Part shown: one piece after another, positions 1-49,290 of the stretch
Layout of the letters: each line of letters begins with the position of its first letter
Numbering within the stretch: the stretch's first letter is position 1
NCBI GenBank assembly: GCA_023129115.1
Contig: JAGMCR010000006.1
Location: 1-49,290, forward strand
Length of the DNA stretch: 49,290 bases
Source of the DNA: Candidatus Iainarchaeum sp.
GTDB lineage: Archaea > B1Sed10-29 > WALL01
Direction of reading: 5' to 3'
Position numbers and translations under genes: made by a program
The notes under the pieces: model-generated
What the model saw: the letters and a program-made list of their open reading frames with translations, nothing else
Told to the model about the DNA's origin: nothing
Database searches by the model: none

Positions 1-353
1 CGATGGGCAACCCGCACTGCGTCGTGTTCGCGGGCGACCTGGGCTTTGACCTGCCGGTGCTCGGCCCTCTTTTCGAGCACCACGAGTCGTTTCCCAACCG
101 CATCAACACGGAGTTCGTGAAGGTCCTCAATGACCACGAGGCCGAGGCCCGCGTGTGGGAGCGCGGCGCGGGAGAGACTCTGGCGTGCGGGACGGGCGCG
201 TGTGCGGTTGCGGTGGCGTGCGCCTTGAACAAAAAAACGAACCGCCGCATAAAAGTCCACCTCGCGGGCGGCGACCTGGACATCGAGTGGGCCGAGGACA
301 ACCACGTCTACATGACTGGCTCCGCGGAGTTTGTGTTTGATGGGGTGATTTGA
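1..353 (+). CDS. dapF: Diaminopimelate epimerase (5' truncated by window edge)
   Basis: MGNPHCV, NTEF and [13 protein letters not shown] motifs. Confidence 0.95.
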
Positions 354-1558
354 TGGTCGAGCGAAACAAGAACATGGCAAAGCTGCAGGCGGGCTACCTT
401 TTCCCGGAAATCAGCCGCCGCAAGAACGCTTTGCTCAAGAAAAACCCCGACGCCAAAATCATCAGCCTGGGCATCGGCAACACGACCGAGCCGCTGTCGC
501 CGTGCATCACCAATGCACTCCGCGACGCTGCCGAGGGCTTGGGCACGCACGAGGGCTATTCGGGCTATGGCGATGAGCAGGGCCTTGCCGAGCTGCGCGG
601 GAAAATCGCCGACACCTTTTACCCCAAACTCGCCTCGGCCGAGGAAGTCTTTGTGTCCGACGGCGCGAAGTGTGACATCGGCAGAATCCAGCTGATGTTC
701 GGCAGCTCCGCTACTGTCGCGGTCCAGGACCCGGCTTATCCGGTCTACGTCGACGGCAGCGTGATGATGGGCCAGACCGACAATTACAACCCCCTCCAAA
801 AGCAGTTCGACGGCATCACTTACCTGGCGTGCAGCCCCGAGAACAATTTTTTCCCCGGCCTGGAAAGCACCTCCCGCACTGACTTGATTTACTTCTGCTC
901 TCCAAACAACCCGACTGGCGCGGCCTCGGCCCGCGACCAGCTAACCCAACTAGTCGACTTCGCCAAGAAGAACAAGTCAATAATCATCTTCGATTCCGCG
1001 TACCGCGACTTCATCCGCGACAAGGGCTTGCCCCGCTCCATTTTCGAGATTGACGGCGCGCGGGAAGTAGCCATCGAGGTGGGCTCCTTCTCAAAGCTCC
1101 TTGGCTTCACGGGCGTCCGGCTCGGCTGGACCGTCGTGCCCAAAGGCTTAAAATTCGACGACGGCCACCCGGTCATCAAGGACTGGAACCGAGTGATGAC
1201 GACGATTTTCAACGGCGCATCGAACATTGTGCAGACCGGCGTGTGCAACGCCTTGACCGAGCAGGGCCTCCGCGAGATGCACGCCACGATTGACTTTTAC
1301 ATGGAGAACGCCCGCTTAATCAAGGACGCCGTGACGTCCCTGGGCTACGAGAATTACGGCGGCGTGAACTCGCCCTACATCTGGGCACGCGTCCCGGGCA
1401 AGTCTTCGTGGGACGCGTTCGAAGAAATCCTTGAAGAAAAGCACGTCGTCACCACGCCTGGCTCTGGCTTCGGCCCGGCGGGCGAGGGCTTCCTGCGGTT
1501 CAGCGCGTTTGGCCACCGTGAGGATGTCGAGGAAGCCGTCAAGCGCCTAAAAGAGTGA
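353..1558 (+). CDS. dapL: LL-diaminopimelate aminotransferase
   Basis: GYLFPEI, ISLGIGNTTEP, SDGAKCDI, CSPNNPTG and SFSK..GFTGVRLGW motifs; ATG at 353 overlaps the dapF stop. Confidence 0.95.
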   Translation: MVERNKNMAKLQAGYLFPEISRRKNALLKKNPDAKIISLGIGNTTEPLSPCITNALRDAAEGLGTHEGYSGYGDEQGLAELRGKIADTFYPKLASAEEVFVSDGAKCDIGRIQLMFGSSATVAVQDPAYPVYVDGSVMMGQTDNYNPLQKQFDGITYLACSPENNFFPGLESTSRTDLIYFCSPNNPTGAASARDQLTQLVDFAKKNKSIIIFDSAYRDFIRDKGLPRSIFEIDGAREVAIEVGSFSKLLGFTGVRLGWTVVPKGLKFDDGHPVIKDWNRVMTTIFNGASNIVQTGVCNALTEQGLREMHATIDFYMENARLIKDAVTSLGYENYGGVNSPYIWARVPGKSSWDAFEEILEEKHVVTTPGSGFGPAGEGFLRFSAFGHREDVEEAVKRLKE

Positions 1559-1600
1559 TAATATGACAGAGTACTTGTTCAGGGACGCGCTGGACTCCCC

Positions 1601-1846
1601 ATGGCGTTGCCCGACCCGGTGTGGGCGCTGGTCGCGTTTGTCCTCATGGCCTTCGGCGCACGCTTCTTTTTCTACGAGGGCGTCAGGCAGGTCCCTGCCG
1701 ACGTTTCGTCAATAATCATGCTGCTTGAGCCGGTTGGCGCCACTGTGTTTGGCTGGGTCCTGCTTTCCCAGGCCCTGTCCTTCGAGTCAGTGCTCGGCGC
1801 ACTCCTGTTGCTGAGCGGCATTTACCTGCTTTATACACGCGACTGA
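1601..1846 (+). pseudogene. EamA/DMT transporter C-terminal fragment (81 aa)
   Basis: SSIIMLLEPVGATVFGWVLL..GALLLLSGIYL is typical of the EamA C-terminus; only about 3 helices remain; upstream ATG at 1563 is out of frame. Confidence 0.6.
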
Positions 1847-1847
1847 C

Positions 1848-4469
1848 TCACAAGTACTTTGAGTACTTCATCATCTTCATCGCGAGCCCCGGCCTTGACA
1901 TGAGCGCGTTTATCAGTGGCCACGGCCGCTCCATGTCGCCGTGTCTCTCGATTATTTTCGCCAGCCCTTCTGCGTTGGCCAGCCCAAACAATTCATCCAT
2001 CTCCCCCCCCGGAATCTTGTCGAGCATGTTCCTTATCCTGCGGTGCATCGCGAGGTCCTTGCCGTATTCCTTTCTCCACAATGCCTCGTAGTCGCCCGGA
2101 TTCCGGTTTTCCCCGAGCACTGCGCCGCAAATCCTGGCGTTGAATCCCCCGATTGCGACCCCCCCACCGGTATTGTGGAGGAGTATTGGCCCCATCCCGC
2201 CCACAAAAATGTTGGTGTTTGGTATTTCAAGGTCGAATACTTCTTTTGTGGTGGGTTTTACTTTCCTGATTTTTTTTATGGGGATTGGGACAACGTTATT
2301 GTTCACCAGGTTTTTGATGAAGGCAGTCTCTTTTTTTCTTGGGGTGATAGTGTCTAGTATTTTAGTGAGTTGCCCATAAGAAATAGTTTTGGAGTGGTTT
2401 TCAACGAATTTGCGTTTTTTTAGGTATTCCCGTAAATCTTGGGGTAAGAGGCTTAAGGGAAAATTCTTTTGGGAGCAGGTGAAACGGATTTTTTTTAGGT
2501 ATCTCTGTAGTTCTTTTTTGTAGTTGGGAAATACGTCCAAAAGCTTTTTTAGGTTTTCGTTTCCATAGAACCCGATTTTATATGCCGTGCCACTTTTTAT
2601 TTTTTTGCCGTTCCATGTATGGCTACGCGGTTTTTGTTTTTCTATGGAGGGATAAAGGCCAAGCTGCAGAGAGAGGAGAACCAAGTCGCTGGCCAGTTTA
2701 TAACTCGCTGTTTTGGCAGATATTTCAGCAGACCAGTTCCTCCTGTTTTTGCCCGTCCTCACCCGTATTGTGCCGTCCCCAACCAAATACGCTTTAAGGA
2801 ATTCGTACTTCAAGTTGTTTGGCATGTTGAAGACCACAAACGGCACTTCTTTGGTTCTAGCAGATCCCCCCGTTTTGAGAACTTTCTTGAAGATTAAGGA
2901 GAGTAGTTTCCCCCCAAAACCAATGTTGTATTTGCAAACCTTGCCAGTCTTTGGGTTTTTACCTTGTTCTTCCCAAAAAGGAACACCCAAGGCTTTTTTG
3001 ATGCAGTGCTCTGCATCGTCTATGACCCCATTCACTCGGTCATTTTCACCAAAAGTAAGGTACGCCTTTTGGTTGCTTGAGCCCTCAGCCACGTAGTACC
3101 CCAAGAGTCTTGCGAATTCGGGGGTTGCCCTAATGATGTTTGGGATGGCCACCCTGGATTTTGTGAAAGATATTTTGACGTTTTGAGGGATAATCCCTTT
3201 TTTTAGGAAGTTTTCAAGAGGTATGCTGTCACTGACCCAATGAGCAGATTGGTATCTTCGTGGCACGTCCGAAACTTTCGAGTAAATCAGTTCTCTCCCA
3301 CCTTTAACACGGACATATCTAATCATTTCTGGCGCTTCTTCTAAAATCATTTGAACTAAATTTATTTCTTTAATTGATTGATTGTTTGGAACGTCCATGC
3401 TTACAAGTAAATGGTCATAACCTTCCCTGAGTTCTGAAACTTTCTTTTCTTTTAATTCAGAGCCTTCAGCAACCAGCACACTGTGTGACGCTGTTGCTTT
3501 CACCCGGTATCCGTTTTTGAGTATTAGTTCAAAGAGATCTTCTTCTAGGTCGTGTTTCAGGATGCCCCCAACGCCCCAGAAGCCCGGCTTCGTCGCGTCG
3601 CGTTCAATGGAAAAAGCAGACCAATTTTTAATCTTTTCTTTCAAGTGCTTTACAGGGGTCTTCACTAATCTTGGGTTTTTCATATTTCCATTAACAAACG
3701 CCCCAATTCTAACCGTACGTATCAATCCATTCTTTTGTATGACGACTGGTTCTTCTGCATCAATGCTGGTCGCCTTCACGTGCGCGGCCGCGTCCCCAAC
3801 GAGGCAAGTCCCGTCCACGACCGCCGGAGAATTGTCGAACAGCGGAATCAATGCACTCATCTCATCGTCGTACTCCAACTCCATCCCTTTCTTATGCAGC
3901 CACTTCATCAGCGCTTCTCTGGGATTGCCTTTCCTGACGCCAATCCCAACACGGCATTCCTTAGCATTTACAGGAACGACCCACGCAAAGAACCCGGGCG
4001 TCCAGTGTATCTCTACAAACTCTTCGTCTTTCTCCAGGTCCGCAGTGACCTGGTACGCGTGGACGTACTGCCTCTTGGGCGCCCACTTGCTGAGCGGCCC
4101 GTCTGCCGCGACGTCACATTTCCCCCCCCACTTCTTCCCCGTGATTATCTCGGCGCCCTCGCCCTCCGCCTCTTCCGCAATCGTCTTGTCGAGCACTGAC
4201 CGGTCAATCACCATTGTCACGGGCTGGCCCTTCTTTACCTCGAACTCCTCGCCGCCGGGCGAGTAAAACCTTGCGCCCCTGCACTTGTTCAAGACACTTT
4301 CTTCGTATTCAACGTTTAATTTGTCCAATCCCTTTTTCGACACCAATCCAGTGCAGTGCACGGGCTCGCCGATTTTCTTGTGCTCTTCATAAACAGTGAC
4401 TTTCGCCCCGAGCGACGCCGCTTCCTTGGCGCAAAGCAGCCCCGCCGGCCCGGCCCCCACGACTATCAT
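1848..4469 (-). CDS. Geranylgeranyl reductase family FAD oxidoreductase (~341 aa mature), intein-containing
   Basis: VVGAGPAG, PVHCTGLVS, DRSVLD, FAWVVP; the conserved GDAAAHVKAT|TGGGV motif is split by the intein. Confidence 0.9.
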   Translation of the reverse strand: MIVVGAGPAGLLCAKEAASLGAKVTVYEEHKKIGEPVHCTGLVSKKGLDKLNVEYEESVLNKCRGARFYSPGGEEFEVKKGQPVTMVIDRSVLDKTIAEEAEGEGAEIITGKKWGGKCDVAADGPLSKWAPKRQYVHAYQVTADLEKDEEFVEIHWTPGFFAWVVPVNAKECRVGIGVRKGNPREALMKWLHKKGMELEYDDEMSALIPLFDNSPAVVDGTCLVGDAAAHVKATSIDAEEPVVIQKNGLIRTVRIGAFVNGNMKNPRLVKTPVKHLKEKIKNWSAFSIERDATKPGFWGVGGILKHDLEEDLFELILKNGYRVKATASHSVLVAEGSELKEKKVSELREGYDHLLVSMDVPNNQSIKEINLVQMILEEAPEMIRYVRVKGGRELIYSKVSDVPRRYQSAHWVSDSIPLENFLKKGIIPQNVKISFTKSRVAIPNIIRATPEFARLLGYYVAEGSSNQKAYLTFGENDRVNGVIDDAEHCIKKALGVPFWEEQGKNPKTGKVCKYNIGFGGKLLSLIFKKVLKTGGSARTKEVPFVVFNMPNNLKYEFLKAYLVGDGTIRVRTGKNRRNWSAEISAKTASYKLASDLVLLSLQLGLYPSIEKQKPRSHTWNGKKIKSGTAYKIGFYGNENLKKLLDVFPNYKKELQRYLKKIRFTCSQKNFPLSLLPQDLREYLKKRKFVENHSKTISYGQLTKILDTITPRKKETAFIKNLVNNNVVPIPIKKIRKVKPTTKEVFDLEIPNTNIFVGGMGPILLHNTGGGVAIGGFNARICGAVLGENRNPGDYEALWRKEYGKDLAMHRRIRNMLDKIPGGEMDELFGLANAEGLAKIIERHGDMERPWPLINALMSRPGLAMKMMKYSKYL
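2172..3767 (-). mobile_element. Intein (532 aa) with LAGLIDADG homing endonuclease
   Basis: Starts SIDAEE; block B ATASHS; LLGYYVAEGS and FLKAYLVGDGT; block F VFDLEIP; ends LLHN followed by Thr+1; visibly more AT-rich than the exteins. Confidence 0.93.
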
Positions 4470-5809
4470 TTCGATTCCCCGAGGACTTTCGAGAACTTCG
4501 CAGCCAGCTCGTCAACCCGCTCGGCGGTCTTGGCTTCGACAGTCAGCCGCACTATCGGCTCTGTGTTCGAGGCGCGCATCAATACCCAGCCGTCGCCGAA
4601 GTCAATCCTCACCCCGTCCATTGTATTGACGCCCTCGTACTCGGCAGCCATCCTTTCCTTCAGCCCCTCAATAACCCCAAACTTCTTGTCGTCGCCTACC
4701 TCGACAACAACTCTCTTCCTCGGGTACGCAGGCACTTCCGCGGCCAGTTCACTCAGCTTTTTCCCCTCGCCCTTCATCGCCTGGGCAACCGAAAGCACCA
4801 CGAATATTGGGTCGTCGAACAATACTATCCTGGGCATGACCATGTGCCCGCTGTCCTCGTACCCCAGCAGGGCATTATATTTTTTCCCTGCCTCCATGAT
4901 GTAAGTGTGCCCGACAGGCACCCGGATTATTTCCGCGCCCATTGGCTTGAGGTAGTCTTCCGCGGCCATTGAGCACTCGACTGTCGCGACTATCACCCCC
5001 TTTTCCTTTGCCAGCAGCCGCTTCGCGACTATGGCTGCGGCCTGGTCCGCGCTGAGCACATTGCCTGTCTCGTCCACCAGCACTGCCCGGTCGCCGTCCG
5101 CGTCGAACGCGACGCCGAACCCCTCGCCCTGCTCTGCCGTGGCCTTGATTAATTCGCCAAGCGTTTCCTTGCTCGGCTTGGGGTCCCGCACTTTGAGCTG
5201 CGGGTCCTTCTCGCAAAACAATTCTTTTACTTCCATTCCCAGTGCCTTGAACACTTCGGGGTGCGTGGCAGTCGTGGCCGCGCCGCCGCAGTCCAAAACG
5301 CACTTGACTCCGCTGCAGTCGAACCCCTGGCCTGTAACCAGCTCCAGGTACGGCGCCTTCGCGTCCAGTGCCCCGCCGTCCTTGCCACTCCCAACAGCGA
5401 ATTCCTGCTTCTCGGTCTTCTCCCCGATTTCCTTGAAGTCCTGGGCCATGAATGACATTCCCGTGCCGTAAAACACTTTCAACCCGTTACAATCAGCGGG
5501 CAGGTGCGACGGCGTGATATAAGCGCACAATTCTTTCCCGTAATGCTGCGCGCAGTATACTGCGGCGCCGAAGCTTGTTTCCCCGCAGTCAAACACTTCG
5601 ACTTCTGTCTGCAGCAATCCCTTCTTGAGCGCCGCCGCGAGCGGCGGCGAGGTCCACCGCGGGTCCCTCCCCATGACTATACTCTTCAACCCTCTTTCGA
5701 CCATGATGCTGCCGAGGCTCCTGCCAATGGCTTCCATGACCCCCTCGTCCAGCTCTTCTGGGTACTTTCCCCTGATGTCGTAGGCCCTGAATATGTGCTT
5801 TGGGAACAT
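4466..5809 (-). CDS. Phosphomannomutase/phosphoglucomutase
   Basis: FRAYDIRG, TPSHLP phosphoserine loop, FDADGDR, YEDSGH, RASNTEP. Confidence 0.93.
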   Translation of the reverse strand: MFPKHIFRAYDIRGKYPEELDEGVMEAIGRSLGSIMVERGLKSIVMGRDPRWTSPPLAAALKKGLLQTEVEVFDCGETSFGAAVYCAQHYGKELCAYITPSHLPADCNGLKVFYGTGMSFMAQDFKEIGEKTEKQEFAVGSGKDGGALDAKAPYLELVTGQGFDCSGVKCVLDCGGAATTATHPEVFKALGMEVKELFCEKDPQLKVRDPKPSKETLGELIKATAEQGEGFGVAFDADGDRAVLVDETGNVLSADQAAAIVAKRLLAKEKGVIVATVECSMAAEDYLKPMGAEIIRVPVGHTYIMEAGKKYNALLGYEDSGHMVMPRIVLFDDPIFVVLSVAQAMKGEGKKLSELAAEVPAYPRKRVVVEVGDDKKFGVIEGLKERMAAEYEGVNTMDGVRIDFGDGWVLMRASNTEPIVRLTVEAKTAERVDELAAKFSKVLGESK

Positions 5810-5862
5810 CGCTTTTCCTCTTTGACTTTATGTATTTAAATAACATCACCAAGAATAGTGGC

Positions 5863-6972
5863 ATGGACATCTGCATGGTCAACCCCTTCTTCTTTCCGTA
5901 CATGGGTGGGACCGAAAAGCACATTTACGAGGTCGGCCGGCGGCTCGCCAAGAACCACCACGTGACCGTCCTCACTTACCGCTACCCCAAGGCACCGAAG
6001 CGCGAAGTGGTCGCAGGGATGGAAGTAATCCGCGCCCGCGCCCTGGTGCTCACTTACCTCCCGCACCCGTTGCCGCCGCCCATGCCCCTCGCGCCGCACG
6101 CGGACGCGGTCATCCAGAAGCAGGCCCGCTACAACGACTTGTTCCACTTCCACAACCGTTTCACTTACTCTGTCAACAGCTTCAAAAGCCTCAAGCGCAA
6201 GGGCAGGCACGTCTGCCTCACGCTCCACAACGCGCGGCCCCAGGGCATCGACCCGGTGACCGACGCAGCGGGCTCTTTTTACGACGACTTCTTCGGCGAA
6301 AAAATATTCGGCCAGTGCGACCGCATCGCCGCCGTCTCCCGCAACACCCTGGAGACCACTCTCCAAGAGGAGTACCGCGGCAAGGCCTCGGTCGTCTACA
6401 ACGGCGTGAACCTCGAGGACTACGACCCCCGGATGGACTGCTCGGACACGCTTTCGGAGTACGGCGACTTCGTGTTCTCGAACGGCCGCCTCGTCGAGCA
6501 GAAGGGGTTCAAGTACTTGCTCGAGGCAGCGAAGAGCATTGACTCCCACATCGTGATTCTGGGCCGCGGCCAGCAGAAGAAAAGGCTAAAGCGCTTGGCC
6601 CCGGACAACGTCACCTTCATCACCAAGCCCGTGAGCGAGGAAATCCTGGCGTGCCTCTACGGCGCGGCCAAGGCATTCGTCCTATCGTCTTTGTACGAGC
6701 CGTTTGGCATGGCGTTCCTCGAGGCCATGGCCATGGAGACCCCGGTCGTCGGCACCACGGTCGGCGGCATCCCGGAGATAGTAACCAAAGAAGTCGGCCG
6801 CCTCGTCCCCCCGCGCGACCCGGCGGCCATTGCCGAGGCAGTCAACTCCATCCTCGCCAGCCCAGCCCAGGCCAAGCGCATGGGCCACGCCGGCAGAAAG
6901 CGGGTCCAGAAAAACTTCACCTGGGACCACAGCGCCCAGGGATACGAAAAGCTCTATGCCTCGTTGGAGTGA
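5863..6972 (+). CDS. GT4 family glycosyltransferase
   Basis: PYMGGTE, GRLVEQKG, EPFGMAFLEAMA; start set to ATG 5863. Confidence 0.92.
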   Translation: MDICMVNPFFFPYMGGTEKHIYEVGRRLAKNHHVTVLTYRYPKAPKREVVAGMEVIRARALVLTYLPHPLPPPMPLAPHADAVIQKQARYNDLFHFHNRFTYSVNSFKSLKRKGRHVCLTLHNARPQGIDPVTDAAGSFYDDFFGEKIFGQCDRIAAVSRNTLETTLQEEYRGKASVVYNGVNLEDYDPRMDCSDTLSEYGDFVFSNGRLVEQKGFKYLLEAAKSIDSHIVILGRGQQKKRLKRLAPDNVTFITKPVSEEILACLYGAAKAFVLSSLYEPFGMAFLEAMAMETPVVGTTVGGIPEIVTKEVGRLVPPRDPAAIAEAVNSILASPAQAKRMGHAGRKRVQKNFTWDHSAQGYEKLYASLE

Positions 6973-7080
6973 AGTGGGGAGAGATACACCTCTTGGCCTC
7001 ACCCAGTTATTGGGGCCCCGCCCCCCTCTCCCCAAAGGGACAGGGCCCTCGGGGGCCGCCTCTCCCCACACGACCCCACT
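6973..7080 (-). ncRNA. Candidate structured small RNA, family unknown
   Basis: GC-rich segment of ~108 nt; GTGGGGAGAG (6974-6983) pairs with CTCTCCCCAC (7060-7069); internal GGCCC/GGGCC hairpin; BRE/TATA-like CGAAAGCCATATAAAG on the minus strand about 25 nt upstream. Confidence 0.45.
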
Positions 7081-7293
7081 GATAAGTTGTTGTTCAAACT
7101 CCTTTATATGGCTTTCGTTTTGGGTTTAGAGCCACATACAAGCTTATTTCACAAATCAAAGGCATGTAAAGCGTATTTTTGGTGTTGGGAGTTGCATATA
7201 CTGCCACATACTCCTTTCACCTGTCCCTCACTAGCCTATCCAGAAAAAACACTAAATAAAACGAAAAAACAAGAAAAAAGCAGTACATGCCCG

Positions 7294-10200
7294 TTATTTT
7301 TTCGGTTTCCGGGCATGTCTCCTTTTCTTGGGTTTCAGCATTTTGGCGAGGGCTTGCCTCTTGGTGTAGAGCACTGCCGCGATTATCAGCACCGCGATGC
7401 CAATGGCCACGCTTGCCTCGAGCCCCATGAAGCCTGTCGCCACGCTTGCCACTTCTGCCTTTGGCGCGGGCGCGACTGGCTTCGGGGTTGGGGTGCTCTT
7501 GGCTGCCGCGGCGCCGGCTGCTTCTTTTGGCTCCGGTGTCGCAGTTGGCTCTGGAGCTGGCTCTTCGTGCTCAAGCACGGGGTCGCCCATCCCGCTTACG
7601 ATGTCCTGCAGCGTGTACCGGAGCATCTCTGTCGCGACGCTGTACCTGATGGTGACCGCGTCCCCGGCATCCACGTCGCCAATGTGGAACTGGAGCACCG
7701 GGTCGTCCTCGATTACAGTGTAGTCCGGACCGTCAATCACCAGGTCAGAGGCGCTTTGCGCGAAGCTCTTGGGTATGGTCACAGTGTACTCGACATTGCC
7801 CATGGCTTCGCCGAACTCGAGCGTTTCTACGATGACGCTGTCGATGTTGCTGTACTCGTTGGTGATGAACTCTACGTCATAGTCGTAATTCCTCGTCACT
7901 GCGACCGAGCCAACATGCTTCTTGGGGGGCCACTCAATCTGCTCTCCGGTGGAGGTGAATCCCTTGTCTTCTTCGGTGAGGGAGCCGCCGCCTCCTCCGC
8001 CTCCACCGCCCTTGGCTTTGCACTTCTTGTCTTTGCCGTCGCAGTCCTGGTCTATGCCGTCGCCGCATTTTTCTTTGGCGCCGGGGTGGATTGACGCGTC
8101 GTTGTCGTCGCAGTCCACGTCGCTGCCGTAGCCGTCGCCGTCAGCGTCGGGATAGTCTACTATGGCGCTGGCGCTTTTTTCGCTGGTGCCGCTCGTGTCA
8201 TTGTATTGGAAGCCGCAGCTGATGTTGTCGTTGACGTTGGTGGAATTGGCGTAGATTATAAAGGAGCAATGGACGTCGTAGAACGTCCCTGAGGTGCAGC
8301 TTACAGGGCTTAGGGTCAGGTTGGCTGGAGTAACCCAGATGGTCAGGTTCATGAGCGGCACGCCGTCGTAGTCCACCACGTCTCCTTGGCACGTGATGTC
8401 CGTGTCGTTGCGTGGGCTGGATGGGGCCAGTGTAACGGACGTTACTTCGCCAGGGTATTCCTGTACAGTGGTTGTCGCGTTCTTTATTGTGACCGACACG
8501 CCGTCGTCTGCCTTAGCTTGGCAGGTTAGGTTGTCGCCGGCCACGAATGATGTGTTGGCGTCGATGGGGTTGGACAGGCTGATGTTGCTCAGCACGCCTA
8601 TTGACGTGCCGTTGAGCAGCCACACCCCATAGCTCACGGCCACGCTCGGCGCTTCGGTCGTGGATGCGCTCGCGCTGCATGTGATGGTGCTTCCAGCATG
8701 CGGGCTTGGGGTAATCGACAGGCTTAGCGAGGGCGGCTGCACGAGCACTTTCAGCGACGCGTTGAGGGTGCTGCTGTTCTCCATGCCGTCGCTCTGCACG
8801 GCGTAGCACGTGAGGTTGTCCCCGTCGGAATAGCTTGCCTTCGCCAGAAAGGCGCTCGTGTGGCTCAGGGCCGTCCCGTTCCGCTCCCACGAGTAGTGCG
8901 TGGTATGGGTCTGCCGGATGTAGTCGTTCGATTCATCCGTGCTCAACAGCGACATATTCGTCGTCGCCGTGCACTGCACACCAGTATAATTCCTCGTGAG
9001 AGAGATTGAATGAATCACTGGGAGGGAGTTGATAATGTCTACTTCGTAATCAATTTTCTGATTCCCAGCGTGGTCACTTACATTCACGCGGATGTACCTT
9101 GTCCCCCTCCCAGTGATAGTATAATTTGTGTTATTCAGCAATGGTGTGCTCGGCGTGCATGTATTGCTTGAGGCTATACAATACGTGGCGATTGGGTTTG
9201 GGTCGAGGTTGTCTGAGAAAATTGCACTGAAGTTGAGATTGGGCCAGCCATCAATTACATTGGGGTGCGTTATACTCACACTCGGCTTCACAGTGTCGTC
9301 ACATCCCTTGGCATAGGCATACCCGACTTCGTAAGGGCAGTTGTCGTTGACGTCCAGGACTCCATCGTTGTCGTCGTCTGTGTCACAAGCGTCGCCGTCG
9401 CCGTCCGAGTCGTAGTCGGTTTGGTTGTTGTTGGATACATAAATACAGTTGTCTGTGCTGTCCCCAATTCCGTCACTGTCATAGTCCGTTCCCGTGGCGC
9501 CCCACGCGAAGAAATAGTCCTCACTGGCGTTGGTGCCGAAGTCATACGCGATGTTCACGTATCCACTTTTGCCCCAGGAAGTCCCCCAACTATTCTTGAC
9601 TATCCAGTACTCCCCGGTCTCGTTGTAGCCAGTGATTGCCATGGCGTGGTAACCCCGGAGTGTGCCGGAGGTATGGGAATAAATCCCGCTGCCGTAAGAG
9701 TAAAAGTCAAAATACACTGGAAACCCATTCATCACCACGGGCCCGTCCTCGAGTAATTTCCTTATGTCGTCCTTTTCGTCGTATCCGCTTGCGGTCGCGT
9801 CGTGTGTATACCAGCTCGTAAGCCCAGTGATTTTCTTGGTACGCTTGGCCCAGTCGCTGCACCGGATGAAGCAAGGGGAGTTGCTCGCTGTGTAAGCAAA
9901 GCAGGACTCGTCAGTGGTACCAGTGTCCCGTATGTACGCAAACGCGGAATAGGTGTTGCCGCCGGAGCAGCTGCCCTTTCCAGAGCAGGAAACGAGAAAC
10001 TGCTCGGATAGGTCCAAGTTTGGGTAGCTCAAGCCCCGGTTCCCAAACTCTACGTTGTACATTCCTTCGGTGACGGCGACTGATGCAAAAGCCCAGCAGC
10101 TTCCGCAGGTCTTTTGGTCCCTCACATTTGTCATGTTGGCCTTCCAGTTGATGTACGCTGGCGACGCCCCGTCGCGACCGCTTCGGGACATAGCCATCGC

Positions 10201-10380
10201 CGTGGGCGTCATCCTCCCGGGCATTTCTTCCCTTTCCTGCATGAGCTTGGGTGGGTTGTGCATAACCGGATTGTCCGCGGCAACCCAACTCGCGTTGTTC
10301 GTCTCTATGGCCTCTTGTATCTCGGCCAATCCAGCAACCGAGAGCGAAACCAGCAACAGCAAAACAATTATTTTTTTCAT
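7294..10380 (-). CDS. Membrane-anchored surface papain-like (C1A) cysteine protease with TSP3-like Ca-binding repeats, Ig-like stalk and MopE-like repeat
   Basis: Signal peptide; [24 protein letters not shown]; [14 protein letters not shown] repeats; [24 protein letters not shown]; poly-Gly, Pro/Thr linker, C-terminal TM helix and basic tail. Confidence 0.9.
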
Positions 10381-13289
10381 CAGTTATCCCCTCTCTTAAA
10401 CGTGTAGTACTTGGCATTCCTGTACGAGTCAAGGAAATTGGCTTCTTCCCTGAGCCAGTCCCCTATATCTTTTTCGATGTATATCCTGTCCCTCACGACC
10501 GAGTTGCCGTAGGCCTTGTGGAGCTCGCGCCAGATGCCAGCGGCGTGGAACTTGCCTTCCTTTGCCTCGAGCCCTACCGCGATTTGCTTCACGAGCTCTG
10601 TCTTGCGGCGCCTGCTGGCCGGGAACTTGAGGGGCATTGCAATGGGCTTCGGCACGGGCTTCTTTGCCGTCAGCCTGATTAGCCTGCGCACCTTTACCTT
10701 TGGCGCAGCAGAGATTATTATTGCTTTCTTTTTGTAGGCAAACACAGCCACCAAAAACAGCAGCAGCCCCCACGCGAACGGCCCCGTGGCAAGCCCAAGG
10801 AGCCCGGTGAAGTCCGCCTTCTCCGGCGCCGGTGATGGGACAGACGTTGGCTTTGGTGTGGGCGTTGGCGTGGGCACAATCGGCACAGCAGCAATCACTG
10901 GCGTGGGCTCTTCGTACCTGAGTTTTGGCACCCCCATCCCAAGCACCAATTCCTGCATTGTGTACTTCAGGACCTCGGTTTCTATAATATACTTTATAGA
11001 CACTGTTTCGCCTGCCAACACATTTCCGATGTGCAGCTGCAGCACGGGGTCTTCCTCGAGCACAGTATGCTCTGCTCCCTCGACCGTAATCTCCGAAGCG
11101 TGCTCTGCAAACCCCTTTGGAATCTCAATAGTGTATTCCACATTCCTGAGCTCTCCGCTGAACTCAACGTCTTCGGTTATGTACGTGTCAATCTCGCTGT
11201 ACTCGCTCGTGATGAACTTCGAGTCGTAGCCGAAGTCACGTGTGAGTGTTGCCACCCCCAAGTCAATTACGGGGGGCCACACAATTGTCTCGCCTGTGGA
11301 GTCAACGCTTTTGTCTTCTTCGGAGAGGCTTCCGCCTCCCCCTCCGCCACCCGGGTCGTTTTTATTTTTGTTTTTGAGTGCGCAGTCAACGCACTTTTTT
11401 CCTGCGGGCGCACTGCCGTCACACTTCTCTGCGCCCTCCACAATGCCGTTGCCGCAGTATGCGGCAACTATGGCCGTGGCGTTGCTGGCAGTCGCGTCGA
11501 TGCCGTCGCTGGCAGTTACCTCGCATACAAACTCGTCGCCGAAGGAAACATTCTTCCCTGAAACGATAGTTCCCGCGCTGCACAGCGTGGCATTGGTGCA
11601 GTTGACAGTAGAGTCCCACGCCGCCACATGCGCGCCGTTCTTGTGCCACCTGGCGGTTGCGGTGAAGCTGGCTTCCTCGATGTCGATTAGCTCCCAGCTG
11701 CAGGACAGGCTCGTGTTGCGGTAAGCCGGAGCAGTTATCGAGTGGCTCTCGAACCTGGGCGGGTAGTTCGCGATTATGATTGTGCCTGTTTTGGTTTCGG
11801 TGTCAATCCCGTCCGTCGCGTTTACCTTGTAACTCACATTGTCTCCGCGCGTGTAGCCGTATGCCTTGGGGAACGAAAATCCTGTGTTGGGAGTGAGTAT
11901 GCTATTCAGCCACCACTGCCACACCACAGTCAGCGTGTCATTGTCCAAGTTGTATATGTCGGCAGTAATCGCAACGTCCTCGTTCGAATAGTAGGATGGC
12001 TTCTCACTCAAGTCAATCACGGGCGGCGCGTTCACTATCGTCGTGGTGGCGTACTTCATCGGTGCACACTCGCCGACTTGATCACAAGCCCTGAAGCCAA
12101 ACTTGACAGTGTCGCCTACCGCGAAGCCGCCTTCGGAGGGGGAAAAAGTTGAAGAATTGTGCCAGTTGCCTTCAAGCATTGTTTCATTCTTCTTCGTCAC
12201 ACTGTTGACCCACCAAGTAAGCACAGAACCCTTTTGCGTGAAGTTGTCCACGTGCCCGTAGTCCCCAAACCCGGTCAGCGTTGTGATGCGGTACGGGCTC
12301 GTGGGCGTGATTGTGACGTTTTCGACGTATGGGCCGTATGACATGGTGAAGTTGCCTGTGGCGGCTTCGGAGCAGTCCCAGTCATAGTCGTCGCACACGA
12401 ACATGTAATATTTGTTGGTCTCATTCTCGGTGCCTGTGAGCGTGAAGGAGCAGCTTATCGAGTTTGGCGCGGTCATCCAGCCGCTTGTTTGGCACCACGT
12501 GCCGTTGTCGCACGTGCCGTTGCTGATGTAGCTGGTGTTGCACACGCGGAGCTTTCCATAGTCGCCGTCCGTGTCGTTCCAGGCAGTGACGTTGAACACA
12601 AGCTTGTTCCCTCCTTTTTTCAGCCCGCTCGGCCCGGTGAACGAGTCAATCACGGGAGCGTAGTTGTAGCTATATGTGAGGTTTATGGGTCGAAGTTCGT
12701 GGAACTGAGGCTGTGATGCGACGGAAGTCCAGCCACGACTCCCTCCAAGCTTCGCCTTAAGTTTCATCTCGCCGTCGGTTGCGTTAATGTATTTTGCCGC
12801 GGTCGCGCCGGAAAAACCCTTGGTGTCTGTGTGCGCATTTATCTTGGCTGTGATTGGAACGGCGGTGGTCCACCCGCCGGTATCGTAATTCTTGACCTTG
12901 GCGTAACCACTGGTCCCCCATCCGGAACTGATACCTTTGGTCTTCGCCTCAAAAAAGACCCCGGCCACATCCCGCTCATCTGGATCGCCTTTCAACGGCC
13001 AGTCAAGCGTGACCCACGAGATAAGCGTGACCTGGGCATAGCCCCCGTTGTTTTGTACGTACTTGTAGGTACTCATGCTTTTGTCGAACGCCTTGAGCTT
13101 GTTGTTGCAATCACACGTATACGCACCGTTCGCCCAAGTGCACCGCGTGTCGCTCGTGTCGCAGCTGTAATTAACTGTCGAATAAGTAGCCGAGCTATAC
13201 GTCAAAGTCTCTTGATGCGGCCCACCCAGCGCGAATGCCGCGCTAAACAGGCACACTATAAATATCGCTACCGCAATGTCTCTCCCCAT
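10380..13289 (-). CDS. Large cell-surface glycoprotein with Ig-like repeats, Cys-rich motif, TM anchor and cytoplasmic tail
   Basis: Signal peptide from MGRDIAV with GAGGTGA SD upstream; many NxS/T sequons; [15 protein letters not shown]; C-terminal domain paralogous to the neighbouring protease. Confidence 0.8.
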
Positions 13290-13363
13290 CCTATTCACCT
13301 CGCATGGTAGAGCTACCACACTTAATAGTTAGACACTCTTCTAGTATTTAATTGATACGGTGG

Positions 13364-13405
13364 TTGTTTAAACAAAACTGGATAAATTGTCAATTTGTTT
13401 AAACA
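13364..13405. promoter_or_regulatory. Two TGTTTAAACA palindromes 31 bp apart (putative operator)
   Basis: Copies at 13365-13374 and 13396-13405 in the divergent promoter region, with AAATTG-T-CAATTT between them. Confidence 0.4.
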
Positions 13406-13472
13406 TTTCCAATTCACCCCAAAAACCATTTTATACTCCCCCCGTGTTTATTGTGACTGCGAGGTGTTGCGA

Positions 13473-14390
13473 GTGAAGCACGTAATGAATATCGACGACT
13501 TGTCCAAAGACGAAATACTATTGATTATCAACAAGGCCATTGAAATAAAGGCCAATCCCGAGAAATACGCCCAAGCCCTTGCGGGCAAAACGCTTTTGAT
13601 GATGTTCGAGAAGCCGAGCCTCCGAACGAGGCTATCCTTCGAGACCGGGTTCAACAAACTCGGCGGCCACGCCATTTTCTATTCGTTCAAGGACTCGCCC
13701 CTCGGCAAAAAAGAAAACATTTCCGACACCGCCAAGTGCGCGACGAGGTATGCCGACATAGTGATGATACGCGCCTACTCCCAACAGCAAATCCGCGAGT
13801 TCGCGGACAACAGCAGCGTCCCGGTCATCGACGCGCTGTCGGACAACGCGCACCCCTGCCAAATCCTCGCCGACCTGCAGACCATGAAGGAAAAAGGCAA
13901 GGACATAGAAAACATGAAGCTCTGCTACCTCGGCAACGGCAACAACAACGTTACCTTTGACTTGATGCGCGCAGCAGCGTTATTGGGTGCTACCTGTTAC
14001 GTAGGCTGCCCAGACGGAGAAGAATTCAACGTGCCCCAGCGCGTCATTGACGAGTGCGCGAAGCACCCTGGCAAAGTCGTGGTCACGCACGACGCGGCAG
14101 AGGCCGCGAAGGACGCGGACGTCGTCTACACAGATACGTGGGTGAACTACGGCGTGTCATTGGAAGAAATGGAGGCACGCGAAAAAGTCTTGCTGCCGTA
14201 CCAGGTAAACGCCGCAGCCATGGGCAACGCAAAGCCCGACGCGATTTTCATGAATTGCCTCCCCGCAATGCGCGAAAAAGAGCAGACAGCAGAAGTAATC
14301 GACGGCCCCCAGAGCGTAGTGTTCGACGAGGCAGAAAACAGGATGTGGGCACAAAACGCGCTGATGCTGCATTTGCTGGGAAAACTGTAA
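13473..14390 (+). CDS. argF: Ornithine carbamoyltransferase
   Basis: FEKPSLRTR, HPCQILAD, YTDTW, NCLP, FDEAENR; GTG start with GAGGTG SD. Confidence 0.92.
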   Translation: MKHVMNIDDLSKDEILLIINKAIEIKANPEKYAQALAGKTLLMMFEKPSLRTRLSFETGFNKLGGHAIFYSFKDSPLGKKENISDTAKCATRYADIVMIRAYSQQQIREFADNSSVPVIDALSDNAHPCQILADLQTMKEKGKDIENMKLCYLGNGNNNVTFDLMRAAALLGATCYVGCPDGEEFNVPQRVIDECAKHPGKVVVTHDAAEAAKDADVVYTDTWVNYGVSLEEMEAREKVLLPYQVNAAAMGNAKPDAIFMNCLPAMREKEQTAEVIDGPQSVVFDEAENRMWAQNALMLHLLGKL

Positions 14391-14398
14391 ACAACGTT

Positions 14399-14422
14399 GG
14401 GGGGCGCCAATTGGCGCCCCCC
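14399..14422. terminator. Perfect 24-bp palindrome between convergent genes (possible bidirectional terminator)
   Basis: GGGGGGCGCCAATTGGCGCCCCCC. Confidence 0.45.
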
Positions 14423-14454
14423 TAGTTTACGGAGATGGCGTGAAGTCGGTTGCC

Positions 14455-15180
14455 TTATTCTCCCGAAAAGATTTCGTTCGCTTTCTCGTAGCTCTCGAGG
14501 TCGCCGATGTCGTACCACAGGTCACTGAACACGTAGGCCTTGACCTCGGCTTTTTTGTGGAGCCACTCAAGGAAGAAGCCAGGCGCGTCCTTGGCGTTGC
14601 CTTCGCTCAAGTACTCCTTGAACAGCGGCAGCGTTTCCTTTGGATAGATATAAAACCCCGACGAAATGAGCGAAGTCTTCGGCTCGGCAGGCTTTTCCTC
14701 GAACCCAACGACGATGCCGTCCCTTGTCTCGACGACGCCGTACTTGTTAGCGGCTTTGGCTTTGTCCCCCAGGTCATACAGCGCCACCAGCGGGCGCCCG
14801 TCAAAGGCATTGACGAACCCGCTGAACTTCATTTCCGTCAGGTTGTCGCCGGCGACTATCATCAAGTCGTCGTCAATCCCATACGTCTCAATGAGCAGGC
14901 TAATCGCGCCGATTGAGCCCAGCTTTTCTTCCTCGCTCCTCGTCGGCTCCACCGCAAGCACGAGCCGCGCGTCGCTCTTCGACTCAATCCATTCCTGGAA
15001 CTGCTGCGCGAACAATTCGTTCGTCGAGACGTAAACCTTTTCCAGCTCCAGGCCCTCCAGCTCGCCCCAGATGTAGTCGACCATTGGCTTCCCGCCGACC
15101 GGGAGCAATGGCTTCGCCTTGTCCTTCGTCAGCGGCCAAAGCCTTTTCGCGTACCCGCCGGCCATTATTATTGCCTTCAT
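14455..15180 (-). CDS. Sugar-phosphate nucleotidyltransferase (NDP-sugar synthase family)
   Basis: MAGGYAKRLWPLTKDKAKPLLP, AGDN, FEEKP, WYDIG. Confidence 0.92.
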   Translation of the reverse strand: MKAIIMAGGYAKRLWPLTKDKAKPLLPVGGKPMVDYIWGELEGLELEKVYVSTNELFAQQFQEWIESKSDARLVLAVEPTRSEEEKLGSIGAISLLIETYGIDDDLMIVAGDNLTEMKFSGFVNAFDGRPLVALYDLGDKAKAANKYGVVETRDGIVVGFEEKPAEPKTSLISSGFYIYPKETLPLFKEYLSEGNAKDAPGFFLEWLHKKAEVKAYVFSDLWYDIGDLESYEKANEIFSGE

Positions 15181-15184
15181 CTAT

Positions 15185-15563
15185 TCACCAGTAGTTCGCG
15201 AGCTCTTTTCTGAGCAACAGGCTGACGCCGTCGTCGCCCATGACCCGGAACCCCACCGCCCTCGTAAGTCGCCTTCGCCGCGGCCATCTCCCCCCGCGCC
15301 ACGGTCAGAGTCACGTACGCGTTGTGGAACCGGTCCTTCGCCGCAAGCCGCGTGTTCGCCTCCTCCTCCAAATCGGCGACAGCCCTTTCCAGCAGTTCCT
15401 TGCCTATCCCCTTCTCTTGGTGCTCTTCCGGCACGCGCACGTGCAGGTTGGCCTGCTTGGCCGCCTTCCCCTCGACGAGGCACTCGTCCACTTTCATCCA
15501 CACGTGCGCCCCGCTGGAGTGCTCCCACCGGTTGCGCACGCGGTCATGGGGGATTTCAGCCAT
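15185..15563 (-). pseudogene. GNAT acetyltransferase with apparent single-base frameshift
   Basis: VPEEHQEKGIGKELL motif A; removing one G at 15259-15261 gives ATYEAVGFRVMG..LLLRKELANYW-stop. Confidence 0.6.
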
Positions 15564-15572
15564 GCAATCACT

Positions 15573-16829
15573 TTAAGTGCCTTCCCTCCAAGACGAGAGG
15601 TATTTTTTCTGCTCCTCGGTCAGCGTGTCAAAGCGTATTCCAACAGAGTCCAGGTAAATGCGCGCGACCCCGTCGTCGATTTCCTTCGGCAGCGAGTAAA
15701 CCCCAGGCTCCTTGCCCCTGAAGTTTTTGGCTATGTACTCCATCGCCAGAGCCTGGTTGCAGAAGCTGAAGTTCATGACTTCAGAGGGATGGCCCTCTGC
15801 CGCGGCGAGGTTGATGAGCCGGCCCTCGCCCAGGGCGTAAAGCTTTTTCCCGCCCAGCACGAATTCTTCCATGGACGGCCTTATCCGCCTCGAAGAAGAC
15901 GCTGTTTTCTTCAGGCCTTCGTAGTCGAACTCGTTGTGGAAGTGCCCGGAATTGGCCACGATGGCGCCGTCCTTCATGGACTTCATGTGGCCAAGGTTAA
16001 TCACGTGCTTGTCCCCCGTCACGGTCACGAATATGTCCCCAACTTTCGCGGCCTCGGCAATCGGCATCACCCTGAACCCGTCGAAATGCGCCTGCAGCGC
16101 ACGGAACGGAGACACCTCCGTGACGATTACGTTGGCGCCCATTCCCTTGGCGCGCATGGAGAGGCCCTTCCCGCAGTCGCCGTAGCCGCACACGACAAAG
16201 TTCTTTCCTGCAATCAAAATGTTCGTCGCGCGGATTACGCCGTCAATCGTTGACTGCCCGGTTCCATAGTAGTTGTCGAGCAGGTGCTTTGTGTCCTGGT
16301 CGTTGATGTTGATGATGGGCATCTTGAGCTCGCCCTGCTCGTGCATTGCCTTGAGCCGGATGATGCCCGTCGTGGTCTCCTCCGCCCCGCCGAGCACGTG
16401 CTCGAGCAGGTCCGGCCTCTTCGTGTGGATGATTGTCACCAGGTCCATGCCGTCATCAATCGTTATCGTCGGCTTCATGTCAAGGACTTTGTTAATGTAG
16501 TCGTAATACTCTTTCGTGTTCTCGCCCTTCTTGGCGAACACTTCGACGCCCTCTTCCGCGAGCGCGGCGGCGGCGTCGTCCTGCGTGCTGAGCGGGTTGC
16601 ACGACGCGATGGCGACGCTCGCACCGCCTTCCCTGAGCGTCCGCACCAAAACACCCGTCTCTTTCGTGACGTGCAGTGCCATGCCGATGCGCTGCCCCTC
16701 AAGCGGCTTTTCTTTGGCGAACCTCTCGCGTATCTTCATGAGGCCGGGCATCTGCGACTCGGCCAGCTCCAGGTTGTTCCTGCCCTGCCCCGCGAGGCTG
16801 GGGTCCTTTATTGCACTCATAGTCCTCAC
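15573..16829 (-). CDS. ahcY: Adenosylhomocysteinase
   Basis: SCNPLSTQD, DDGMDL, EETTTG, DNYYGTGQS, GEGRLINLAAAEGHPSEVM. Confidence 0.97.
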   Translation of the reverse strand: MRTMSAIKDPSLAGQGRNNLELAESQMPGLMKIRERFAKEKPLEGQRIGMALHVTKETGVLVRTLREGGASVAIASCNPLSTQDDAAAALAEEGVEVFAKKGENTKEYYDYINKVLDMKPTITIDDGMDLVTIIHTKRPDLLEHVLGGAEETTTGIIRLKAMHEQGELKMPIININDQDTKHLLDNYYGTGQSTIDGVIRATNILIAGKNFVVCGYGDCGKGLSMRAKGMGANVIVTEVSPFRALQAHFDGFRVMPIAEAAKVGDIFVTVTGDKHVINLGHMKSMKDGAIVANSGHFHNEFDYEGLKKTASSSRRIRPSMEEFVLGGKKLYALGEGRLINLAAAEGHPSEVMNFSFCNQALAMEYIAKNFRGKEPGVYSLPKEIDDGVARIYLDSVGIRFDTLTEEQKKYLSSWREGT

Positions 16830-16856
16830 TTGATGCTTTCTTTCTTTAAATGCTTT

Positions 16857-17738
16857 TCAGAACGAAGTCAGGCGGCGGATTGCCTCGCACCTCTCGCCCA
16901 CTGATTCCGGCGTGGCCTCCCTCAGCCTGTCCAGGCTGAAGCCCTCTGCGTTGAACGACGCAACAGCGCTCCCGTACACAATCGCCTCGCGCATCGTCTT
17001 GCCGGCGGCGAGGCACCCCATGACGCCACCCGCGAACGAGTCCCCGCACCCCGTGGGGTCCACGACTTGTTCCAGCGGATAAGCCTTGCACGAGAACACT
17101 TCACTGCCCTCGAAGAGCATCGAGCCCTGCGCGCCTCTCTTGATTATGACTTGCTTTGGGCCCATGCCCAAGAGCTCGGCACCAGCCCCCTCAAGGCCTT
17201 GCGCGCCGGTCAGCTGCAGGGACTCGGCGTCGTTGATGAAGAGTATGTCCGTGGCGGCAATGGCTTCCAGCAATTTTTCCCGCGTGTTGTTTATCCAGTA
17301 GTTCATGGTGTCCATCGCGACGACAGCACTCGTTTGCTTCATCAGCTCGAGCTGTATCTCCGGGTCGAAGTTCGTGACCAGCAAGTACTTCACGCCCAGG
17401 TACTGTGCCGGGATTTCTGCCCGGAACTGCGTGAGTGCGTTGAGGCGCGTGAATATGGTCTGCGCAGCGTTCATGTCCCCCTCGTACACCCCTTTCCAGT
17501 GGAACGTCTTGTCCTCGACGACCTGGAGGCCCGCGAGGTCCACGCCCTTGCTTTCCAGGACTTTGGTGTATTCTGCCGGGAAGTCAGCTCCAGCGACGCC
17601 AACGAGCCCTGTCCTGCAGAATAGGCTCGCGGCTACGCTGGAATAGCAGCCAGGGCCGCCCATTGCCTTCTCAACGCTTCCGTGCGGGGTCGAGACGTCG
17701 TCAAAAGCGACCAGCCCCGCCACCACTAGATCAACCAT
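16857..17738 (-). CDS. PfkB family sugar/nucleoside kinase
   Basis: GGPGCY, KRGAQGS, DPTGCGDSFAGG; located next to ahcY. Confidence 0.9.
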   Translation of the reverse strand: MVDLVVAGLVAFDDVSTPHGSVEKAMGGPGCYSSVAASLFCRTGLVGVAGADFPAEYTKVLESKGVDLAGLQVVEDKTFHWKGVYEGDMNAAQTIFTRLNALTQFRAEIPAQYLGVKYLLVTNFDPEIQLELMKQTSAVVAMDTMNYWINNTREKLLEAIAATDILFINDAESLQLTGAQGLEGAGAELLGMGPKQVIIKRGAQGSMLFEGSEVFSCKAYPLEQVVDPTGCGDSFAGGVMGCLAAGKTMREAIVYGSAVASFNAEGFSLDRLREATPESVGERCEAIRRLTSF

Positions 17739-17809
17739 GCAAATTTCTTTTAATTTTTGCATTTTTAAACCTATGCCTTATAAACCACTTGTGCCTTCTA
17801 TTGAAGCCA

Positions 17810-17965
17810 TGAGGGACTGGCTGTTCAAACCAACCCTTTTTCTGTTACAGGGCCGCTCGCTTGTCACAACCGAACATCCTGTGGGATGTCCGGTATGCTT
17901 GGTCCCTGAACGGTGGAAAAGCGTTGATGGAAAAGAGGTGTTTTTGTGAGGGACTGGCTCTTCAA
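17810..17965 (+). repeat. 19-nt direct repeat of a gene start (17810-17828 and 17947-17965) enclosing a long imperfect hairpin
   Basis: TGAGGGACTGGCT(G/C)TTCAA, 18/19 identical; inverted arms 17831-17854 and 17901-17926; apical stem 17869-17894. Confidence 0.75.
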
Positions 17966-18338
17966 GCAGTACTGGCGGATTAACCGCGCGAGGAACGTTT
18001 TGTCGCTGTTCTTCTGGATAGCGATGCTCGTGGGGATTTGGGTGCCGCTCATCCAAATAGTGGTGCCCATGCACAAGTGGGCCCTGTCAATAATGGTTGG
18101 CCTGCTCTGCCTCGCCGGCGCCCTCGTCATCGGCTACGCGTGGGACAAGATGGGCCTCTGGCAGAGCGAGACGCGCCAGATGGTCAAGCGCAACGTCGCG
18201 TACATCGAGCCCACGAAAAAGGAAAAAAACTATTTAATCCCGCTCCAGCTCGAGACAGCGCGCGCGGTCGCGAAGATGACGAATGACAAGAGGCTCGCCA
18301 AGCAAATCAAGGAAGTAGAGTCCTGGCTCAGCAAGTGA
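17946..18338 (+). CDS. Small membrane protein (2 TM), unknown function
   Basis: 130-aa ORF with two hydrophobic helices; GAGGTG SD at 17935-17940. Confidence 0.75.
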   Translation: MRDWLFKQYWRINRARNVLSLFFWIAMLVGIWVPLIQIVVPMHKWALSIMVGLLCLAGALVIGYAWDKMGLWQSETRQMVKRNVAYIEPTKKEKNYLIPLQLETARAVAKMTNDKRLAKQIKEVESWLSK

Positions 18339-18861
18339 TTACTCTTGTTTCGGTAACTATTTTTTTGACGGGGCAGTCGTGCCCCTCCGCCGGGATGTCC
18401 TCAATCACCTGCGCGTCGTACGCCAGGCCAATCGTGAACGCATTCGCCGCCGGCAAGAACCGGTCGTAATACCCGCCGCCGTAGCCGACGCGGTGGCCGC
18501 TCTCGTCGAACGCAATCCCGGGCACAACCACGAGGTCCAGCCCTGCGCTGCTTGGCTCTTTGTCCAATGGCTCCATGATGCCGTACTTGCCGGGCTCGAG
18601 GCCCTCCATTGACTGGATTTGTGCGTAGCCCATTTCGCCGCCTTCCACAAACGGCAAAAAAACTTTTTTTGTCTTCAGCGCGTCGCGAATGATTTTACAG
18701 GTGTCGACCTCGCTGCCTATCGAGAAATAGAGCAAAACGCTTTTCGCGCTTTGGTACTCCGGCTGCTGGAAAAGCCTTTTGGCAATTGCGCCGCTCTTGT
18801 CCACCGGGTCGTGGTTTTCGTCGCGGGCACAAAGCGCTTTTTTGCGTATCTCGTGCTTCAC
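18328..18861 (-). CDS. 5-formyltetrahydrofolate cyclo-ligase
   Basis: SEVDT, YGIMEP, VVPGIAFD..GHRVGYGGGYYDRFL. Confidence 0.95.
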   Translation of the reverse strand: MKHEIRKKALCARDENHDPVDKSGAIAKRLFQQPEYQSAKSVLLYFSIGSEVDTCKIIRDALKTKKVFLPFVEGGEMGYAQIQSMEGLEPGKYGIMEPLDKEPSSAGLDLVVVPGIAFDESGHRVGYGGGYYDRFLPAANAFTIGLAYDAQVIEDIPAEGHDCPVKKIVTETRVITC

Positions 18862-18937
18862 GCACTAAATAAGGACAAGAGTGTTATTAATTCATTCCCC
18901 ATTTCAGGCGGGGCCACGCGCGCCCGGCCCCCGTTTC

Positions 18938-20173
18938 TCACGCCTCGGTCTTGATGATGATGCCGCTGCCGACCACGTCCATGTCCCTCTCGAGGACGAA
19001 CCTGCCGATTCCAGGCGTCTCCTCGAAGCGCTCGATGGCCAGTGGCTTCTCGACCTTTATCACGGCCTCCGCGACCTCGGTCTCTTCAATGACGTCCACC
19101 CCGTCCGCATTAATGTCGAGGCTGGACGAGTTCATGCGCTTCAGCACGTCCACGGTGCACATGGCCTCTTCGGTCGCGCACTTTATCTTCAGGCGCTCGC
19201 CGTTCTGCATTGGCTTCTTGGAAATCCAGAAAATGTTTGCACGGAACTCCTGCGTGACCGGGGTCTCCTGGCCCTCGTGGACCAAGAGGTTCCCGCGCTC
19301 GATGAACAGCGCGTCCTCGGTAGTGATGCCAATGCTCTGGCCTGCCTCTGCCTGCTGCAGCTGTGCCTGCCAGACCTCGATGCTTTTTATTTTGGTCTTT
19401 TCCTTGCTGGGCAGCACTATTACAGTGTCGCCTGGAGCTATTTTTCCGGTCTCGACCCTGCCGACGAAAATCCTTTTTCCGTCGATTTTGTAGGCGTCCT
19501 GGATCGGGAACCGCATGGCCTGCTCGACTGGCGCGGGGGTCGGCTTGAACGAGTCAAGCGCCTCGAGCACGTTCTTGCCCGTGTACCACTCCATGTTCTC
19601 GCTGTGGCTCGCGACGTTGTCGCCCTTCTTCGCCGAAATTGGGATGTAGTACTCGGCGGTGATGCCCATGCCGCCGAGGAATTCGCTGAGCTCGGCCTTG
19701 ACTGCGCTGAACTTTTCCTCGCTCCAGTCCACTTTGTCCATCTTGTTCAGGACGGCCATGACCTGGCTAATCCCGAGCAGGTGAAGGATGTAGGCGTGCC
19801 TCTTTGTCTGCTCTTTCACGCCCTCGTTCGTGTCCACAATCAATACAGCCGCCTCGGCCTGTGACGCGCCGGTAATCATGTTCTTCAGGAACTCTTTGTG
19901 GCCGGGCGCGTCAATGATTACGTATTTTTTGTTCTCGTCCTCGAAAAAGGTCTGGGCAGTGTCGATTGTGATGTTCTGCTCCCTCTCTTCCTGCAAGTGG
20001 TCCATCAAGTACGCGAACTCGACTTCCTGGCCAGTCTTTTCGCACAGTGCCTCGATTTCTTCCATCTTGCCCTGGGGCAGCGACTTGGTGTCGTAGAACA
20101 ATCGCCCGATTAGCGTGGACTTGCCGTGGTCGATGTGCCCGACGAAAACAATGTTAAGGTCTTCTTTTTCCAT
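18938..20173 (-). CDS. cysN: Sulfate adenylyltransferase GTPase subunit (no fused CysC)
   Basis: [27 protein letters not shown]; directly downstream of cysD. Confidence 0.9.
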
Positions 20174-20183
20174 TCAAATCACC

Positions 20184-20987
20184 TCACATGTACCCCAGCG
20201 CACGCAGCTTCTGCATGATGTACGCGGACTCCTTGTCCTGCGCCCTTCCCGAGCGCTCGGACGTATTCGTGGTCCGGAGCTCTTCAACTATTTCGTCGAC
20301 AGTGCTCGCGTTCGACTCAATGGGGTTGCAGCAGGGGTGGCACCCGATGCTCCTGTACCTCTTGCCGTCCTTCGCGAAGTACAGGTCAATGATTGGTATG
20401 TTCTCGCGCTTGATGTAGTCCCAGATGTCCCGCTCGGTCCAGTGCAGTATTGGGTGGACGCGGATGTGGTCCTCGCTGCCGACTTCGGTCTTGTACTTGT
20501 CCCACAGTTCTGCGGGCTGGTCCTTGTAGTCCCACTTGAAGTCCTTGTTGCGCGGCGAGAAAACCCGTTCCTTCGCGCGAATCCCGTGCTCGTCCCTGCG
20601 GATTCCGAGCAGCACTGCCCCGAGGCCGTGCTCCTTGAGGGTCATTTTGAGGGCGTTGGTCTTGAGCTCGGTGCAGCAGGTGAGCTTCGTGCCCTTGTCC
20701 GGGCCCATGCCACCAGCGACGGCGGCCTCGTTCTTGCCGACGATTAAGTCCAGTCCCCATTCCTTTGCGTACTTCTCCCTGTACTCGTAAATCTCCTTGA
20801 ACTTGTACGTAGTGTCGATGTGCACGGCGGGGAACGGTATTTTCCCGTAGAATGCCTTGCGGCACAGCCACAGCAAGGTGGTCGAGTCCTTGCCGATGCT
20901 CCACAGCAGGCCAATGTTGTGGAACTGCTTGTACGCCTCCCGAATAATGTAAATGCTCTTGCTTTCCAGGCTGTCAAGATGGTCCAT
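20184..20987 (-). CDS. cysD: Sulfate adenylyltransferase subunit 2
   Basis: LESKSIYIIRE, WSIGKDS, HIDT, RRDE..RAKERVFS, YRSIGC, ERSGRAQD. Confidence 0.93.
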   Translation of the reverse strand: MDHLDSLESKSIYIIREAYKQFHNIGLLWSIGKDSTTLLWLCRKAFYGKIPFPAVHIDTTYKFKEIYEYREKYAKEWGLDLIVGKNEAAVAGGMGPDKGTKLTCCTELKTNALKMTLKEHGLGAVLLGIRRDEHGIRAKERVFSPRNKDFKWDYKDQPAELWDKYKTEVGSEDHIRVHPILHWTERDIWDYIKRENIPIIDLYFAKDGKRYRSIGCHPCCNPIESNASTVDEIVEELRTTNTSERSGRAQDKESAYIMQKLRALGYM

Positions 20988-21046
20988 GCTAATCCCTTCC
21001 TTTAATTACCCGTAACTATATTTAATTAACTATTTAAAGGTTCCGC

Positions 21047-21820
21047 CTAGCCGAACATTTCCATAATAGCCCTGTAAACGTCCCCAGGCTGCTTTATTTC
21101 GCAATCCAAGCCCTTCGTGATTATGATGGCCTCTTCGTGGTGGTCGCCCTTCAGCCTCTGGCCGTCCGCGGCAACGTCTGGCAAGGTCTTGTCCCTCGCC
21201 TCCCCAACGCCGCAGAACCCGTGGTCAGAAATCACAATGACTTTCTCGGCCTTGTCCACGAACTCCCCAATCGCGGAGTCAACCAGCTTGTACCACTCCA
21301 GCACGTACTCGTCCTCGCCCCAGTGGAAGTGCTGCACCCGGTCCAGGTGGTTGTAGCAGACAATCGCGCACTCGGGGCTCGAAGCGAGAATTTCTTTTGC
21401 CTTCGCAGTTATGCCTTCAACATCCTGCCTCAGCTCGGCCTCGTCCTTGGAAGCGCCGAACCCCGGCGGCATGTAGTCGCAGTTCCAGTTGAACGGCGGA
21501 ATCACGAACGGCACCTGCAGCGCCACTATCTTGTCCGGAATCTTGTCCCAGCAGAACTCGACCGGGATGTCGTCGCGCGACTGCAGCTTCCCGTCCTTGA
21601 CGTACTTCTCGTGGCCGTGCTTGCTCCCCGGCACGCCCGAAAACATCGTGGTCCAAATCGCGGGGGAGATTACGGCTTCCCCTTCAGGGAGGACAATGGT
21701 GCCTGATTTTCCTTCCCCACACAGCTTCTTGAACACCGGCAAAGAATCCAAATTGGGCTTGATTACCTTCCACGTCGCGCCGTCTACCCCAATCACCAAA
21801 AGCTTCGTCACAAAAATCAC
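21047..21820 (-). CDS. Alkaline phosphatase superfamily (NPP-like) protein 1
   Basis: IGVDGA, ISPAIWTTMFSG, DRVQH, SDHGF, GDHH. Confidence 0.85.
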   Translation of the reverse strand: MIFVTKLLVIGVDGATWKVIKPNLDSLPVFKKLCGEGKSGTIVLPEGEAVISPAIWTTMFSGVPGSKHGHEKYVKDGKLQSRDDIPVEFCWDKIPDKIVALQVPFVIPPFNWNCDYMPPGFGASKDEAELRQDVEGITAKAKEILASSPECAIVCYNHLDRVQHFHWGEDEYVLEWYKLVDSAIGEFVDKAEKVIVISDHGFCGVGEARDKTLPDVAADGQRLKGDHHEEAIIITKGLDCEIKQPGDVYRAIMEMFG

Positions 21821-22036
21821 CTAGATATAGTCCAGTGCCTTTAACCGCCTCTTGATTTCGTCATGGTCTTCCTTTTTGAACCCTTTCGACTTCTCGCGCA
21901 TCTCAGCAGACGAAACAATCTGCCTCAGCACGTAAGTAGTATAGTCGCTTACCGAGCGGAACCCCGTGCCCTCAATGCGCTTCTTTATCTTCTCGCCGAG
22001 TTCCACGGGGATGGAAACAGTGGTATGACGTGCCAT
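21821..22036 (-). CDS. Small CopG/RHH protein with C-terminal EIKRRLKALDYI motif
   Basis: TTVSIP..GFRSVSDY ribbon-helix-helix pattern. Confidence 0.85.
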   Translation of the reverse strand: MARHTTVSIPVELGEKIKKRIEGTGFRSVSDYTTYVLRQIVSSAEMREKSKGFKKEDHDEIKRRLKALDYI

Positions 22037-22061
22037 AATGATATTCAATTAAGAGAGTTAT

Positions 22062-22370
22062 TTATTTGTTTGCCCTCTCGAGCATCTCCAGAATCTGCCC
22101 CTCTGTCACGGAGCCGACGCTCCGCTCCTCTTCCTTGCCGTTCCTGAAGATGGCCAGCGTTGGGACGCCGTAAATGTCGTACTTCTTCGCGGTGATTGGG
22201 TTGCGGTTCACGTTCACGCTGCATATCTTGACGTCGACTTCCTTCTCGAGCCGCGCAATCACTTCCTCAATGGTCTTGCACGGCGGGCACCACGACCCCC
22301 AAAAGTCGACGAGCACTACCCAGTCGTAGTTCTCGACTTCCTGCTTGAACGTCTTGTCAGTGACTTCCAT
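22062..22370 (-). CDS. trxA: Thioredoxin
   Basis: VDFWGSWCPPCK, GVPTL. Confidence 0.93.
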   Translation of the reverse strand: MEVTDKTFKQEVENYDWVVLVDFWGSWCPPCKTIEEVIARLEKEVDVKICSVNVNRNPITAKKYDIYGVPTLAIFRNGKEEERSVGSVTEGQILEMLERANK

Positions 22371-22373
22371 GCC

Positions 22374-23885
22374 TCACGCCCCCCTCCGGAGCACTCCCTC
22401 GAAGCCCTCCTTTTCCTTGCTCCCGGGCTCGTACACCTCAAGCGTGCCGGACTCCTTCTTCATGCCGCTCCACCGCGTCTTTGGCATGATGGTGTGCTTC
22501 TTTTCCTCGAGCCGCTTCTTTACCTCTGGCTGCAGTAGCACCTCGAACATCCTCTCGACCTCTTTTTCCAGCGTGACGCCCTGCTCGAACCCGAACTCGT
22601 TCGGCAGCTTCTTCGACACCACTTCCAAGGGGTGCTTCTCGGACTCGACACGCGGGTTCTCGATGCGCTGTATTTTTATCTCAAGCCCGAACTTTTCCTT
22701 GCCCACGCGGGCAACGGCCTCGGCGATGTCGCTGACCTTGAACAGCCCCGACACCTGGTTGACCACGTCATACTGGCCGGGCTCCGGCGGCGAGAAAATC
22801 AGGCGCACCATGCACTGCATCGCGTCGTCCAGCGCGATGAACGCCCGTATCTGCTCCCCCCTCCCATAAATCGTGAGTGGCATCCCCAGCACTGCCTGCG
22901 CGACGAACCGGTTGACGACAGTGCCGAACCATTCGTCCATGTCGAACCGCGTCTTCAGCCGCGGGTCCGTGGCAATCTCATCGGTGTGCACGCCGTAAAT
23001 CACGCCCTGCATGATGTCATAAGACCGCAGCCACCAGTACTTGCACGCCTCGTACACGTTAAACGTGTCCTGGACCTTGCTGCAGTGGTAGAAGCTCACG
23101 GGGTCCCTCGGCGTCAGCTCGCCGCCAAGGCTCCACTTCCTGCCCTTCCACTCGAGCGCGGCGTCGCTCGGGAAAATCCCTTCGAACAATGGCCTCCCGG
23201 TCAGCGGCGCGCCGTACTCGCCCATGGTCCCCAGCTTTATCAGCGAGGCCTCGGGCGCAATGTCCTTCATTATGAAAAGCACCCCCAGCGTCCCCAGCAC
23301 GTTGTTCTCCTGGACCTTGATTGCGTGCTTCGCGTCCACCATGCTGTATGGCGCGCTCGGGCACTCGGCGTAGTGCACGATTGCCTCTGGCTTGACCTCG
23401 TCCATAAACTCGCGGAGCTTGTCCCTGTCCATCACGTCTATGCGCCTGAAGTTGATGTCAATCCCGTGGACCTCGCGTGCCGCGTGCAGCCTGTCCGTCA
23501 TCCTCTCAATCGGCACCACGGTGTGGGAGCCCTTTTCCGCGACGCAGTCCCTGCGCCAGTAATTGTCCACGCCGCTGACCTTGCACCCCAGCTTCCCGAG
23601 CTTGAGAGCGAGCGCCCACCCGAGATAGCCGTCAATCCCGAGAATCATTACTTTCATGTTCTTGAGCATGTAGCCGTAGTCGCCCTCCTCCCACTCCGGG
23701 CAGTCCTCGAAGGTAATCGTGGGCTCGAAGTGCCCGAGGCCGGGCCTCCGGCGGCACTCAATCATTATCTGTGCGTTTTCCGCCTCGATGTTCCTCGACT
23801 GGCCGCACGCCGTGAAGTCCACGTTTCCCTTGAACTTCGCGGCGGGGCAGTTCCAGCAGGTCTTTTTCGCGTTGATGCAAGCCAT
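22374..23885 (-). CDS. sqdB: UDP-sulfoquinovose synthase (SqdB/Agl3) with ~76-aa Cys-rich N-terminal extension
   Basis: GIDGYLGW, PSAPYSM, KLGTMGEYG, SFYHCSK, QGVIYG, FGTVVNRF, NPRVE. Confidence 0.92.
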   Translation of the reverse strand: MACINAKKTCWNCPAAKFKGNVDFTACGQSRNIEAENAQIMIECRRRPGLGHFEPTITFEDCPEWEEGDYGYMLKNMKVMILGIDGYLGWALALKLGKLGCKVSGVDNYWRRDCVAEKGSHTVVPIERMTDRLHAAREVHGIDINFRRIDVMDRDKLREFMDEVKPEAIVHYAECPSAPYSMVDAKHAIKVQENNVLGTLGVLFIMKDIAPEASLIKLGTMGEYGAPLTGRPLFEGIFPSDAALEWKGRKWSLGGELTPRDPVSFYHCSKVQDTFNVYEACKYWWLRSYDIMQGVIYGVHTDEIATDPRLKTRFDMDEWFGTVVNRFVAQAVLGMPLTIYGRGEQIRAFIALDDAMQCMVRLIFSPPEPGQYDVVNQVSGLFKVSDIAEAVARVGKEKFGLEIKIQRIENPRVESEKHPLEVVSKKLPNEFGFEQGVTLEKEVERMFEVLLQPEVKKRLEEKKHTIMPKTRWSGMKKESGTLEVYEPGSKEKEGFEGVLRRGA

Positions 23886-25102
23886 TAGTAATCACCGATT
23901 GCTTTTGTGACGTCCTCGACCGAAGGGCCTTCCGGCACCTTGGCGTTGGTGAGTATGAATGCGTCCTCGTACGTGTGGTGGCCGGCCAACGGGCTTGGGT
24001 ACATCTTCTCTCCCCCGATTTGCGCGCGCAGGTTCCACCCGCTCTCGCACAGCAGCACAATGTCCGGCGCGTTGCCTATATTCTTGCCGCGGTAAATCTC
24101 GTCCCTGCGGAACACGCGCTTCACAAACTCCTGCCCCTTGAACAGGGCCCCAATCTCGTCCACGACCTTTTCCTCGTCCGCCTTCGCGACGCTCCCGCGC
24201 GGGTAGCGCCCCTCGCGGTGCACGTAAATCCTTGACGGCTCCATTGCGAACGCCCTTGTCCCCTCGGCAATCCTGCCGTAGCCTCTTCCTTCGCCGAGCT
24301 TGAGCAGCCCCGCCTCCTCGAGCAGCGCGTTGATGTTGACGTTCGTCTTCGCTTTTTCCATTCCGTGGTCCGAAATAATCACGAGCCGGTCGTCCTCGCC
24401 CATTTTCCCCGTGATTTCGCCAATCACTTCGTCCACGCGCGCGAAATAGTCCAGAAACCCCTGGTGGAACTCGTGGCCATCGTCCTCGTATGCGTCCCAG
24501 AGGTAGTGGCCGAGCCGGTCGCTTCCCGTGAACACGAAAGTGAACATGTCCCACTTCTCTTTTTCCCAGAAGTGGCGGTACGCCTTTATCCGCGCCTCGT
24601 TTGTCTTGTTCAACTCGCTCATGAAGAGGAGCTTGGACTCCTTGGCCTTCTCGGTGTCGACGTCTACTTTGTATCCCATCTCCTGGAGCGCCGGGAGCGC
24701 GCTGGCGGGGTACACTGCCTTCTCCAGGTCGGGCGCGACGAATCCCGCGATGTGCACGCCGTTCATTTCCCGGGCGGGGTAGGTCATCGGCACGTTTATG
24801 ACAACGTGCCTCCCCCCCCTTTCCCAGTAGGGCTTTGCTTGCAGATGCATGTAGTTCGGAAAAAACATGTTGTAGGTCCCGGGCATGAGCTCGGTGAAGC
24901 CGTAGATGCCGTGCTCGCCGGGGTTCTCCCCCGTGATTATGGTGGCCCATGACGCCGAGGACACCTCGGGCAATGTAGACTTCATCTGGGCAAAAGTGCC
25001 CTGGCTGCGCAGGTCCTTGAAATTGGGCATTATTCCCTTGTCCGAGAGCGTTTCCATCATCCCGTAGGGAACGCCGTCAATGCCGATAACAACAGTCCTC
25101 AT
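23885..25102 (-). CDS. Alkaline phosphatase superfamily (NPP-like) protein 2
   Basis: IGIDGV, PEVSSASWATIITG, DRLGH, SDHGM, APDI, GHH. Confidence 0.88.
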   Translation of the reverse strand: MRTVVIGIDGVPYGMMETLSDKGIMPNFKDLRSQGTFAQMKSTLPEVSSASWATIITGENPGEHGIYGFTELMPGTYNMFFPNYMHLQAKPYWERGGRHVVINVPMTYPAREMNGVHIAGFVAPDLEKAVYPASALPALQEMGYKVDVDTEKAKESKLLFMSELNKTNEARIKAYRHFWEKEKWDMFTFVFTGSDRLGHYLWDAYEDDGHEFHQGFLDYFARVDEVIGEITGKMGEDDRLVIISDHGMEKAKTNVNINALLEEAGLLKLGEGRGYGRIAEGTRAFAMEPSRIYVHREGRYPRGSVAKADEEKVVDEIGALFKGQEFVKRVFRRDEIYRGKNIGNAPDIVLLCESGWNLRAQIGGEKMYPSPLAGHHTYEDAFILTNAKVPEGPSVEDVTKAIGDY

Positions 25103-25113
25103 CAACCCACACT

Positions 25114-25136
25114 AGTTACTCTGATTTGGAGTAACT
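25114..25136. promoter_or_regulatory. Palindromic operator AGTTACTC-N7-GAGTAACT (putative TrmB site)
   Basis: Perfect 8-bp arms located between the TATA-like TTATATAT (25153-25160) and the first gene of the minus-strand sulfur operon. Confidence 0.6.
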
Positions 25137-25187
25137 TTATGTTAAACTCGCTTTATATATGTTTCGGCGTATCCTTGAACTTTTGCG

Positions 25188-25835
25188 TTATGCTGCTTTC
25201 TTGGCGATGACGAGAATAGTTGCGCCTCCCAATGCCTTAAGCCCAAATAACCAAAATAGTTTGGCGGCAATGCCGCCAGGGCATTTTGTTGGCTGGGTCT
25301 CAGGACCCAAATACTCAACCTTCGTAACGTTGAACCCGTTCCGCCTTAAGAGTTGCAGTAATGTCCTTTCGCAGAACCAGCACATGTGGTCGGTGTTGCA
25401 ATGAAAGTTGTGGTCCACTAGTGCATGCAAAAACCAGTGGATTGTGAACGGATTTGGAGTAGTCAATATGAGCTTTCCATCCTTCTTCAGGTTATTTTTG
25501 ACTCCTTTAAAGAACAGGCCGGGGTTTGATAGGTGTTCTATGAGCTCTCCGGCTATGATTACGTCAAACTTTTCGCTTAATTTTAGTTTTTCAGCGTCCA
25601 TATACTTGATGTTATAGCCTTTGTTCTGAAGCTTTTTGACCTCGCTTTTGAGGTAGTCTATCCCTATAACTTTTGGGGTGATGTCATAAATCCGTTTATG
25701 CAACCAGTTAAAATCAGATTCCTTGCTTGCCGAATGTTGGACGCACCCTACGTCAAGCACGCTATCGTTTTCACCTATTTCCTCCAATATCTTTTTGACT
25801 CGTGGATTAATGTTTCCCAGTGTTATCACCCTCAT
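25188..25835 (-). CDS. Class I SAM-dependent methyltransferase
   Basis: VLDVGC, FDVIIAGELIEHL, LILTTPN; AT-rich. Confidence 0.88.
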   Translation of the reverse strand: MRVITLGNINPRVKKILEEIGENDSVLDVGCVQHSASKESDFNWLHKRIYDITPKVIGIDYLKSEVKKLQNKGYNIKYMDAEKLKLSEKFDVIIAGELIEHLSNPGLFFKGVKNNLKKDGKLILTTPNPFTIHWFLHALVDHNFHCNTDHMCWFCERTLLQLLRRNGFNVTKVEYLGPETQPTKCPGGIAAKLFWLFGLKALGGATILVIAKKAA

Positions 25836-25952
25836 AAAAATTGTTGTTTCTGTAGCCTGTTTTGCTTTCGTAGTGAAATCAGAGGATTATAAAGGTTTCG
25901 GTAGGGGAGGCTTGGGATTCCCTTAATAAACCCTTCTTCCCTATTTTTCCCC

Positions 25953-27470
25953 GTGTCGGACCAGCTAGTTAAAAAAGTTGCGAAGGGAGCAGGCATAATG
26001 TTCGCCGGCCTCATGCTCGGGAGATTCATTGATTTGATGTACCGGATCTTCCTCGCCCGCGCCCTCTCGCCAGCAGAATACGGTCTCTTTTTCCTCGCTT
26101 ACAACATAATCTTCGTGGCCTCTACCGTGGCAATCGGCGGCTTCCCCCAGGGGCTCATGCGCTACGTCGCCTACTACAAGGGCAAGAAAGACAAGGCGCG
26201 GGTAAAGGGTGTCATGATAGACGCCGGTCTCGTGATGGCTGGCCTGGGCGTCGTTTCTGGAGCTATCGTATTCCTGCTCGCCGAATGGCTCGCGTCCCTG
26301 TTCCATACTCCAGGGCTCACTCCAATCTTCCAGATAGTCGCATTCTTCCTCCCAGCCCAAGCGCTTTTCCTGTATTCCAAAAGCGTGCTCGAGGGATTCC
26401 AGCGGCTCAAGTACTGGTTCTACGGCGAGATAATCTCCACTCGCTTGTTGCGGCTTGTCCTGACAATTGTGCTGGTCTCACTTGGATTTGGCTTACTTGG
26501 CATCTCCCTAATATTTGTTTTTACAGTCGCCATTGGGTTTGTGGTAATGGCCTGGTTTGCCAGCAAAAAAGTTTTTCCTAATTTCCGTAAAATCAAAGCA
26601 GTCCATGGGGCAAGGGAGTACCTATCTTTTGCTGCGCCGCTGTTCTTCTCCAGCAGCATACTCGCGATTTCTGGTCACATAGACACAATCATGATTGGCT
26701 TATTCATGAGCACTGCAAGCGTTGGATTCTACAATGTTGCCCTCCCACTTGCAGCTCTGCTGCGAATGTTCTTAGCATCATTTAACGGCATTTTTGCACC
26801 AATGACCACGGAATTATTTGCAAAAAACAAAATGAAGGAGGTAGGGGCGCTGTACAAGTCAGTCACCAAGTGGGCGTTCATGTCGGCATGGCCAGTGTTC
26901 CTCCTGTTCTTTGCCTTCCCTGGCCAAGTGATTGAATTGTTCTTCGGTCCGGGCTATGGCTCCGGCGCAATCGCCCTCGCAATCCTCTCGGTTGGCTACC
27001 TCGTCAACACCGGCGTGGGCTCTGCGGGCGTCCTGCTGCTCGCGTCCGGCAAGCCAAAGCTATTGTTAATCAATAACGCGGTGATTGCCGTGCTGAACAT
27101 TGCGTTCAACTGGCTGCTCATCCCGGTCTTTGGCTTGGTCGGCGCCGCTGTAGCAACGTCGTTTTCTGTCTCGGTGATAAACCTGCTGATGCTGGCCGAG
27201 GTCAAGGAATTCCTCGGGTTCCATCCATACAAGAAGAGCTTCCTCCGGCCGCTTGCGGCAGGAGTCGTCGCGGCAATAGCCGCGTACGCGGGGTTCGCGG
27301 CGACTGGAATGTTTATCGCGGCGGCAATCGGCTTCGCCGCGCTTTACATTTTGCTGGTGTTCGTGTTCAAGTCGTTCGAGAAAGAAGACTTGGTTATTGC
27401 CACTGCAATCGAGAAAAAGCTGGGCTGGGGCACTAGGATGAGTGGCTTCCTGGGCAAGTACTCTGCCTAG
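25953..27470 (+). CDS. Oligosaccharide flippase (Wzx/RfbX, MOP family)
   Basis: About 14 hydrophobic helices; LARALSPAEYG, IDTIMIG, VGFYNVA, LIPVFGLVGAAVAT. Confidence 0.9.
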   Translation: MSDQLVKKVAKGAGIMFAGLMLGRFIDLMYRIFLARALSPAEYGLFFLAYNIIFVASTVAIGGFPQGLMRYVAYYKGKKDKARVKGVMIDAGLVMAGLGVVSGAIVFLLAEWLASLFHTPGLTPIFQIVAFFLPAQALFLYSKSVLEGFQRLKYWFYGEIISTRLLRLVLTIVLVSLGFGLLGISLIFVFTVAIGFVVMAWFASKKVFPNFRKIKAVHGAREYLSFAAPLFFSSSILAISGHIDTIMIGLFMSTASVGFYNVALPLAALLRMFLASFNGIFAPMTTELFAKNKMKEVGALYKSVTKWAFMSAWPVFLLFFAFPGQVIELFFGPGYGSGAIALAILSVGYLVNTGVGSAGVLLLASGKPKLLLINNAVIAVLNIAFNWLLIPVFGLVGAAVATSFSVSVINLLMLAEVKEFLGFHPYKKSFLRPLAAGVVAAIAAYAGFAATGMFIAAAIGFAALYILLVFVFKSFEKEDLVIATAIEKKLGWGTRMSGFLGKYSA

Positions 27471-28432
27471 ATGTACCCCAGGTTCTGGAGGCTCTTGACT
27501 ATCTTTTCCTTGTCCACTTCTTTTTTCTGGGGCTTCGGCTCCCTTCCCTCTCCCGCCTTTATTTTCCTTTTTTTGTTCTTTATCCCTTTCGCCGCAATTC
27601 CTTTCATGATGCCGCGGAAGTCGAGTATTGACGGGTCTTTCAGGCCGAGCCTTGGCGTGCACGCGTAAAATGCGTAGTCGAGGTTCAGGTGCTCGCCGCC
27701 GCCGCTCTTCATTTCTTGCATGCCATGGTCGGACACAATCAAAAGCAGCTCGGGGTCGAACTCTTCGAGGATTTGCCTGGCGAAGTCGTTCATCTCCTTG
27801 TAGAGCGCGTACATGGTTTCCTTGTCGCTGAAGAAGAGGTGGCCCCACACGTCGGTTACGGGCGTGTACCAGAACAAGAGGTCCGGCTTTTCCTTCAGTG
27901 CCTTCAATGCCCCGGCCTTGCTTTTCCTGTGGAACTCGAGCGTCGCTTCCTTGTACTCCACCTCGGTTATCTCGTTCTTGAGGAACTTCTTCATCATTTG
28001 GTGCAGGTAGTCCTTTTCTTCCCTGGGCTGGTTGAACCCCGGGACAGAAAGGGCTTTGTAGCTCTTGAAGTCGCCCAAGAACGTTTTTTCGGCTGGGACT
28101 CGTATGTTCCATGATTCCTTGAAGTCGTAAATCTTTTCCATGGGCCGTATTTTGCCGGTGACTTTTTTCCTGGCTTTTTTCACGAAGCCAGGCTCGATTT
28201 CGATGTATTTTTTTCTAAATCCCTTGTAGTACGAGAAAACTTTTTTCCGCCCGCCGGCGACTTCCCTGAACATGTCCCTGCCGGTGAGGAACGAGCTCCA
28301 CATAATGGGGGTCACGGCCGCGCCTATGCCGCTTATGTCTGTCTTCCCGTATTCCTCCAGCTGCAGGTAGGGCAGCCCAAACTCTTTCACAAGATAGTAG
28401 TCCAATGCATCCATGCCAAGTATCACAATCAT
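27467..28432 (-). CDS. Alkaline phosphatase superfamily protein 3 with C-terminal KSLQNLGYI
   Basis: LGMDAL, VTPIMWSSFLTG, DVWGH, SDHGM, GEH. Confidence 0.8.
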   Translation of the reverse strand: MIVILGMDALDYYLVKEFGLPYLQLEEYGKTDISGIGAAVTPIMWSSFLTGRDMFREVAGGRKKVFSYYKGFRKKYIEIEPGFVKKARKKVTGKIRPMEKIYDFKESWNIRVPAEKTFLGDFKSYKALSVPGFNQPREEKDYLHQMMKKFLKNEITEVEYKEATLEFHRKSKAGALKALKEKPDLLFWYTPVTDVWGHLFFSDKETMYALYKEMNDFARQILEEFDPELLLIVSDHGMQEMKSGGGEHLNLDYAFYACTPRLGLKDPSILDFRGIMKGIAAKGIKNKKRKIKAGEGREPKPQKKEVDKEKIVKSLQNLGYI

Positions 28433-28455
28433 TTCCGCACCTATTACCGTTCTCT

Positions 28456-29250
28456 CTATTTCTTAGCCTTCCGCTTAGCGACTACCAGTAATTGCTGCTG
28501 CAGGGGTGGGTAAATACCAGTTACCAAGTCCACAAGGTTTTTGATAGTTCGTACGTGGACAAACTGGTGTTCCCATCCTTTTACTTCAATCTCAAAGCCA
28601 GTCTTTTCAAGAATCTCAACCAATTGGCTGAGGGTATACAGCGTTACATGGCCAACATGCCCCATCTTCTCAAGCAAATTGTATGCGAAATAAGGCGATG
28701 GCTCCTGCCCCATGCCCACCAGCATAAACAGGCGGTATTTCCAGTACGCCATATTGGGCGTTTGTAGTATCAACACACCATTCAATTTCAGCACACGCCT
28801 GATCTCCCTCAAGGTAAACAACGGATTTATCCTCATGTGCTCGAGCAGGGCGGTAAATATCACATAATCAAATGTGTTGTCAGGATATGGCAGTTTTTGC
28901 GTCTCAATGTCGCACTTGGTAACCTTTAGGCATTCCACCAGTTTCTTTTCTATTCTTTCGGGGAATATGTCAACTGCCTCAATAGAATAGCCCAACTGCT
29001 TCATGGAGTAGGTGAAGTAGCCAGGGTATATGCCTATGTCCAGACCCCTACCTTTTTTCGTAATATGCCTATTCAAGAGGGTAAACAGTTTTTCATACCT
29101 CTCCCGTTGCCTTTTGTAGTAGTTTAACATATATGGAGTGGCAGAGGTTTTGCTTAGGATTTTGCCAACTCCTCTATACTCTTCAATGAATCCCTCCAGC
29201 GCAGGTTCGGATTGTACCTGTCGGGCGCCATTGCCGTGTATGACACTCAT
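28456..29250 (-). CDS. Class I SAM-dependent methyltransferase
   Basis: GLDIGIYPG, LPYPDNTFD, LLEHM, LQTPN; AT-rich. Confidence 0.88.
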   Translation of the reverse strand: MSVIHGNGARQVQSEPALEGFIEEYRGVGKILSKTSATPYMLNYYKRQRERYEKLFTLLNRHITKKGRGLDIGIYPGYFTYSMKQLGYSIEAVDIFPERIEKKLVECLKVTKCDIETQKLPYPDNTFDYVIFTALLEHMRINPLFTLREIRRVLKLNGVLILQTPNMAYWKYRLFMLVGMGQEPSPYFAYNLLEKMGHVGHVTLYTLSQLVEILEKTGFEIEVKGWEHQFVHVRTIKNLVDLVTGIYPPLQQQLLVVAKRKAKK

Positions 29251-30233
29251 TTTATCACTCTCCGTATTATTTTGTCGTATCTCCCCGCGATTATGCTCCA
29301 ATCGTACCTCTTATATTTTTTCTTTAGCAGCACAGCCCTTTTTTTGGCTCCTGGTTCAAGTGCTTTTGTTATCGTCTTTGCTATCGCCAGCGGTGATGCA
29401 TCAGTGAAGAACATATCCTTTTCGCTGAAGCGCTTTTCCAAAGCGCCCTTAAGTGCAACAATCGGTATTCCCGCCGCACCGTACTCCAACACTTTCAACG
29501 GCTGCTCCGCGTCAACGAGGCAAAGGCACACGCTGGAGTGATAAAGAAACCCAGGAATTAAATCCTGCTTGAAGGACCCAAGATAGTAAACGTTCTCACC
29601 CACGAGCCACTTCTCTTCCGGCCCCGAGCCAACAAACACGAACTCCGCCTTAACCTTTTTCGCCGCTTCCACAGTCTCTTTTATGTGGTATTGCTTCTGG
29701 AGCCCCCCCATATAAAACACAATCGGCTTTTTTGTGTCAACGCCGCTCTTCTCAAGGATTTTCTTTGCTGCCGCAACGGACTTGCTCGAGGGCCTCGCCA
29801 TCTTCTCGTAGTTAACGCCGTTGTCAAGCTTTACGCCGGTTGCCCCCTTGCGCTTCAGCTCTTTCATGTAATTCTCGTAAATGAATATGGTCTCGTCCGC
29901 GTTCAGCACCGCTGTTTCCTCCAAGAAGCGCACAGCCATCACGCGCAAGACCCCATGTCGGTGGTATTGGCTGAATGGGTCAGTGATGTCCGCGATGTAC
30001 GGCTTCCCCCTCAGCTTCCCCAGGAAAAACGCGAGTATGGTCCCGCTCCTCACAGTGCCAACAATCACATCGTAGTCCCCGCCTATCCACTTGAGGAATC
30101 CCCTGAAGAAGCCAAGCCCACTAACCTTCTCAATAGTTACCTTATGCCCTCTTTTTTCCAGCTGCTCTGCTATCCGATAGCGCCCAATGCTAACGTTCGG
30201 CGGATTTGTTGGCTTAAGCCAAAGCACTTTCAT
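29247..30233 (-). CDS. GT4-like glycosyltransferase
   Basis: NGVN, FYMGGL, VGSGP, PLKVLEYGAAGIPIV, YDW. Confidence 0.85.
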   Translation of the reverse strand: MKVLWLKPTNPPNVSIGRYRIAEQLEKRGHKVTIEKVSGLGFFRGFLKWIGGDYDVIVGTVRSGTILAFFLGKLRGKPYIADITDPFSQYHRHGVLRVMAVRFLEETAVLNADETIFIYENYMKELKRKGATGVKLDNGVNYEKMARPSSKSVAAAKKILEKSGVDTKKPIVFYMGGLQKQYHIKETVEAAKKVKAEFVFVGSGPEEKWLVGENVYYLGSFKQDLIPGFLYHSSVCLCLVDAEQPLKVLEYGAAGIPIVALKGALEKRFSEKDMFFTDASPLAIAKTITKALEPGAKKRAVLLKKKYKRYDWSIIAGRYDKIIRRVIK

Positions 30234-31003
30234 TTCACATACTCCCTGAGGCTTTTGCCCTTCTTAATGTTCTTGAACTTCCTGACCAGCCATTCCGCGA
30301 ACTCCTTCTGGTGCGCCTCGTGCGACCTCTTCAGTGGAACCACTATTACCTCGTCCGCGAGCTGCGCGGCCTCCCACGCGGTCATGCTCCCGCGCGCGAC
30401 CACCCTCTTCGCCTTGCCCATCCTCTCGAGCAATTCCTCGTGGGGGATGTTCTGGGCCACGTTCTTTCCTTTGAGCCTGTCCACGGACGAGAGCACGACA
30501 AGCGTCCCCCGCCTGTTTTTCGCCCGGTACTTCTTCAGCGCCGTGCGCGGATAAGCCAGCCCGCGATAGATTCCCTTGCCGCGGTAGCTCCCCTTCTGCT
30601 CGCGGTGCGTCATCCAGACCTCGTCGCAGAACAGCGACAGCAGCCTCGTGGCCTTGCTGGGCGTGCGGATTCGGTTGTTCGCCTCGACCGCGACCACTCT
30701 TTTCATGAACACCTTGCCCCAGAGCCCAGCGAACAGCGACGCGTTCGCGCCGCAGCAGTAGACCTCGTCCGGCCACTCCCTCAGCACGGCCCAGAGGCTC
30801 TGCACCGCGTTCTTGACCGCCCTCACAGGGCTTATGCCACCAATCATGGTTGGGCGGAGGCGGTCCGCACGGTACGTCTTCACGCCGTAGTCCGTGGTGT
30901 CGGCCTCGTCGGTGAGCACAGCCGCCCTTCCTTTGGCCACAGACAGTATGCCAAGTGCCTGTATGGAGTGCCCCCCAGACTTGGTCGCGATTAATGTCTT
31001 CAT
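30230..31003 (-). CDS. Alg14/Alg13-like (Agl24/MurG-related) glycosyltransferase
   Basis: SGGH, PDEVYCCGA, VEANNRIRTPS, TAWE, HQKEFA. Confidence 0.65.
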   Translation of the reverse strand: MKTLIATKSGGHSIQALGILSVAKGRAAVLTDEADTTDYGVKTYRADRLRPTMIGGISPVRAVKNAVQSLWAVLREWPDEVYCCGANASLFAGLWGKVFMKRVVAVEANNRIRTPSKATRLLSLFCDEVWMTHREQKGSYRGKGIYRGLAYPRTALKKYRAKNRRGTLVVLSSVDRLKGKNVAQNIPHEELLERMGKAKRVVARGSMTAWEAAQLADEVIVVPLKRSHEAHQKEFAEWLVRKFKNIKKGKSLREYVK

Positions 31004-31929
31004 TTCCTGAACAACTCTCGCACTCCCCTCTCGAGCGGGTACTCCGGCCTGTAGCCAAGCTCCCTCTTTATCTTGCTTATGTCCACGTCAAACTGGTCGG
31101 TCGCGGGCTCGTTTTTGCGCGGATTCTCTGTTAACTTTATCTCAGGCCTGTAGCCAAGCTCTTCCTCTGACGCGGCCTGCACGAGCTCAGCCATGTGCTT
31201 CACAGTGCAGTCCTCTTCCGCGGCCAGCGCCATGTAATCCGCGCCGGGCCCACGCTTCGCCGCTGCCTCAGCCGCCTTGATGTATGCCTGCACCGCGTCG
31301 TCGATGTACAAAAAGTTTCTCGCCTGCGTCCCCGGGGTGTAAATTGTTATCTCCCTTTTCTGCCTCGCGAGGTCATAGAACTTGTTGACCGCGGTTGGCT
31401 TCAGCATTTCCTTGCCATCCACTTCGTAGACGCCATACACGTTGCTCTTTATCAAGACTATCGCGGGAAAGCTGTCCTCTGACATCACTTCAATAGCCTT
31501 CCCACCCGCGTACTTGAGGAAGCCGTAAATGTGCGTCGGCTTCATCGGCGTCTCCTCGCTTATTGGGAAGGACGGGGAGTCCCCGAATACCGCCATGGAC
31601 GATGCAAAAACGAGGGGAATTCCGTACTGCCTGCACACCCACGCCACGTTGTTGGTCCCGTTGGCGTCCACTTCAAAAGCGGTGTTTGGGCTGGAGTTGC
31701 ACGCGTCCATCCCCGTCACGGCCGCCAAGTGCACAATCACGTCAGTGTCCCTGAACAGCTCCTCAATCCTCTTGACGTCGCGGATGTCCGCCTGCGCTAT
31801 CTCGACGTCCCCGACTTTCCCCACTTTTTGCTTGAGGCCGTCGTCGCACGCCACGACTTCGTGGCCCTCGAGCTTTTGTATGAGCCTTGGCCCGACGTAG
31901 CCGCCTGCTCCAGTAACCCCTATTCGCAT
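31000..31929 (-). CDS. NAD-dependent epimerase/dehydratase
   Basis: VTGAGGYVG, HLAA, FASSMAVFG, YGFLK. Confidence 0.9.
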   Translation of the reverse strand: MRIGVTGAGGYVGPRLIQKLEGHEVVACDDGLKQKVGKVGDVEIAQADIRDVKRIEELFRDTDVIVHLAAVTGMDACNSSPNTAFEVDANGTNNVAWVCRQYGIPLVFASSMAVFGDSPSFPISEETPMKPTHIYGFLKYAGGKAIEVMSEDSFPAIVLIKSNVYGVYEVDGKEMLKPTAVNKFYDLARQKREITIYTPGTQARNFLYIDDAVQAYIKAAEAAAKRGPGADYMALAAEEDCTVKHMAELVQAASEEELGYRPEIKLTENPRKNEPATDQFDVDISKIKRELGYRPEYPLERGVRELFRK

Positions 31930-31969
31930 CGCCTTATTTCTGCCCCGCGCATTTATAAATACTTCTATG

Positions 31970-31990
31970 GTTACTCCAATTCATAGTAAT
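31970..31990. promoter_or_regulatory. Second GTTACTC-N7-TAGTAAT operator upstream of the TrmB gene
   Basis: Same arms and spacing as 25114-25136; lies between divergent TATA-like boxes. Confidence 0.55.
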
Positions 31991-32022
31991 TAATTTAAAG
32001 CCCGTGGCGCACGATTTAAGCC

Positions 32023-32820
32023 ATGAAGAAGCAGGACATCCTCGAGGCCGCATCGTCGCTTTCCGGCCTTGGGCTCACCGACTACCAGGCCCAGGCGCTT
32101 GCCGCACTCTTCGCCCTTAAGCGCGCGACAGCCACCGAGCTAATCCCCCTCACCGAAATCCCGAAGGCCCGCGTCTACGGCGTGCTCGAAGAGCTCGTCA
32201 CCTTCGGCGCTGTCCGCAAAAAGCCGTCCCGGCCCAGGGTGTACGTCGTGCTCGAGCCCGAGAAAGCCGTCTCCGCAGTAATCTCTTTTTGGGAAAAGAA
32301 GGAAGCACAAAAAATCTCGCGCATGAAAGACCTAAAGAAACAGATTACCAAAAAAATCCATTATTCCGGCGAGCCAACGCGTGAGAAGGGCGAGTTCCTC
32401 CAAATCCTTGCCGCGAGCCCCGCGTCGGAAAACGAGACGCTCCAGCTCTACCGCCAGGCCAGAAAGCGCATCCGCATACTTACCGGTGTGTTCGAGTACT
32501 TCCCCGCAATAAAAAGCGAGCTTGCCAAGGCTAGGGCCAGGGGAGTAAAAGTCGAAGTAATCTTTTCCAGCAGCCCCCGCAAAGAGTCAGTCGCCCTGCA
32601 AAAAAAGTCTGTCGTAGGCCTCAAGGAAATCGGCGCACAGGTCCGCTTCGCAACAGAGATGCCGCTCCGCGGCACAATAATCGACAGCGACAAGTCACTC
32701 TTTTCCGTGGACGTGAAGCGCATGGCGCCGTCGCGCAAGGACATGGCGCTCACAGAAAATGCGAACTTGGTCCACGTGCTCAACACTTTTTTTGACGTGC
32801 TGTGGAAAGAGTCACGGTAG
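32023..32820 (+). CDS. TrmB family transcriptional regulator
   Basis: LGLTDYQA, IPKARVYGVL HTH, PRVY, C-terminal effector domain. Confidence 0.9.
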   Translation: MKKQDILEAASSLSGLGLTDYQAQALAALFALKRATATELIPLTEIPKARVYGVLEELVTFGAVRKKPSRPRVYVVLEPEKAVSAVISFWEKKEAQKISRMKDLKKQITKKIHYSGEPTREKGEFLQILAASPASENETLQLYRQARKRIRILTGVFEYFPAIKSELAKARARGVKVEVIFSSSPRKESVALQKKSVVGLKEIGAQVRFATEMPLRGTIIDSDKSLFSVDVKRMAPSRKDMALTENANLVHVLNTFFDVLWKESR

Positions 32821-33867
32821 GCTGTTCATCGCCTCGACAATCCGCTTGAGCCCCTCTTTTTTCACTCCCGGGTGAACCGGCAGCGAAATGACTTCGTCGC
32901 ATGCCTTGTCGGTCTCCGGCAGTATTGCCTCACTCGCGACCGCGGGCTGCCTGTGCGCGCCGACCGGGTAGTAAATCCCGTACCCTATTCCGTTCGCCGC
33001 GAGCTCCCGCGTGTACGCCTCCCGGTCCTGCACCCGCACGGTGTACTGGTGGTATACATGCTTCGCCTTGTGGTGCACGTACGGCGAGTCGACGTCTAGG
33101 TGTGTGTCCAAGTACTCCGCGTTCTTTTGCCTCGCACGGTTGAACTTGGGGAGCTTCTTGAGCTGCTCTACCCCAATCGCTGCGTGGATGTTCGTCATGC
33201 GGATGTTGTACCCGAGCGAGTTGTGCACGTAGCGCGACGACTGGCCGTGGTTCCTGAACACGCGGAGCCGCGCGGCGAGCGCATCGTTGTTGGTCGTGAC
33301 CATTCCGCCCTCGCCCGTTGTCATATTCTTTGTGGGGTAAAACGAGAAGCACCCGGCATCGCCAAGTGCCCCTGCCTTTGTGCCGCCCCATTCCGCGCCG
33401 TGGGCCTGTGCCGCGTCCTCGATTATGTATAGCTCATTCTTTTGCGCGAGCTCCCGGACCTCGTCCATGTTGGCGCACTGGCCGTACAAGTGCACGGGCA
33501 TGATGGCCTCGACGTCTGGCGACAGCTTTTTCTTCGCGTCCTCGACGTCGATGCAGTAAGTCCTCGGGTCGATGTCGACAAACACCGGCTTCGCGTTCAC
33601 GGCCAAAATGCTGGTCACAGAGGCAATGAACGTAAAGCTCGGCACGAGCACAGAGCCCTTTATGTTGAGGCAGTTGAGCGCCATGACGAGCGCGGCGGTG
33701 CCGCTGGTGCACGCGACCGCGTGCTTGACGCCGCAGAACTTCGCGAACTCTTCCTCGAGTTGCGCGACCTGCTCGCCCTGCGCAAGCATTCCGCTCGCGA
33801 GCACGTCCGCGACAGCTCTTTTTTCCTCTTTGCCGGTCAATGGCTTCGAGATTGGAATGGCATTCAT
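32812..33867 (-). CDS. DegT/DnrJ/EryC1/StrS aminotransferase (WbpE-like)
   Basis: SGTAAL, PVHLYGQ, EDAAQAHGA, FSFYPTKNMTTGEGG. Confidence 0.95.
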   Translation of the reverse strand: MNAIPISKPLTGKEEKRAVADVLASGMLAQGEQVAQLEEEFAKFCGVKHAVACTSGTAALVMALNCLNIKGSVLVPSFTFIASVTSILAVNAKPVFVDIDPRTYCIDVEDAKKKLSPDVEAIMPVHLYGQCANMDEVRELAQKNELYIIEDAAQAHGAEWGGTKAGALGDAGCFSFYPTKNMTTGEGGMVTTNNDALAARLRVFRNHGQSSRYVHNSLGYNIRMTNIHAAIGVEQLKKLPKFNRARQKNAEYLDTHLDVDSPYVHHKAKHVYHQYTVRVQDREAYTRELAANGIGYGIYYPVGAHRQPAVASEAILPETDKACDEVISLPVHPGVKKEGLKRIVEAMNSLP

Positions 33868-34460
33868 TTTATTATCTCCTTGAGCTCAATCAAGTCCGCA
33901 ATCACTTTTTCGGCGCCGGCTTCTATGAGCCTTTCCTTGGGGTACGAGTTGTCGAGGCAGATGGCCCTGACGCCGGCCGCGCTTGCGGCCCTCGCGTCGT
34001 TGAGGCCGTTGCCCACAAACACGGCGTCTCCCGCGTCGCACCCGAGCCTCTCGAGCGCGACTAGGAGAGGGTCCGGAAGTGGCTTCAGCCCGTCCTCCCT
34101 TGTGACGACGGCGCCGAAGTATTTGGCGAGCCCGTGCTTTTCCAGCACTTTGCCCACGACCTTCCTGCCGTTGCCGGTCACGACGCCGAGTGAATATCCC
34201 TCAAGCGAGTCAAGCGCTTCTTTGGCGTGTGGCATCAGGTACGAGTCCTGCCAGCCGTTGGCCTCGTAGTCGTCCATTATGCCAAAAAGCCCCTGCTTGA
34301 CTTTTCCTTCCCGGATGGCTATCAAGCCCTCCAGGATGGATGACGGGATTTCGATTCCGTACTGCCGGCCGTAGTCGTTCATACTTTGCCTGACTTTCCC
34401 CCAGTCCACTTTCAAGTGGATGAGCGTGTCGTCCATGTCAAAGAGGATTGCCTTCGCCAT
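33864..34460 (-). CDS. HAD family phosphatase
   Basis: FDMDDTL, VVTGN, KPLPD, FVGNGLND. Confidence 0.88.
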   Translation of the reverse strand: MAKAILFDMDDTLIHLKVDWGKVRQSMNDYGRQYGIEIPSSILEGLIAIREGKVKQGLFGIMDDYEANGWQDSYLMPHAKEALDSLEGYSLGVVTGNGRKVVGKVLEKHGLAKYFGAVVTREDGLKPLPDPLLVALERLGCDAGDAVFVGNGLNDARAASAAGVRAICLDNSYPKERLIEAGAEKVIADLIELKEIIK

Positions 34461-34461
34461 T

Positions 34462-35463
34462 TCATTCCCCCCCAATTATGACGGGCTCGATGTCGACCTG
34501 CCTTATTTCTGTCATTCCCGGCCGCGTTGGGTTCAGCTGCGGCAGCGAGACCTCTTTCCCATCAACAATTTCAGTGATTGCCTGCGCCAGGTTCGCCCCT
34601 GCGCGGGTGTATAGCCATGGCCGGCCCGCGAGGCGGATGCCCACCTCGGTTATGTTCGGCACGCCGCCGCTGTCCTCCTTGATGTCAATCGAGACAATTC
34701 CCCTCGTCCTGAACTTTTTGCATACCTCCAGCCCGAGCTTGTTCAGGCGCTCGTCGTGCACTGTAATGCACCTGCTTACGTTTCCAGTGACGCCCGAGAC
34801 CGACACTTGCCTCATGAGGTACTCCAGCCGCTCCATGGACGCCGACGTGATGACCTCGCCGCCCTTCACGAGCGCGGTCCAGTTGAAGTTCCTGCCGGGC
34901 AGGTACTCGTGAATTACCCATTTCCAGTTCTTGTCCTTCCAGTAGTCGAACCAGTGGAGGGCGTGGTTGAGGTCCTTGACCATTATGCTCCCCCTCCCCC
35001 CGGCCCCTTCCGCGGCCCTCATCCAGAACGGCCCCTCGTGCTTTTCGAAGAACTCGCGTATGCCGTCCTCGTCCCCAACCTCCCGCGTGGCGGGGAAGTC
35101 GGCAAGCCCCTTGAGCAGCTCGTAGGTAAGGTGCTTGTTTATGCAATGCCGGGCGTACTCCTCGCCCATGAGGAAAAATTCGGCGTCAAAGTCCTTGCGG
35201 TGCGTGGCGATGTACTCGACCTCCGGGTCGGGATTGGACAACACGAGGTCGACCCGCTCCTTTTCGCATATCCTGTTGAACTCGGAGGTGAACTCCTCGG
35301 GTCTGCTCACCGGGGGGAGGAGGTATGCCGTGTCCACCAGGGCTTTCCCGAACTCGAGCTGGTACTTGCTTATGTCGCACACGACGACATCATGCCTGTC
35401 GCGCAGGCTCCTGATTATGTCGATGCCTATGTTCCCACCGCACCCCGTGACGAGGACTTTCAC
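34462..35463 (-). CDS. ATP-grasp ligase (333 aa)
   Basis: GTG start overlaps the upstream stop; VLVTGCGG, NK..TY, GAGGRG, HEYLPG, SIDIK, ITEVGIRLAG. Confidence 0.8.
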   Translation of the reverse strand: MKVLVTGCGGNIGIDIIRSLRDRHDVVVCDISKYQLEFGKALVDTAYLLPPVSRPEEFTSEFNRICEKERVDLVLSNPDPEVEYIATHRKDFDAEFFLMGEEYARHCINKHLTYELLKGLADFPATREVGDEDGIREFFEKHEGPFWMRAAEGAGGRGSIMVKDLNHALHWFDYWKDKNWKWVIHEYLPGRNFNWTALVKGGEVITSASMERLEYLMRQVSVSGVTGNVSRCITVHDERLNKLGLEVCKKFRTRGIVSIDIKEDSGGVPNITEVGIRLAGRPWLYTRAGANLAQAITEIVDGKEVSLPQLNPTRPGMTEIRQVDIEPVIIGGE

Positions 35464-36416
35464 AGCCGCATCACCTCGTTCATGCTGGCCGACTGCTCGG
35501 CGAGCAGAGCCACTTTCAGCGCGGCAGTGCCCTCGGCCAGCGTGCACGGGTTCTCGCCCCCGGAGCAGTAGTCGAGGAATGCACACAGCTCGCGCTTCAG
35601 CGGCTCTTCCCTCTTGACCACTATCTTTTCCGCGAGCCCCGCCTCGGTGTCGAGCGTGAACACGTCGTTCTCGACCTCTTTCTTGTAGGCATAAATGTTT
35701 TGGGTTATGTAGTTCAGGTAGAGGAACCTGTCCTCGAGCGTGACGTACAGGTTGCGAATCTTCCTTGGCGTTATCCAGTTGGTCAGCACTGTGCCGCTTA
35801 TGTTCTCGGTCGTGATGAACACGTGGCCCGAGTCGTCGTGCTCCTCCGTGAACACGCGCCGCGTCTTGGCGTACACTGTCCTTATGGGCTCCCCGCAGAG
35901 GTAAGGGATTATATCGAGCTCGTGAATGCCCATGTCCTTGATGACGCCGGTCTTGATTACCTTTGGGGGGTGTGGCCCCACGCGCATGGCGGACATGGCG
36001 ATTACCTTCTTGCCCTCGAGCAGCCCCTTCATCTTCTGAACCGCCGGGTTGAAGCGCTCGATGTGCCCCACCATCAGGGGTGTGCCGGTCTTTTCCGCGG
36101 CTTGGGCCAGGCTGTGCGCCTCCTCGAGCGTGTTCGCTACCGGCTTTTCGATGAGGAGGCCAATCCCCTTTTCGAGGAGCTCTGTGCCAATCTTGGCGTG
36201 CAGCGCCGTCGGGACCGCGAGGCTTACCGCCTCCGGTTTCTCTTTCTTCAGGAGGTCGTGGTAGTCCTTGTACGCCCTGGTGCCCCACTCGGACGCGAGC
36301 CCCTTTGCCCGCTTGATGTCAATATCGGCGATGCCAACGAGCTCCGAGCCAATCTCTGAATACGACTTGACGTGGTGCCTGCCCATGTTGCCGCTGCCGA
36401 TTACTGCCGTCCTCAT
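35460..36416 (-). CDS. Gfo/Idh/MocA oxidoreductase (UDP-HexNAc(A) 3-dehydrogenase, WbpB-like)
   Basis: GSGNMGRHH, IEKP, VGHIERFNPA, DMGIHELD, NWITP, EEPLKRE. Confidence 0.9.
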   Translation of the reverse strand: MRTAVIGSGNMGRHHVKSYSEIGSELVGIADIDIKRAKGLASEWGTRAYKDYHDLLKKEKPEAVSLAVPTALHAKIGTELLEKGIGLLIEKPVANTLEEAHSLAQAAEKTGTPLMVGHIERFNPAVQKMKGLLEGKKVIAMSAMRVGPHPPKVIKTGVIKDMGIHELDIIPYLCGEPIRTVYAKTRRVFTEEHDDSGHVFITTENISGTVLTNWITPRKIRNLYVTLEDRFLYLNYITQNIYAYKKEVENDVFTLDTEAGLAEKIVVKREEPLKRELCAFLDYCSGGENPCTLAEGTAALKVALLAEQSASMNEVMRL

Positions 36417-36865
36417 ATGTGCACCTCTTTCTCGTCCTTCAGCACCCCTGTCGCGAGGCTAATCTCGACTTTCCTGACGCCTGGCAGGCTAGTGATTACT
36501 TCGTTAGACATGCGCTGGAGCTTCTGCAGGTCTTCGGCTCTTGCCCTTGCCTGAAGGTTGTTCGTGCCCGTGGCTATCCACACGCTGTATACCTCGTCCA
36601 GGACGGCGAGCTTCTCCGCCGCCTCCTTCAGCTTCTGCGGCTCGACCTCAAGGCTTATCGAGAACAGCACAGGGTACCCCGCCTTGGCCGCGTCCAGCGA
36701 GAGCGTGAACTTCCGTATGATGCCCTCCTTCAGGAGGTTCTTCACGCGGTTGTGGATGGTCGCGTCGGACATCTTGAGCTTCTTCGCTATGGCCTTGAAG
36801 GATTCCCTGCTGTCCTCCTGGAGGAGCCTTATAATCTTGCGGTCAGTCTCGTCTAAAAAGCGCAT
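36413..36865 (-). CDS. Lrp/AsnC transcriptional regulator
   Basis: LDETDRKII.LLQED.R..F..IA HTH followed by a RAM domain. Confidence 0.93.
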   Translation of the reverse strand: MRFLDETDRKIIRLLQEDSRESFKAIAKKLKMSDATIHNRVKNLLKEGIIRKFTLSLDAAKAGYPVLFSISLEVEPQKLKEAAEKLAVLDEVYSVWIATGTNNLQARARAEDLQKLQRMSNEVITSLPGVRKVEISLATGVLKDEKEVHI

Positions 36866-37039
36866 GTCTAAGTTTTTGACTAGGTTATATTAAAAACTTT
36901 CATCCCGAAAGCCACCCTATTAGATACGCTAAGTTCTTTTAGGTATTATTTTAGCATATTCTAATATAATGCCTGCAATCACTATGCCTTTCTAAATTCC
37001 TGGAAACCTTTATAAAGGATGTGGGGCTTAACTCTGGCC

Positions 37040-37825
37040 ATGGGAGCGAAACCCTTCGGCCACATTTCCCTGCCCCCGCGCTCGGAGAAGCCGCGCGAGA
37101 ACGGCGTAACCATGGTGCTCGACCACTGCCTTGGCATGCATGCTGTCGAGGACCTCCTCGCCACTGCGGGCGACTACATTGACGTTGTCAAGCTTGGCTG
37201 GGGGACCTCCAGGCTTTTTGACGAGGGCCTGCTCAAGGAAAAAATCAGGGCCTACAAGGCAAACGGCATCAAGGTGTGCCCCGGTGGCACATTCCTCGAG
37301 GTCGCCTGCGCCCAAGGCAAGCAGGACGAGTTCTTCAACTGTGCCAAGGCACTGGGCTTCGACTGCGTCGAGGTATCCAATGGCGTTCACCCCATGCATC
37401 ACGACGAAAAGCTAGAGCTGATACGCAAGGCCTGCTCGATGGGCTTTTGCGTGACTTCTGAAGTCGGCAAGAAGCTCCGCAAGGAGGACGAGCGGATTGC
37501 CCCCGAAGAGCGGGTAAGCATGGCCGAGAAAGAACTCGCCGCGGGCTCGTGGAAGGTAATCATCGAGGCCCGCGCGGGCGGCACGCTTGGCATGTTTGAC
37601 TTCAAGGGAAACGTGAAGGAAGAGCTGGCAGGCTACTTGATAAAGAACCTAGAGACAGACAAAATAATTTTTGAGGCGCCCAACAAGTCACAGCAGGCAT
37701 GGCTCATAAAAAGGCTGGGCAGCGAGGCGAACTTGGGCAACATCAAGCCCGACGACGTAATCCCCCTGGAGACGCTCCGCGTTGGGCTTCGGGGGGACAC
37801 GTTTGCGTTCTTCCACTTGGGGTGA
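37040..37825 (+). CDS. comA: Phosphosulfolactate synthase
   Basis: KPRENGVT, DVVKLGWGTS, PGGTFLE, SEVGKK, IFEAP, NLGNI, LETLRVGLRGDT. Confidence 0.95.
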   Translation: MGAKPFGHISLPPRSEKPRENGVTMVLDHCLGMHAVEDLLATAGDYIDVVKLGWGTSRLFDEGLLKEKIRAYKANGIKVCPGGTFLEVACAQGKQDEFFNCAKALGFDCVEVSNGVHPMHHDEKLELIRKACSMGFCVTSEVGKKLRKEDERIAPEERVSMAEKELAAGSWKVIIEARAGGTLGMFDFKGNVKEELAGYLIKNLETDKIIFEAPNKSQQAWLIKRLGSEANLGNIKPDDVIPLETLRVGLRGDTFAFFHLG

Positions 37826-37831
37826 GTGGCC

Positions 37832-38485
37832 ATGGGAGTAGCGATTGAGTGCGGCCCGGAGAACGCCAGAATGGCGAGGGAGCGGGGAGACCAGGTCATC
37901 GTCGTGGACTCGCTGCGCGCCTGTTCCACCATAGTAACTGCGCTGGACAGGGGCGCCACAAAAGTAATCCCCGTGGAGGCCCCAAAGGAGGCCCGCGCCT
38001 ACACCGGGCGGGACGGCTTCGCCACCGCCGGGGAGCGCGGCGGCCAAAAGATTGACGGCCTGGACTTCGGCAACTCCCCAGTCGAGCTCTCGCGCGCGGA
38101 CCTCAAGGGCAGGGCACTCGTCCTCACGACCACAAATGGCACCCGCTGCATCCGTGCCGCGGGTCGCGGCTGCCTCATCGGCTCGCTGCTGAACGCGTCT
38201 GCCGTGGCCGCGGAGGTGAACGGCAGGACAACCATAATCGTGGCGGGGAGGAACGGCGCCCCCTCGCCGGAGGACGTGGCTACGGCGGAAGAAATCGCTT
38301 CGGCCGCGTGCGGCACCCCCACCCGGGAAGAATTCACGGCGCTGTTCATGGCTTCGGCGGCGGGGAAGCGCCTCTCCCAGCTGGGCTATTCCGAAGACGT
38401 GAAGTTCTGCGCGAGAAAAGACGTTTACGACGTGGTCGCGGTGTTCGACGGCGAGGCCATCTTCTTATACGACCACGAGGACTAA
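37832..38485 (+). CDS. comB: 2-phosphosulfolactate phosphatase
   Basis: VVDSLRACSTI, GERGG, GNSP, LTTTNGT, ED; directly after comA. Confidence 0.92.
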   Translation: MGVAIECGPENARMARERGDQVIVVDSLRACSTIVTALDRGATKVIPVEAPKEARAYTGRDGFATAGERGGQKIDGLDFGNSPVELSRADLKGRALVLTTTNGTRCIRAAGRGCLIGSLLNASAVAAEVNGRTTIIVAGRNGAPSPEDVATAEEIASAACGTPTREEFTALFMASAAGKRLSQLGYSEDVKFCARKDVYDVVAVFDGEAIFLYDHED

Positions 38486-39424
38486 GGTGCACACAGCCGC
38501 CTGCGCGAGCAGCAGCCACAGCACGAGGCTTTTTTCGGTTGGCTTCCCCAGCAGCTTAATCGCCAGATAATGTATGTTGAATGGGTGGGGCGCGGTGAGC
38601 CTGCCGTCCTTCGCCATGCCGCTGAACTTCTTCTTCTTTGTCCCGGTCGCCATGCGGGCGAGCATCAGCACGAGGTTGATGAAGTAGAGCGCGAACATCA
38701 TGAAGCCTGCTTTTTCCATGTTTCCGATTATCACGGCACTCGCGATTAATGCACCTATTTGGAGTGTCCCCGTGTCGCCCGGGAACACCTTGGACGGGTG
38801 CCGGTTGTACTTCAGGAAGGCCAGCAGCGCGCCGAGCATCGAAACGAGGAGGATTGCGGCAGTAGCTGAGCCGGTGTTGAGCGCCACCAGCAGAAGCGAG
38901 AAGATTATGAGCGAGCCAAGCCCGGCTTCCATGCCGTTGTATCCGCCGACCATGTTTACCGCGTTGGCGGCACCGGTCACACCAAGGGGGATGAGCAGGA
39001 GTATGTACACAGCGCCCAGGTCGACGGCGCCCACCGCCGGCAGCGTCACTATTGTGCTCCCCGCTCTGACCGCCATGAGCGGCACCGCGGCTATGAGCGG
39101 CAGGAATATTTTTGTCCTCCACCTTATCCTGAAGAGGTCGTCCACGATGCCGACGATGCAGATGAGCAGCACGCTGCACACCGCGGCGAACAGCGGCACC
39201 AAATCGGCGCCACCGCTGAACATGCTTGTCGCAGCAAAAAGAAACGCACCGAGGCAGAACCCGAACACAATTGACAGGCCGCCCATCTCGGCGACCTTTG
39301 GCTTTCCCTTCTTGTGCATGTCCCTGCCGACAAAGCCATACTTGTGCGCCTTTTTTATCAGCTTGGGCGTGGCGAGGTAGGTCGCCAGGAAAGCCGTGAT
39401 GAAGCAGGCTGCCAGCATAATCAT
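38465..39424 (-). CDS. aglH: UDP-GlcNAc:dolichyl-phosphate GlcNAc-1-P transferase (AglH/Alg7-like)
   Basis: GRDMHK, EMGG, GIVDD, NAVNMVGGYNGME, VFPGDTGT; ATG overlaps the aglB stop. Confidence 0.8.
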   Translation of the reverse strand: MIMLAACFITAFLATYLATPKLIKKAHKYGFVGRDMHKKGKPKVAEMGGLSIVFGFCLGAFLFAATSMFSGGADLVPLFAAVCSVLLICIVGIVDDLFRIRWRTKIFLPLIAAVPLMAVRAGSTIVTLPAVGAVDLGAVYILLLIPLGVTGAANAVNMVGGYNGMEAGLGSLIIFSLLLVALNTGSATAAILLVSMLGALLAFLKYNRHPSKVFPGDTGTLQIGALIASAVIIGNMEKAGFMMFALYFINLVLMLARMATGTKKKKFSGMAKDGRLTAPHPFNIHYLAIKLLGKPTEKSLVLWLLLAQAAVCTLVLVVV

Positions 39425-41652
39425 GGGTAGTTCACCTTGTAGGCAACGACTTCCTCGTTCGGCACCCACTCGTTCTCGACAAGCTCGTGGTGCTTGAAGC
39501 CCGGGTCCTTGAAGAATATCCTGAATCCGTACATGTAGTTGATTGGCGCGTCGTAGAGCAGCTGGTTCCGGGCCTTGAAGAACATTATCCTGTCGTCGGG
39601 CTGGCCGTAGACGCGCAGCGTCATCGCGCCGCCGCCATTGGGCGCGCTGATGGTCAATGGGTAGCCCGGCCACGGCGTGGCCTTGATTTCGTCCCACTCG
39701 CCTTCGGTGAACTGGATTTCCGTGCCCTGGATGAAGCTGCAGCTGTAGTACTCCTCGTCCCCGAAGTCGGACTTCACGGTCTTCTTCTTGCACTTTGTTA
39801 TCCCAATTTCGCCGGAGTAAGTGTAGCCGTAGCCGCACGTGGCCTTGGAGACCTCAGCCAGCTGCGGGAACTTGAGGCCGTACGCGTCGAGCGTCCTCGT
39901 CGGGATGCACTGCCTGTTCGCGATGTACGTCAATGCGCCCCACTTCTGGTAGAGCAGTATCCTGTCAACACCTATGTGCGTGACCTGGAACTCCTCCAGC
40001 TGCGGCAGCACTTTTTCCTCGAGCTCTTCCGTGCTGTTGGCACGAAATTCCGTGAATACGCCTGCCACATTAGTGACTTTCGTGGTGTTGCGGTTCGTGT
40101 TGTCGACGATGGCGTGCCGCTCGCCTAGGAAGGCAGTCCAGTGGCCGTAGTCCCACCACGTGAGGAACGCAGTGTCTTCCGGCGTGGTGGTGAGCCAGTC
40201 CATCGCCTTGAACCACCCGTCCTGCACGGGATAGCTGGTCTTGAGCTGCTCCATCTGCGCGACTCCGATTGTGGTCTGGGCGAAGAGCAGCCCGAGCACC
40301 AAGAGGATGGCAAGCCGCTTCGGCCACTTGCCGAACCGCTTGCAGAGGCTTATCAGGTCGCCCATTACTATGCCAATCGCAAGCATGGCGGCGGGCGCAA
40401 AGAAGTAGTGCATCTTGTTCTTGCCCATGAACATTATCAGCGACGTAATCAGGAATACCGCCACGAGCACGTCGTAGCTATGCACTTTCTTCCACTTCAT
40501 GGCGGCACGGAGCGGGAAGTACGCGAGCGCGGCGATGCCGAATATGCCCACCAGCCCGAGGCTCGCGATGGCCTGCTCGAAGTTCACGGTCTTGTGCTCT
40601 GCGACAGTGTAGTAGAGCCGAGCCCGTTGCGAGCCGGGGTCAAGGCCGGAGAGCGTCTTTTTCATGATGAACTCGCCCTCGAGTACGCCCGCCGCGAAGG
40701 CGCCCAGGAGCAGCAGCGCCGCGATGCCCATGTAAATCTTTTTCTTTTCGACGCCGAACGCTTTTGCCTCGCTTTTGTGCTTGTGGTAGTTGAACCAGTA
40801 GTTCGCCAGCACGAGTATGAGGGCACTTCCGCTCATTGCGCCAATGACATAGATATTGTCCTGCGGCACGGAGTTGAGCAGGAATCCGATTACCGCGACC
40901 GGGATTATGCTTATCCCAAAGGTCTCTGTGGTCTGCTCAAGCGCCTTCCACTCCTTATTTATCACTGCCTTCAGGCCCTGCCACAGCACCATAGCGCATA
41001 CCAAAAACGCCGCGTACACCACGCCACGCCACGTGAGCAGCAGGGCGGTGAGCGCGAGGCCTGCGAACAGCCCATTCTTCCACCCCCCGCGCTTCAGCGC
41101 GTACACATAAGCGAAAAGGGCGAACACCACCAAGCTAATCCCGAACGCGTCTTCCTCGATTTCGGCGAACATGGTCTTGTACATGAAGTTGCTCTCGAAC
41201 ATGAACAGCACTGCGGCCGCGAGCCCGGCCTTCTTGCTGCGTATCTCCTTGCCCAGCAGGTACATGGACGCGACGCCGAACGCGCCGACAAACGGCATGA
41301 CCCAAGACACTGTTTTTACGAAGAGCTGGGTGTTATAGGCGAACGAGCCGGTAGTGACCAGTGCCACGAGCCAGTACGCGACAGCAAGCGTGTAGTGCCA
41401 CAAGTGGGGGTAGTTCGGGTACATGGGCATGCCCTCGGGCCAGTACGCCATGTATTCCCAGTCCGGGATGAACCCAGTCTTGACCAGCTCGCGCGCCACC
41501 CTTGCGTGGTAGAACGGGTCGAACTCGTTGATGTTTGGATAGGTCTGGCTCGGGATTGCGTAGAGCCCGAATGCGATGAACATAAGGGCCAGCAGAAGCA
41601 GTATCTCCAGCTTGTGCTGGTTCATTTTATTAATAATCTTAGCGCTGTCCAT
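39421..41652 (-). CDS. aglB: Oligosaccharyltransferase STT3/AglB
   Basis: EFDPFYH, YWPEG, EED, TVAEH, TWWDYGHW, DNT; multiple TM helices. Confidence 0.95.
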   Translation of the reverse strand: MDSAKIINKMNQHKLEILLLLALMFIAFGLYAIPSQTYPNINEFDPFYHARVARELVKTGFIPDWEYMAYWPEGMPMYPNYPHLWHYTLAVAYWLVALVTTGSFAYNTQLFVKTVSWVMPFVGAFGVASMYLLGKEIRSKKAGLAAAVLFMFESNFMYKTMFAEIEEDAFGISLVVFALFAYVYALKRGGWKNGLFAGLALTALLLTWRGVVYAAFLVCAMVLWQGLKAVINKEWKALEQTTETFGISIIPVAVIGFLLNSVPQDNIYVIGAMSGSALILVLANYWFNYHKHKSEAKAFGVEKKKIYMGIAALLLLGAFAAGVLEGEFIMKKTLSGLDPGSQRARLYYTVAEHKTVNFEQAIASLGLVGIFGIAALAYFPLRAAMKWKKVHSYDVLVAVFLITSLIMFMGKNKMHYFFAPAAMLAIGIVMGDLISLCKRFGKWPKRLAILLVLGLLFAQTTIGVAQMEQLKTSYPVQDGWFKAMDWLTTTPEDTAFLTWWDYGHWTAFLGERHAIVDNTNRNTTKVTNVAGVFTEFRANSTEELEEKVLPQLEEFQVTHIGVDRILLYQKWGALTYIANRQCIPTRTLDAYGLKFPQLAEVSKATCGYGYTYSGEIGITKCKKKTVKSDFGDEEYYSCSFIQGTEIQFTEGEWDEIKATPWPGYPLTISAPNGGGAMTLRVYGQPDDRIMFFKARNQLLYDAPINYMYGFRIFFKDPGFKHHELVENEWVPNEEVVAYKVNYP

Positions 41653-41715
41653 GCGTATACACCAAAACTCGCGTCGGCTAGTCTATACTATAGTGAGTAT
41701 AAAAAGCTTTTCCAC

Positions 41716-42105
41716 TCAGCACACGACGACCGCCTGGCCCACCTGGCCAGAGCCCACGATTACATAGGCCTTTCCCCGCGTGAGGCCCGCGTTGTTGAAC
41801 GTGACCTCCTTGCTGGCGCCCGGCATAATCGACACGCCGTTCACCGTAACCAGCCCGCTGTCGTGGGCGAGTGTCAAATTCGTGTCCACCCTCGTGACGT
41901 CCATGTTGATGATGGTGGCCTGCAGCGTGCCGGCGGCGCCGGGCGTGCAGCTAACGCGCCGCGCGCTTATCTGCTGGATGGTGGGCTCGTCGTCGCCGTA
42001 GCCTGCCGCGCTCAGGCCGCCAGCCCAGAAGTAAATGCTCGCGACCGCCGTCACTGCAATGGCAATCAAGAGCACCACGCCAACAACGGGCGAAATCCCT
42101 TTCAT
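41716..42105 (-). CDS. Archaeal type IV pilin-like protein
   Basis: Class III signal peptide MKG|ISPVVGVVLLIAIAV. Confidence 0.88.
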   Translation of the reverse strand: MKGISPVVGVVLLIAIAVTAVASIYFWAGGLSAAGYGDDEPTIQQISARRVSCTPGAAGTLQATIINMDVTRVDTNLTLAHDSGLVTVNGVSIMPGASKEVTFNNAGLTRGKAYVIVGSGQVGQAVVVC

Positions 42106-42215
42106 GCAACTAACTAGTGCTAGCTTGCTTAAATGCTTTTTGAAAAAAAGGGGTACTGCCCCACCCAGTCAAGGGCGGGGGGGTTCAAAAAAGCCGATTG
42201 GCAAGCCAATGGCCC

Positions 42216-42629
42216 TTAGCACGTAATGGTTGCTTGTGCAACACCAACCGGGCCAACGATAATGTAGCTCTTGCCGTCGGTCATGCTGCCATTCGCTAGG
42301 GCGCACGGGAACGTCAGTGCAACCTGCGCGCCTGGGCCAAGATCTGCACCGAGCGCTTCGACACAGCTCGCGTTGTTGGCAACCAGCGTGAAGTTTTGGC
42401 CAGTGGCTATCAAGTCAGTGCCGAGGTTCTGCAGCATAACCGTAACGTCCGTTGGAACGCCAGCGTTGGTTGCGCACGTGACGGTCTGCGCAGTAATGAT
42501 GTTCGGCGTGTCCGGGGTGGGCTGCTTCGTAGCGAGGCCACCTACCCAAAAGTACAGGCCGACTGCGGCAATGACTGCAATAGCGATCAAGAGCACTACA
42601 GCCACGATTGGTGAAATACCTTTTCTCAT
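42216..42629 (-). CDS. Archaeal type IV pilin-like protein
   Basis: MRKG|ISPIVAVVLLIAIAV; GGAGG SD; sequons NFT, NAS, NGS. Confidence 0.9.
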   Translation of the reverse strand: MRKGISPIVAVVLLIAIAVIAAVGLYFWVGGLATKQPTPDTPNIITAQTVTCATNAGVPTDVTVMLQNLGTDLIATGQNFTLVANNASCVEALGADLGPGAQVALTFPCALANGSMTDGKSYIIVGPVGVAQATITC

Positions 42630-42714
42630 GTTTTTCGCCTCCATTTTTGATTTCTTCAATCAAACAATTATTATGGGTTCACTACCCTTTCGGGTCATTC
42701 GTCTTGCCTTAGCC

Positions 42715-43047
42715 TCAGCAGTTGAACTGCGCTGCGCCGGTGGTGGCGCCGTAGACTGAGCCAGAGCCACTGACGTATGGTACGATGACAGTCTGTCCGG
42801 GTAATAGGTCGTCTGTAGTTGCCGACGTACTATTGCCGAAAAACAGTTCCTCGGTAATGGTCTCAGTCCCGATGTTTGTTATCGTCAGCGTGGTGCCGGT
42901 GCAGAGCGCTGTGATGGTCTTGGGCGTGCTGGGCGTCGGCTGCTTGGTAGCAAGGCCGCCTACCCAAAAGTAAAGCCCAACAGCTGCGATTACTGCAATG
43001 GCAATCAGCAAGACTACTGCCACAATTGGTGAAATGCCTTTTCTCAC
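42715..43047 (-). CDS. Archaeal type IV pilin-like protein
   Basis: GTG start after GGAGGTGA SD; RKG|ISPIVAVV; N-terminus identical to the neighbouring pilin. Confidence 0.88.
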   Translation of the reverse strand: MRKGISPIVAVVLLIAIAVIAAVGLYFWVGGLATKQPTPSTPKTITALCTGTTLTITNIGTETITEELFFGNSTSATTDDLLPGQTVIVPYVSGSGSVYGATTGAAQFNC

Positions 43048-43098
43048 TTTGTTCACCTCCATAGGGTTATTTAGGTAAACCGGTTACGGCGCGCGCAT

Positions 43099-46000
43099 TT
43101 AAAAAGCTTTCGCCTTGGCCACAAAGCCACCGGAAACGCCGTACGCGCCCAGGGACGGCAGAATTCGCTCAATATCCTTGATTGGGATGCCTGTTCGGCT
43201 CGACAGCTCGTCCAGGCTCATCCGCCCGTCCGGCTGCATCCTGGAAAGCTCTTCTGAAAGCGCCATGGCCTTGATTGACTCGCTGGACGAGATTGGCGCC
43301 GCCAGCTGGCCCCGCGCGGCCTCCAGCTGCTCCCTCGCCACAGAAGCCCGCTCGTCGCCGGTCCCGAACTCAATCTGCCTGGCCTTGCCCGCCAGCTCGC
43401 CAATCTTCTGCCGCGCCTTCTCAAGGTTCCGCTCGCTGATTGGCACAACGTGCTTTTCCGCCACTTCTTTCTCCAGCCTCTCGACCTCCCTCCCCACTGC
43501 CGGGGTCGGCCGCATCTTCGCGACATCGAGCGACTCCTGCACCTTCTCCGGCACGACAGACGTGGTCGTCTTGGCTTTCGCCGCCTGGATTTCCTTCTTC
43601 AGCTTCTCCCTCTCCCGCTTCATGCCATCGAGCGACTCCTTCAGTTCCGAGAACGCGCCCAGTTCTTCCTCGACGTGCTCCCTGCGCTCGATGGCTGCCT
43701 CGGCCTGCTCCACCGCCTTGCGCGGCAGCGTCGCGGCCCTCCGCCGCAAAGAGTTAATGTCAAGCTTAAGGTCCTCGAGCGCGGACCGCTCGTAGTCGAG
43801 CAACTGCCGCGCCGCCTCCATGTCGCCCTTCTTCGCCTGCGCGAGCGCCTCGGTCAGGCCGCGCTTGTCCAGCCAGAAGTCCAGCAAGTCCTCCTCGAGA
43901 TAGGCCAGCTCCTCCTCAAGCTCCTCGCTCACGCCCTTGTCCTCGTACTCTTCCCTGATGGCGCGCACCTTCTCCAAAAACTCGACGTAGTCCTCGTCCG
44001 CCTCCCCCAGCTGCTTCTCCAGCTTCTCGAGCGAGCCGACCGACACCCTCGCGACGACGTGCTTGGGGACCGGCATGTCCCGCACAATCGCCTTGCTGCT
44101 GTCCACGTCGCCCTGCTCGGCAGCCCCTTTGGCGAGCTGCACCCTGTCGCGGATGCGCTCCATGCCCTCCCCCGCCGCGTGCTTCTCCATAACCTCCAGT
44201 GCCTTCCGCACTTCCCCGATGTCGTCCGTGCCCACGACGTGCTCCTTGAGGTCGCTGATGTGGGCGTAAATCTCGTCCCGCGTCTTCTTCTCGAGCCGCT
44301 TTATGTCGGTGTGCACGCTCTCGACTTCCCTGGAGAGCGACTCCCTGTCCCCCTTGCCCTTGCCGACCTCTTTCTCGAGCTCGGCGAGCTCGCCCTTGAT
44401 TGCGCCGATGGTGGACTCCAGCTCCTTGCCCTGCATCTCGCCCGCCTTCGCCAGCGCCTTCTCGAGGTTGACCACCCTCTCCAGCAAGAGCTTGGACTTC
44501 CCGGCCTCGCGCGTCAGCTCGTTCACCATCGAATAAAGCTTGCCCACGCCCCCCGCCAGCTCGTCGAGCTGCTCCTGCCGCGCCTCGCCGTAGCGCAGGC
44601 CCTTCTGTATATCGTCCATGGTCCTGCTGACCGAGCCAATTGACCTGGCCAGGGTCTTGAGCTCTTCCGGCGTCTCGCTCTTCAGCCTCTCCATCTCGGC
44701 GTAGAGCTTGTCGATGCGCTGCACCAGCTTGGGCGGCAATTCCTTCGCGTCCTCGCGCGCCTTCGCGATTTCGCCGCGCAGCCCGTCCAGCTGCAGCCTG
44801 ATTTTTTTCTCGCGCTCGTCGCGCATGGCCTTGAACACTTCCTTGGCGTCGCCGAGCTCGCGGTCCAGCGTCATGGTCTTCCTGTCGAACTCCGCCTCGA
44901 CTTCGGCGAGCCTCGCCCGCTGCTCCCCAAGCATCTTCCTGAAGTCCTCGCTGCCCATCGCCTTCTCGAGTGTGGCCGCCTTCTCCTTGGCCTCGCCCAT
45001 GTCGCGCCGCAGCGCCTCGAGCGCCTTCATGGCCCTGGCGTCCCGCGTCTTGCCCGCGCCCTCGCTCTTCTTCAGCTCCGCCTCAATCCCGCGCGCCCGC
45101 TCGTCGAGCGCCTCGGTCGCCGTGGAAAGCCGTGTGCCCAAATCCTTGAGGGTGTCGAGCCCCGCCTTCTTGTCCCGCATCCGTGAATAGCTCTCGATTA
45201 CCTCGACCGACTTTATGCTGCGCCTGAGCCTCTTGAGCTCGTCCCGCATCTTGCCTGCCTCGGCCTGCAGCTCTTTTACCTCGCCGTAGTGCGCGGCCTT
45301 CCCCGCCATGTCCTCGAGCGCCTCGACCTTGTTCTTCAGCGCCTCGTGCTCGCTCTCCCCCCTTGCCGCGACCTCTAGGCTCCCCTCGGTCACGAGCTGC
45401 CGCGCCAGTACGTCCACCCTCTTCTTGAGTGCCTCGTCGCCGTACGCGCTCGCGGCCTGCACGCTCGCGAGCTGGTGGCCGAGGGTGTCCAGCTCTTCCT
45501 TGAGCACGTGCACGTCCCCGCTCTCCATGAGCCGGTCCGTCAATTCGTCTACCCTCTTCTCGATTTCCTCTTCAGAAACAGCGGGGATGTGCTCCCGGAT
45601 TTCCTCGATTTCCTGGTCTAGCTCGCCCGCGCGCCTGACGAGCCGGTCTAGTATCTCCCGGTTTTCTGCACCGTCAGCTTTTTTTTTTAGCTCGCTGGTG
45701 AGCCGCTCGTCCAGTGTGTCAATCTCGTGGTGCAGCGCCTGCACGCTCTTGGCCGGCATGCCCTTCTTGAGCTCCGCCAGCTCGTCGTTGATGCGGCCAA
45801 CCTCGGCCACCGGCGACTTGGCGAGCTTGTCCTCGAACAGCTTCAGCTTCTCGAGCACCATGTTCAGGTCGACCATCTTCTTCTCGAGCGACTCGATTTT
45901 CATGTGCGTCTGCGTGAGTATCTCGTCGTCCTTCGCGCTCAGCGTGTCGCGCATCAGCCCAATCTGCTTCTTGAGCTCGCCCAGCCCGGACGTAGCCGCC

Positions 46001-46785
46001 TGCATCTCGTTGACGTGCTGGCCGAGGTTCTCAATCGAAGAGTGAATGTTCCCGAGCCGTTCGTTCAGGGACTCGGTCTGCGTCTTCAGGCTGCTCACCG
46101 CCGCGTCCGCGCCCTCGCCGATGCCCCCTGTCCCAATGCGCTTCAGTTCGCTCCCAAGGTTCGCGACGTCGACCTTGATTTGGTCGAGCTCCTGGAGGTA
46201 GGGCGGGCTCTGCATCTGCTCCATAATCATGTTGATTTTTTTGTTGAGCTCCTGGTAGTGCGAAGTGTGCGAGCGCTCGAAGTCGTCCATCTCCTTTTTG
46301 GTCGCGGCCTCGCCCCCCGTCTTGTCCAGCCCGTCTTTGATGCCGGTCAGGACGTCCATCACGTGCATCTGGGACTGTGCCAGTGACTTCACGAGGTCGT
46401 CAACGTTCTCTCCCTCGACCTCTTCCATGCTCGACACCAGGGTGTCCAGCAAATAGTCGAACTTGTCCATCATGCGCCTTGTTTCTTGAAGGTTCCGGTC
46501 AAGCATCTCGTAAATCTCGTCGTCCCTCGCCGACACCCTCTCCTCGCGCCTCTCGTCCCTCTCCTCGCGCCTGTCGTAGCGCGGCTCGCGCCTGTCGTAC
46601 TCCCTCGGCCTGGCTGGCCTCTCGTACTCGTCCCCGCGCCTCACGTACTCGCGTTGGCCCTTCGGCCGCGGCCGCCGCCTCGCCTTCTTTTCCATGAAGG
46701 TGTCGAGCTCGGCGAGCTGGGTCCGCAAAGTATCCTGGTCGCGCTTAAGCGCCTCTATCCTTGCGCGTGCCTTCTCATTGACCAT
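43099..46785 (-). CDS. Very long coiled-coil protein (1228 aa) with R/E/D low-complexity segment and C-terminal HTH-like end
   Basis: Heptad-rich E/K/L composition throughout; no Walker A, signal peptide or TM seen; ends MSLDELSSRTGIPIKDIERIL. Confidence 0.8.
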   Translation of the reverse strand: MVNEKARARIEALKRDQDTLRTQLAELDTFMEKKARRRPRPKGQREYVRRGDEYERPARPREYDRREPRYDRREERDERREERVSARDDEIYEMLDRNLQETRRMMDKFDYLLDTLVSSMEEVEGENVDDLVKSLAQSQMHVMDVLTGIKDGLDKTGGEAATKKEMDDFERSHTSHYQELNKKINMIMEQMQSPPYLQELDQIKVDVANLGSELKRIGTGGIGEGADAAVSSLKTQTESLNERLGNIHSSIENLGQHVNEMQAATSGLGELKKQIGLMRDTLSAKDDEILTQTHMKIESLEKKMVDLNMVLEKLKLFEDKLAKSPVAEVGRINDELAELKKGMPAKSVQALHHEIDTLDERLTSELKKKADGAENREILDRLVRRAGELDQEIEEIREHIPAVSEEEIEKRVDELTDRLMESGDVHVLKEELDTLGHQLASVQAASAYGDEALKKRVDVLARQLVTEGSLEVAARGESEHEALKNKVEALEDMAGKAAHYGEVKELQAEAGKMRDELKRLRRSIKSVEVIESYSRMRDKKAGLDTLKDLGTRLSTATEALDERARGIEAELKKSEGAGKTRDARAMKALEALRRDMGEAKEKAATLEKAMGSEDFRKMLGEQRARLAEVEAEFDRKTMTLDRELGDAKEVFKAMRDEREKKIRLQLDGLRGEIAKAREDAKELPPKLVQRIDKLYAEMERLKSETPEELKTLARSIGSVSRTMDDIQKGLRYGEARQEQLDELAGGVGKLYSMVNELTREAGKSKLLLERVVNLEKALAKAGEMQGKELESTIGAIKGELAELEKEVGKGKGDRESLSREVESVHTDIKRLEKKTRDEIYAHISDLKEHVVGTDDIGEVRKALEVMEKHAAGEGMERIRDRVQLAKGAAEQGDVDSSKAIVRDMPVPKHVVARVSVGSLEKLEKQLGEADEDYVEFLEKVRAIREEYEDKGVSEELEEELAYLEEDLLDFWLDKRGLTEALAQAKKGDMEAARQLLDYERSALEDLKLDINSLRRRAATLPRKAVEQAEAAIERREHVEEELGAFSELKESLDGMKREREKLKKEIQAAKAKTTTSVVPEKVQESLDVAKMRPTPAVGREVERLEKEVAEKHVVPISERNLEKARQKIGELAGKARQIEFGTGDERASVAREQLEAARGQLAAPISSSESIKAMALSEELSRMQPDGRMSLDELSSRTGIPIKDIERILPSLGAYGVSGGFVAKAKAF

Positions 46786-46819
46786 CTCGCCCCCAATAAA
46801 GCAGCGTGCATTTAAAAAG

Positions 46820-47956
46820 CTAGCGCCCGAGCTCCTTGTGCGCCCTGGCCAGCTGGTGCGACGCCTGCGCAGACATTCCCGAGACCTCGCCCGCGAGGCA
46901 CGCGGCACAAATCACTTCCGCGAGCTTCACCGCATTGCTGCCCGGCGGCTCTCCCGAGCCCGCGAGGCCGACCATTTCAAGCGCCTCGTGCTGCGTCGCC
47001 AGGCCCGTGCCGCCGCCGACCGTGCCAACTTCCAGCGCGGGCAGCTTCAGCGAAACGTGTACTCCCCCCTCAACCCTTTCGAACAACGAGAATCCAATCG
47101 ACCCGTTCACGGACTGCGCCGCGTCCTGCCCAAGCGCGATGTACATCGCCGCAATCACGTTCGCGACGTGCATGTTGAACCCGTACGACCCGGCCTGCGC
47201 GCTCCCCAGCATGTTCTTCCGGTACGCCAGGTCGACCAGCAGGTCCGACGTCGTCTTCAGTACTTCTTCCACGACCTTGTCCGGCAGCACAACTTCAGCC
47301 AAAACGGTCTTGCCCCTCCCCTCAATCATGTTGATTGCCGCGGCCTTCTTGTCCACGCACATGTTGGCGCTCGCGCTGATGTACTCCGCGCCCGTCTTTT
47401 CGGCAATCCACTCGCTGGCGTTGTGCACCCCGATAGTCACCATGTTCATTCCCATGGCGTCGCCGGTGAAGCACTCGAACCTGAGGTAAACATTCCTCCC
47501 CACAATCCACATCTTTATCTTCTTGACCTTGAGGAACCGCGAGCCCTCCCCGGTCTTTGCCGCGACCTCTTCGAAGTGCGAGTTCACCCAGTCCACGAGC
47601 GCCTTGGCCTCCCCAATGCCCTTGACCCTGAACAGCGCGCTCCGCGTCATCCGGTCCTTGATTACGATTGCCTTGGCGCCGCCGGCCTCGTTGATGGCGG
47701 TGCACCCCCGGTTCACCGAAGCCACCAGCGCGCCCTCTGTGGTCGCCAATGGAATAAGCCTTTCCTCGCCATTGACCAGAAGCGGCCCCGCTGCGCCGAG
47801 CGGCAGCTGCGTCGCGCCTATGAGGTTCTCGACGTTTTTCTTCATCGCGCTTTCTTCGTCGAACGTGAACCGCGAGACGTGGTCGAGCTTCACCCCCGTC
47901 GCTGCCTCGATTGCCTCCCTCCTCTCTTTGGCGTCCTTCATTTCCCTGAGCTTCAT
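46820..47956 (-). CDS. hmgA: HMG-CoA reductase (class I)
   Basis: ENLIG, LATTEGALVASVNRG, DAMGMNM, GQDAAQ, GTVGGGT, AHKELGR. Confidence 0.97.
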   Translation of the reverse strand: MKLREMKDAKERREAIEAATGVKLDHVSRFTFDEESAMKKNVENLIGATQLPLGAAGPLLVNGEERLIPLATTEGALVASVNRGCTAINEAGGAKAIVIKDRMTRSALFRVKGIGEAKALVDWVNSHFEEVAAKTGEGSRFLKVKKIKMWIVGRNVYLRFECFTGDAMGMNMVTIGVHNASEWIAEKTGAEYISASANMCVDKKAAAINMIEGRGKTVLAEVVLPDKVVEEVLKTTSDLLVDLAYRKNMLGSAQAGSYGFNMHVANVIAAMYIALGQDAAQSVNGSIGFSLFERVEGGVHVSLKLPALEVGTVGGGTGLATQHEALEMVGLAGSGEPPGSNAVKLAEVICAACLAGEVSGMSAQASHQLARAHKELGR

Positions 47957-48044
47957 GACGCTATTCTTTGCAGAGCCATTTAATAACTTAGCGCCGGCTT
48001 TTGACGATAAAACCCTTAAATACCTCCATGCCCCTTAACCACGC

Positions 48045-48836
48045 ATGCGCGGGGCCCTGCTGTTTGCATTGCTTATGCTCACAGCGCTTGCGCTGCCGCA
48101 GTGGAGCGGCGAGTTCTCAATCGTGGACTCCAGTGCCACGGCCAAAGTCACAGTGTCCGGCGAAAGCCCGCTCGCCATCGACATCCCCAGCGGCGCCTCA
48201 ATCACTGGCGCGAACTATTCCAACGGCACCGCAGTGTTCAACAAATCGTTTTCCTACTCCTACTCCGCGGACTCGCTCCTCGCGGACAGCAACGGGGACA
48301 AGCTCTTCCTGTTCGTGCTCGACCAGCCCACCGAGTTCAACTACACCGTGACTGCATTCCTCCCGCCGGGGGTCTCAATCGAGTCACCCGCCCCGGACTC
48401 TTCCTACGTCACGGACGGCAGCCGCATCGGCGCGCGGTGGGCAGGCACCGCCGGCCAAGCGCAGTTCAGCCTGCGCTACCGTGGCGCCCGTGGCGCCCGT
48501 GGCCCCGTGGTCCAGTTCATCGAGACCGACATCCCAATCGTGGACAAGACGATTTTCCTGCCCGGCATCATTCTCGCCTTCCTGTTCGGCTACTTCCTGG
48601 CGGCCGGCACGGTCGCGGCGCTGTTCCAGCGCATCAGGCTCATCACCGCCGGCATGAATGAGGACGAGAAGTCCATTGTCTACCTGCTCCGGGACGGGCC
48701 GCTTGAGCAGTCTGCCATCCAGAAGAAACTTGATTTTTCAAAGGCCAAGCTCTCGCGCACACTGCGGGGGATGGAAGAGCGCAACATCCTTAAAAAGACT
48801 CCAAAAGGGAAAACAAACGTTATTTCCCTGAATTAA
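48045..48836 (+). CDS. Membrane-anchored wHTH transcriptional regulator with extracellular domain
   Basis: Signal peptide, beta-rich domain, TM helix, then DEKSIV..QSAIQKKLDFSKAKLSRTLRGME..GKTN. Confidence 0.85.
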   Translation: MRGALLFALLMLTALALPQWSGEFSIVDSSATAKVTVSGESPLAIDIPSGASITGANYSNGTAVFNKSFSYSYSADSLLADSNGDKLFLFVLDQPTEFNYTVTAFLPPGVSIESPAPDSSYVTDGSRIGARWAGTAGQAQFSLRYRGARGARGPVVQFIETDIPIVDKTIFLPGIILAFLFGYFLAAGTVAALFQRIRLITAGMNEDEKSIVYLLRDGPLEQSAIQKKLDFSKAKLSRTLRGMEERNILKKTPKGKTNVISLN

Positions 48837-48849
48837 GCCTTTTTCTCTC

Positions 48850-48956
48850 TTTTGGAACAATAAGGAACGTTCTGCACCATTTATCCCGGTTTCTAAGCAG
48901 CCTCGAACCGCTTGTGGAACGGTGTTCCACACTGTTCCAAAATATTAATATATAAA
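48850..48956 (+). promoter_or_regulatory. GGAAC/GTTCC box cluster followed by a TATA box
   Basis: GGAAC at 48854 and 48864; TGTGGAAC-GGT-GTTCCACA (48913-48931); GTTCCA at 48924 and 48934; AATATATAAA at 48947-48956. Confidence 0.55.
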
Positions 48957-48974
48957 CACCCGGCCTCAACCCTA

Positions 48975-49290
48975 GTGCCATGATTGGAGGGGGGCATATC
49001 CTCCATTAGGGGTTATTTAGGTAAAGCCTCCATCGCCCCCCGCCTTTCACTTTTTCAGCTGAAACTCAGCTCAACCGAACAACAACAGAACATCCTCTGG
49101 GATGTCCGGTATGGCACGTTCGACTAAAGCGGAGCCTGAAGGCTCCGCAAATAGGCATGTTTTCTTCGCCAATCGCCAAACAGCGTTTTGTCGCTTTCAG
49201 CTTAAACTAAGCCCAAACGAGAATGCCCCGGCGTTTTCCGTTGGGAAATTCGCCAGGTGCCCCGACAATCCTTTGGGATTTGCCAGGTGC
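48975..49290 (+). ncRNA. Candidate structured non-coding RNA or repeat region (runs to window end)
   Basis: No long ORF; pilin-leader complement at 49000-49025; hairpins at 49090-49105, 49129-49148, 49234-49247 and 49267-49280; repeated units with compensatory changes. Confidence 0.45.

Follow-up and report, generated by a model that had tools for sequence, protein, structure and literature searches.

The operon and its genomic setting

Seven co-oriented, near-abutting genes lie on the minus strand at positions 18938-25102 of the window (the whole stretch of 49,290 nucleotides that was analysed). In order of transcription they encode a long AlkP protein (AlkP-long), a long-form UDP-sulfoquinovose synthase (SqdB), a thioredoxin, an RHH-like protein, a compact AlkP paralogue (AlkP-short), CysD and CysN, exactly the genes and the order given in the first-pass annotation of this DNA. 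The intergenic spacing lies between a 1-nt overlap and 59 nt, and the genes therefore read as one operon. The assembly is a 1.25 Mb genome in 19 contigs with a completeness of 88.6%.

A gene for the AglB/STT3 oligosaccharyltransferase (39421-41652, minus strand; PF02516 50 bits together with the AglB core domain) makes the region recognisable as an N-glycosylation island, and a GT4 gene, a flippase, glycosyltransferases and methyltransferases are found near it. Phosphosulfolactate synthase, ComA (37019-37825; PF02679 302 bits), adjoins ComB (PF04029 178 bits), the two genes occupying 37019-38485 on the plus strand. ComA is the second sulfite-consuming enzyme of the same glycan island as SqdB; it had earlier been named together with the operon, and it is present in the window but outside the seven-gene interval.

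Three proteins in the genome pass the PF01663 cut-off of 23 bits and all are encoded within the window: AlkP-long (154 bits), AlkP-short (57.6 bits) and a third, more distant protein, AlkP3 (27467-28432, minus strand; 321 amino acids), which matches part of the profile with 42 bits and has only weak similarity to AlkP-short. A fourth match, on contig C9, is sub-threshold at 20.5 bits.

The small protein at 21821-22048 (minus strand; 75 amino acids) is RHH-like by its sequence pattern only and is probably a regulator; Pfam and NCBIfam profile searches with this reading frame gave no match. Its C-terminal tail resembles that of CysD, and the roughly 40 homologues listed have an RLxxLGY-type C-terminal tail, as in CysD. 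Homologues adjoin cysD in several loci.

The thioredoxin (22062-22370, minus strand; PF00085 85.9 bits) has the expected fold and a CxxC motif in the form WCPPC, and at 87.7 it does not reach the TIGR01068 equivalog cut-off of 96.8. Among the thioredoxins of the compared loci the motif is readable in 39 of 45 and is WCGPC in none of those. The operon thioredoxin is proposed to be the reductant that releases sulfite. No other protein of the genome matches PF00085 strongly, and this one may have a housekeeping role as well, which counts against the proposal.

Canonical sulfur enzymes in the genome

A PF01507 search of the whole assembly (19 contigs, 88.6% complete) gave no scoring CysH. Apart from CysD itself, PF01507 matched just two proteins, both weakly, and these were rejected as CysH because they correspond to a TtuA/NcsA-like tRNA thiolase and GuaA. 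APS kinase (PF01583), the PAPS-type sulfotransferases PF00685 and PF13469 (Sulfotransfer_1 and _3), Sat and the sulfite reductase NIR_SIR were not found in the genome either. The first-pass annotation had noted that CysH and CysC are missing from the window, and it would have taken canonical copies elsewhere as evidence against its idea that the AlkP proteins act on APS. The observation extends to the whole 88.6%-complete assembly, and the idea comes through this search intact. These absences are provisional because the genome is incomplete to that degree and the compared genomes are MAGs with unstated completeness.

The genome encodes two sulfite users, SqdB and ComA, a H+-PPase that covers the removal of PPi, and a TrxR-like protein. 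The presence of CysD and CysN together with two sulfite users, without the canonical link enzymes, points to a need for another APS-consuming step and speaks for the AlkP proteins in that role.

In favour of that role, canonical CysH is also rare among the 50 module-bearing genomes, with three above the cut-off and two more near it, while Sat or CysD is found in 46 (45 above family cut-offs and one divergent CysD-like match, which at 150 bits is below its cut-off). PAPS-reductase-like fusion proteins of the PRK13795 type are present in 18 of the 50 genomes and count against action of the AlkP proteins on APS.

The AlkP proteins and their gene neighbourhoods

AlkP-long (23885-25102/25105, minus strand) is a cytoplasmic NPP/PhnA-like bimetallo enzyme of 405-406 amino acids. 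Residues D10, S49, D196, H200, D246, H247 and H377 are invariant in sets of 20 and 25 homologues, and by alignment they provide the two-metal ligand set and a serine in the nucleophile position. The structure model (pLDDT 92.5) has its closest solved folds in PhnA and NPP, with a TM of about 0.6 and 14-18% identity. In the PhnA entries 3szy and 3t02 the residue aligned with S49 is not the same (Thr versus Ala); we take it to be the catalytic Thr, and the nucleophile motif read earlier from the sequence is thereby confirmed for AlkP-long.

AlkP-short (21047-21820, minus strand; 257 amino acids) is 24% identical to AlkP-long (E 7e-10) and carries the equivalent of its two-metal and Ser set. D13, S52, D160, H164, D199, H200, C203, H227 and H228 are conserved in 76 sequences. 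Cys57 is found in 75 of the 76 family members and is Thr in the AlkP-short of the window, which counts against a reaction with APS.

The long-form SqdB gene directly follows AlkP-long in 49 of the 66 informative loci (those with at least 2 kb downstream), and thioredoxin then follows SqdB in 42 of the 47 such loci with enough flanking sequence. CysN is directly upstream of AlkP-long in 13 of 59 loci. The AlkP-long loci span Thermoplasmatota, Asgard groups, Hadarchaeota and Woesearchaeota, and they are also found in Omnitrophota, Chloroflexota, Planctomycetota, Saccharimonadota and others. In genomes that lack long-form SqdB the gene still follows CysD-CysN (loci L042, L056, L057 and L074; in L057 a TauE permease gene separates CysD from CysN), and in L037 it lies beside an APS kinase. 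AlkP-short has CysN directly upstream in 42 of the 52 informative metagenome loci, where TauE-CysD-CysN-AlkP-short is a frequent order, which makes it a conserved third member of cysD-cysN units. The neighbourhood comparison proposed with the first-pass annotation consequently shows that in many lineages both AlkP proteins are conserved partners of genes for sulfate activation or sulfoquinovose.

AlkP-long is a candidate for a sulfo-transferase that consumes APS and has the SqdB head as its target. It has no conserved cysteine of its own and its nearest solved relatives move phosphoryl, not sulfuryl, groups, both of which argue against sulfo-transfer. Moreover, 14 of the 19 genomes without an SqdB-adjacent AlkP-long have neither long-form SqdB nor a free-standing head (searched with a single head query), and AlkP-long must therefore also work without the proposed acceptor.

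The AlkP proteins might instead be ordinary phosphoryl-transfer enzymes of glycan synthesis, such as a phosphodiesterase of nucleotide sugars or lipid pyrophosphates, a sugar phosphomutase or an enzyme clearing AMP or PAP, with sulfite coming from the host, the environment or a gene located in the 11% of the genome that is not assembled. The nearest folds are indeed those of two phosphodiesterases, NPP and ENPP, and of PhnA, a C-P hydrolase, and the source annotations say only 'AlkP superfamily phosphohydrolase/phosphomutase'; a literature search on COG3379 returned unrelated use only and no characterised member. The compared loci, which encode NTP-transferases, glycosyltransferases and flippases, are glycan islands, and the genome is incomplete; both points also suit this explanation. 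We nevertheless consider it unlikely, because it leaves unexplained the conserved order of CysN and AlkP-short and the linkage of AlkP-long to CysDN, CysC and TauE, as well as the retention of CysDN in a genome with no sulfite reductase or other use of APS. A task in clearing PPi is already covered by the H+-PPase.

Sulfate activation and the cysteines of CysD

CysD, the small subunit of sulfate adenylyltransferase (20184-20987, minus strand), belongs to a short subfamily: it scores 357 bits with NF003587 (cut-off 195) and 263 with TIGR02039, below the cut-off of 396.6, and it matches the CysD of 1ZUN with an E-value of 5e-68. CysN, the GTPase subunit (18938-20173, minus strand; 411 amino acids), scores 345.7 bits with TIGR02034 (cut-off 336.1) and 164 bits with GTP_EFTU, and profile searches found no CysC (APS kinase) domain in it. 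The two genes are 10 nt apart, and the pair of a small PP-loop protein and an EF-Tu-like GTPase is found in 17 genome loci and at least 39 metagenome loci.

The CysD of the window has a CC...CxxC motif formed by C104, C105, C216 and C219, whereas the Pseudomonas CysD in 1ZUN has only the equivalent of C216 and lacks the other three. The motif is present in 14 of the 17 CysDs of the genome loci and in all 35 sequences of a second set (34 metagenome CysDs and the window's own). CC...CxxC is the cluster motif of APS reductases, and a rival explanation based on it was overlooked in the first-pass annotation. CysD might be a hidden reductase of Fe-S type, in which CysDN hold APS beside a [4Fe-4S] cluster as the assimilatory APS reductases do and sulfite is released when a thiol in trans, provided by thioredoxin or by the SqdB head, attacks APS. 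In that case the AlkP proteins would lie outside the sulfite supply, as O-sulfotransferases that depend on APS or as enzymes that modify the glycan in another way. The PF01507 fold common to CysD and CysH fits this explanation, and so do the metagenome clusters of AlkP-short, which contain sulfatase-family genes and glycosyltransferases, as expected for sulfate esters. In those clusters no obvious sulfite user was seen, and for AlkP-short O-sulfation consequently fits better than sulfite supply.

A reductase role of CysD is doubtful all the same. The catalytic Cys of CysH is located in the C-terminal tail, and the tail of this CysD has no Cys in its sequence. Sat is found in 32 of the 50 module-bearing genomes and this CysD above its cut-off in only 16, from which it follows that the trio of AlkP-long, SqdB and thioredoxin often works without this CysD.

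Long-form SqdB and its predicted contact with AlkP-long

The SqdB of the operon (22374-23885, minus strand; 503 amino acids) resembles SQD1, SqdB and Agl3 and matches SQD1 (1i24) with an E-value of 4.6e-80, residues 75-476 aligning against 10-398. It is classed as a distinct subfamily because its score of 425.7 bits is below the NF041015 equivalog cut-off of 575, and it is 63-76% identical to 24 homologues of other phyla. Its stretches GTMGEYG and SFYHCSK, invariant in 25 sequences, align with GTMGEYG and SFYHLSK of 1i24. The YHxSK stretch of SQD1 is accordingly retained, and H183 of SQD1 is presumably the adjacent catalytic His. The catalytic Thr/Tyr/Lys triad of SQD1 is T145, Y182 and K186 (PMC4388408), and by alignment long-form SqdB has both the triad and the adjacent His.

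The N-terminal head (residues 1-77; 23655-23885, minus strand) contains C10, C13, C27, C44 and C62, all invariant in 47 of 47 long-form sequences, and is proposed to be a sulfo-carrier and docking domain. Modelled alone it has no confident fold (pLDDT 52.6). The model of the AlkP-long-SqdB complex has an ipSAE of 0.64 compared with 0.00 for the best of three controls. Of 80 solved complexes 58 reached this mark, as did 2 of 110 mismatched pairs; these counts hold only roughly here because alignments made for this analysis were used. At least 91% of the contacts agree between model runs, and the partners have a pLDDT of at least 91. The predicted interface joins SqdB 19-61 to AlkP-long 48-49, 193, 196-197 and 200-201, including the nucleophile and metal ligands, and the catalytic site of AlkP-long is thus predicted to sit on the cysteine-rich head. 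In a clade of seven sequences without SqdB, 7 of 24 interface positions have a different AlkP-long consensus, against 11 of 174 other positions (Fisher p 0.002), a divergence that represents one evolutionary event because it comes from a single clade.

This placement is left unexplained by an Fe-S-type CysD, and an ordinary phosphoryl-transfer enzyme would hardly be expected to contact the cysteine-rich head and not the sugar-binding site. It would also suit an AlkP-long that regulates or matures SqdB, by gating or activating the synthase or by stripping a phospho-modification from the head, since the interface spans both the active site and the head loop. The start of SqdB overlaps the stop of AlkP-long by 1 nt and the two genes are translationally coupled, which agrees with such a role. 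It is still very improbable: orthologues of AlkP-long lie beside cysDN in genomes without long-form SqdB, the whole catalytic residue set is invariant, and APS would have no other consumer in the operon.

Comparison with known systems

Long-form SqdB shares its SDR core and catalytic stretches with SQD1 of Arabidopsis, SqdB of cyanobacteria and Rhodobacter and Agl3 of Sulfolobus acidocaldarius, the last of which is described as feeding an archaeal N-glycan (PMC4388408). In contrast to these, it is extended by a C-terminal tail and by a head of 75 residues in which five cysteines are invariant, and its gene lies with those of an AlkP-type enzyme and a thioredoxin; the known systems use free sulfite from the general assimilation pathway. 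In that pathway CysH supplies sulfite from activated sulfate via an enzyme S-sulfocysteine, with thioredoxin as reductant. The CysD of the window has the same fold as CysH and the CC...CxxC motif. Unlike in CysH, which the genome lacks, the sulfo group is proposed to be accepted by a domain of the very enzyme that uses the sulfite, and the proposed transferase has an alkaline-phosphatase fold.

The AlkP proteins have the fold, the two-metal ligands and the Ser/Thr nucleophile position in common with NPP/ENPP and PhnA (PF01663). They differ in being cytoplasmic, in having Ser instead of Thr and in an identity of only 14-18%, whereas among themselves, as companions of SqdB or CysDN in both domains, they keep an identity of about 50%. 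The alkaline phosphatase superfamily is described as including sulfatases, and promiscuous sulfuryl transfer is known in it (PMC3693508). Bacterial CysD-CysN-CysC operons have cysD-cysN followed by an APS-consuming enzyme, the order proposed here, but in this operon the third gene is AlkP-short and not APS kinase, and CysD is shorter with four cysteines. Agl7 of Haloferax volcanii (HVO_2046) is needed for sulfation of a dolichol-phosphate-bound hexose; as proposed here, sulfur is added to an archaeal N-glycan by an enzyme that is not a recognised sulfotransferase (PMC3892788). No published description of a module of AlkP, SqdB, thioredoxin and CysDN was found in the literature.

A proposed route from sulfate to sulfoquinovose

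The earlier suggestion that the AlkP proteins act on APS gains in part from the genome-wide absence of the canonical links, the conserved gene partners and the predicted docking on the SqdB head. As a tentative but possible reading, the AlkP proteins stand in for CysH and CysC, AlkP-long loads the SqdB head and thioredoxin frees sulfite. The operon would then hold a self-contained route from sulfate to UDP-sulfoquinovose in an N-glycan island that a DPANN-type archaeon presumably gained by horizontal transfer. CysD and CysN would make APS, as their family membership suggests, and the two NPP/PhnA-like AlkP proteins would provide the APS-consuming step. AlkP-long, with its two-metal Ser49 site docked on the five-cysteine head, would shift the sulfo group of APS to a head cysteine, giving a protein S-sulfocysteine analogous to the thiosulfonate that CysH forms as an intermediate. 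C27, in an inserted loop of the head, is the candidate acceptor. Reduction by the operon thioredoxin would free sulfite beside the SQD1-like catalytic core, which is expected to join it to UDP-glucose by the established chemistry of SQD1 and Agl3. AlkP-short may consume APS in the same reaction with other acceptors; in this organism the outcome could be sulfite that ComA uses, or an O-sulfated glycan. Sulfate activation and sulfoquinovose synthesis would thus be combined in a tight operon of an archaeon with a tiny genome, without a known intermediate enzyme.

Results and Discussion

Seven minus-strand genes fill positions 18938-25105 of the window, with intergenic distances ranging from a 1-nt overlap to 59 nt. 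In transcription order they encode AlkP-long (AlkPL, 23885-25105; PF01663, 154 bits), an SQD1-like protein of 503 aa (long-form SqdB, 22374-23885), a thioredoxin with the motif WCPPC, an RHH-like protein of 75 aa without family match (21821-22048), AlkP-short (AlkPs, 21047-21820; PF01663, 57.6 bits), CysD (NF003587, 357 bits) and CysN (TIGR02034, 345.7 bits), the last without a kinase domain. The genes, order and coordinates listed in the first-pass annotation were right. CysDN makes APS and SQD1-type enzymes add sulfite.

The window is contig C16 of a DPANN-type genome assembly of 1.25 Mb in 19 contigs, 88.6% complete. The absence of cysH and cysC, previously noted for the window only, extends to the rest of this genome: the PF01507 (PAPS reductase fold) matches are CysD and two weak ones, a TtuA/NcsA-like tRNA thiolase and GuaA, and APS kinase was not found. 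Sat, the NIR_SIR sulfite reductase, Sulfotransfer_1 and Sulfotransfer_3 are likewise missing from the 88.6% complete genome. Three PF01663 proteins score above cut-off, all encoded within the window, and one sub-threshold match (20.5 bits) is on contig C9. A thioredoxin-reductase-like gene is present, and the operon thioredoxin is the only strong PF00085 match. Given CysDN, two sulfite users and these genome-wide absences, sulfate is activated in this organism and two of its enzymes depend on sulfite, yet a recognised path from APS to sulfite or from APS to PAPS is lacking.

The second sulfite user, ComA, is encoded in the window, but outside the interval 18938-25102 under which the first-pass annotation had discussed it. 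The operon is surrounded by an N-glycosylation island with AglB, GT4, several glycosyltransferases, two methyltransferases, a flippase, an NTP-transferase and a third, weaker PF01663 gene. This island also includes ComA and ComB, which have an ATP-grasp enzyme and an aminotransferase beside them. Their neighbours at 34462-38485 are an ATP-grasp ligase, a HAD phosphatase, a DegT aminotransferase and a GFO oxidoreductase, and these surroundings of ComA/ComB (sulfolactate synthesis) suggest that the glycan has a second sulfonated component, an amino sugar bearing sulfolactate. Several minus-strand ORFs, at 43099-46908, 7294-10380, 10380-13319 and 1848-4469, are very long (873-1269 aa); scanning of one, of 1269 aa, gave no real family match. 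Possibly these ORFs encode the surface proteins that bear the glycan. No AlkPL orthologue was found in 40 relatives, among which are two congeneric genomes and three from the same family, and paralogues (27-32% identity) occur in only three of the 40. The sulfur and glycan island was therefore probably acquired, and looks specific to this genome.

AlkPL belongs to a family that is about 50% identical across archaea and bacteria and is annotated only as 'alkaline phosphatase family protein'. Residues D10, S49, D196, H200, D246, H247 and H377 are invariant. The structure model is confident (pLDDT 92.5), and the closest solved folds are phosphonoacetate hydrolase (PhnA) and NPP/ENPP enzymes, with a TM-score of about 0.6 and 14-18% identity. 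In PhnA, the position aligned with S49 reads T/A when the structures 3szy and 3t02 are compared. One rival explanation gives the AlkP enzymes ordinary phosphoryl-transfer roles, with sulfite coming from elsewhere. Scanning of species-representative genomes gave 515 relatives, of which the best 80 loci were kept. Long-form SqdB lies directly 3' of AlkPL in 49 of the 66 loci with at least 2 kb downstream, thioredoxin comes next after SqdB in 42 of 47 with enough further flank, and CysN is directly upstream of AlkPL in 13 of 59 with enough upstream flank, all among these best 80. In three of the five loci without thioredoxin after SqdB the flank is occupied by an intein-bearing SqdB. Short GT2 enzymes, TrmB regulators, flippases and NTP-transferases are further recurrent neighbours.

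AlkPL is also found without SqdB. Among 19 genomes with no SqdB at the AlkPL locus, long-form SqdB is encoded elsewhere in five and absent in 14, and a single query, run without positive control, found no free-standing head domain in these 14. In two SqdB-less loci (L042 and L056) AlkPL follows CysD-CysN at the start of polysaccharide loci, with MarR-like and NusG-like genes before and Wzz after. Two others have the gene orders CysD-TauE-CysN-AlkPL (L057) and CysD-x-CysN-AlkPL-flippase (L074), and in a Thermodesulfobacteriota MAG (L037, 1103-4463) an APS kinase gene lies between an AlkP paralogue of 27% identity and the AlkPL orthologue. With CysDN or APS kinase beside AlkPL at loci of this kind, the link between AlkPL and sulfate activation does not depend on SqdB. 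This favours action on APS and counts against action on the SqdB head only.

The core of long-form SqdB matches SQD1 (E 4.6e-80) with its catalytic stretches kept, and the protein is 63-76% identical to homologues in other phyla. Its N-terminal head of 75 residues carries five cysteines (C10, C13, C27, C44 and C62) that are invariant in 47 of 47 sequences; modelled in isolation, the head gave a poor AlphaFold model (pLDDT 52.6). The SqdB genes at L006, L014, L016, L066 and L080 have an in-frame insert of about 900 nt, resulting in ORFs of 824-871 aa. The inserts are probably inteins because the one scanned (L016) contains a LAGLIDADG domain. The motifs of 45 locus thioredoxins were WCTAC (18), WCPPC (14), WCLPC (4), WCIPC (2) and WCAPC (1); WCGPC was seen in none of the 45, six of which had no motif found.

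Co-folding of SqdB with AlkPL, using alignments drawn from the same 25 loci, gave an ipSAE of 0.64 compared with 0.00 for the best of three controls. Among solved complexes, 58 of 80 attain the ipSAE mark used, against 2 of 110 mismatched pairs, a calibration that is rough here as our own alignments were used. At least 91% of contacts agree between runs, and the partner pLDDT is at least 91. The modelled interface involves residues 19-30, 32, 35, 38-39, 41, 50-54, 56-57 and 61 of the SqdB head, and on the AlkPL side includes 48-49, 193, 196-197 and 200-201, that is, the nucleophile and metal ligands. Binding of AlkPL to the SqdB head is thereby supported as a prediction. A well supported clade of seven Desulfobacterota-type AlkPL sequences (quick tree) is without SqdB. 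When only strongly conserved positions were taken, its consensus departed from that of the group with adjacent SqdB in 7 of the 24 at the interface and 11 of the 174 elsewhere (Fisher p 0.002), with the one clade representing one evolutionary event. A regulatory role for AlkPL is a rival reading.

AlkPs, a shortened paralogue of AlkPL (24% identity, E 7e-10), retrieved only generic 'phosphodiesterase of AP superfamily' names from a protein atlas. From a metagenome scan that yielded 296 relatives, 80 loci were retained. CysN is directly upstream of AlkPs in 42 of the 52 of these kept loci that have at least 600 bp upstream; in a further locus CysD follows AlkPs directly, and another contains fragments of CysD/CysN. 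The common unit is a TauE-type permease, CysD, CysN and AlkPs, with sulfatase-family (PF00884) proteins, GT2/GT1 enzymes, an oxidoreductase and a flippase nearby, and neither SqdB nor thioredoxin was found in the metagenome units. At L098-L122 and other metagenome loci TauE-CysD-CysN-AlkPs is flanked by one or two PF00884 proteins (454-480 aa) and glycosyltransferases. APS kinase and PAPS sulfotransferase were not found among the recurrent neighbours scanned at these units, which may constitute an APS-based glycan sulfation system. The organism's own genome has neither TauE-like permease nor sulfatase-family genes by tblastn with the locus proteins as queries.

The AlkPs family keeps the metal and nucleophile set. 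C203 is present in 76 of 76 sequences and C57 in 75 of 76; the single exception is the AlkPs of the window, which has Thr at position 57, near the nucleophile region, and retains C203. A PPi-clearing role for AlkPs was considered and judged unlikely: no family I pyrophosphatase was found, but an H+-pyrophosphatase is present in the genome.

The CysD of the window is about 30 residues shorter than that of Pseudomonas (1ZUN) and has additional cysteines. The resulting pattern, C104-C105 ... C216-x-x-C219, is similar to the [4Fe-4S] motif known from assimilatory APS reductases. This four-Cys motif was found in 14 of 17 genome-locus CysDs and in 35 of 35 in a second set (34 from metagenomes and the window's own). 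The main rival explanation builds on this motif: CysD would be bifunctional and the AlkP enzymes would be O-sulfotransferases. The model in which the AlkP proteins consume APS is ranked before it because the two AlkP proteins are the only conserved, catalytically intact and uncharacterised enzymes tied to APS production and to sulfite use.

The RHH-like protein of the operon has homologues at other loci, often two per locus. In the about 40 compared (21821-22048 in the window; L006, L022, L026, L030, L031, L038, L083, L089 and many in L098-L168) the C-terminal tail is of the RLxxLGY type, strongly like that of the adjacent CysD. It is a putative regulator that might either sense the interaction of CysD with CysN or compete with it.

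For 50 of the 80 AlkPL loci the genome was searched for sulfur enzymes; all are MAGs whose completeness is not stated, and absences from them count as provisional. The tallies include L024 (genome G021) and L043 (G040), flagged as unpublished, and no claim depends on those alone. CysH scored above cut-off in three of the 50 and close to it in two more. Sat was found in 32 and CysD above cut-off in 16, so that 45 have Sat or CysD above the family cut-offs, or 46 if one divergent CysD-like match (150 bits, below cut-off) is counted. PAPS-reductase-like proteins of 489-681 aa occur in 18 of the 50 (G044:C157, G007:C77 and 16 others). The two fetched, L169 and L170 from the named contigs, are PRK13795-type fusions of PUA, PP-loop and 4Fe-4S ferredoxin domains, a type common among archaeal genomes with the module. 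These proteins of about 600 aa were rejected as hidden APS reductases, since the PUA domain in the two fetched suggests RNA modification and no such protein is encoded in the organism's own genome.

Conclusions

In the preferred model APS would be consumed by the AlkP proteins. A cysteine of the SqdB head would be sulfonated by AlkPL, thioredoxin would free sulfite at the synthase, and other acceptors would be served by AlkPs. Gene content, conservation, absences and the predicted interface are tool results, and from them we infer every sulfuryl-transfer step. Tentatively, and as a possibility rather than an expectation, these alkaline-phosphatase-fold enzymes could be a class of sulfo-transferases using APS that has so far gone unrecognised and is widespread among uncultured archaea and bacteria. 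AlkPs would then be the general partner of four-Cys CysD/CysN, AlkPL would produce a protein S-sulfocysteine on a carrier domain joined to UDP-sulfoquinovose synthase, from which a dedicated thioredoxin would release channelled sulfite.

We know of no explanation for the sulfite source of sulfonated sugars in organisms without assimilatory sulfate reduction. The in vivo sulfur donor of SQD1-type enzymes is a matter of long-standing discussion. No description of the SqdB/thioredoxin/AlkP/CysDN module was found in open-access papers and preprints; an account in a subscription journal is possible. Haloferax Agl7 was dropped as a characterised relative, with no family named for it in the papers searched. 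A complex of SQD1 with glutamate synthase is mentioned in PMC4388408.

Many lineages of uncultured anaerobes carry the module, among them DPANN and CPR organisms with reduced genomes, and in its carriers it can be the sole sulfate-activating pathway. Its retention in a genome of 1.25 Mb implies that sulfonated or sulfated surface glycans are important enough to the organism to keep at least five genes. If the AlkP enzymes use APS, the four to five soluble proteins are a defined set directly testable in vitro, the alkaline phosphatase superfamily would gain a new chemistry and thousands of entries annotated as 'alkaline phosphatase family protein' would have to be interpreted afresh. If the full joint reading is true, it would add a third way from APS to sulfite beside CysH and AprAB, and a PAPS-independent route to sulfated glycans.

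Follow-up and report, generated by a model that had tools for sequence, protein, structure and literature searches.

A candidate small RNA directed at a pilin message behind a DUF7343 regulator gene in a DPANN-type archaeon

Close to one end of a contig from Candidatus Iainarchaeum sp., a short intergenic segment nearly repeats the leader of a pilin gene, which raises the question of what such a copy does there. The window, i.e. the whole stretch of DNA analyzed (49,290 nucleotides), is the entire contig C16 of the source genome G000 (1,247,405 bases, i.e. 1.25 Mb, on 19 contigs, 88.6% complete). The lineage is a small-genome DPANN-type archaeon, and the genome collection used for comparison comprises 31 genomes of the phylum and six of the family. 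It had been proposed that the segment gives rise to a plus-strand RNA acting in trans as antisense to the pilin mRNA, beside the gene of a membrane-anchored regulator, and that pairing between TGGAGG and CCTCCA renders this RNA switch-like. The former part of this original prediction is well supported, the switch is not. Two further pairing sites, denoted A (pilin codons 7-10) and C (start codon), and the operator repeats had been overlooked.

The letters of the two copies are exactly as first read. Positions 49000-49025 and 43056-43079 have an exact core of 16 nt and, in addition, CCTCCAT in common; the 49-kb copy carries two insertions of one base each. When all 1,247,405 bases of the genome are searched with edits allowed, these two places alone are returned (at up to five edits of the 26-mer or up to four edits of the 24-mer), so that the motif is not an operator spread over many promoters. 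By a rough composition estimate, which excludes the extra 7 nt and the location on the Shine-Dalgarno (SD) sequence, about 0.06 chance 16-mers are expected over the whole 82-nt region. The pilin gene concerned (pilin 1, 42715..43047, Pfam Pilin_N, GTG start) lies on the minus strand, as had been stated. Its TATA box is found at 43098..43105 (minus strand), and the match ends approximately at the pilin transcript start placed from the TATA spacing.

The candidate small RNA comprises about 79 nt (48977..49055, plus strand), both ends being deduced from a conserved layout. It is intergenic and appears to possess an operator and a TATA box of its own at fixed spacing, the latter being the TATA-like sequence TATATAAA at 48949..48956, where a TATA near 48950 had been expected. 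The anticipated T-tract corresponds to two T runs near the 3' end (49045-47 and 49051-55). The region 48975-49056 folds with -28.6 kcal/mol (z -1.95) into a structure dominated by a GC stem, whose 5' arm (48989..48995, plus strand) pairs with the 3' arm (49035..49041, plus strand) at probabilities of 0.995-1.0. The element does contain both copies of CCTCCA and, upstream of them, TGGAGG. The pairing probability of TGGAGG with either CCTCCA is 0.000, and forced alternative folds reach -22.1 and -15.0 versus -28.6 kcal/mol; therefore, the switch is unsupported. A riboswitch-like leader was rejected as well, the competing folds being 6.5 and 13.6 kcal/mol worse and the downstream gene not conserved.

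Known RNA classes do not account for the element. Rfam covariance models give no match over it at E up to 10, and three matches elsewhere in 42000-49290 were dismissed as chance. In the loci of the relatives G001 and G003, no model reaches the gathering score over the element; 5S rRNA is the only match in related loci. H/ACA or C/D guide RNAs were rejected upon inspection of sequence and folds for box motifs, K-turn and closed pocket (no lower stem, no conserved ACA, no Rfam match). The CTGA at 49059 belongs to a dispersed repeat starting at 49053. No plus-strand open reading frame (ORF) of at least 50 aa covers the element, and a scan with sigma-70 promoter and intrinsic terminator models, which are unsuited to archaea, yielded nothing relevant.

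The gene preceding the element (48045..48836, plus strand) encodes a membrane-anchored winged-helix regulator with DUF7343 at its C-terminus (Pfam PF24034, E 4.9e-14). A hydrophobic N-terminus, a putative outer domain and a hydrophobic segment near residues 174-197 can be read from the sequence ahead of DUF7343, and orthologues are present in four of the five other family genomes. Two operator-like repeats follow the gene. The distal one (48852..48868, plus strand) is a pair of GGAAC in the opposite orientation to the proximal repeat, with TTGGAAC invariant in 5/5 aligned genomes; the proximal one (48923..48939, plus strand) is a tandem GTTCC repeat with a 10-nt period, GTTCCA being invariant in 5/5 genomes, and ends 9 nt before the TATA box. 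The combination of GTTCC repeat and TATA occurs once in G000. An additional perfect GGAAC/GTTCC palindrome overlaps the proximal operator (48915-48929); it is unique in the genome and was not seen in four relatives.

The same arrangement recurs in distantly related archaea. Two scans yielded 98 DUF7343 loci, from which five family members were set aside. Among the remaining 93, a tandem GTTCC repeat lies within 190 nt of the DUF7343 stop codon in 11 (vs 0.3% in shuffles), oriented as in G000 in ten and exclusively in inverted form in one. Nine downstream proteins were picked and scanned; eight contain DUF5667, of which seven belong to the 11 repeat loci and the eighth to a locus whose repeat is wider. 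The resulting regulon of DUF7343 gene, tandem TTGTTCC repeats, TATA and DUF5667 secreted protein (L135, L139, L148, L154, L156, L157, L167 and others) occurs in records labelled Woesearchaeota, Pacearchaeota and Iainarchaeum. No DUF5667 gene was found in the 88.6% complete G000. Judged from these recurring sequences, the tandem GTTCC repeat is most likely the binding site of the DUF7343 regulator. Same-strand protein genes stand behind the operator in the distant archaea, and therefore the promoter most likely faces the plus strand in G000 too. By what is generally known of archaeal promoters, the location of the repeat directly upstream of the TATA box suggests that the DUF7343 regulator acts as an activator. 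Outside the family, the operator-TATA pattern was not found in the 25 genomes of the class, by a search that also missed the variant form in G004. Largely open-access texts contain no full-text mention of DUF7343, for which these repeats provide a first candidate binding site and regulon.

Within the family, the layout of operator, TATA, 5' seed and anti-SD is preserved in all five regulator-holding genomes (G000, G001, G003, G004 and G005), which represent four genera, with two sharing a genus. A TATA-like box is located 23-29 nt upstream of a conserved RNA 5' end of the GC(C)AY type in each of them, followed by a CCTCC anti-SD; apart from CCTCC, the loop sequences vary. A long GC stem surrounds the anti-SD loop in four of the five RNAs, with G-C/C-G swaps between genomes. 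These swaps were read from a comparison anchored by hand; in the MAFFT alignment of the RNAs, the stem is aligned too badly to count pairs. The G004 RNA is a minimal form of about 45 nt. The sixth family member, G002 (same genus as G000, 84% complete), was left out of absences: its locus is probably unassembled, because orthologues of both the regulator and the neighboring HMG-CoA reductase are missing. A metagenome scan detected one close relative (L089), whose contig stops just past the distal operator. No relative emerged when named genomes were scanned with a single protein; an alignment scan was successful. A second seed-plus-anti-SD match in G003 was discarded as chance, located inside a PEP-synthase-like reading frame.

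This fixed arrangement also bears on two other readings: the minus-strand GGAGG could serve as SD sequence for a small protein encoded on that strand, or the repeat could be a DNA site bound by a protein. A 53-aa minus-strand ORF indeed starts at 48981, and G003 carries AGGAGGTG at normal spacing ahead of an ATG. However, the frames vary in start and length among the genomes, the one in G004 is closed by an early stop, and in none of the five genomes does this strand show a TATA-like box within 60 nt beyond the element, which also speaks against transcription from the minus strand only. A DNA-binding site is at odds with the mere two copies of the repeat in the genome. Both variants are thus given the faintest chance among the explanations weighed here.

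The surroundings of the RNA are largely shared as well. The minus-strand genes near it encode HMG-CoA reductase, a long coiled-coil protein, three Pilin_N proteins and an oligosaccharyl transferase, and their order is preserved in G001, G004 and G005; the pilin gene of G003 sits on a separate contig. The distance from RNA to pilin start is 5.9 kb in G000 and 5.6-7.7 kb in G001, G004 and G005. The coiled-coil protein (about 1230 aa, 43099-46800, minus strand) is encoded immediately upstream of the pilin cluster, is present in G001, G004 (as two ORFs) and G005, and is assigned to no convincing family by Pfam. Several large proteins with a pilin-like signal peptide at their start (open frames of 700-1100 aa) are encoded on contigs C4, C15, C17, C18 and C19 of G000. 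The dispersed repeat at the window end (49053-49290, also at 17866-17897) is modular, harbors short hairpins and forms about 28 clusters on 12 of the 19 contigs. Several of these adjoin tRNA genes, which are strongly clustered on C4 (17/40), and the copy at the window end probably broke the assembly there. Contig C17 opens with a 25-nt near-copy of the C16 end (L088:1-25) and carries a second small promoter unit; therefore, it probably continues the window, with the join unproven because the overlap consists of repeat sequence. In the second unit (L088:686-775), a TATA and the invariant GTCGCCACAG precede a hairpin, whose sequence varies, and a T run; another hairpin often follows. It occurs once per genome in the same five of the 31 genomes, near the same locus in G001, G003, G004 and G005 too, is matched by no Rfam model and probably represents another small RNA specific to the family. 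In G000 alone, the two small RNA units are separated by an insertion with two small minus-strand ORFs (73 and 87 aa, L088:100-570) that resemble an antitoxin-toxin pair.

How the candidate RNA would contact the pilin message is predicted by three sites. Site B (49000..49027, plus strand) is the loop with the reported duplicate and is complementary to the whole predicted pilin 1 leader including its GGAGG (43056..43081, minus strand), as originally proposed; conservation and covariation lend this pairing good support. The duplex amounts to -37.6 kcal/mol, or -18.9 kcal/mol after correction for accessibility. The G000 assembly lacks a recognizable 16S 3' end, and the anti-SD sequence used is therefore the generally known one. 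Site A (48976..48987, plus strand) is formed by the RNA 5' end and is complementary to pilin codons 7-10 (P-I-V-A; 43018..43029, minus strand) in a 12-bp helix with two G-U pairs; five of 1139 genes reach a helix of at least 12 with it, the pilin gene among them. Site A matches the own pilin at 18/18 positions in G004 and at 12/12 in G001, where CCC replaces the CCA of G000, and in bulged form in G003 and G005. Site C (49042..49055, plus strand), the 3' flank, pairs with the start codon and codons 2-5 (43036..43050, minus strand) at -16.5 kcal/mol, 0.5% of shuffled flanks being as good. CAC opposes GUG in G000 and CAU opposes AUG in G003. From its sequence, the T run in site C likely doubles as terminator, and a U-rich tail is expected of any terminator. 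When co-folded with codons 1-12, the RNAs of G000, G001 and G003 form a three-way junction of site A, stem and site C, while that of G004 forms a long direct duplex and that of G005 pairs mostly through site A. A second anti-SD segment (49026..49033, plus strand) is an exact 8-nt complement of the SD region of pilin 2 (42637-42644). Pilin 2 (42216..42629, minus strand) is a possible second target, with 11 bp to site A at 42601-42611; a second CCTCC with a 7-nt pilin 2 match is also present in G001 and thus in both RNA-bearing genomes of genus g1.

Pilin 1 stands out among the genes that such an RNA could reach. It ranks first of 1139 called genes in G000 (z -4.96) and, when accessibility is included, attains -18.9 versus -15.3 kcal/mol for the best background gene (925 of 1139 genes scanned). 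For the relatives, 0.23-0.38 Mb were sampled per genome and pilin 1 was scored explicitly. It comes first by energy against 284 (G001), 319 (G005) and 418 (G004) sampled genes; in G003, 14 of 241 background genes equal or exceed it, placing it 15th of 242. By exact match, it is first in all five genomes. Plain co-folding of the region -40 to +45, a method that cannot pair inside a loop, gives pilin 1 -14.7 kcal/mol, with at least eight of 1134 genes better. Site C is matched equally well by 27 of 1139 genes in G000.

These rankings bear on whether the RNA is rather a broad anti-SD RNA for many envelope messages, with pilin as one target among several. GGAGG precedes a possible start in 94 of 1139 called genes, and site A also fits pilin 2 in G000 (11 bp) and pilin 4 in G004 (15 nt). 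In G004, a secreted helical protein of 413 aa (L235:265-1503, no clear Pfam family) is a possible second target; its leader and the loop of the G004 RNA match over 15 nt, versus 9 nt with pilin. Yet the G000 homologue of this protein pairs weakly with the loop (-11.6), and the combination of sites A and B is best for pilin 1, unmatched by any other gene scored, in four of the five genomes. A broad regulator of this kind is therefore considered quite improbable.

If pairing is what is selected, each RNA should fit the pilin of its own genome, and this is found. Among the 120 possible assignments of five RNAs to five pilin 1 messages, the own-genome assignment ranks first for A+B (-242.9; next -232.8), for site B alone and for A+C co-folding, is tied best for site A alone, and ranks fourth for site C (first of 24 without G004, i.e. 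for the four stem-bearing RNAs). Taken one RNA at a time, the own pilin 1 is the best partner in 3/5 genomes by A+B, in 3/5 by co-folding and in 2/5 by single-site accessibility-corrected energy. These ranks overstate certainty, because the sites were chosen after sequence inspection and only five kindred genomes, two of one genus, are compared; gene starts stem from a simple ORF caller. Across the five genomes, site A sums to -114.9 versus -78.3 +/- 8.7 for synonymous recodings (0/2000 as good). Taken singly, it is non-significant in three of them, where 20% (G000), 20% (G003) and 9% (G005) of recodings are as good. Site B sums to -128.0 versus -81.4 +/- 6.8 for leader shuffles with GGAGG fixed (0/2000 as good). 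For site C, 0.13% of 3000 shuffles are as good in sum; it fails in G004 (83% as good) and is weak in G005 (17%). Taken together, the ranks, recodings and shuffles indicate that the RNA-pilin pairing is conserved with compensatory change, within the limits of five genomes and sites chosen after inspection.

A DNA relic or conversion tract would likewise produce resemblance: inverted copies of pilin 5' pieces could be alike through recent copying and not through RNA function. Sites A and B are ordered as in the pilin gene, and the long loop match of G000 is absent from the loops of the other genomes and appears recently copied. Site C, however, lies 3' of site B and breaks the colinear order, so that the segment does not read as the leftover leader of a deleted pilin gene. 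Moreover, the complementarity is partial, and several matches contain G-U pairs and bulges, which fit pairing between RNAs but not identity at the DNA level. The match stops where the pilin transcript is predicted to begin, and the spacing behind a conserved plus-strand promoter is fixed in 5/5 genomes. A relic is thus regarded as highly unlikely. In view of its sequence features, the conserved element very probably represents a new family of small RNAs that target the pilin message and, unusually, do so through several sites.

The same RNA and target could also act with the opposite sign, i.e. pairing might free a hidden SD or shield the mRNA from nucleases, so that pilin rises. The pilin 1 leader alone folds into a hairpin that hides its own SD (-10.9 kcal/mol, z -2.56) and whose upstream arm is covered by the perfect core of 16 nt; in addition, sRNA154 of Methanosarcina mazei stabilizes certain targets, as stated in the available part of its description (PMC5867862). 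Against this, it is precisely the anti-SD CCTCC that the loops of 5/5 genomes have in common; moreover, sites A and C lie on the start and early codons and should block the ribosome site, not free it. Activation of pilin synthesis is accordingly judged improbable.

The best explanation, for which complementarity, conservation, covariation and promoter layout were computed, is repression, and it is considered probable as a whole. An outside or envelope signal would be perceived by the membrane-anchored DUF7343 protein, which would bind next to the TATA box, at the tandem GTTCC repeats, and switch on the small RNA. The RNA would fold into its GC stem; leader and SD of the pilin message would then be bound by the loop, the start codon by the 3' flank and codons 7-10 by the 5' end. 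The stem is predicted to keep both flanks adjacent on codons 1-10 in a three-way junction. With SD, start and codons up to 10 covered, translation would stop and less pilin would be made. Signal, transcription, RNA ends, activation and repression are inferred steps of this scheme. A bolder version, which is rather doubtful, holds that this DPANN family rewired a widespread membrane sensor whose sole output is a chaperone-free clamp RNA with three guides on SD, start codon and signal-peptide codons, the loop guide being renewed in each lineage by copying the target leader. G000 harbors one Lsm gene.

Several known systems invite comparison. In enterobacteria, an envelope signal leads via sigmaE to the RNAs MicA and RybB, which pair through a 5' seed near the start of surface-protein messages; they depend on the sigma factor and on Hfq and target porins. 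Their resemblance to the candidate RNA is one of analogy only. The sRNA Arp of Acinetobacter baumannii is described, in the accessible portion of the source, to repress translation of the major type IV pilin in trans by covering the SD and the first 17 codons (PMC12338739). The candidate RNA is likewise predicted to cover the pilin SD and early codons. Arp is bacterial and pairs, as far as the same portion describes it, via two adjacent regions between terminal hairpins, whereas the candidate RNA uses the loop and both flanks of one central stem; the two are compared by description, and no homology is claimed. Among archaea, the sRNA41, sRNA154 and sRNA162 of M. mazei are intergenic RNAs, two of which (sRNA41, and sRNA154 through its loop 2) carry an anti-RBS that masks ribosome binding sites (excerpted from PMC5867862). 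The candidate RNA shares the intergenic location and ribosome-site-masking sequence, whereas the M. mazei RNAs are euryarchaeal, with metabolic targets and nitrogen control according to the same excerpts. A motility-linked regulatory RNA of Haloferax is cis-encoded, because it overlaps its own target gene, as given in the part of the report at hand (PMC13286277). Titles and abstract openings disclose no archaeal pilin-targeting RNA, although transcriptome tables in supplements could hold kin, and largely open-access texts none that joins DPANN with small RNA, antisense and pilin.

On the side of the regulator, ArnR and ArnR1 of Sulfolobus acidocaldarius are membrane-bound one-component regulators of type IV pilus-like surface structures (available part of PMC6396743). 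They belong to another Pfam family than the DUF7343 regulator and, as outlined there, act directly on pilin or archaellin promoters, whereas the only detected operator of the latter would drive an RNA. Therefore, the regulatory sign would invert relative to ArnR/ArnR1. The DUF7343-DUF5667 loci of other archaea share the regulator family, the tandem GTTCC repeat and a TATA just past the gene; their output is a secreted protein, whereas in the family of G000 it appears to be a small RNA.

Few archaeal small RNAs have known targets, and searches of the literature disclosed none for DPANN or for an archaeal pilin message. Here, a chain of sensor, operator, RNA and target can be read from sequence alone, and compensatory pairs are available from five genomes. 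If the bolder version were true, the clamp RNA would switch off the pili upon contact or an envelope signal, in an archaeon that likely depends on a host. The locus suggests that small-genome archaea may control their pili via such an RNA.
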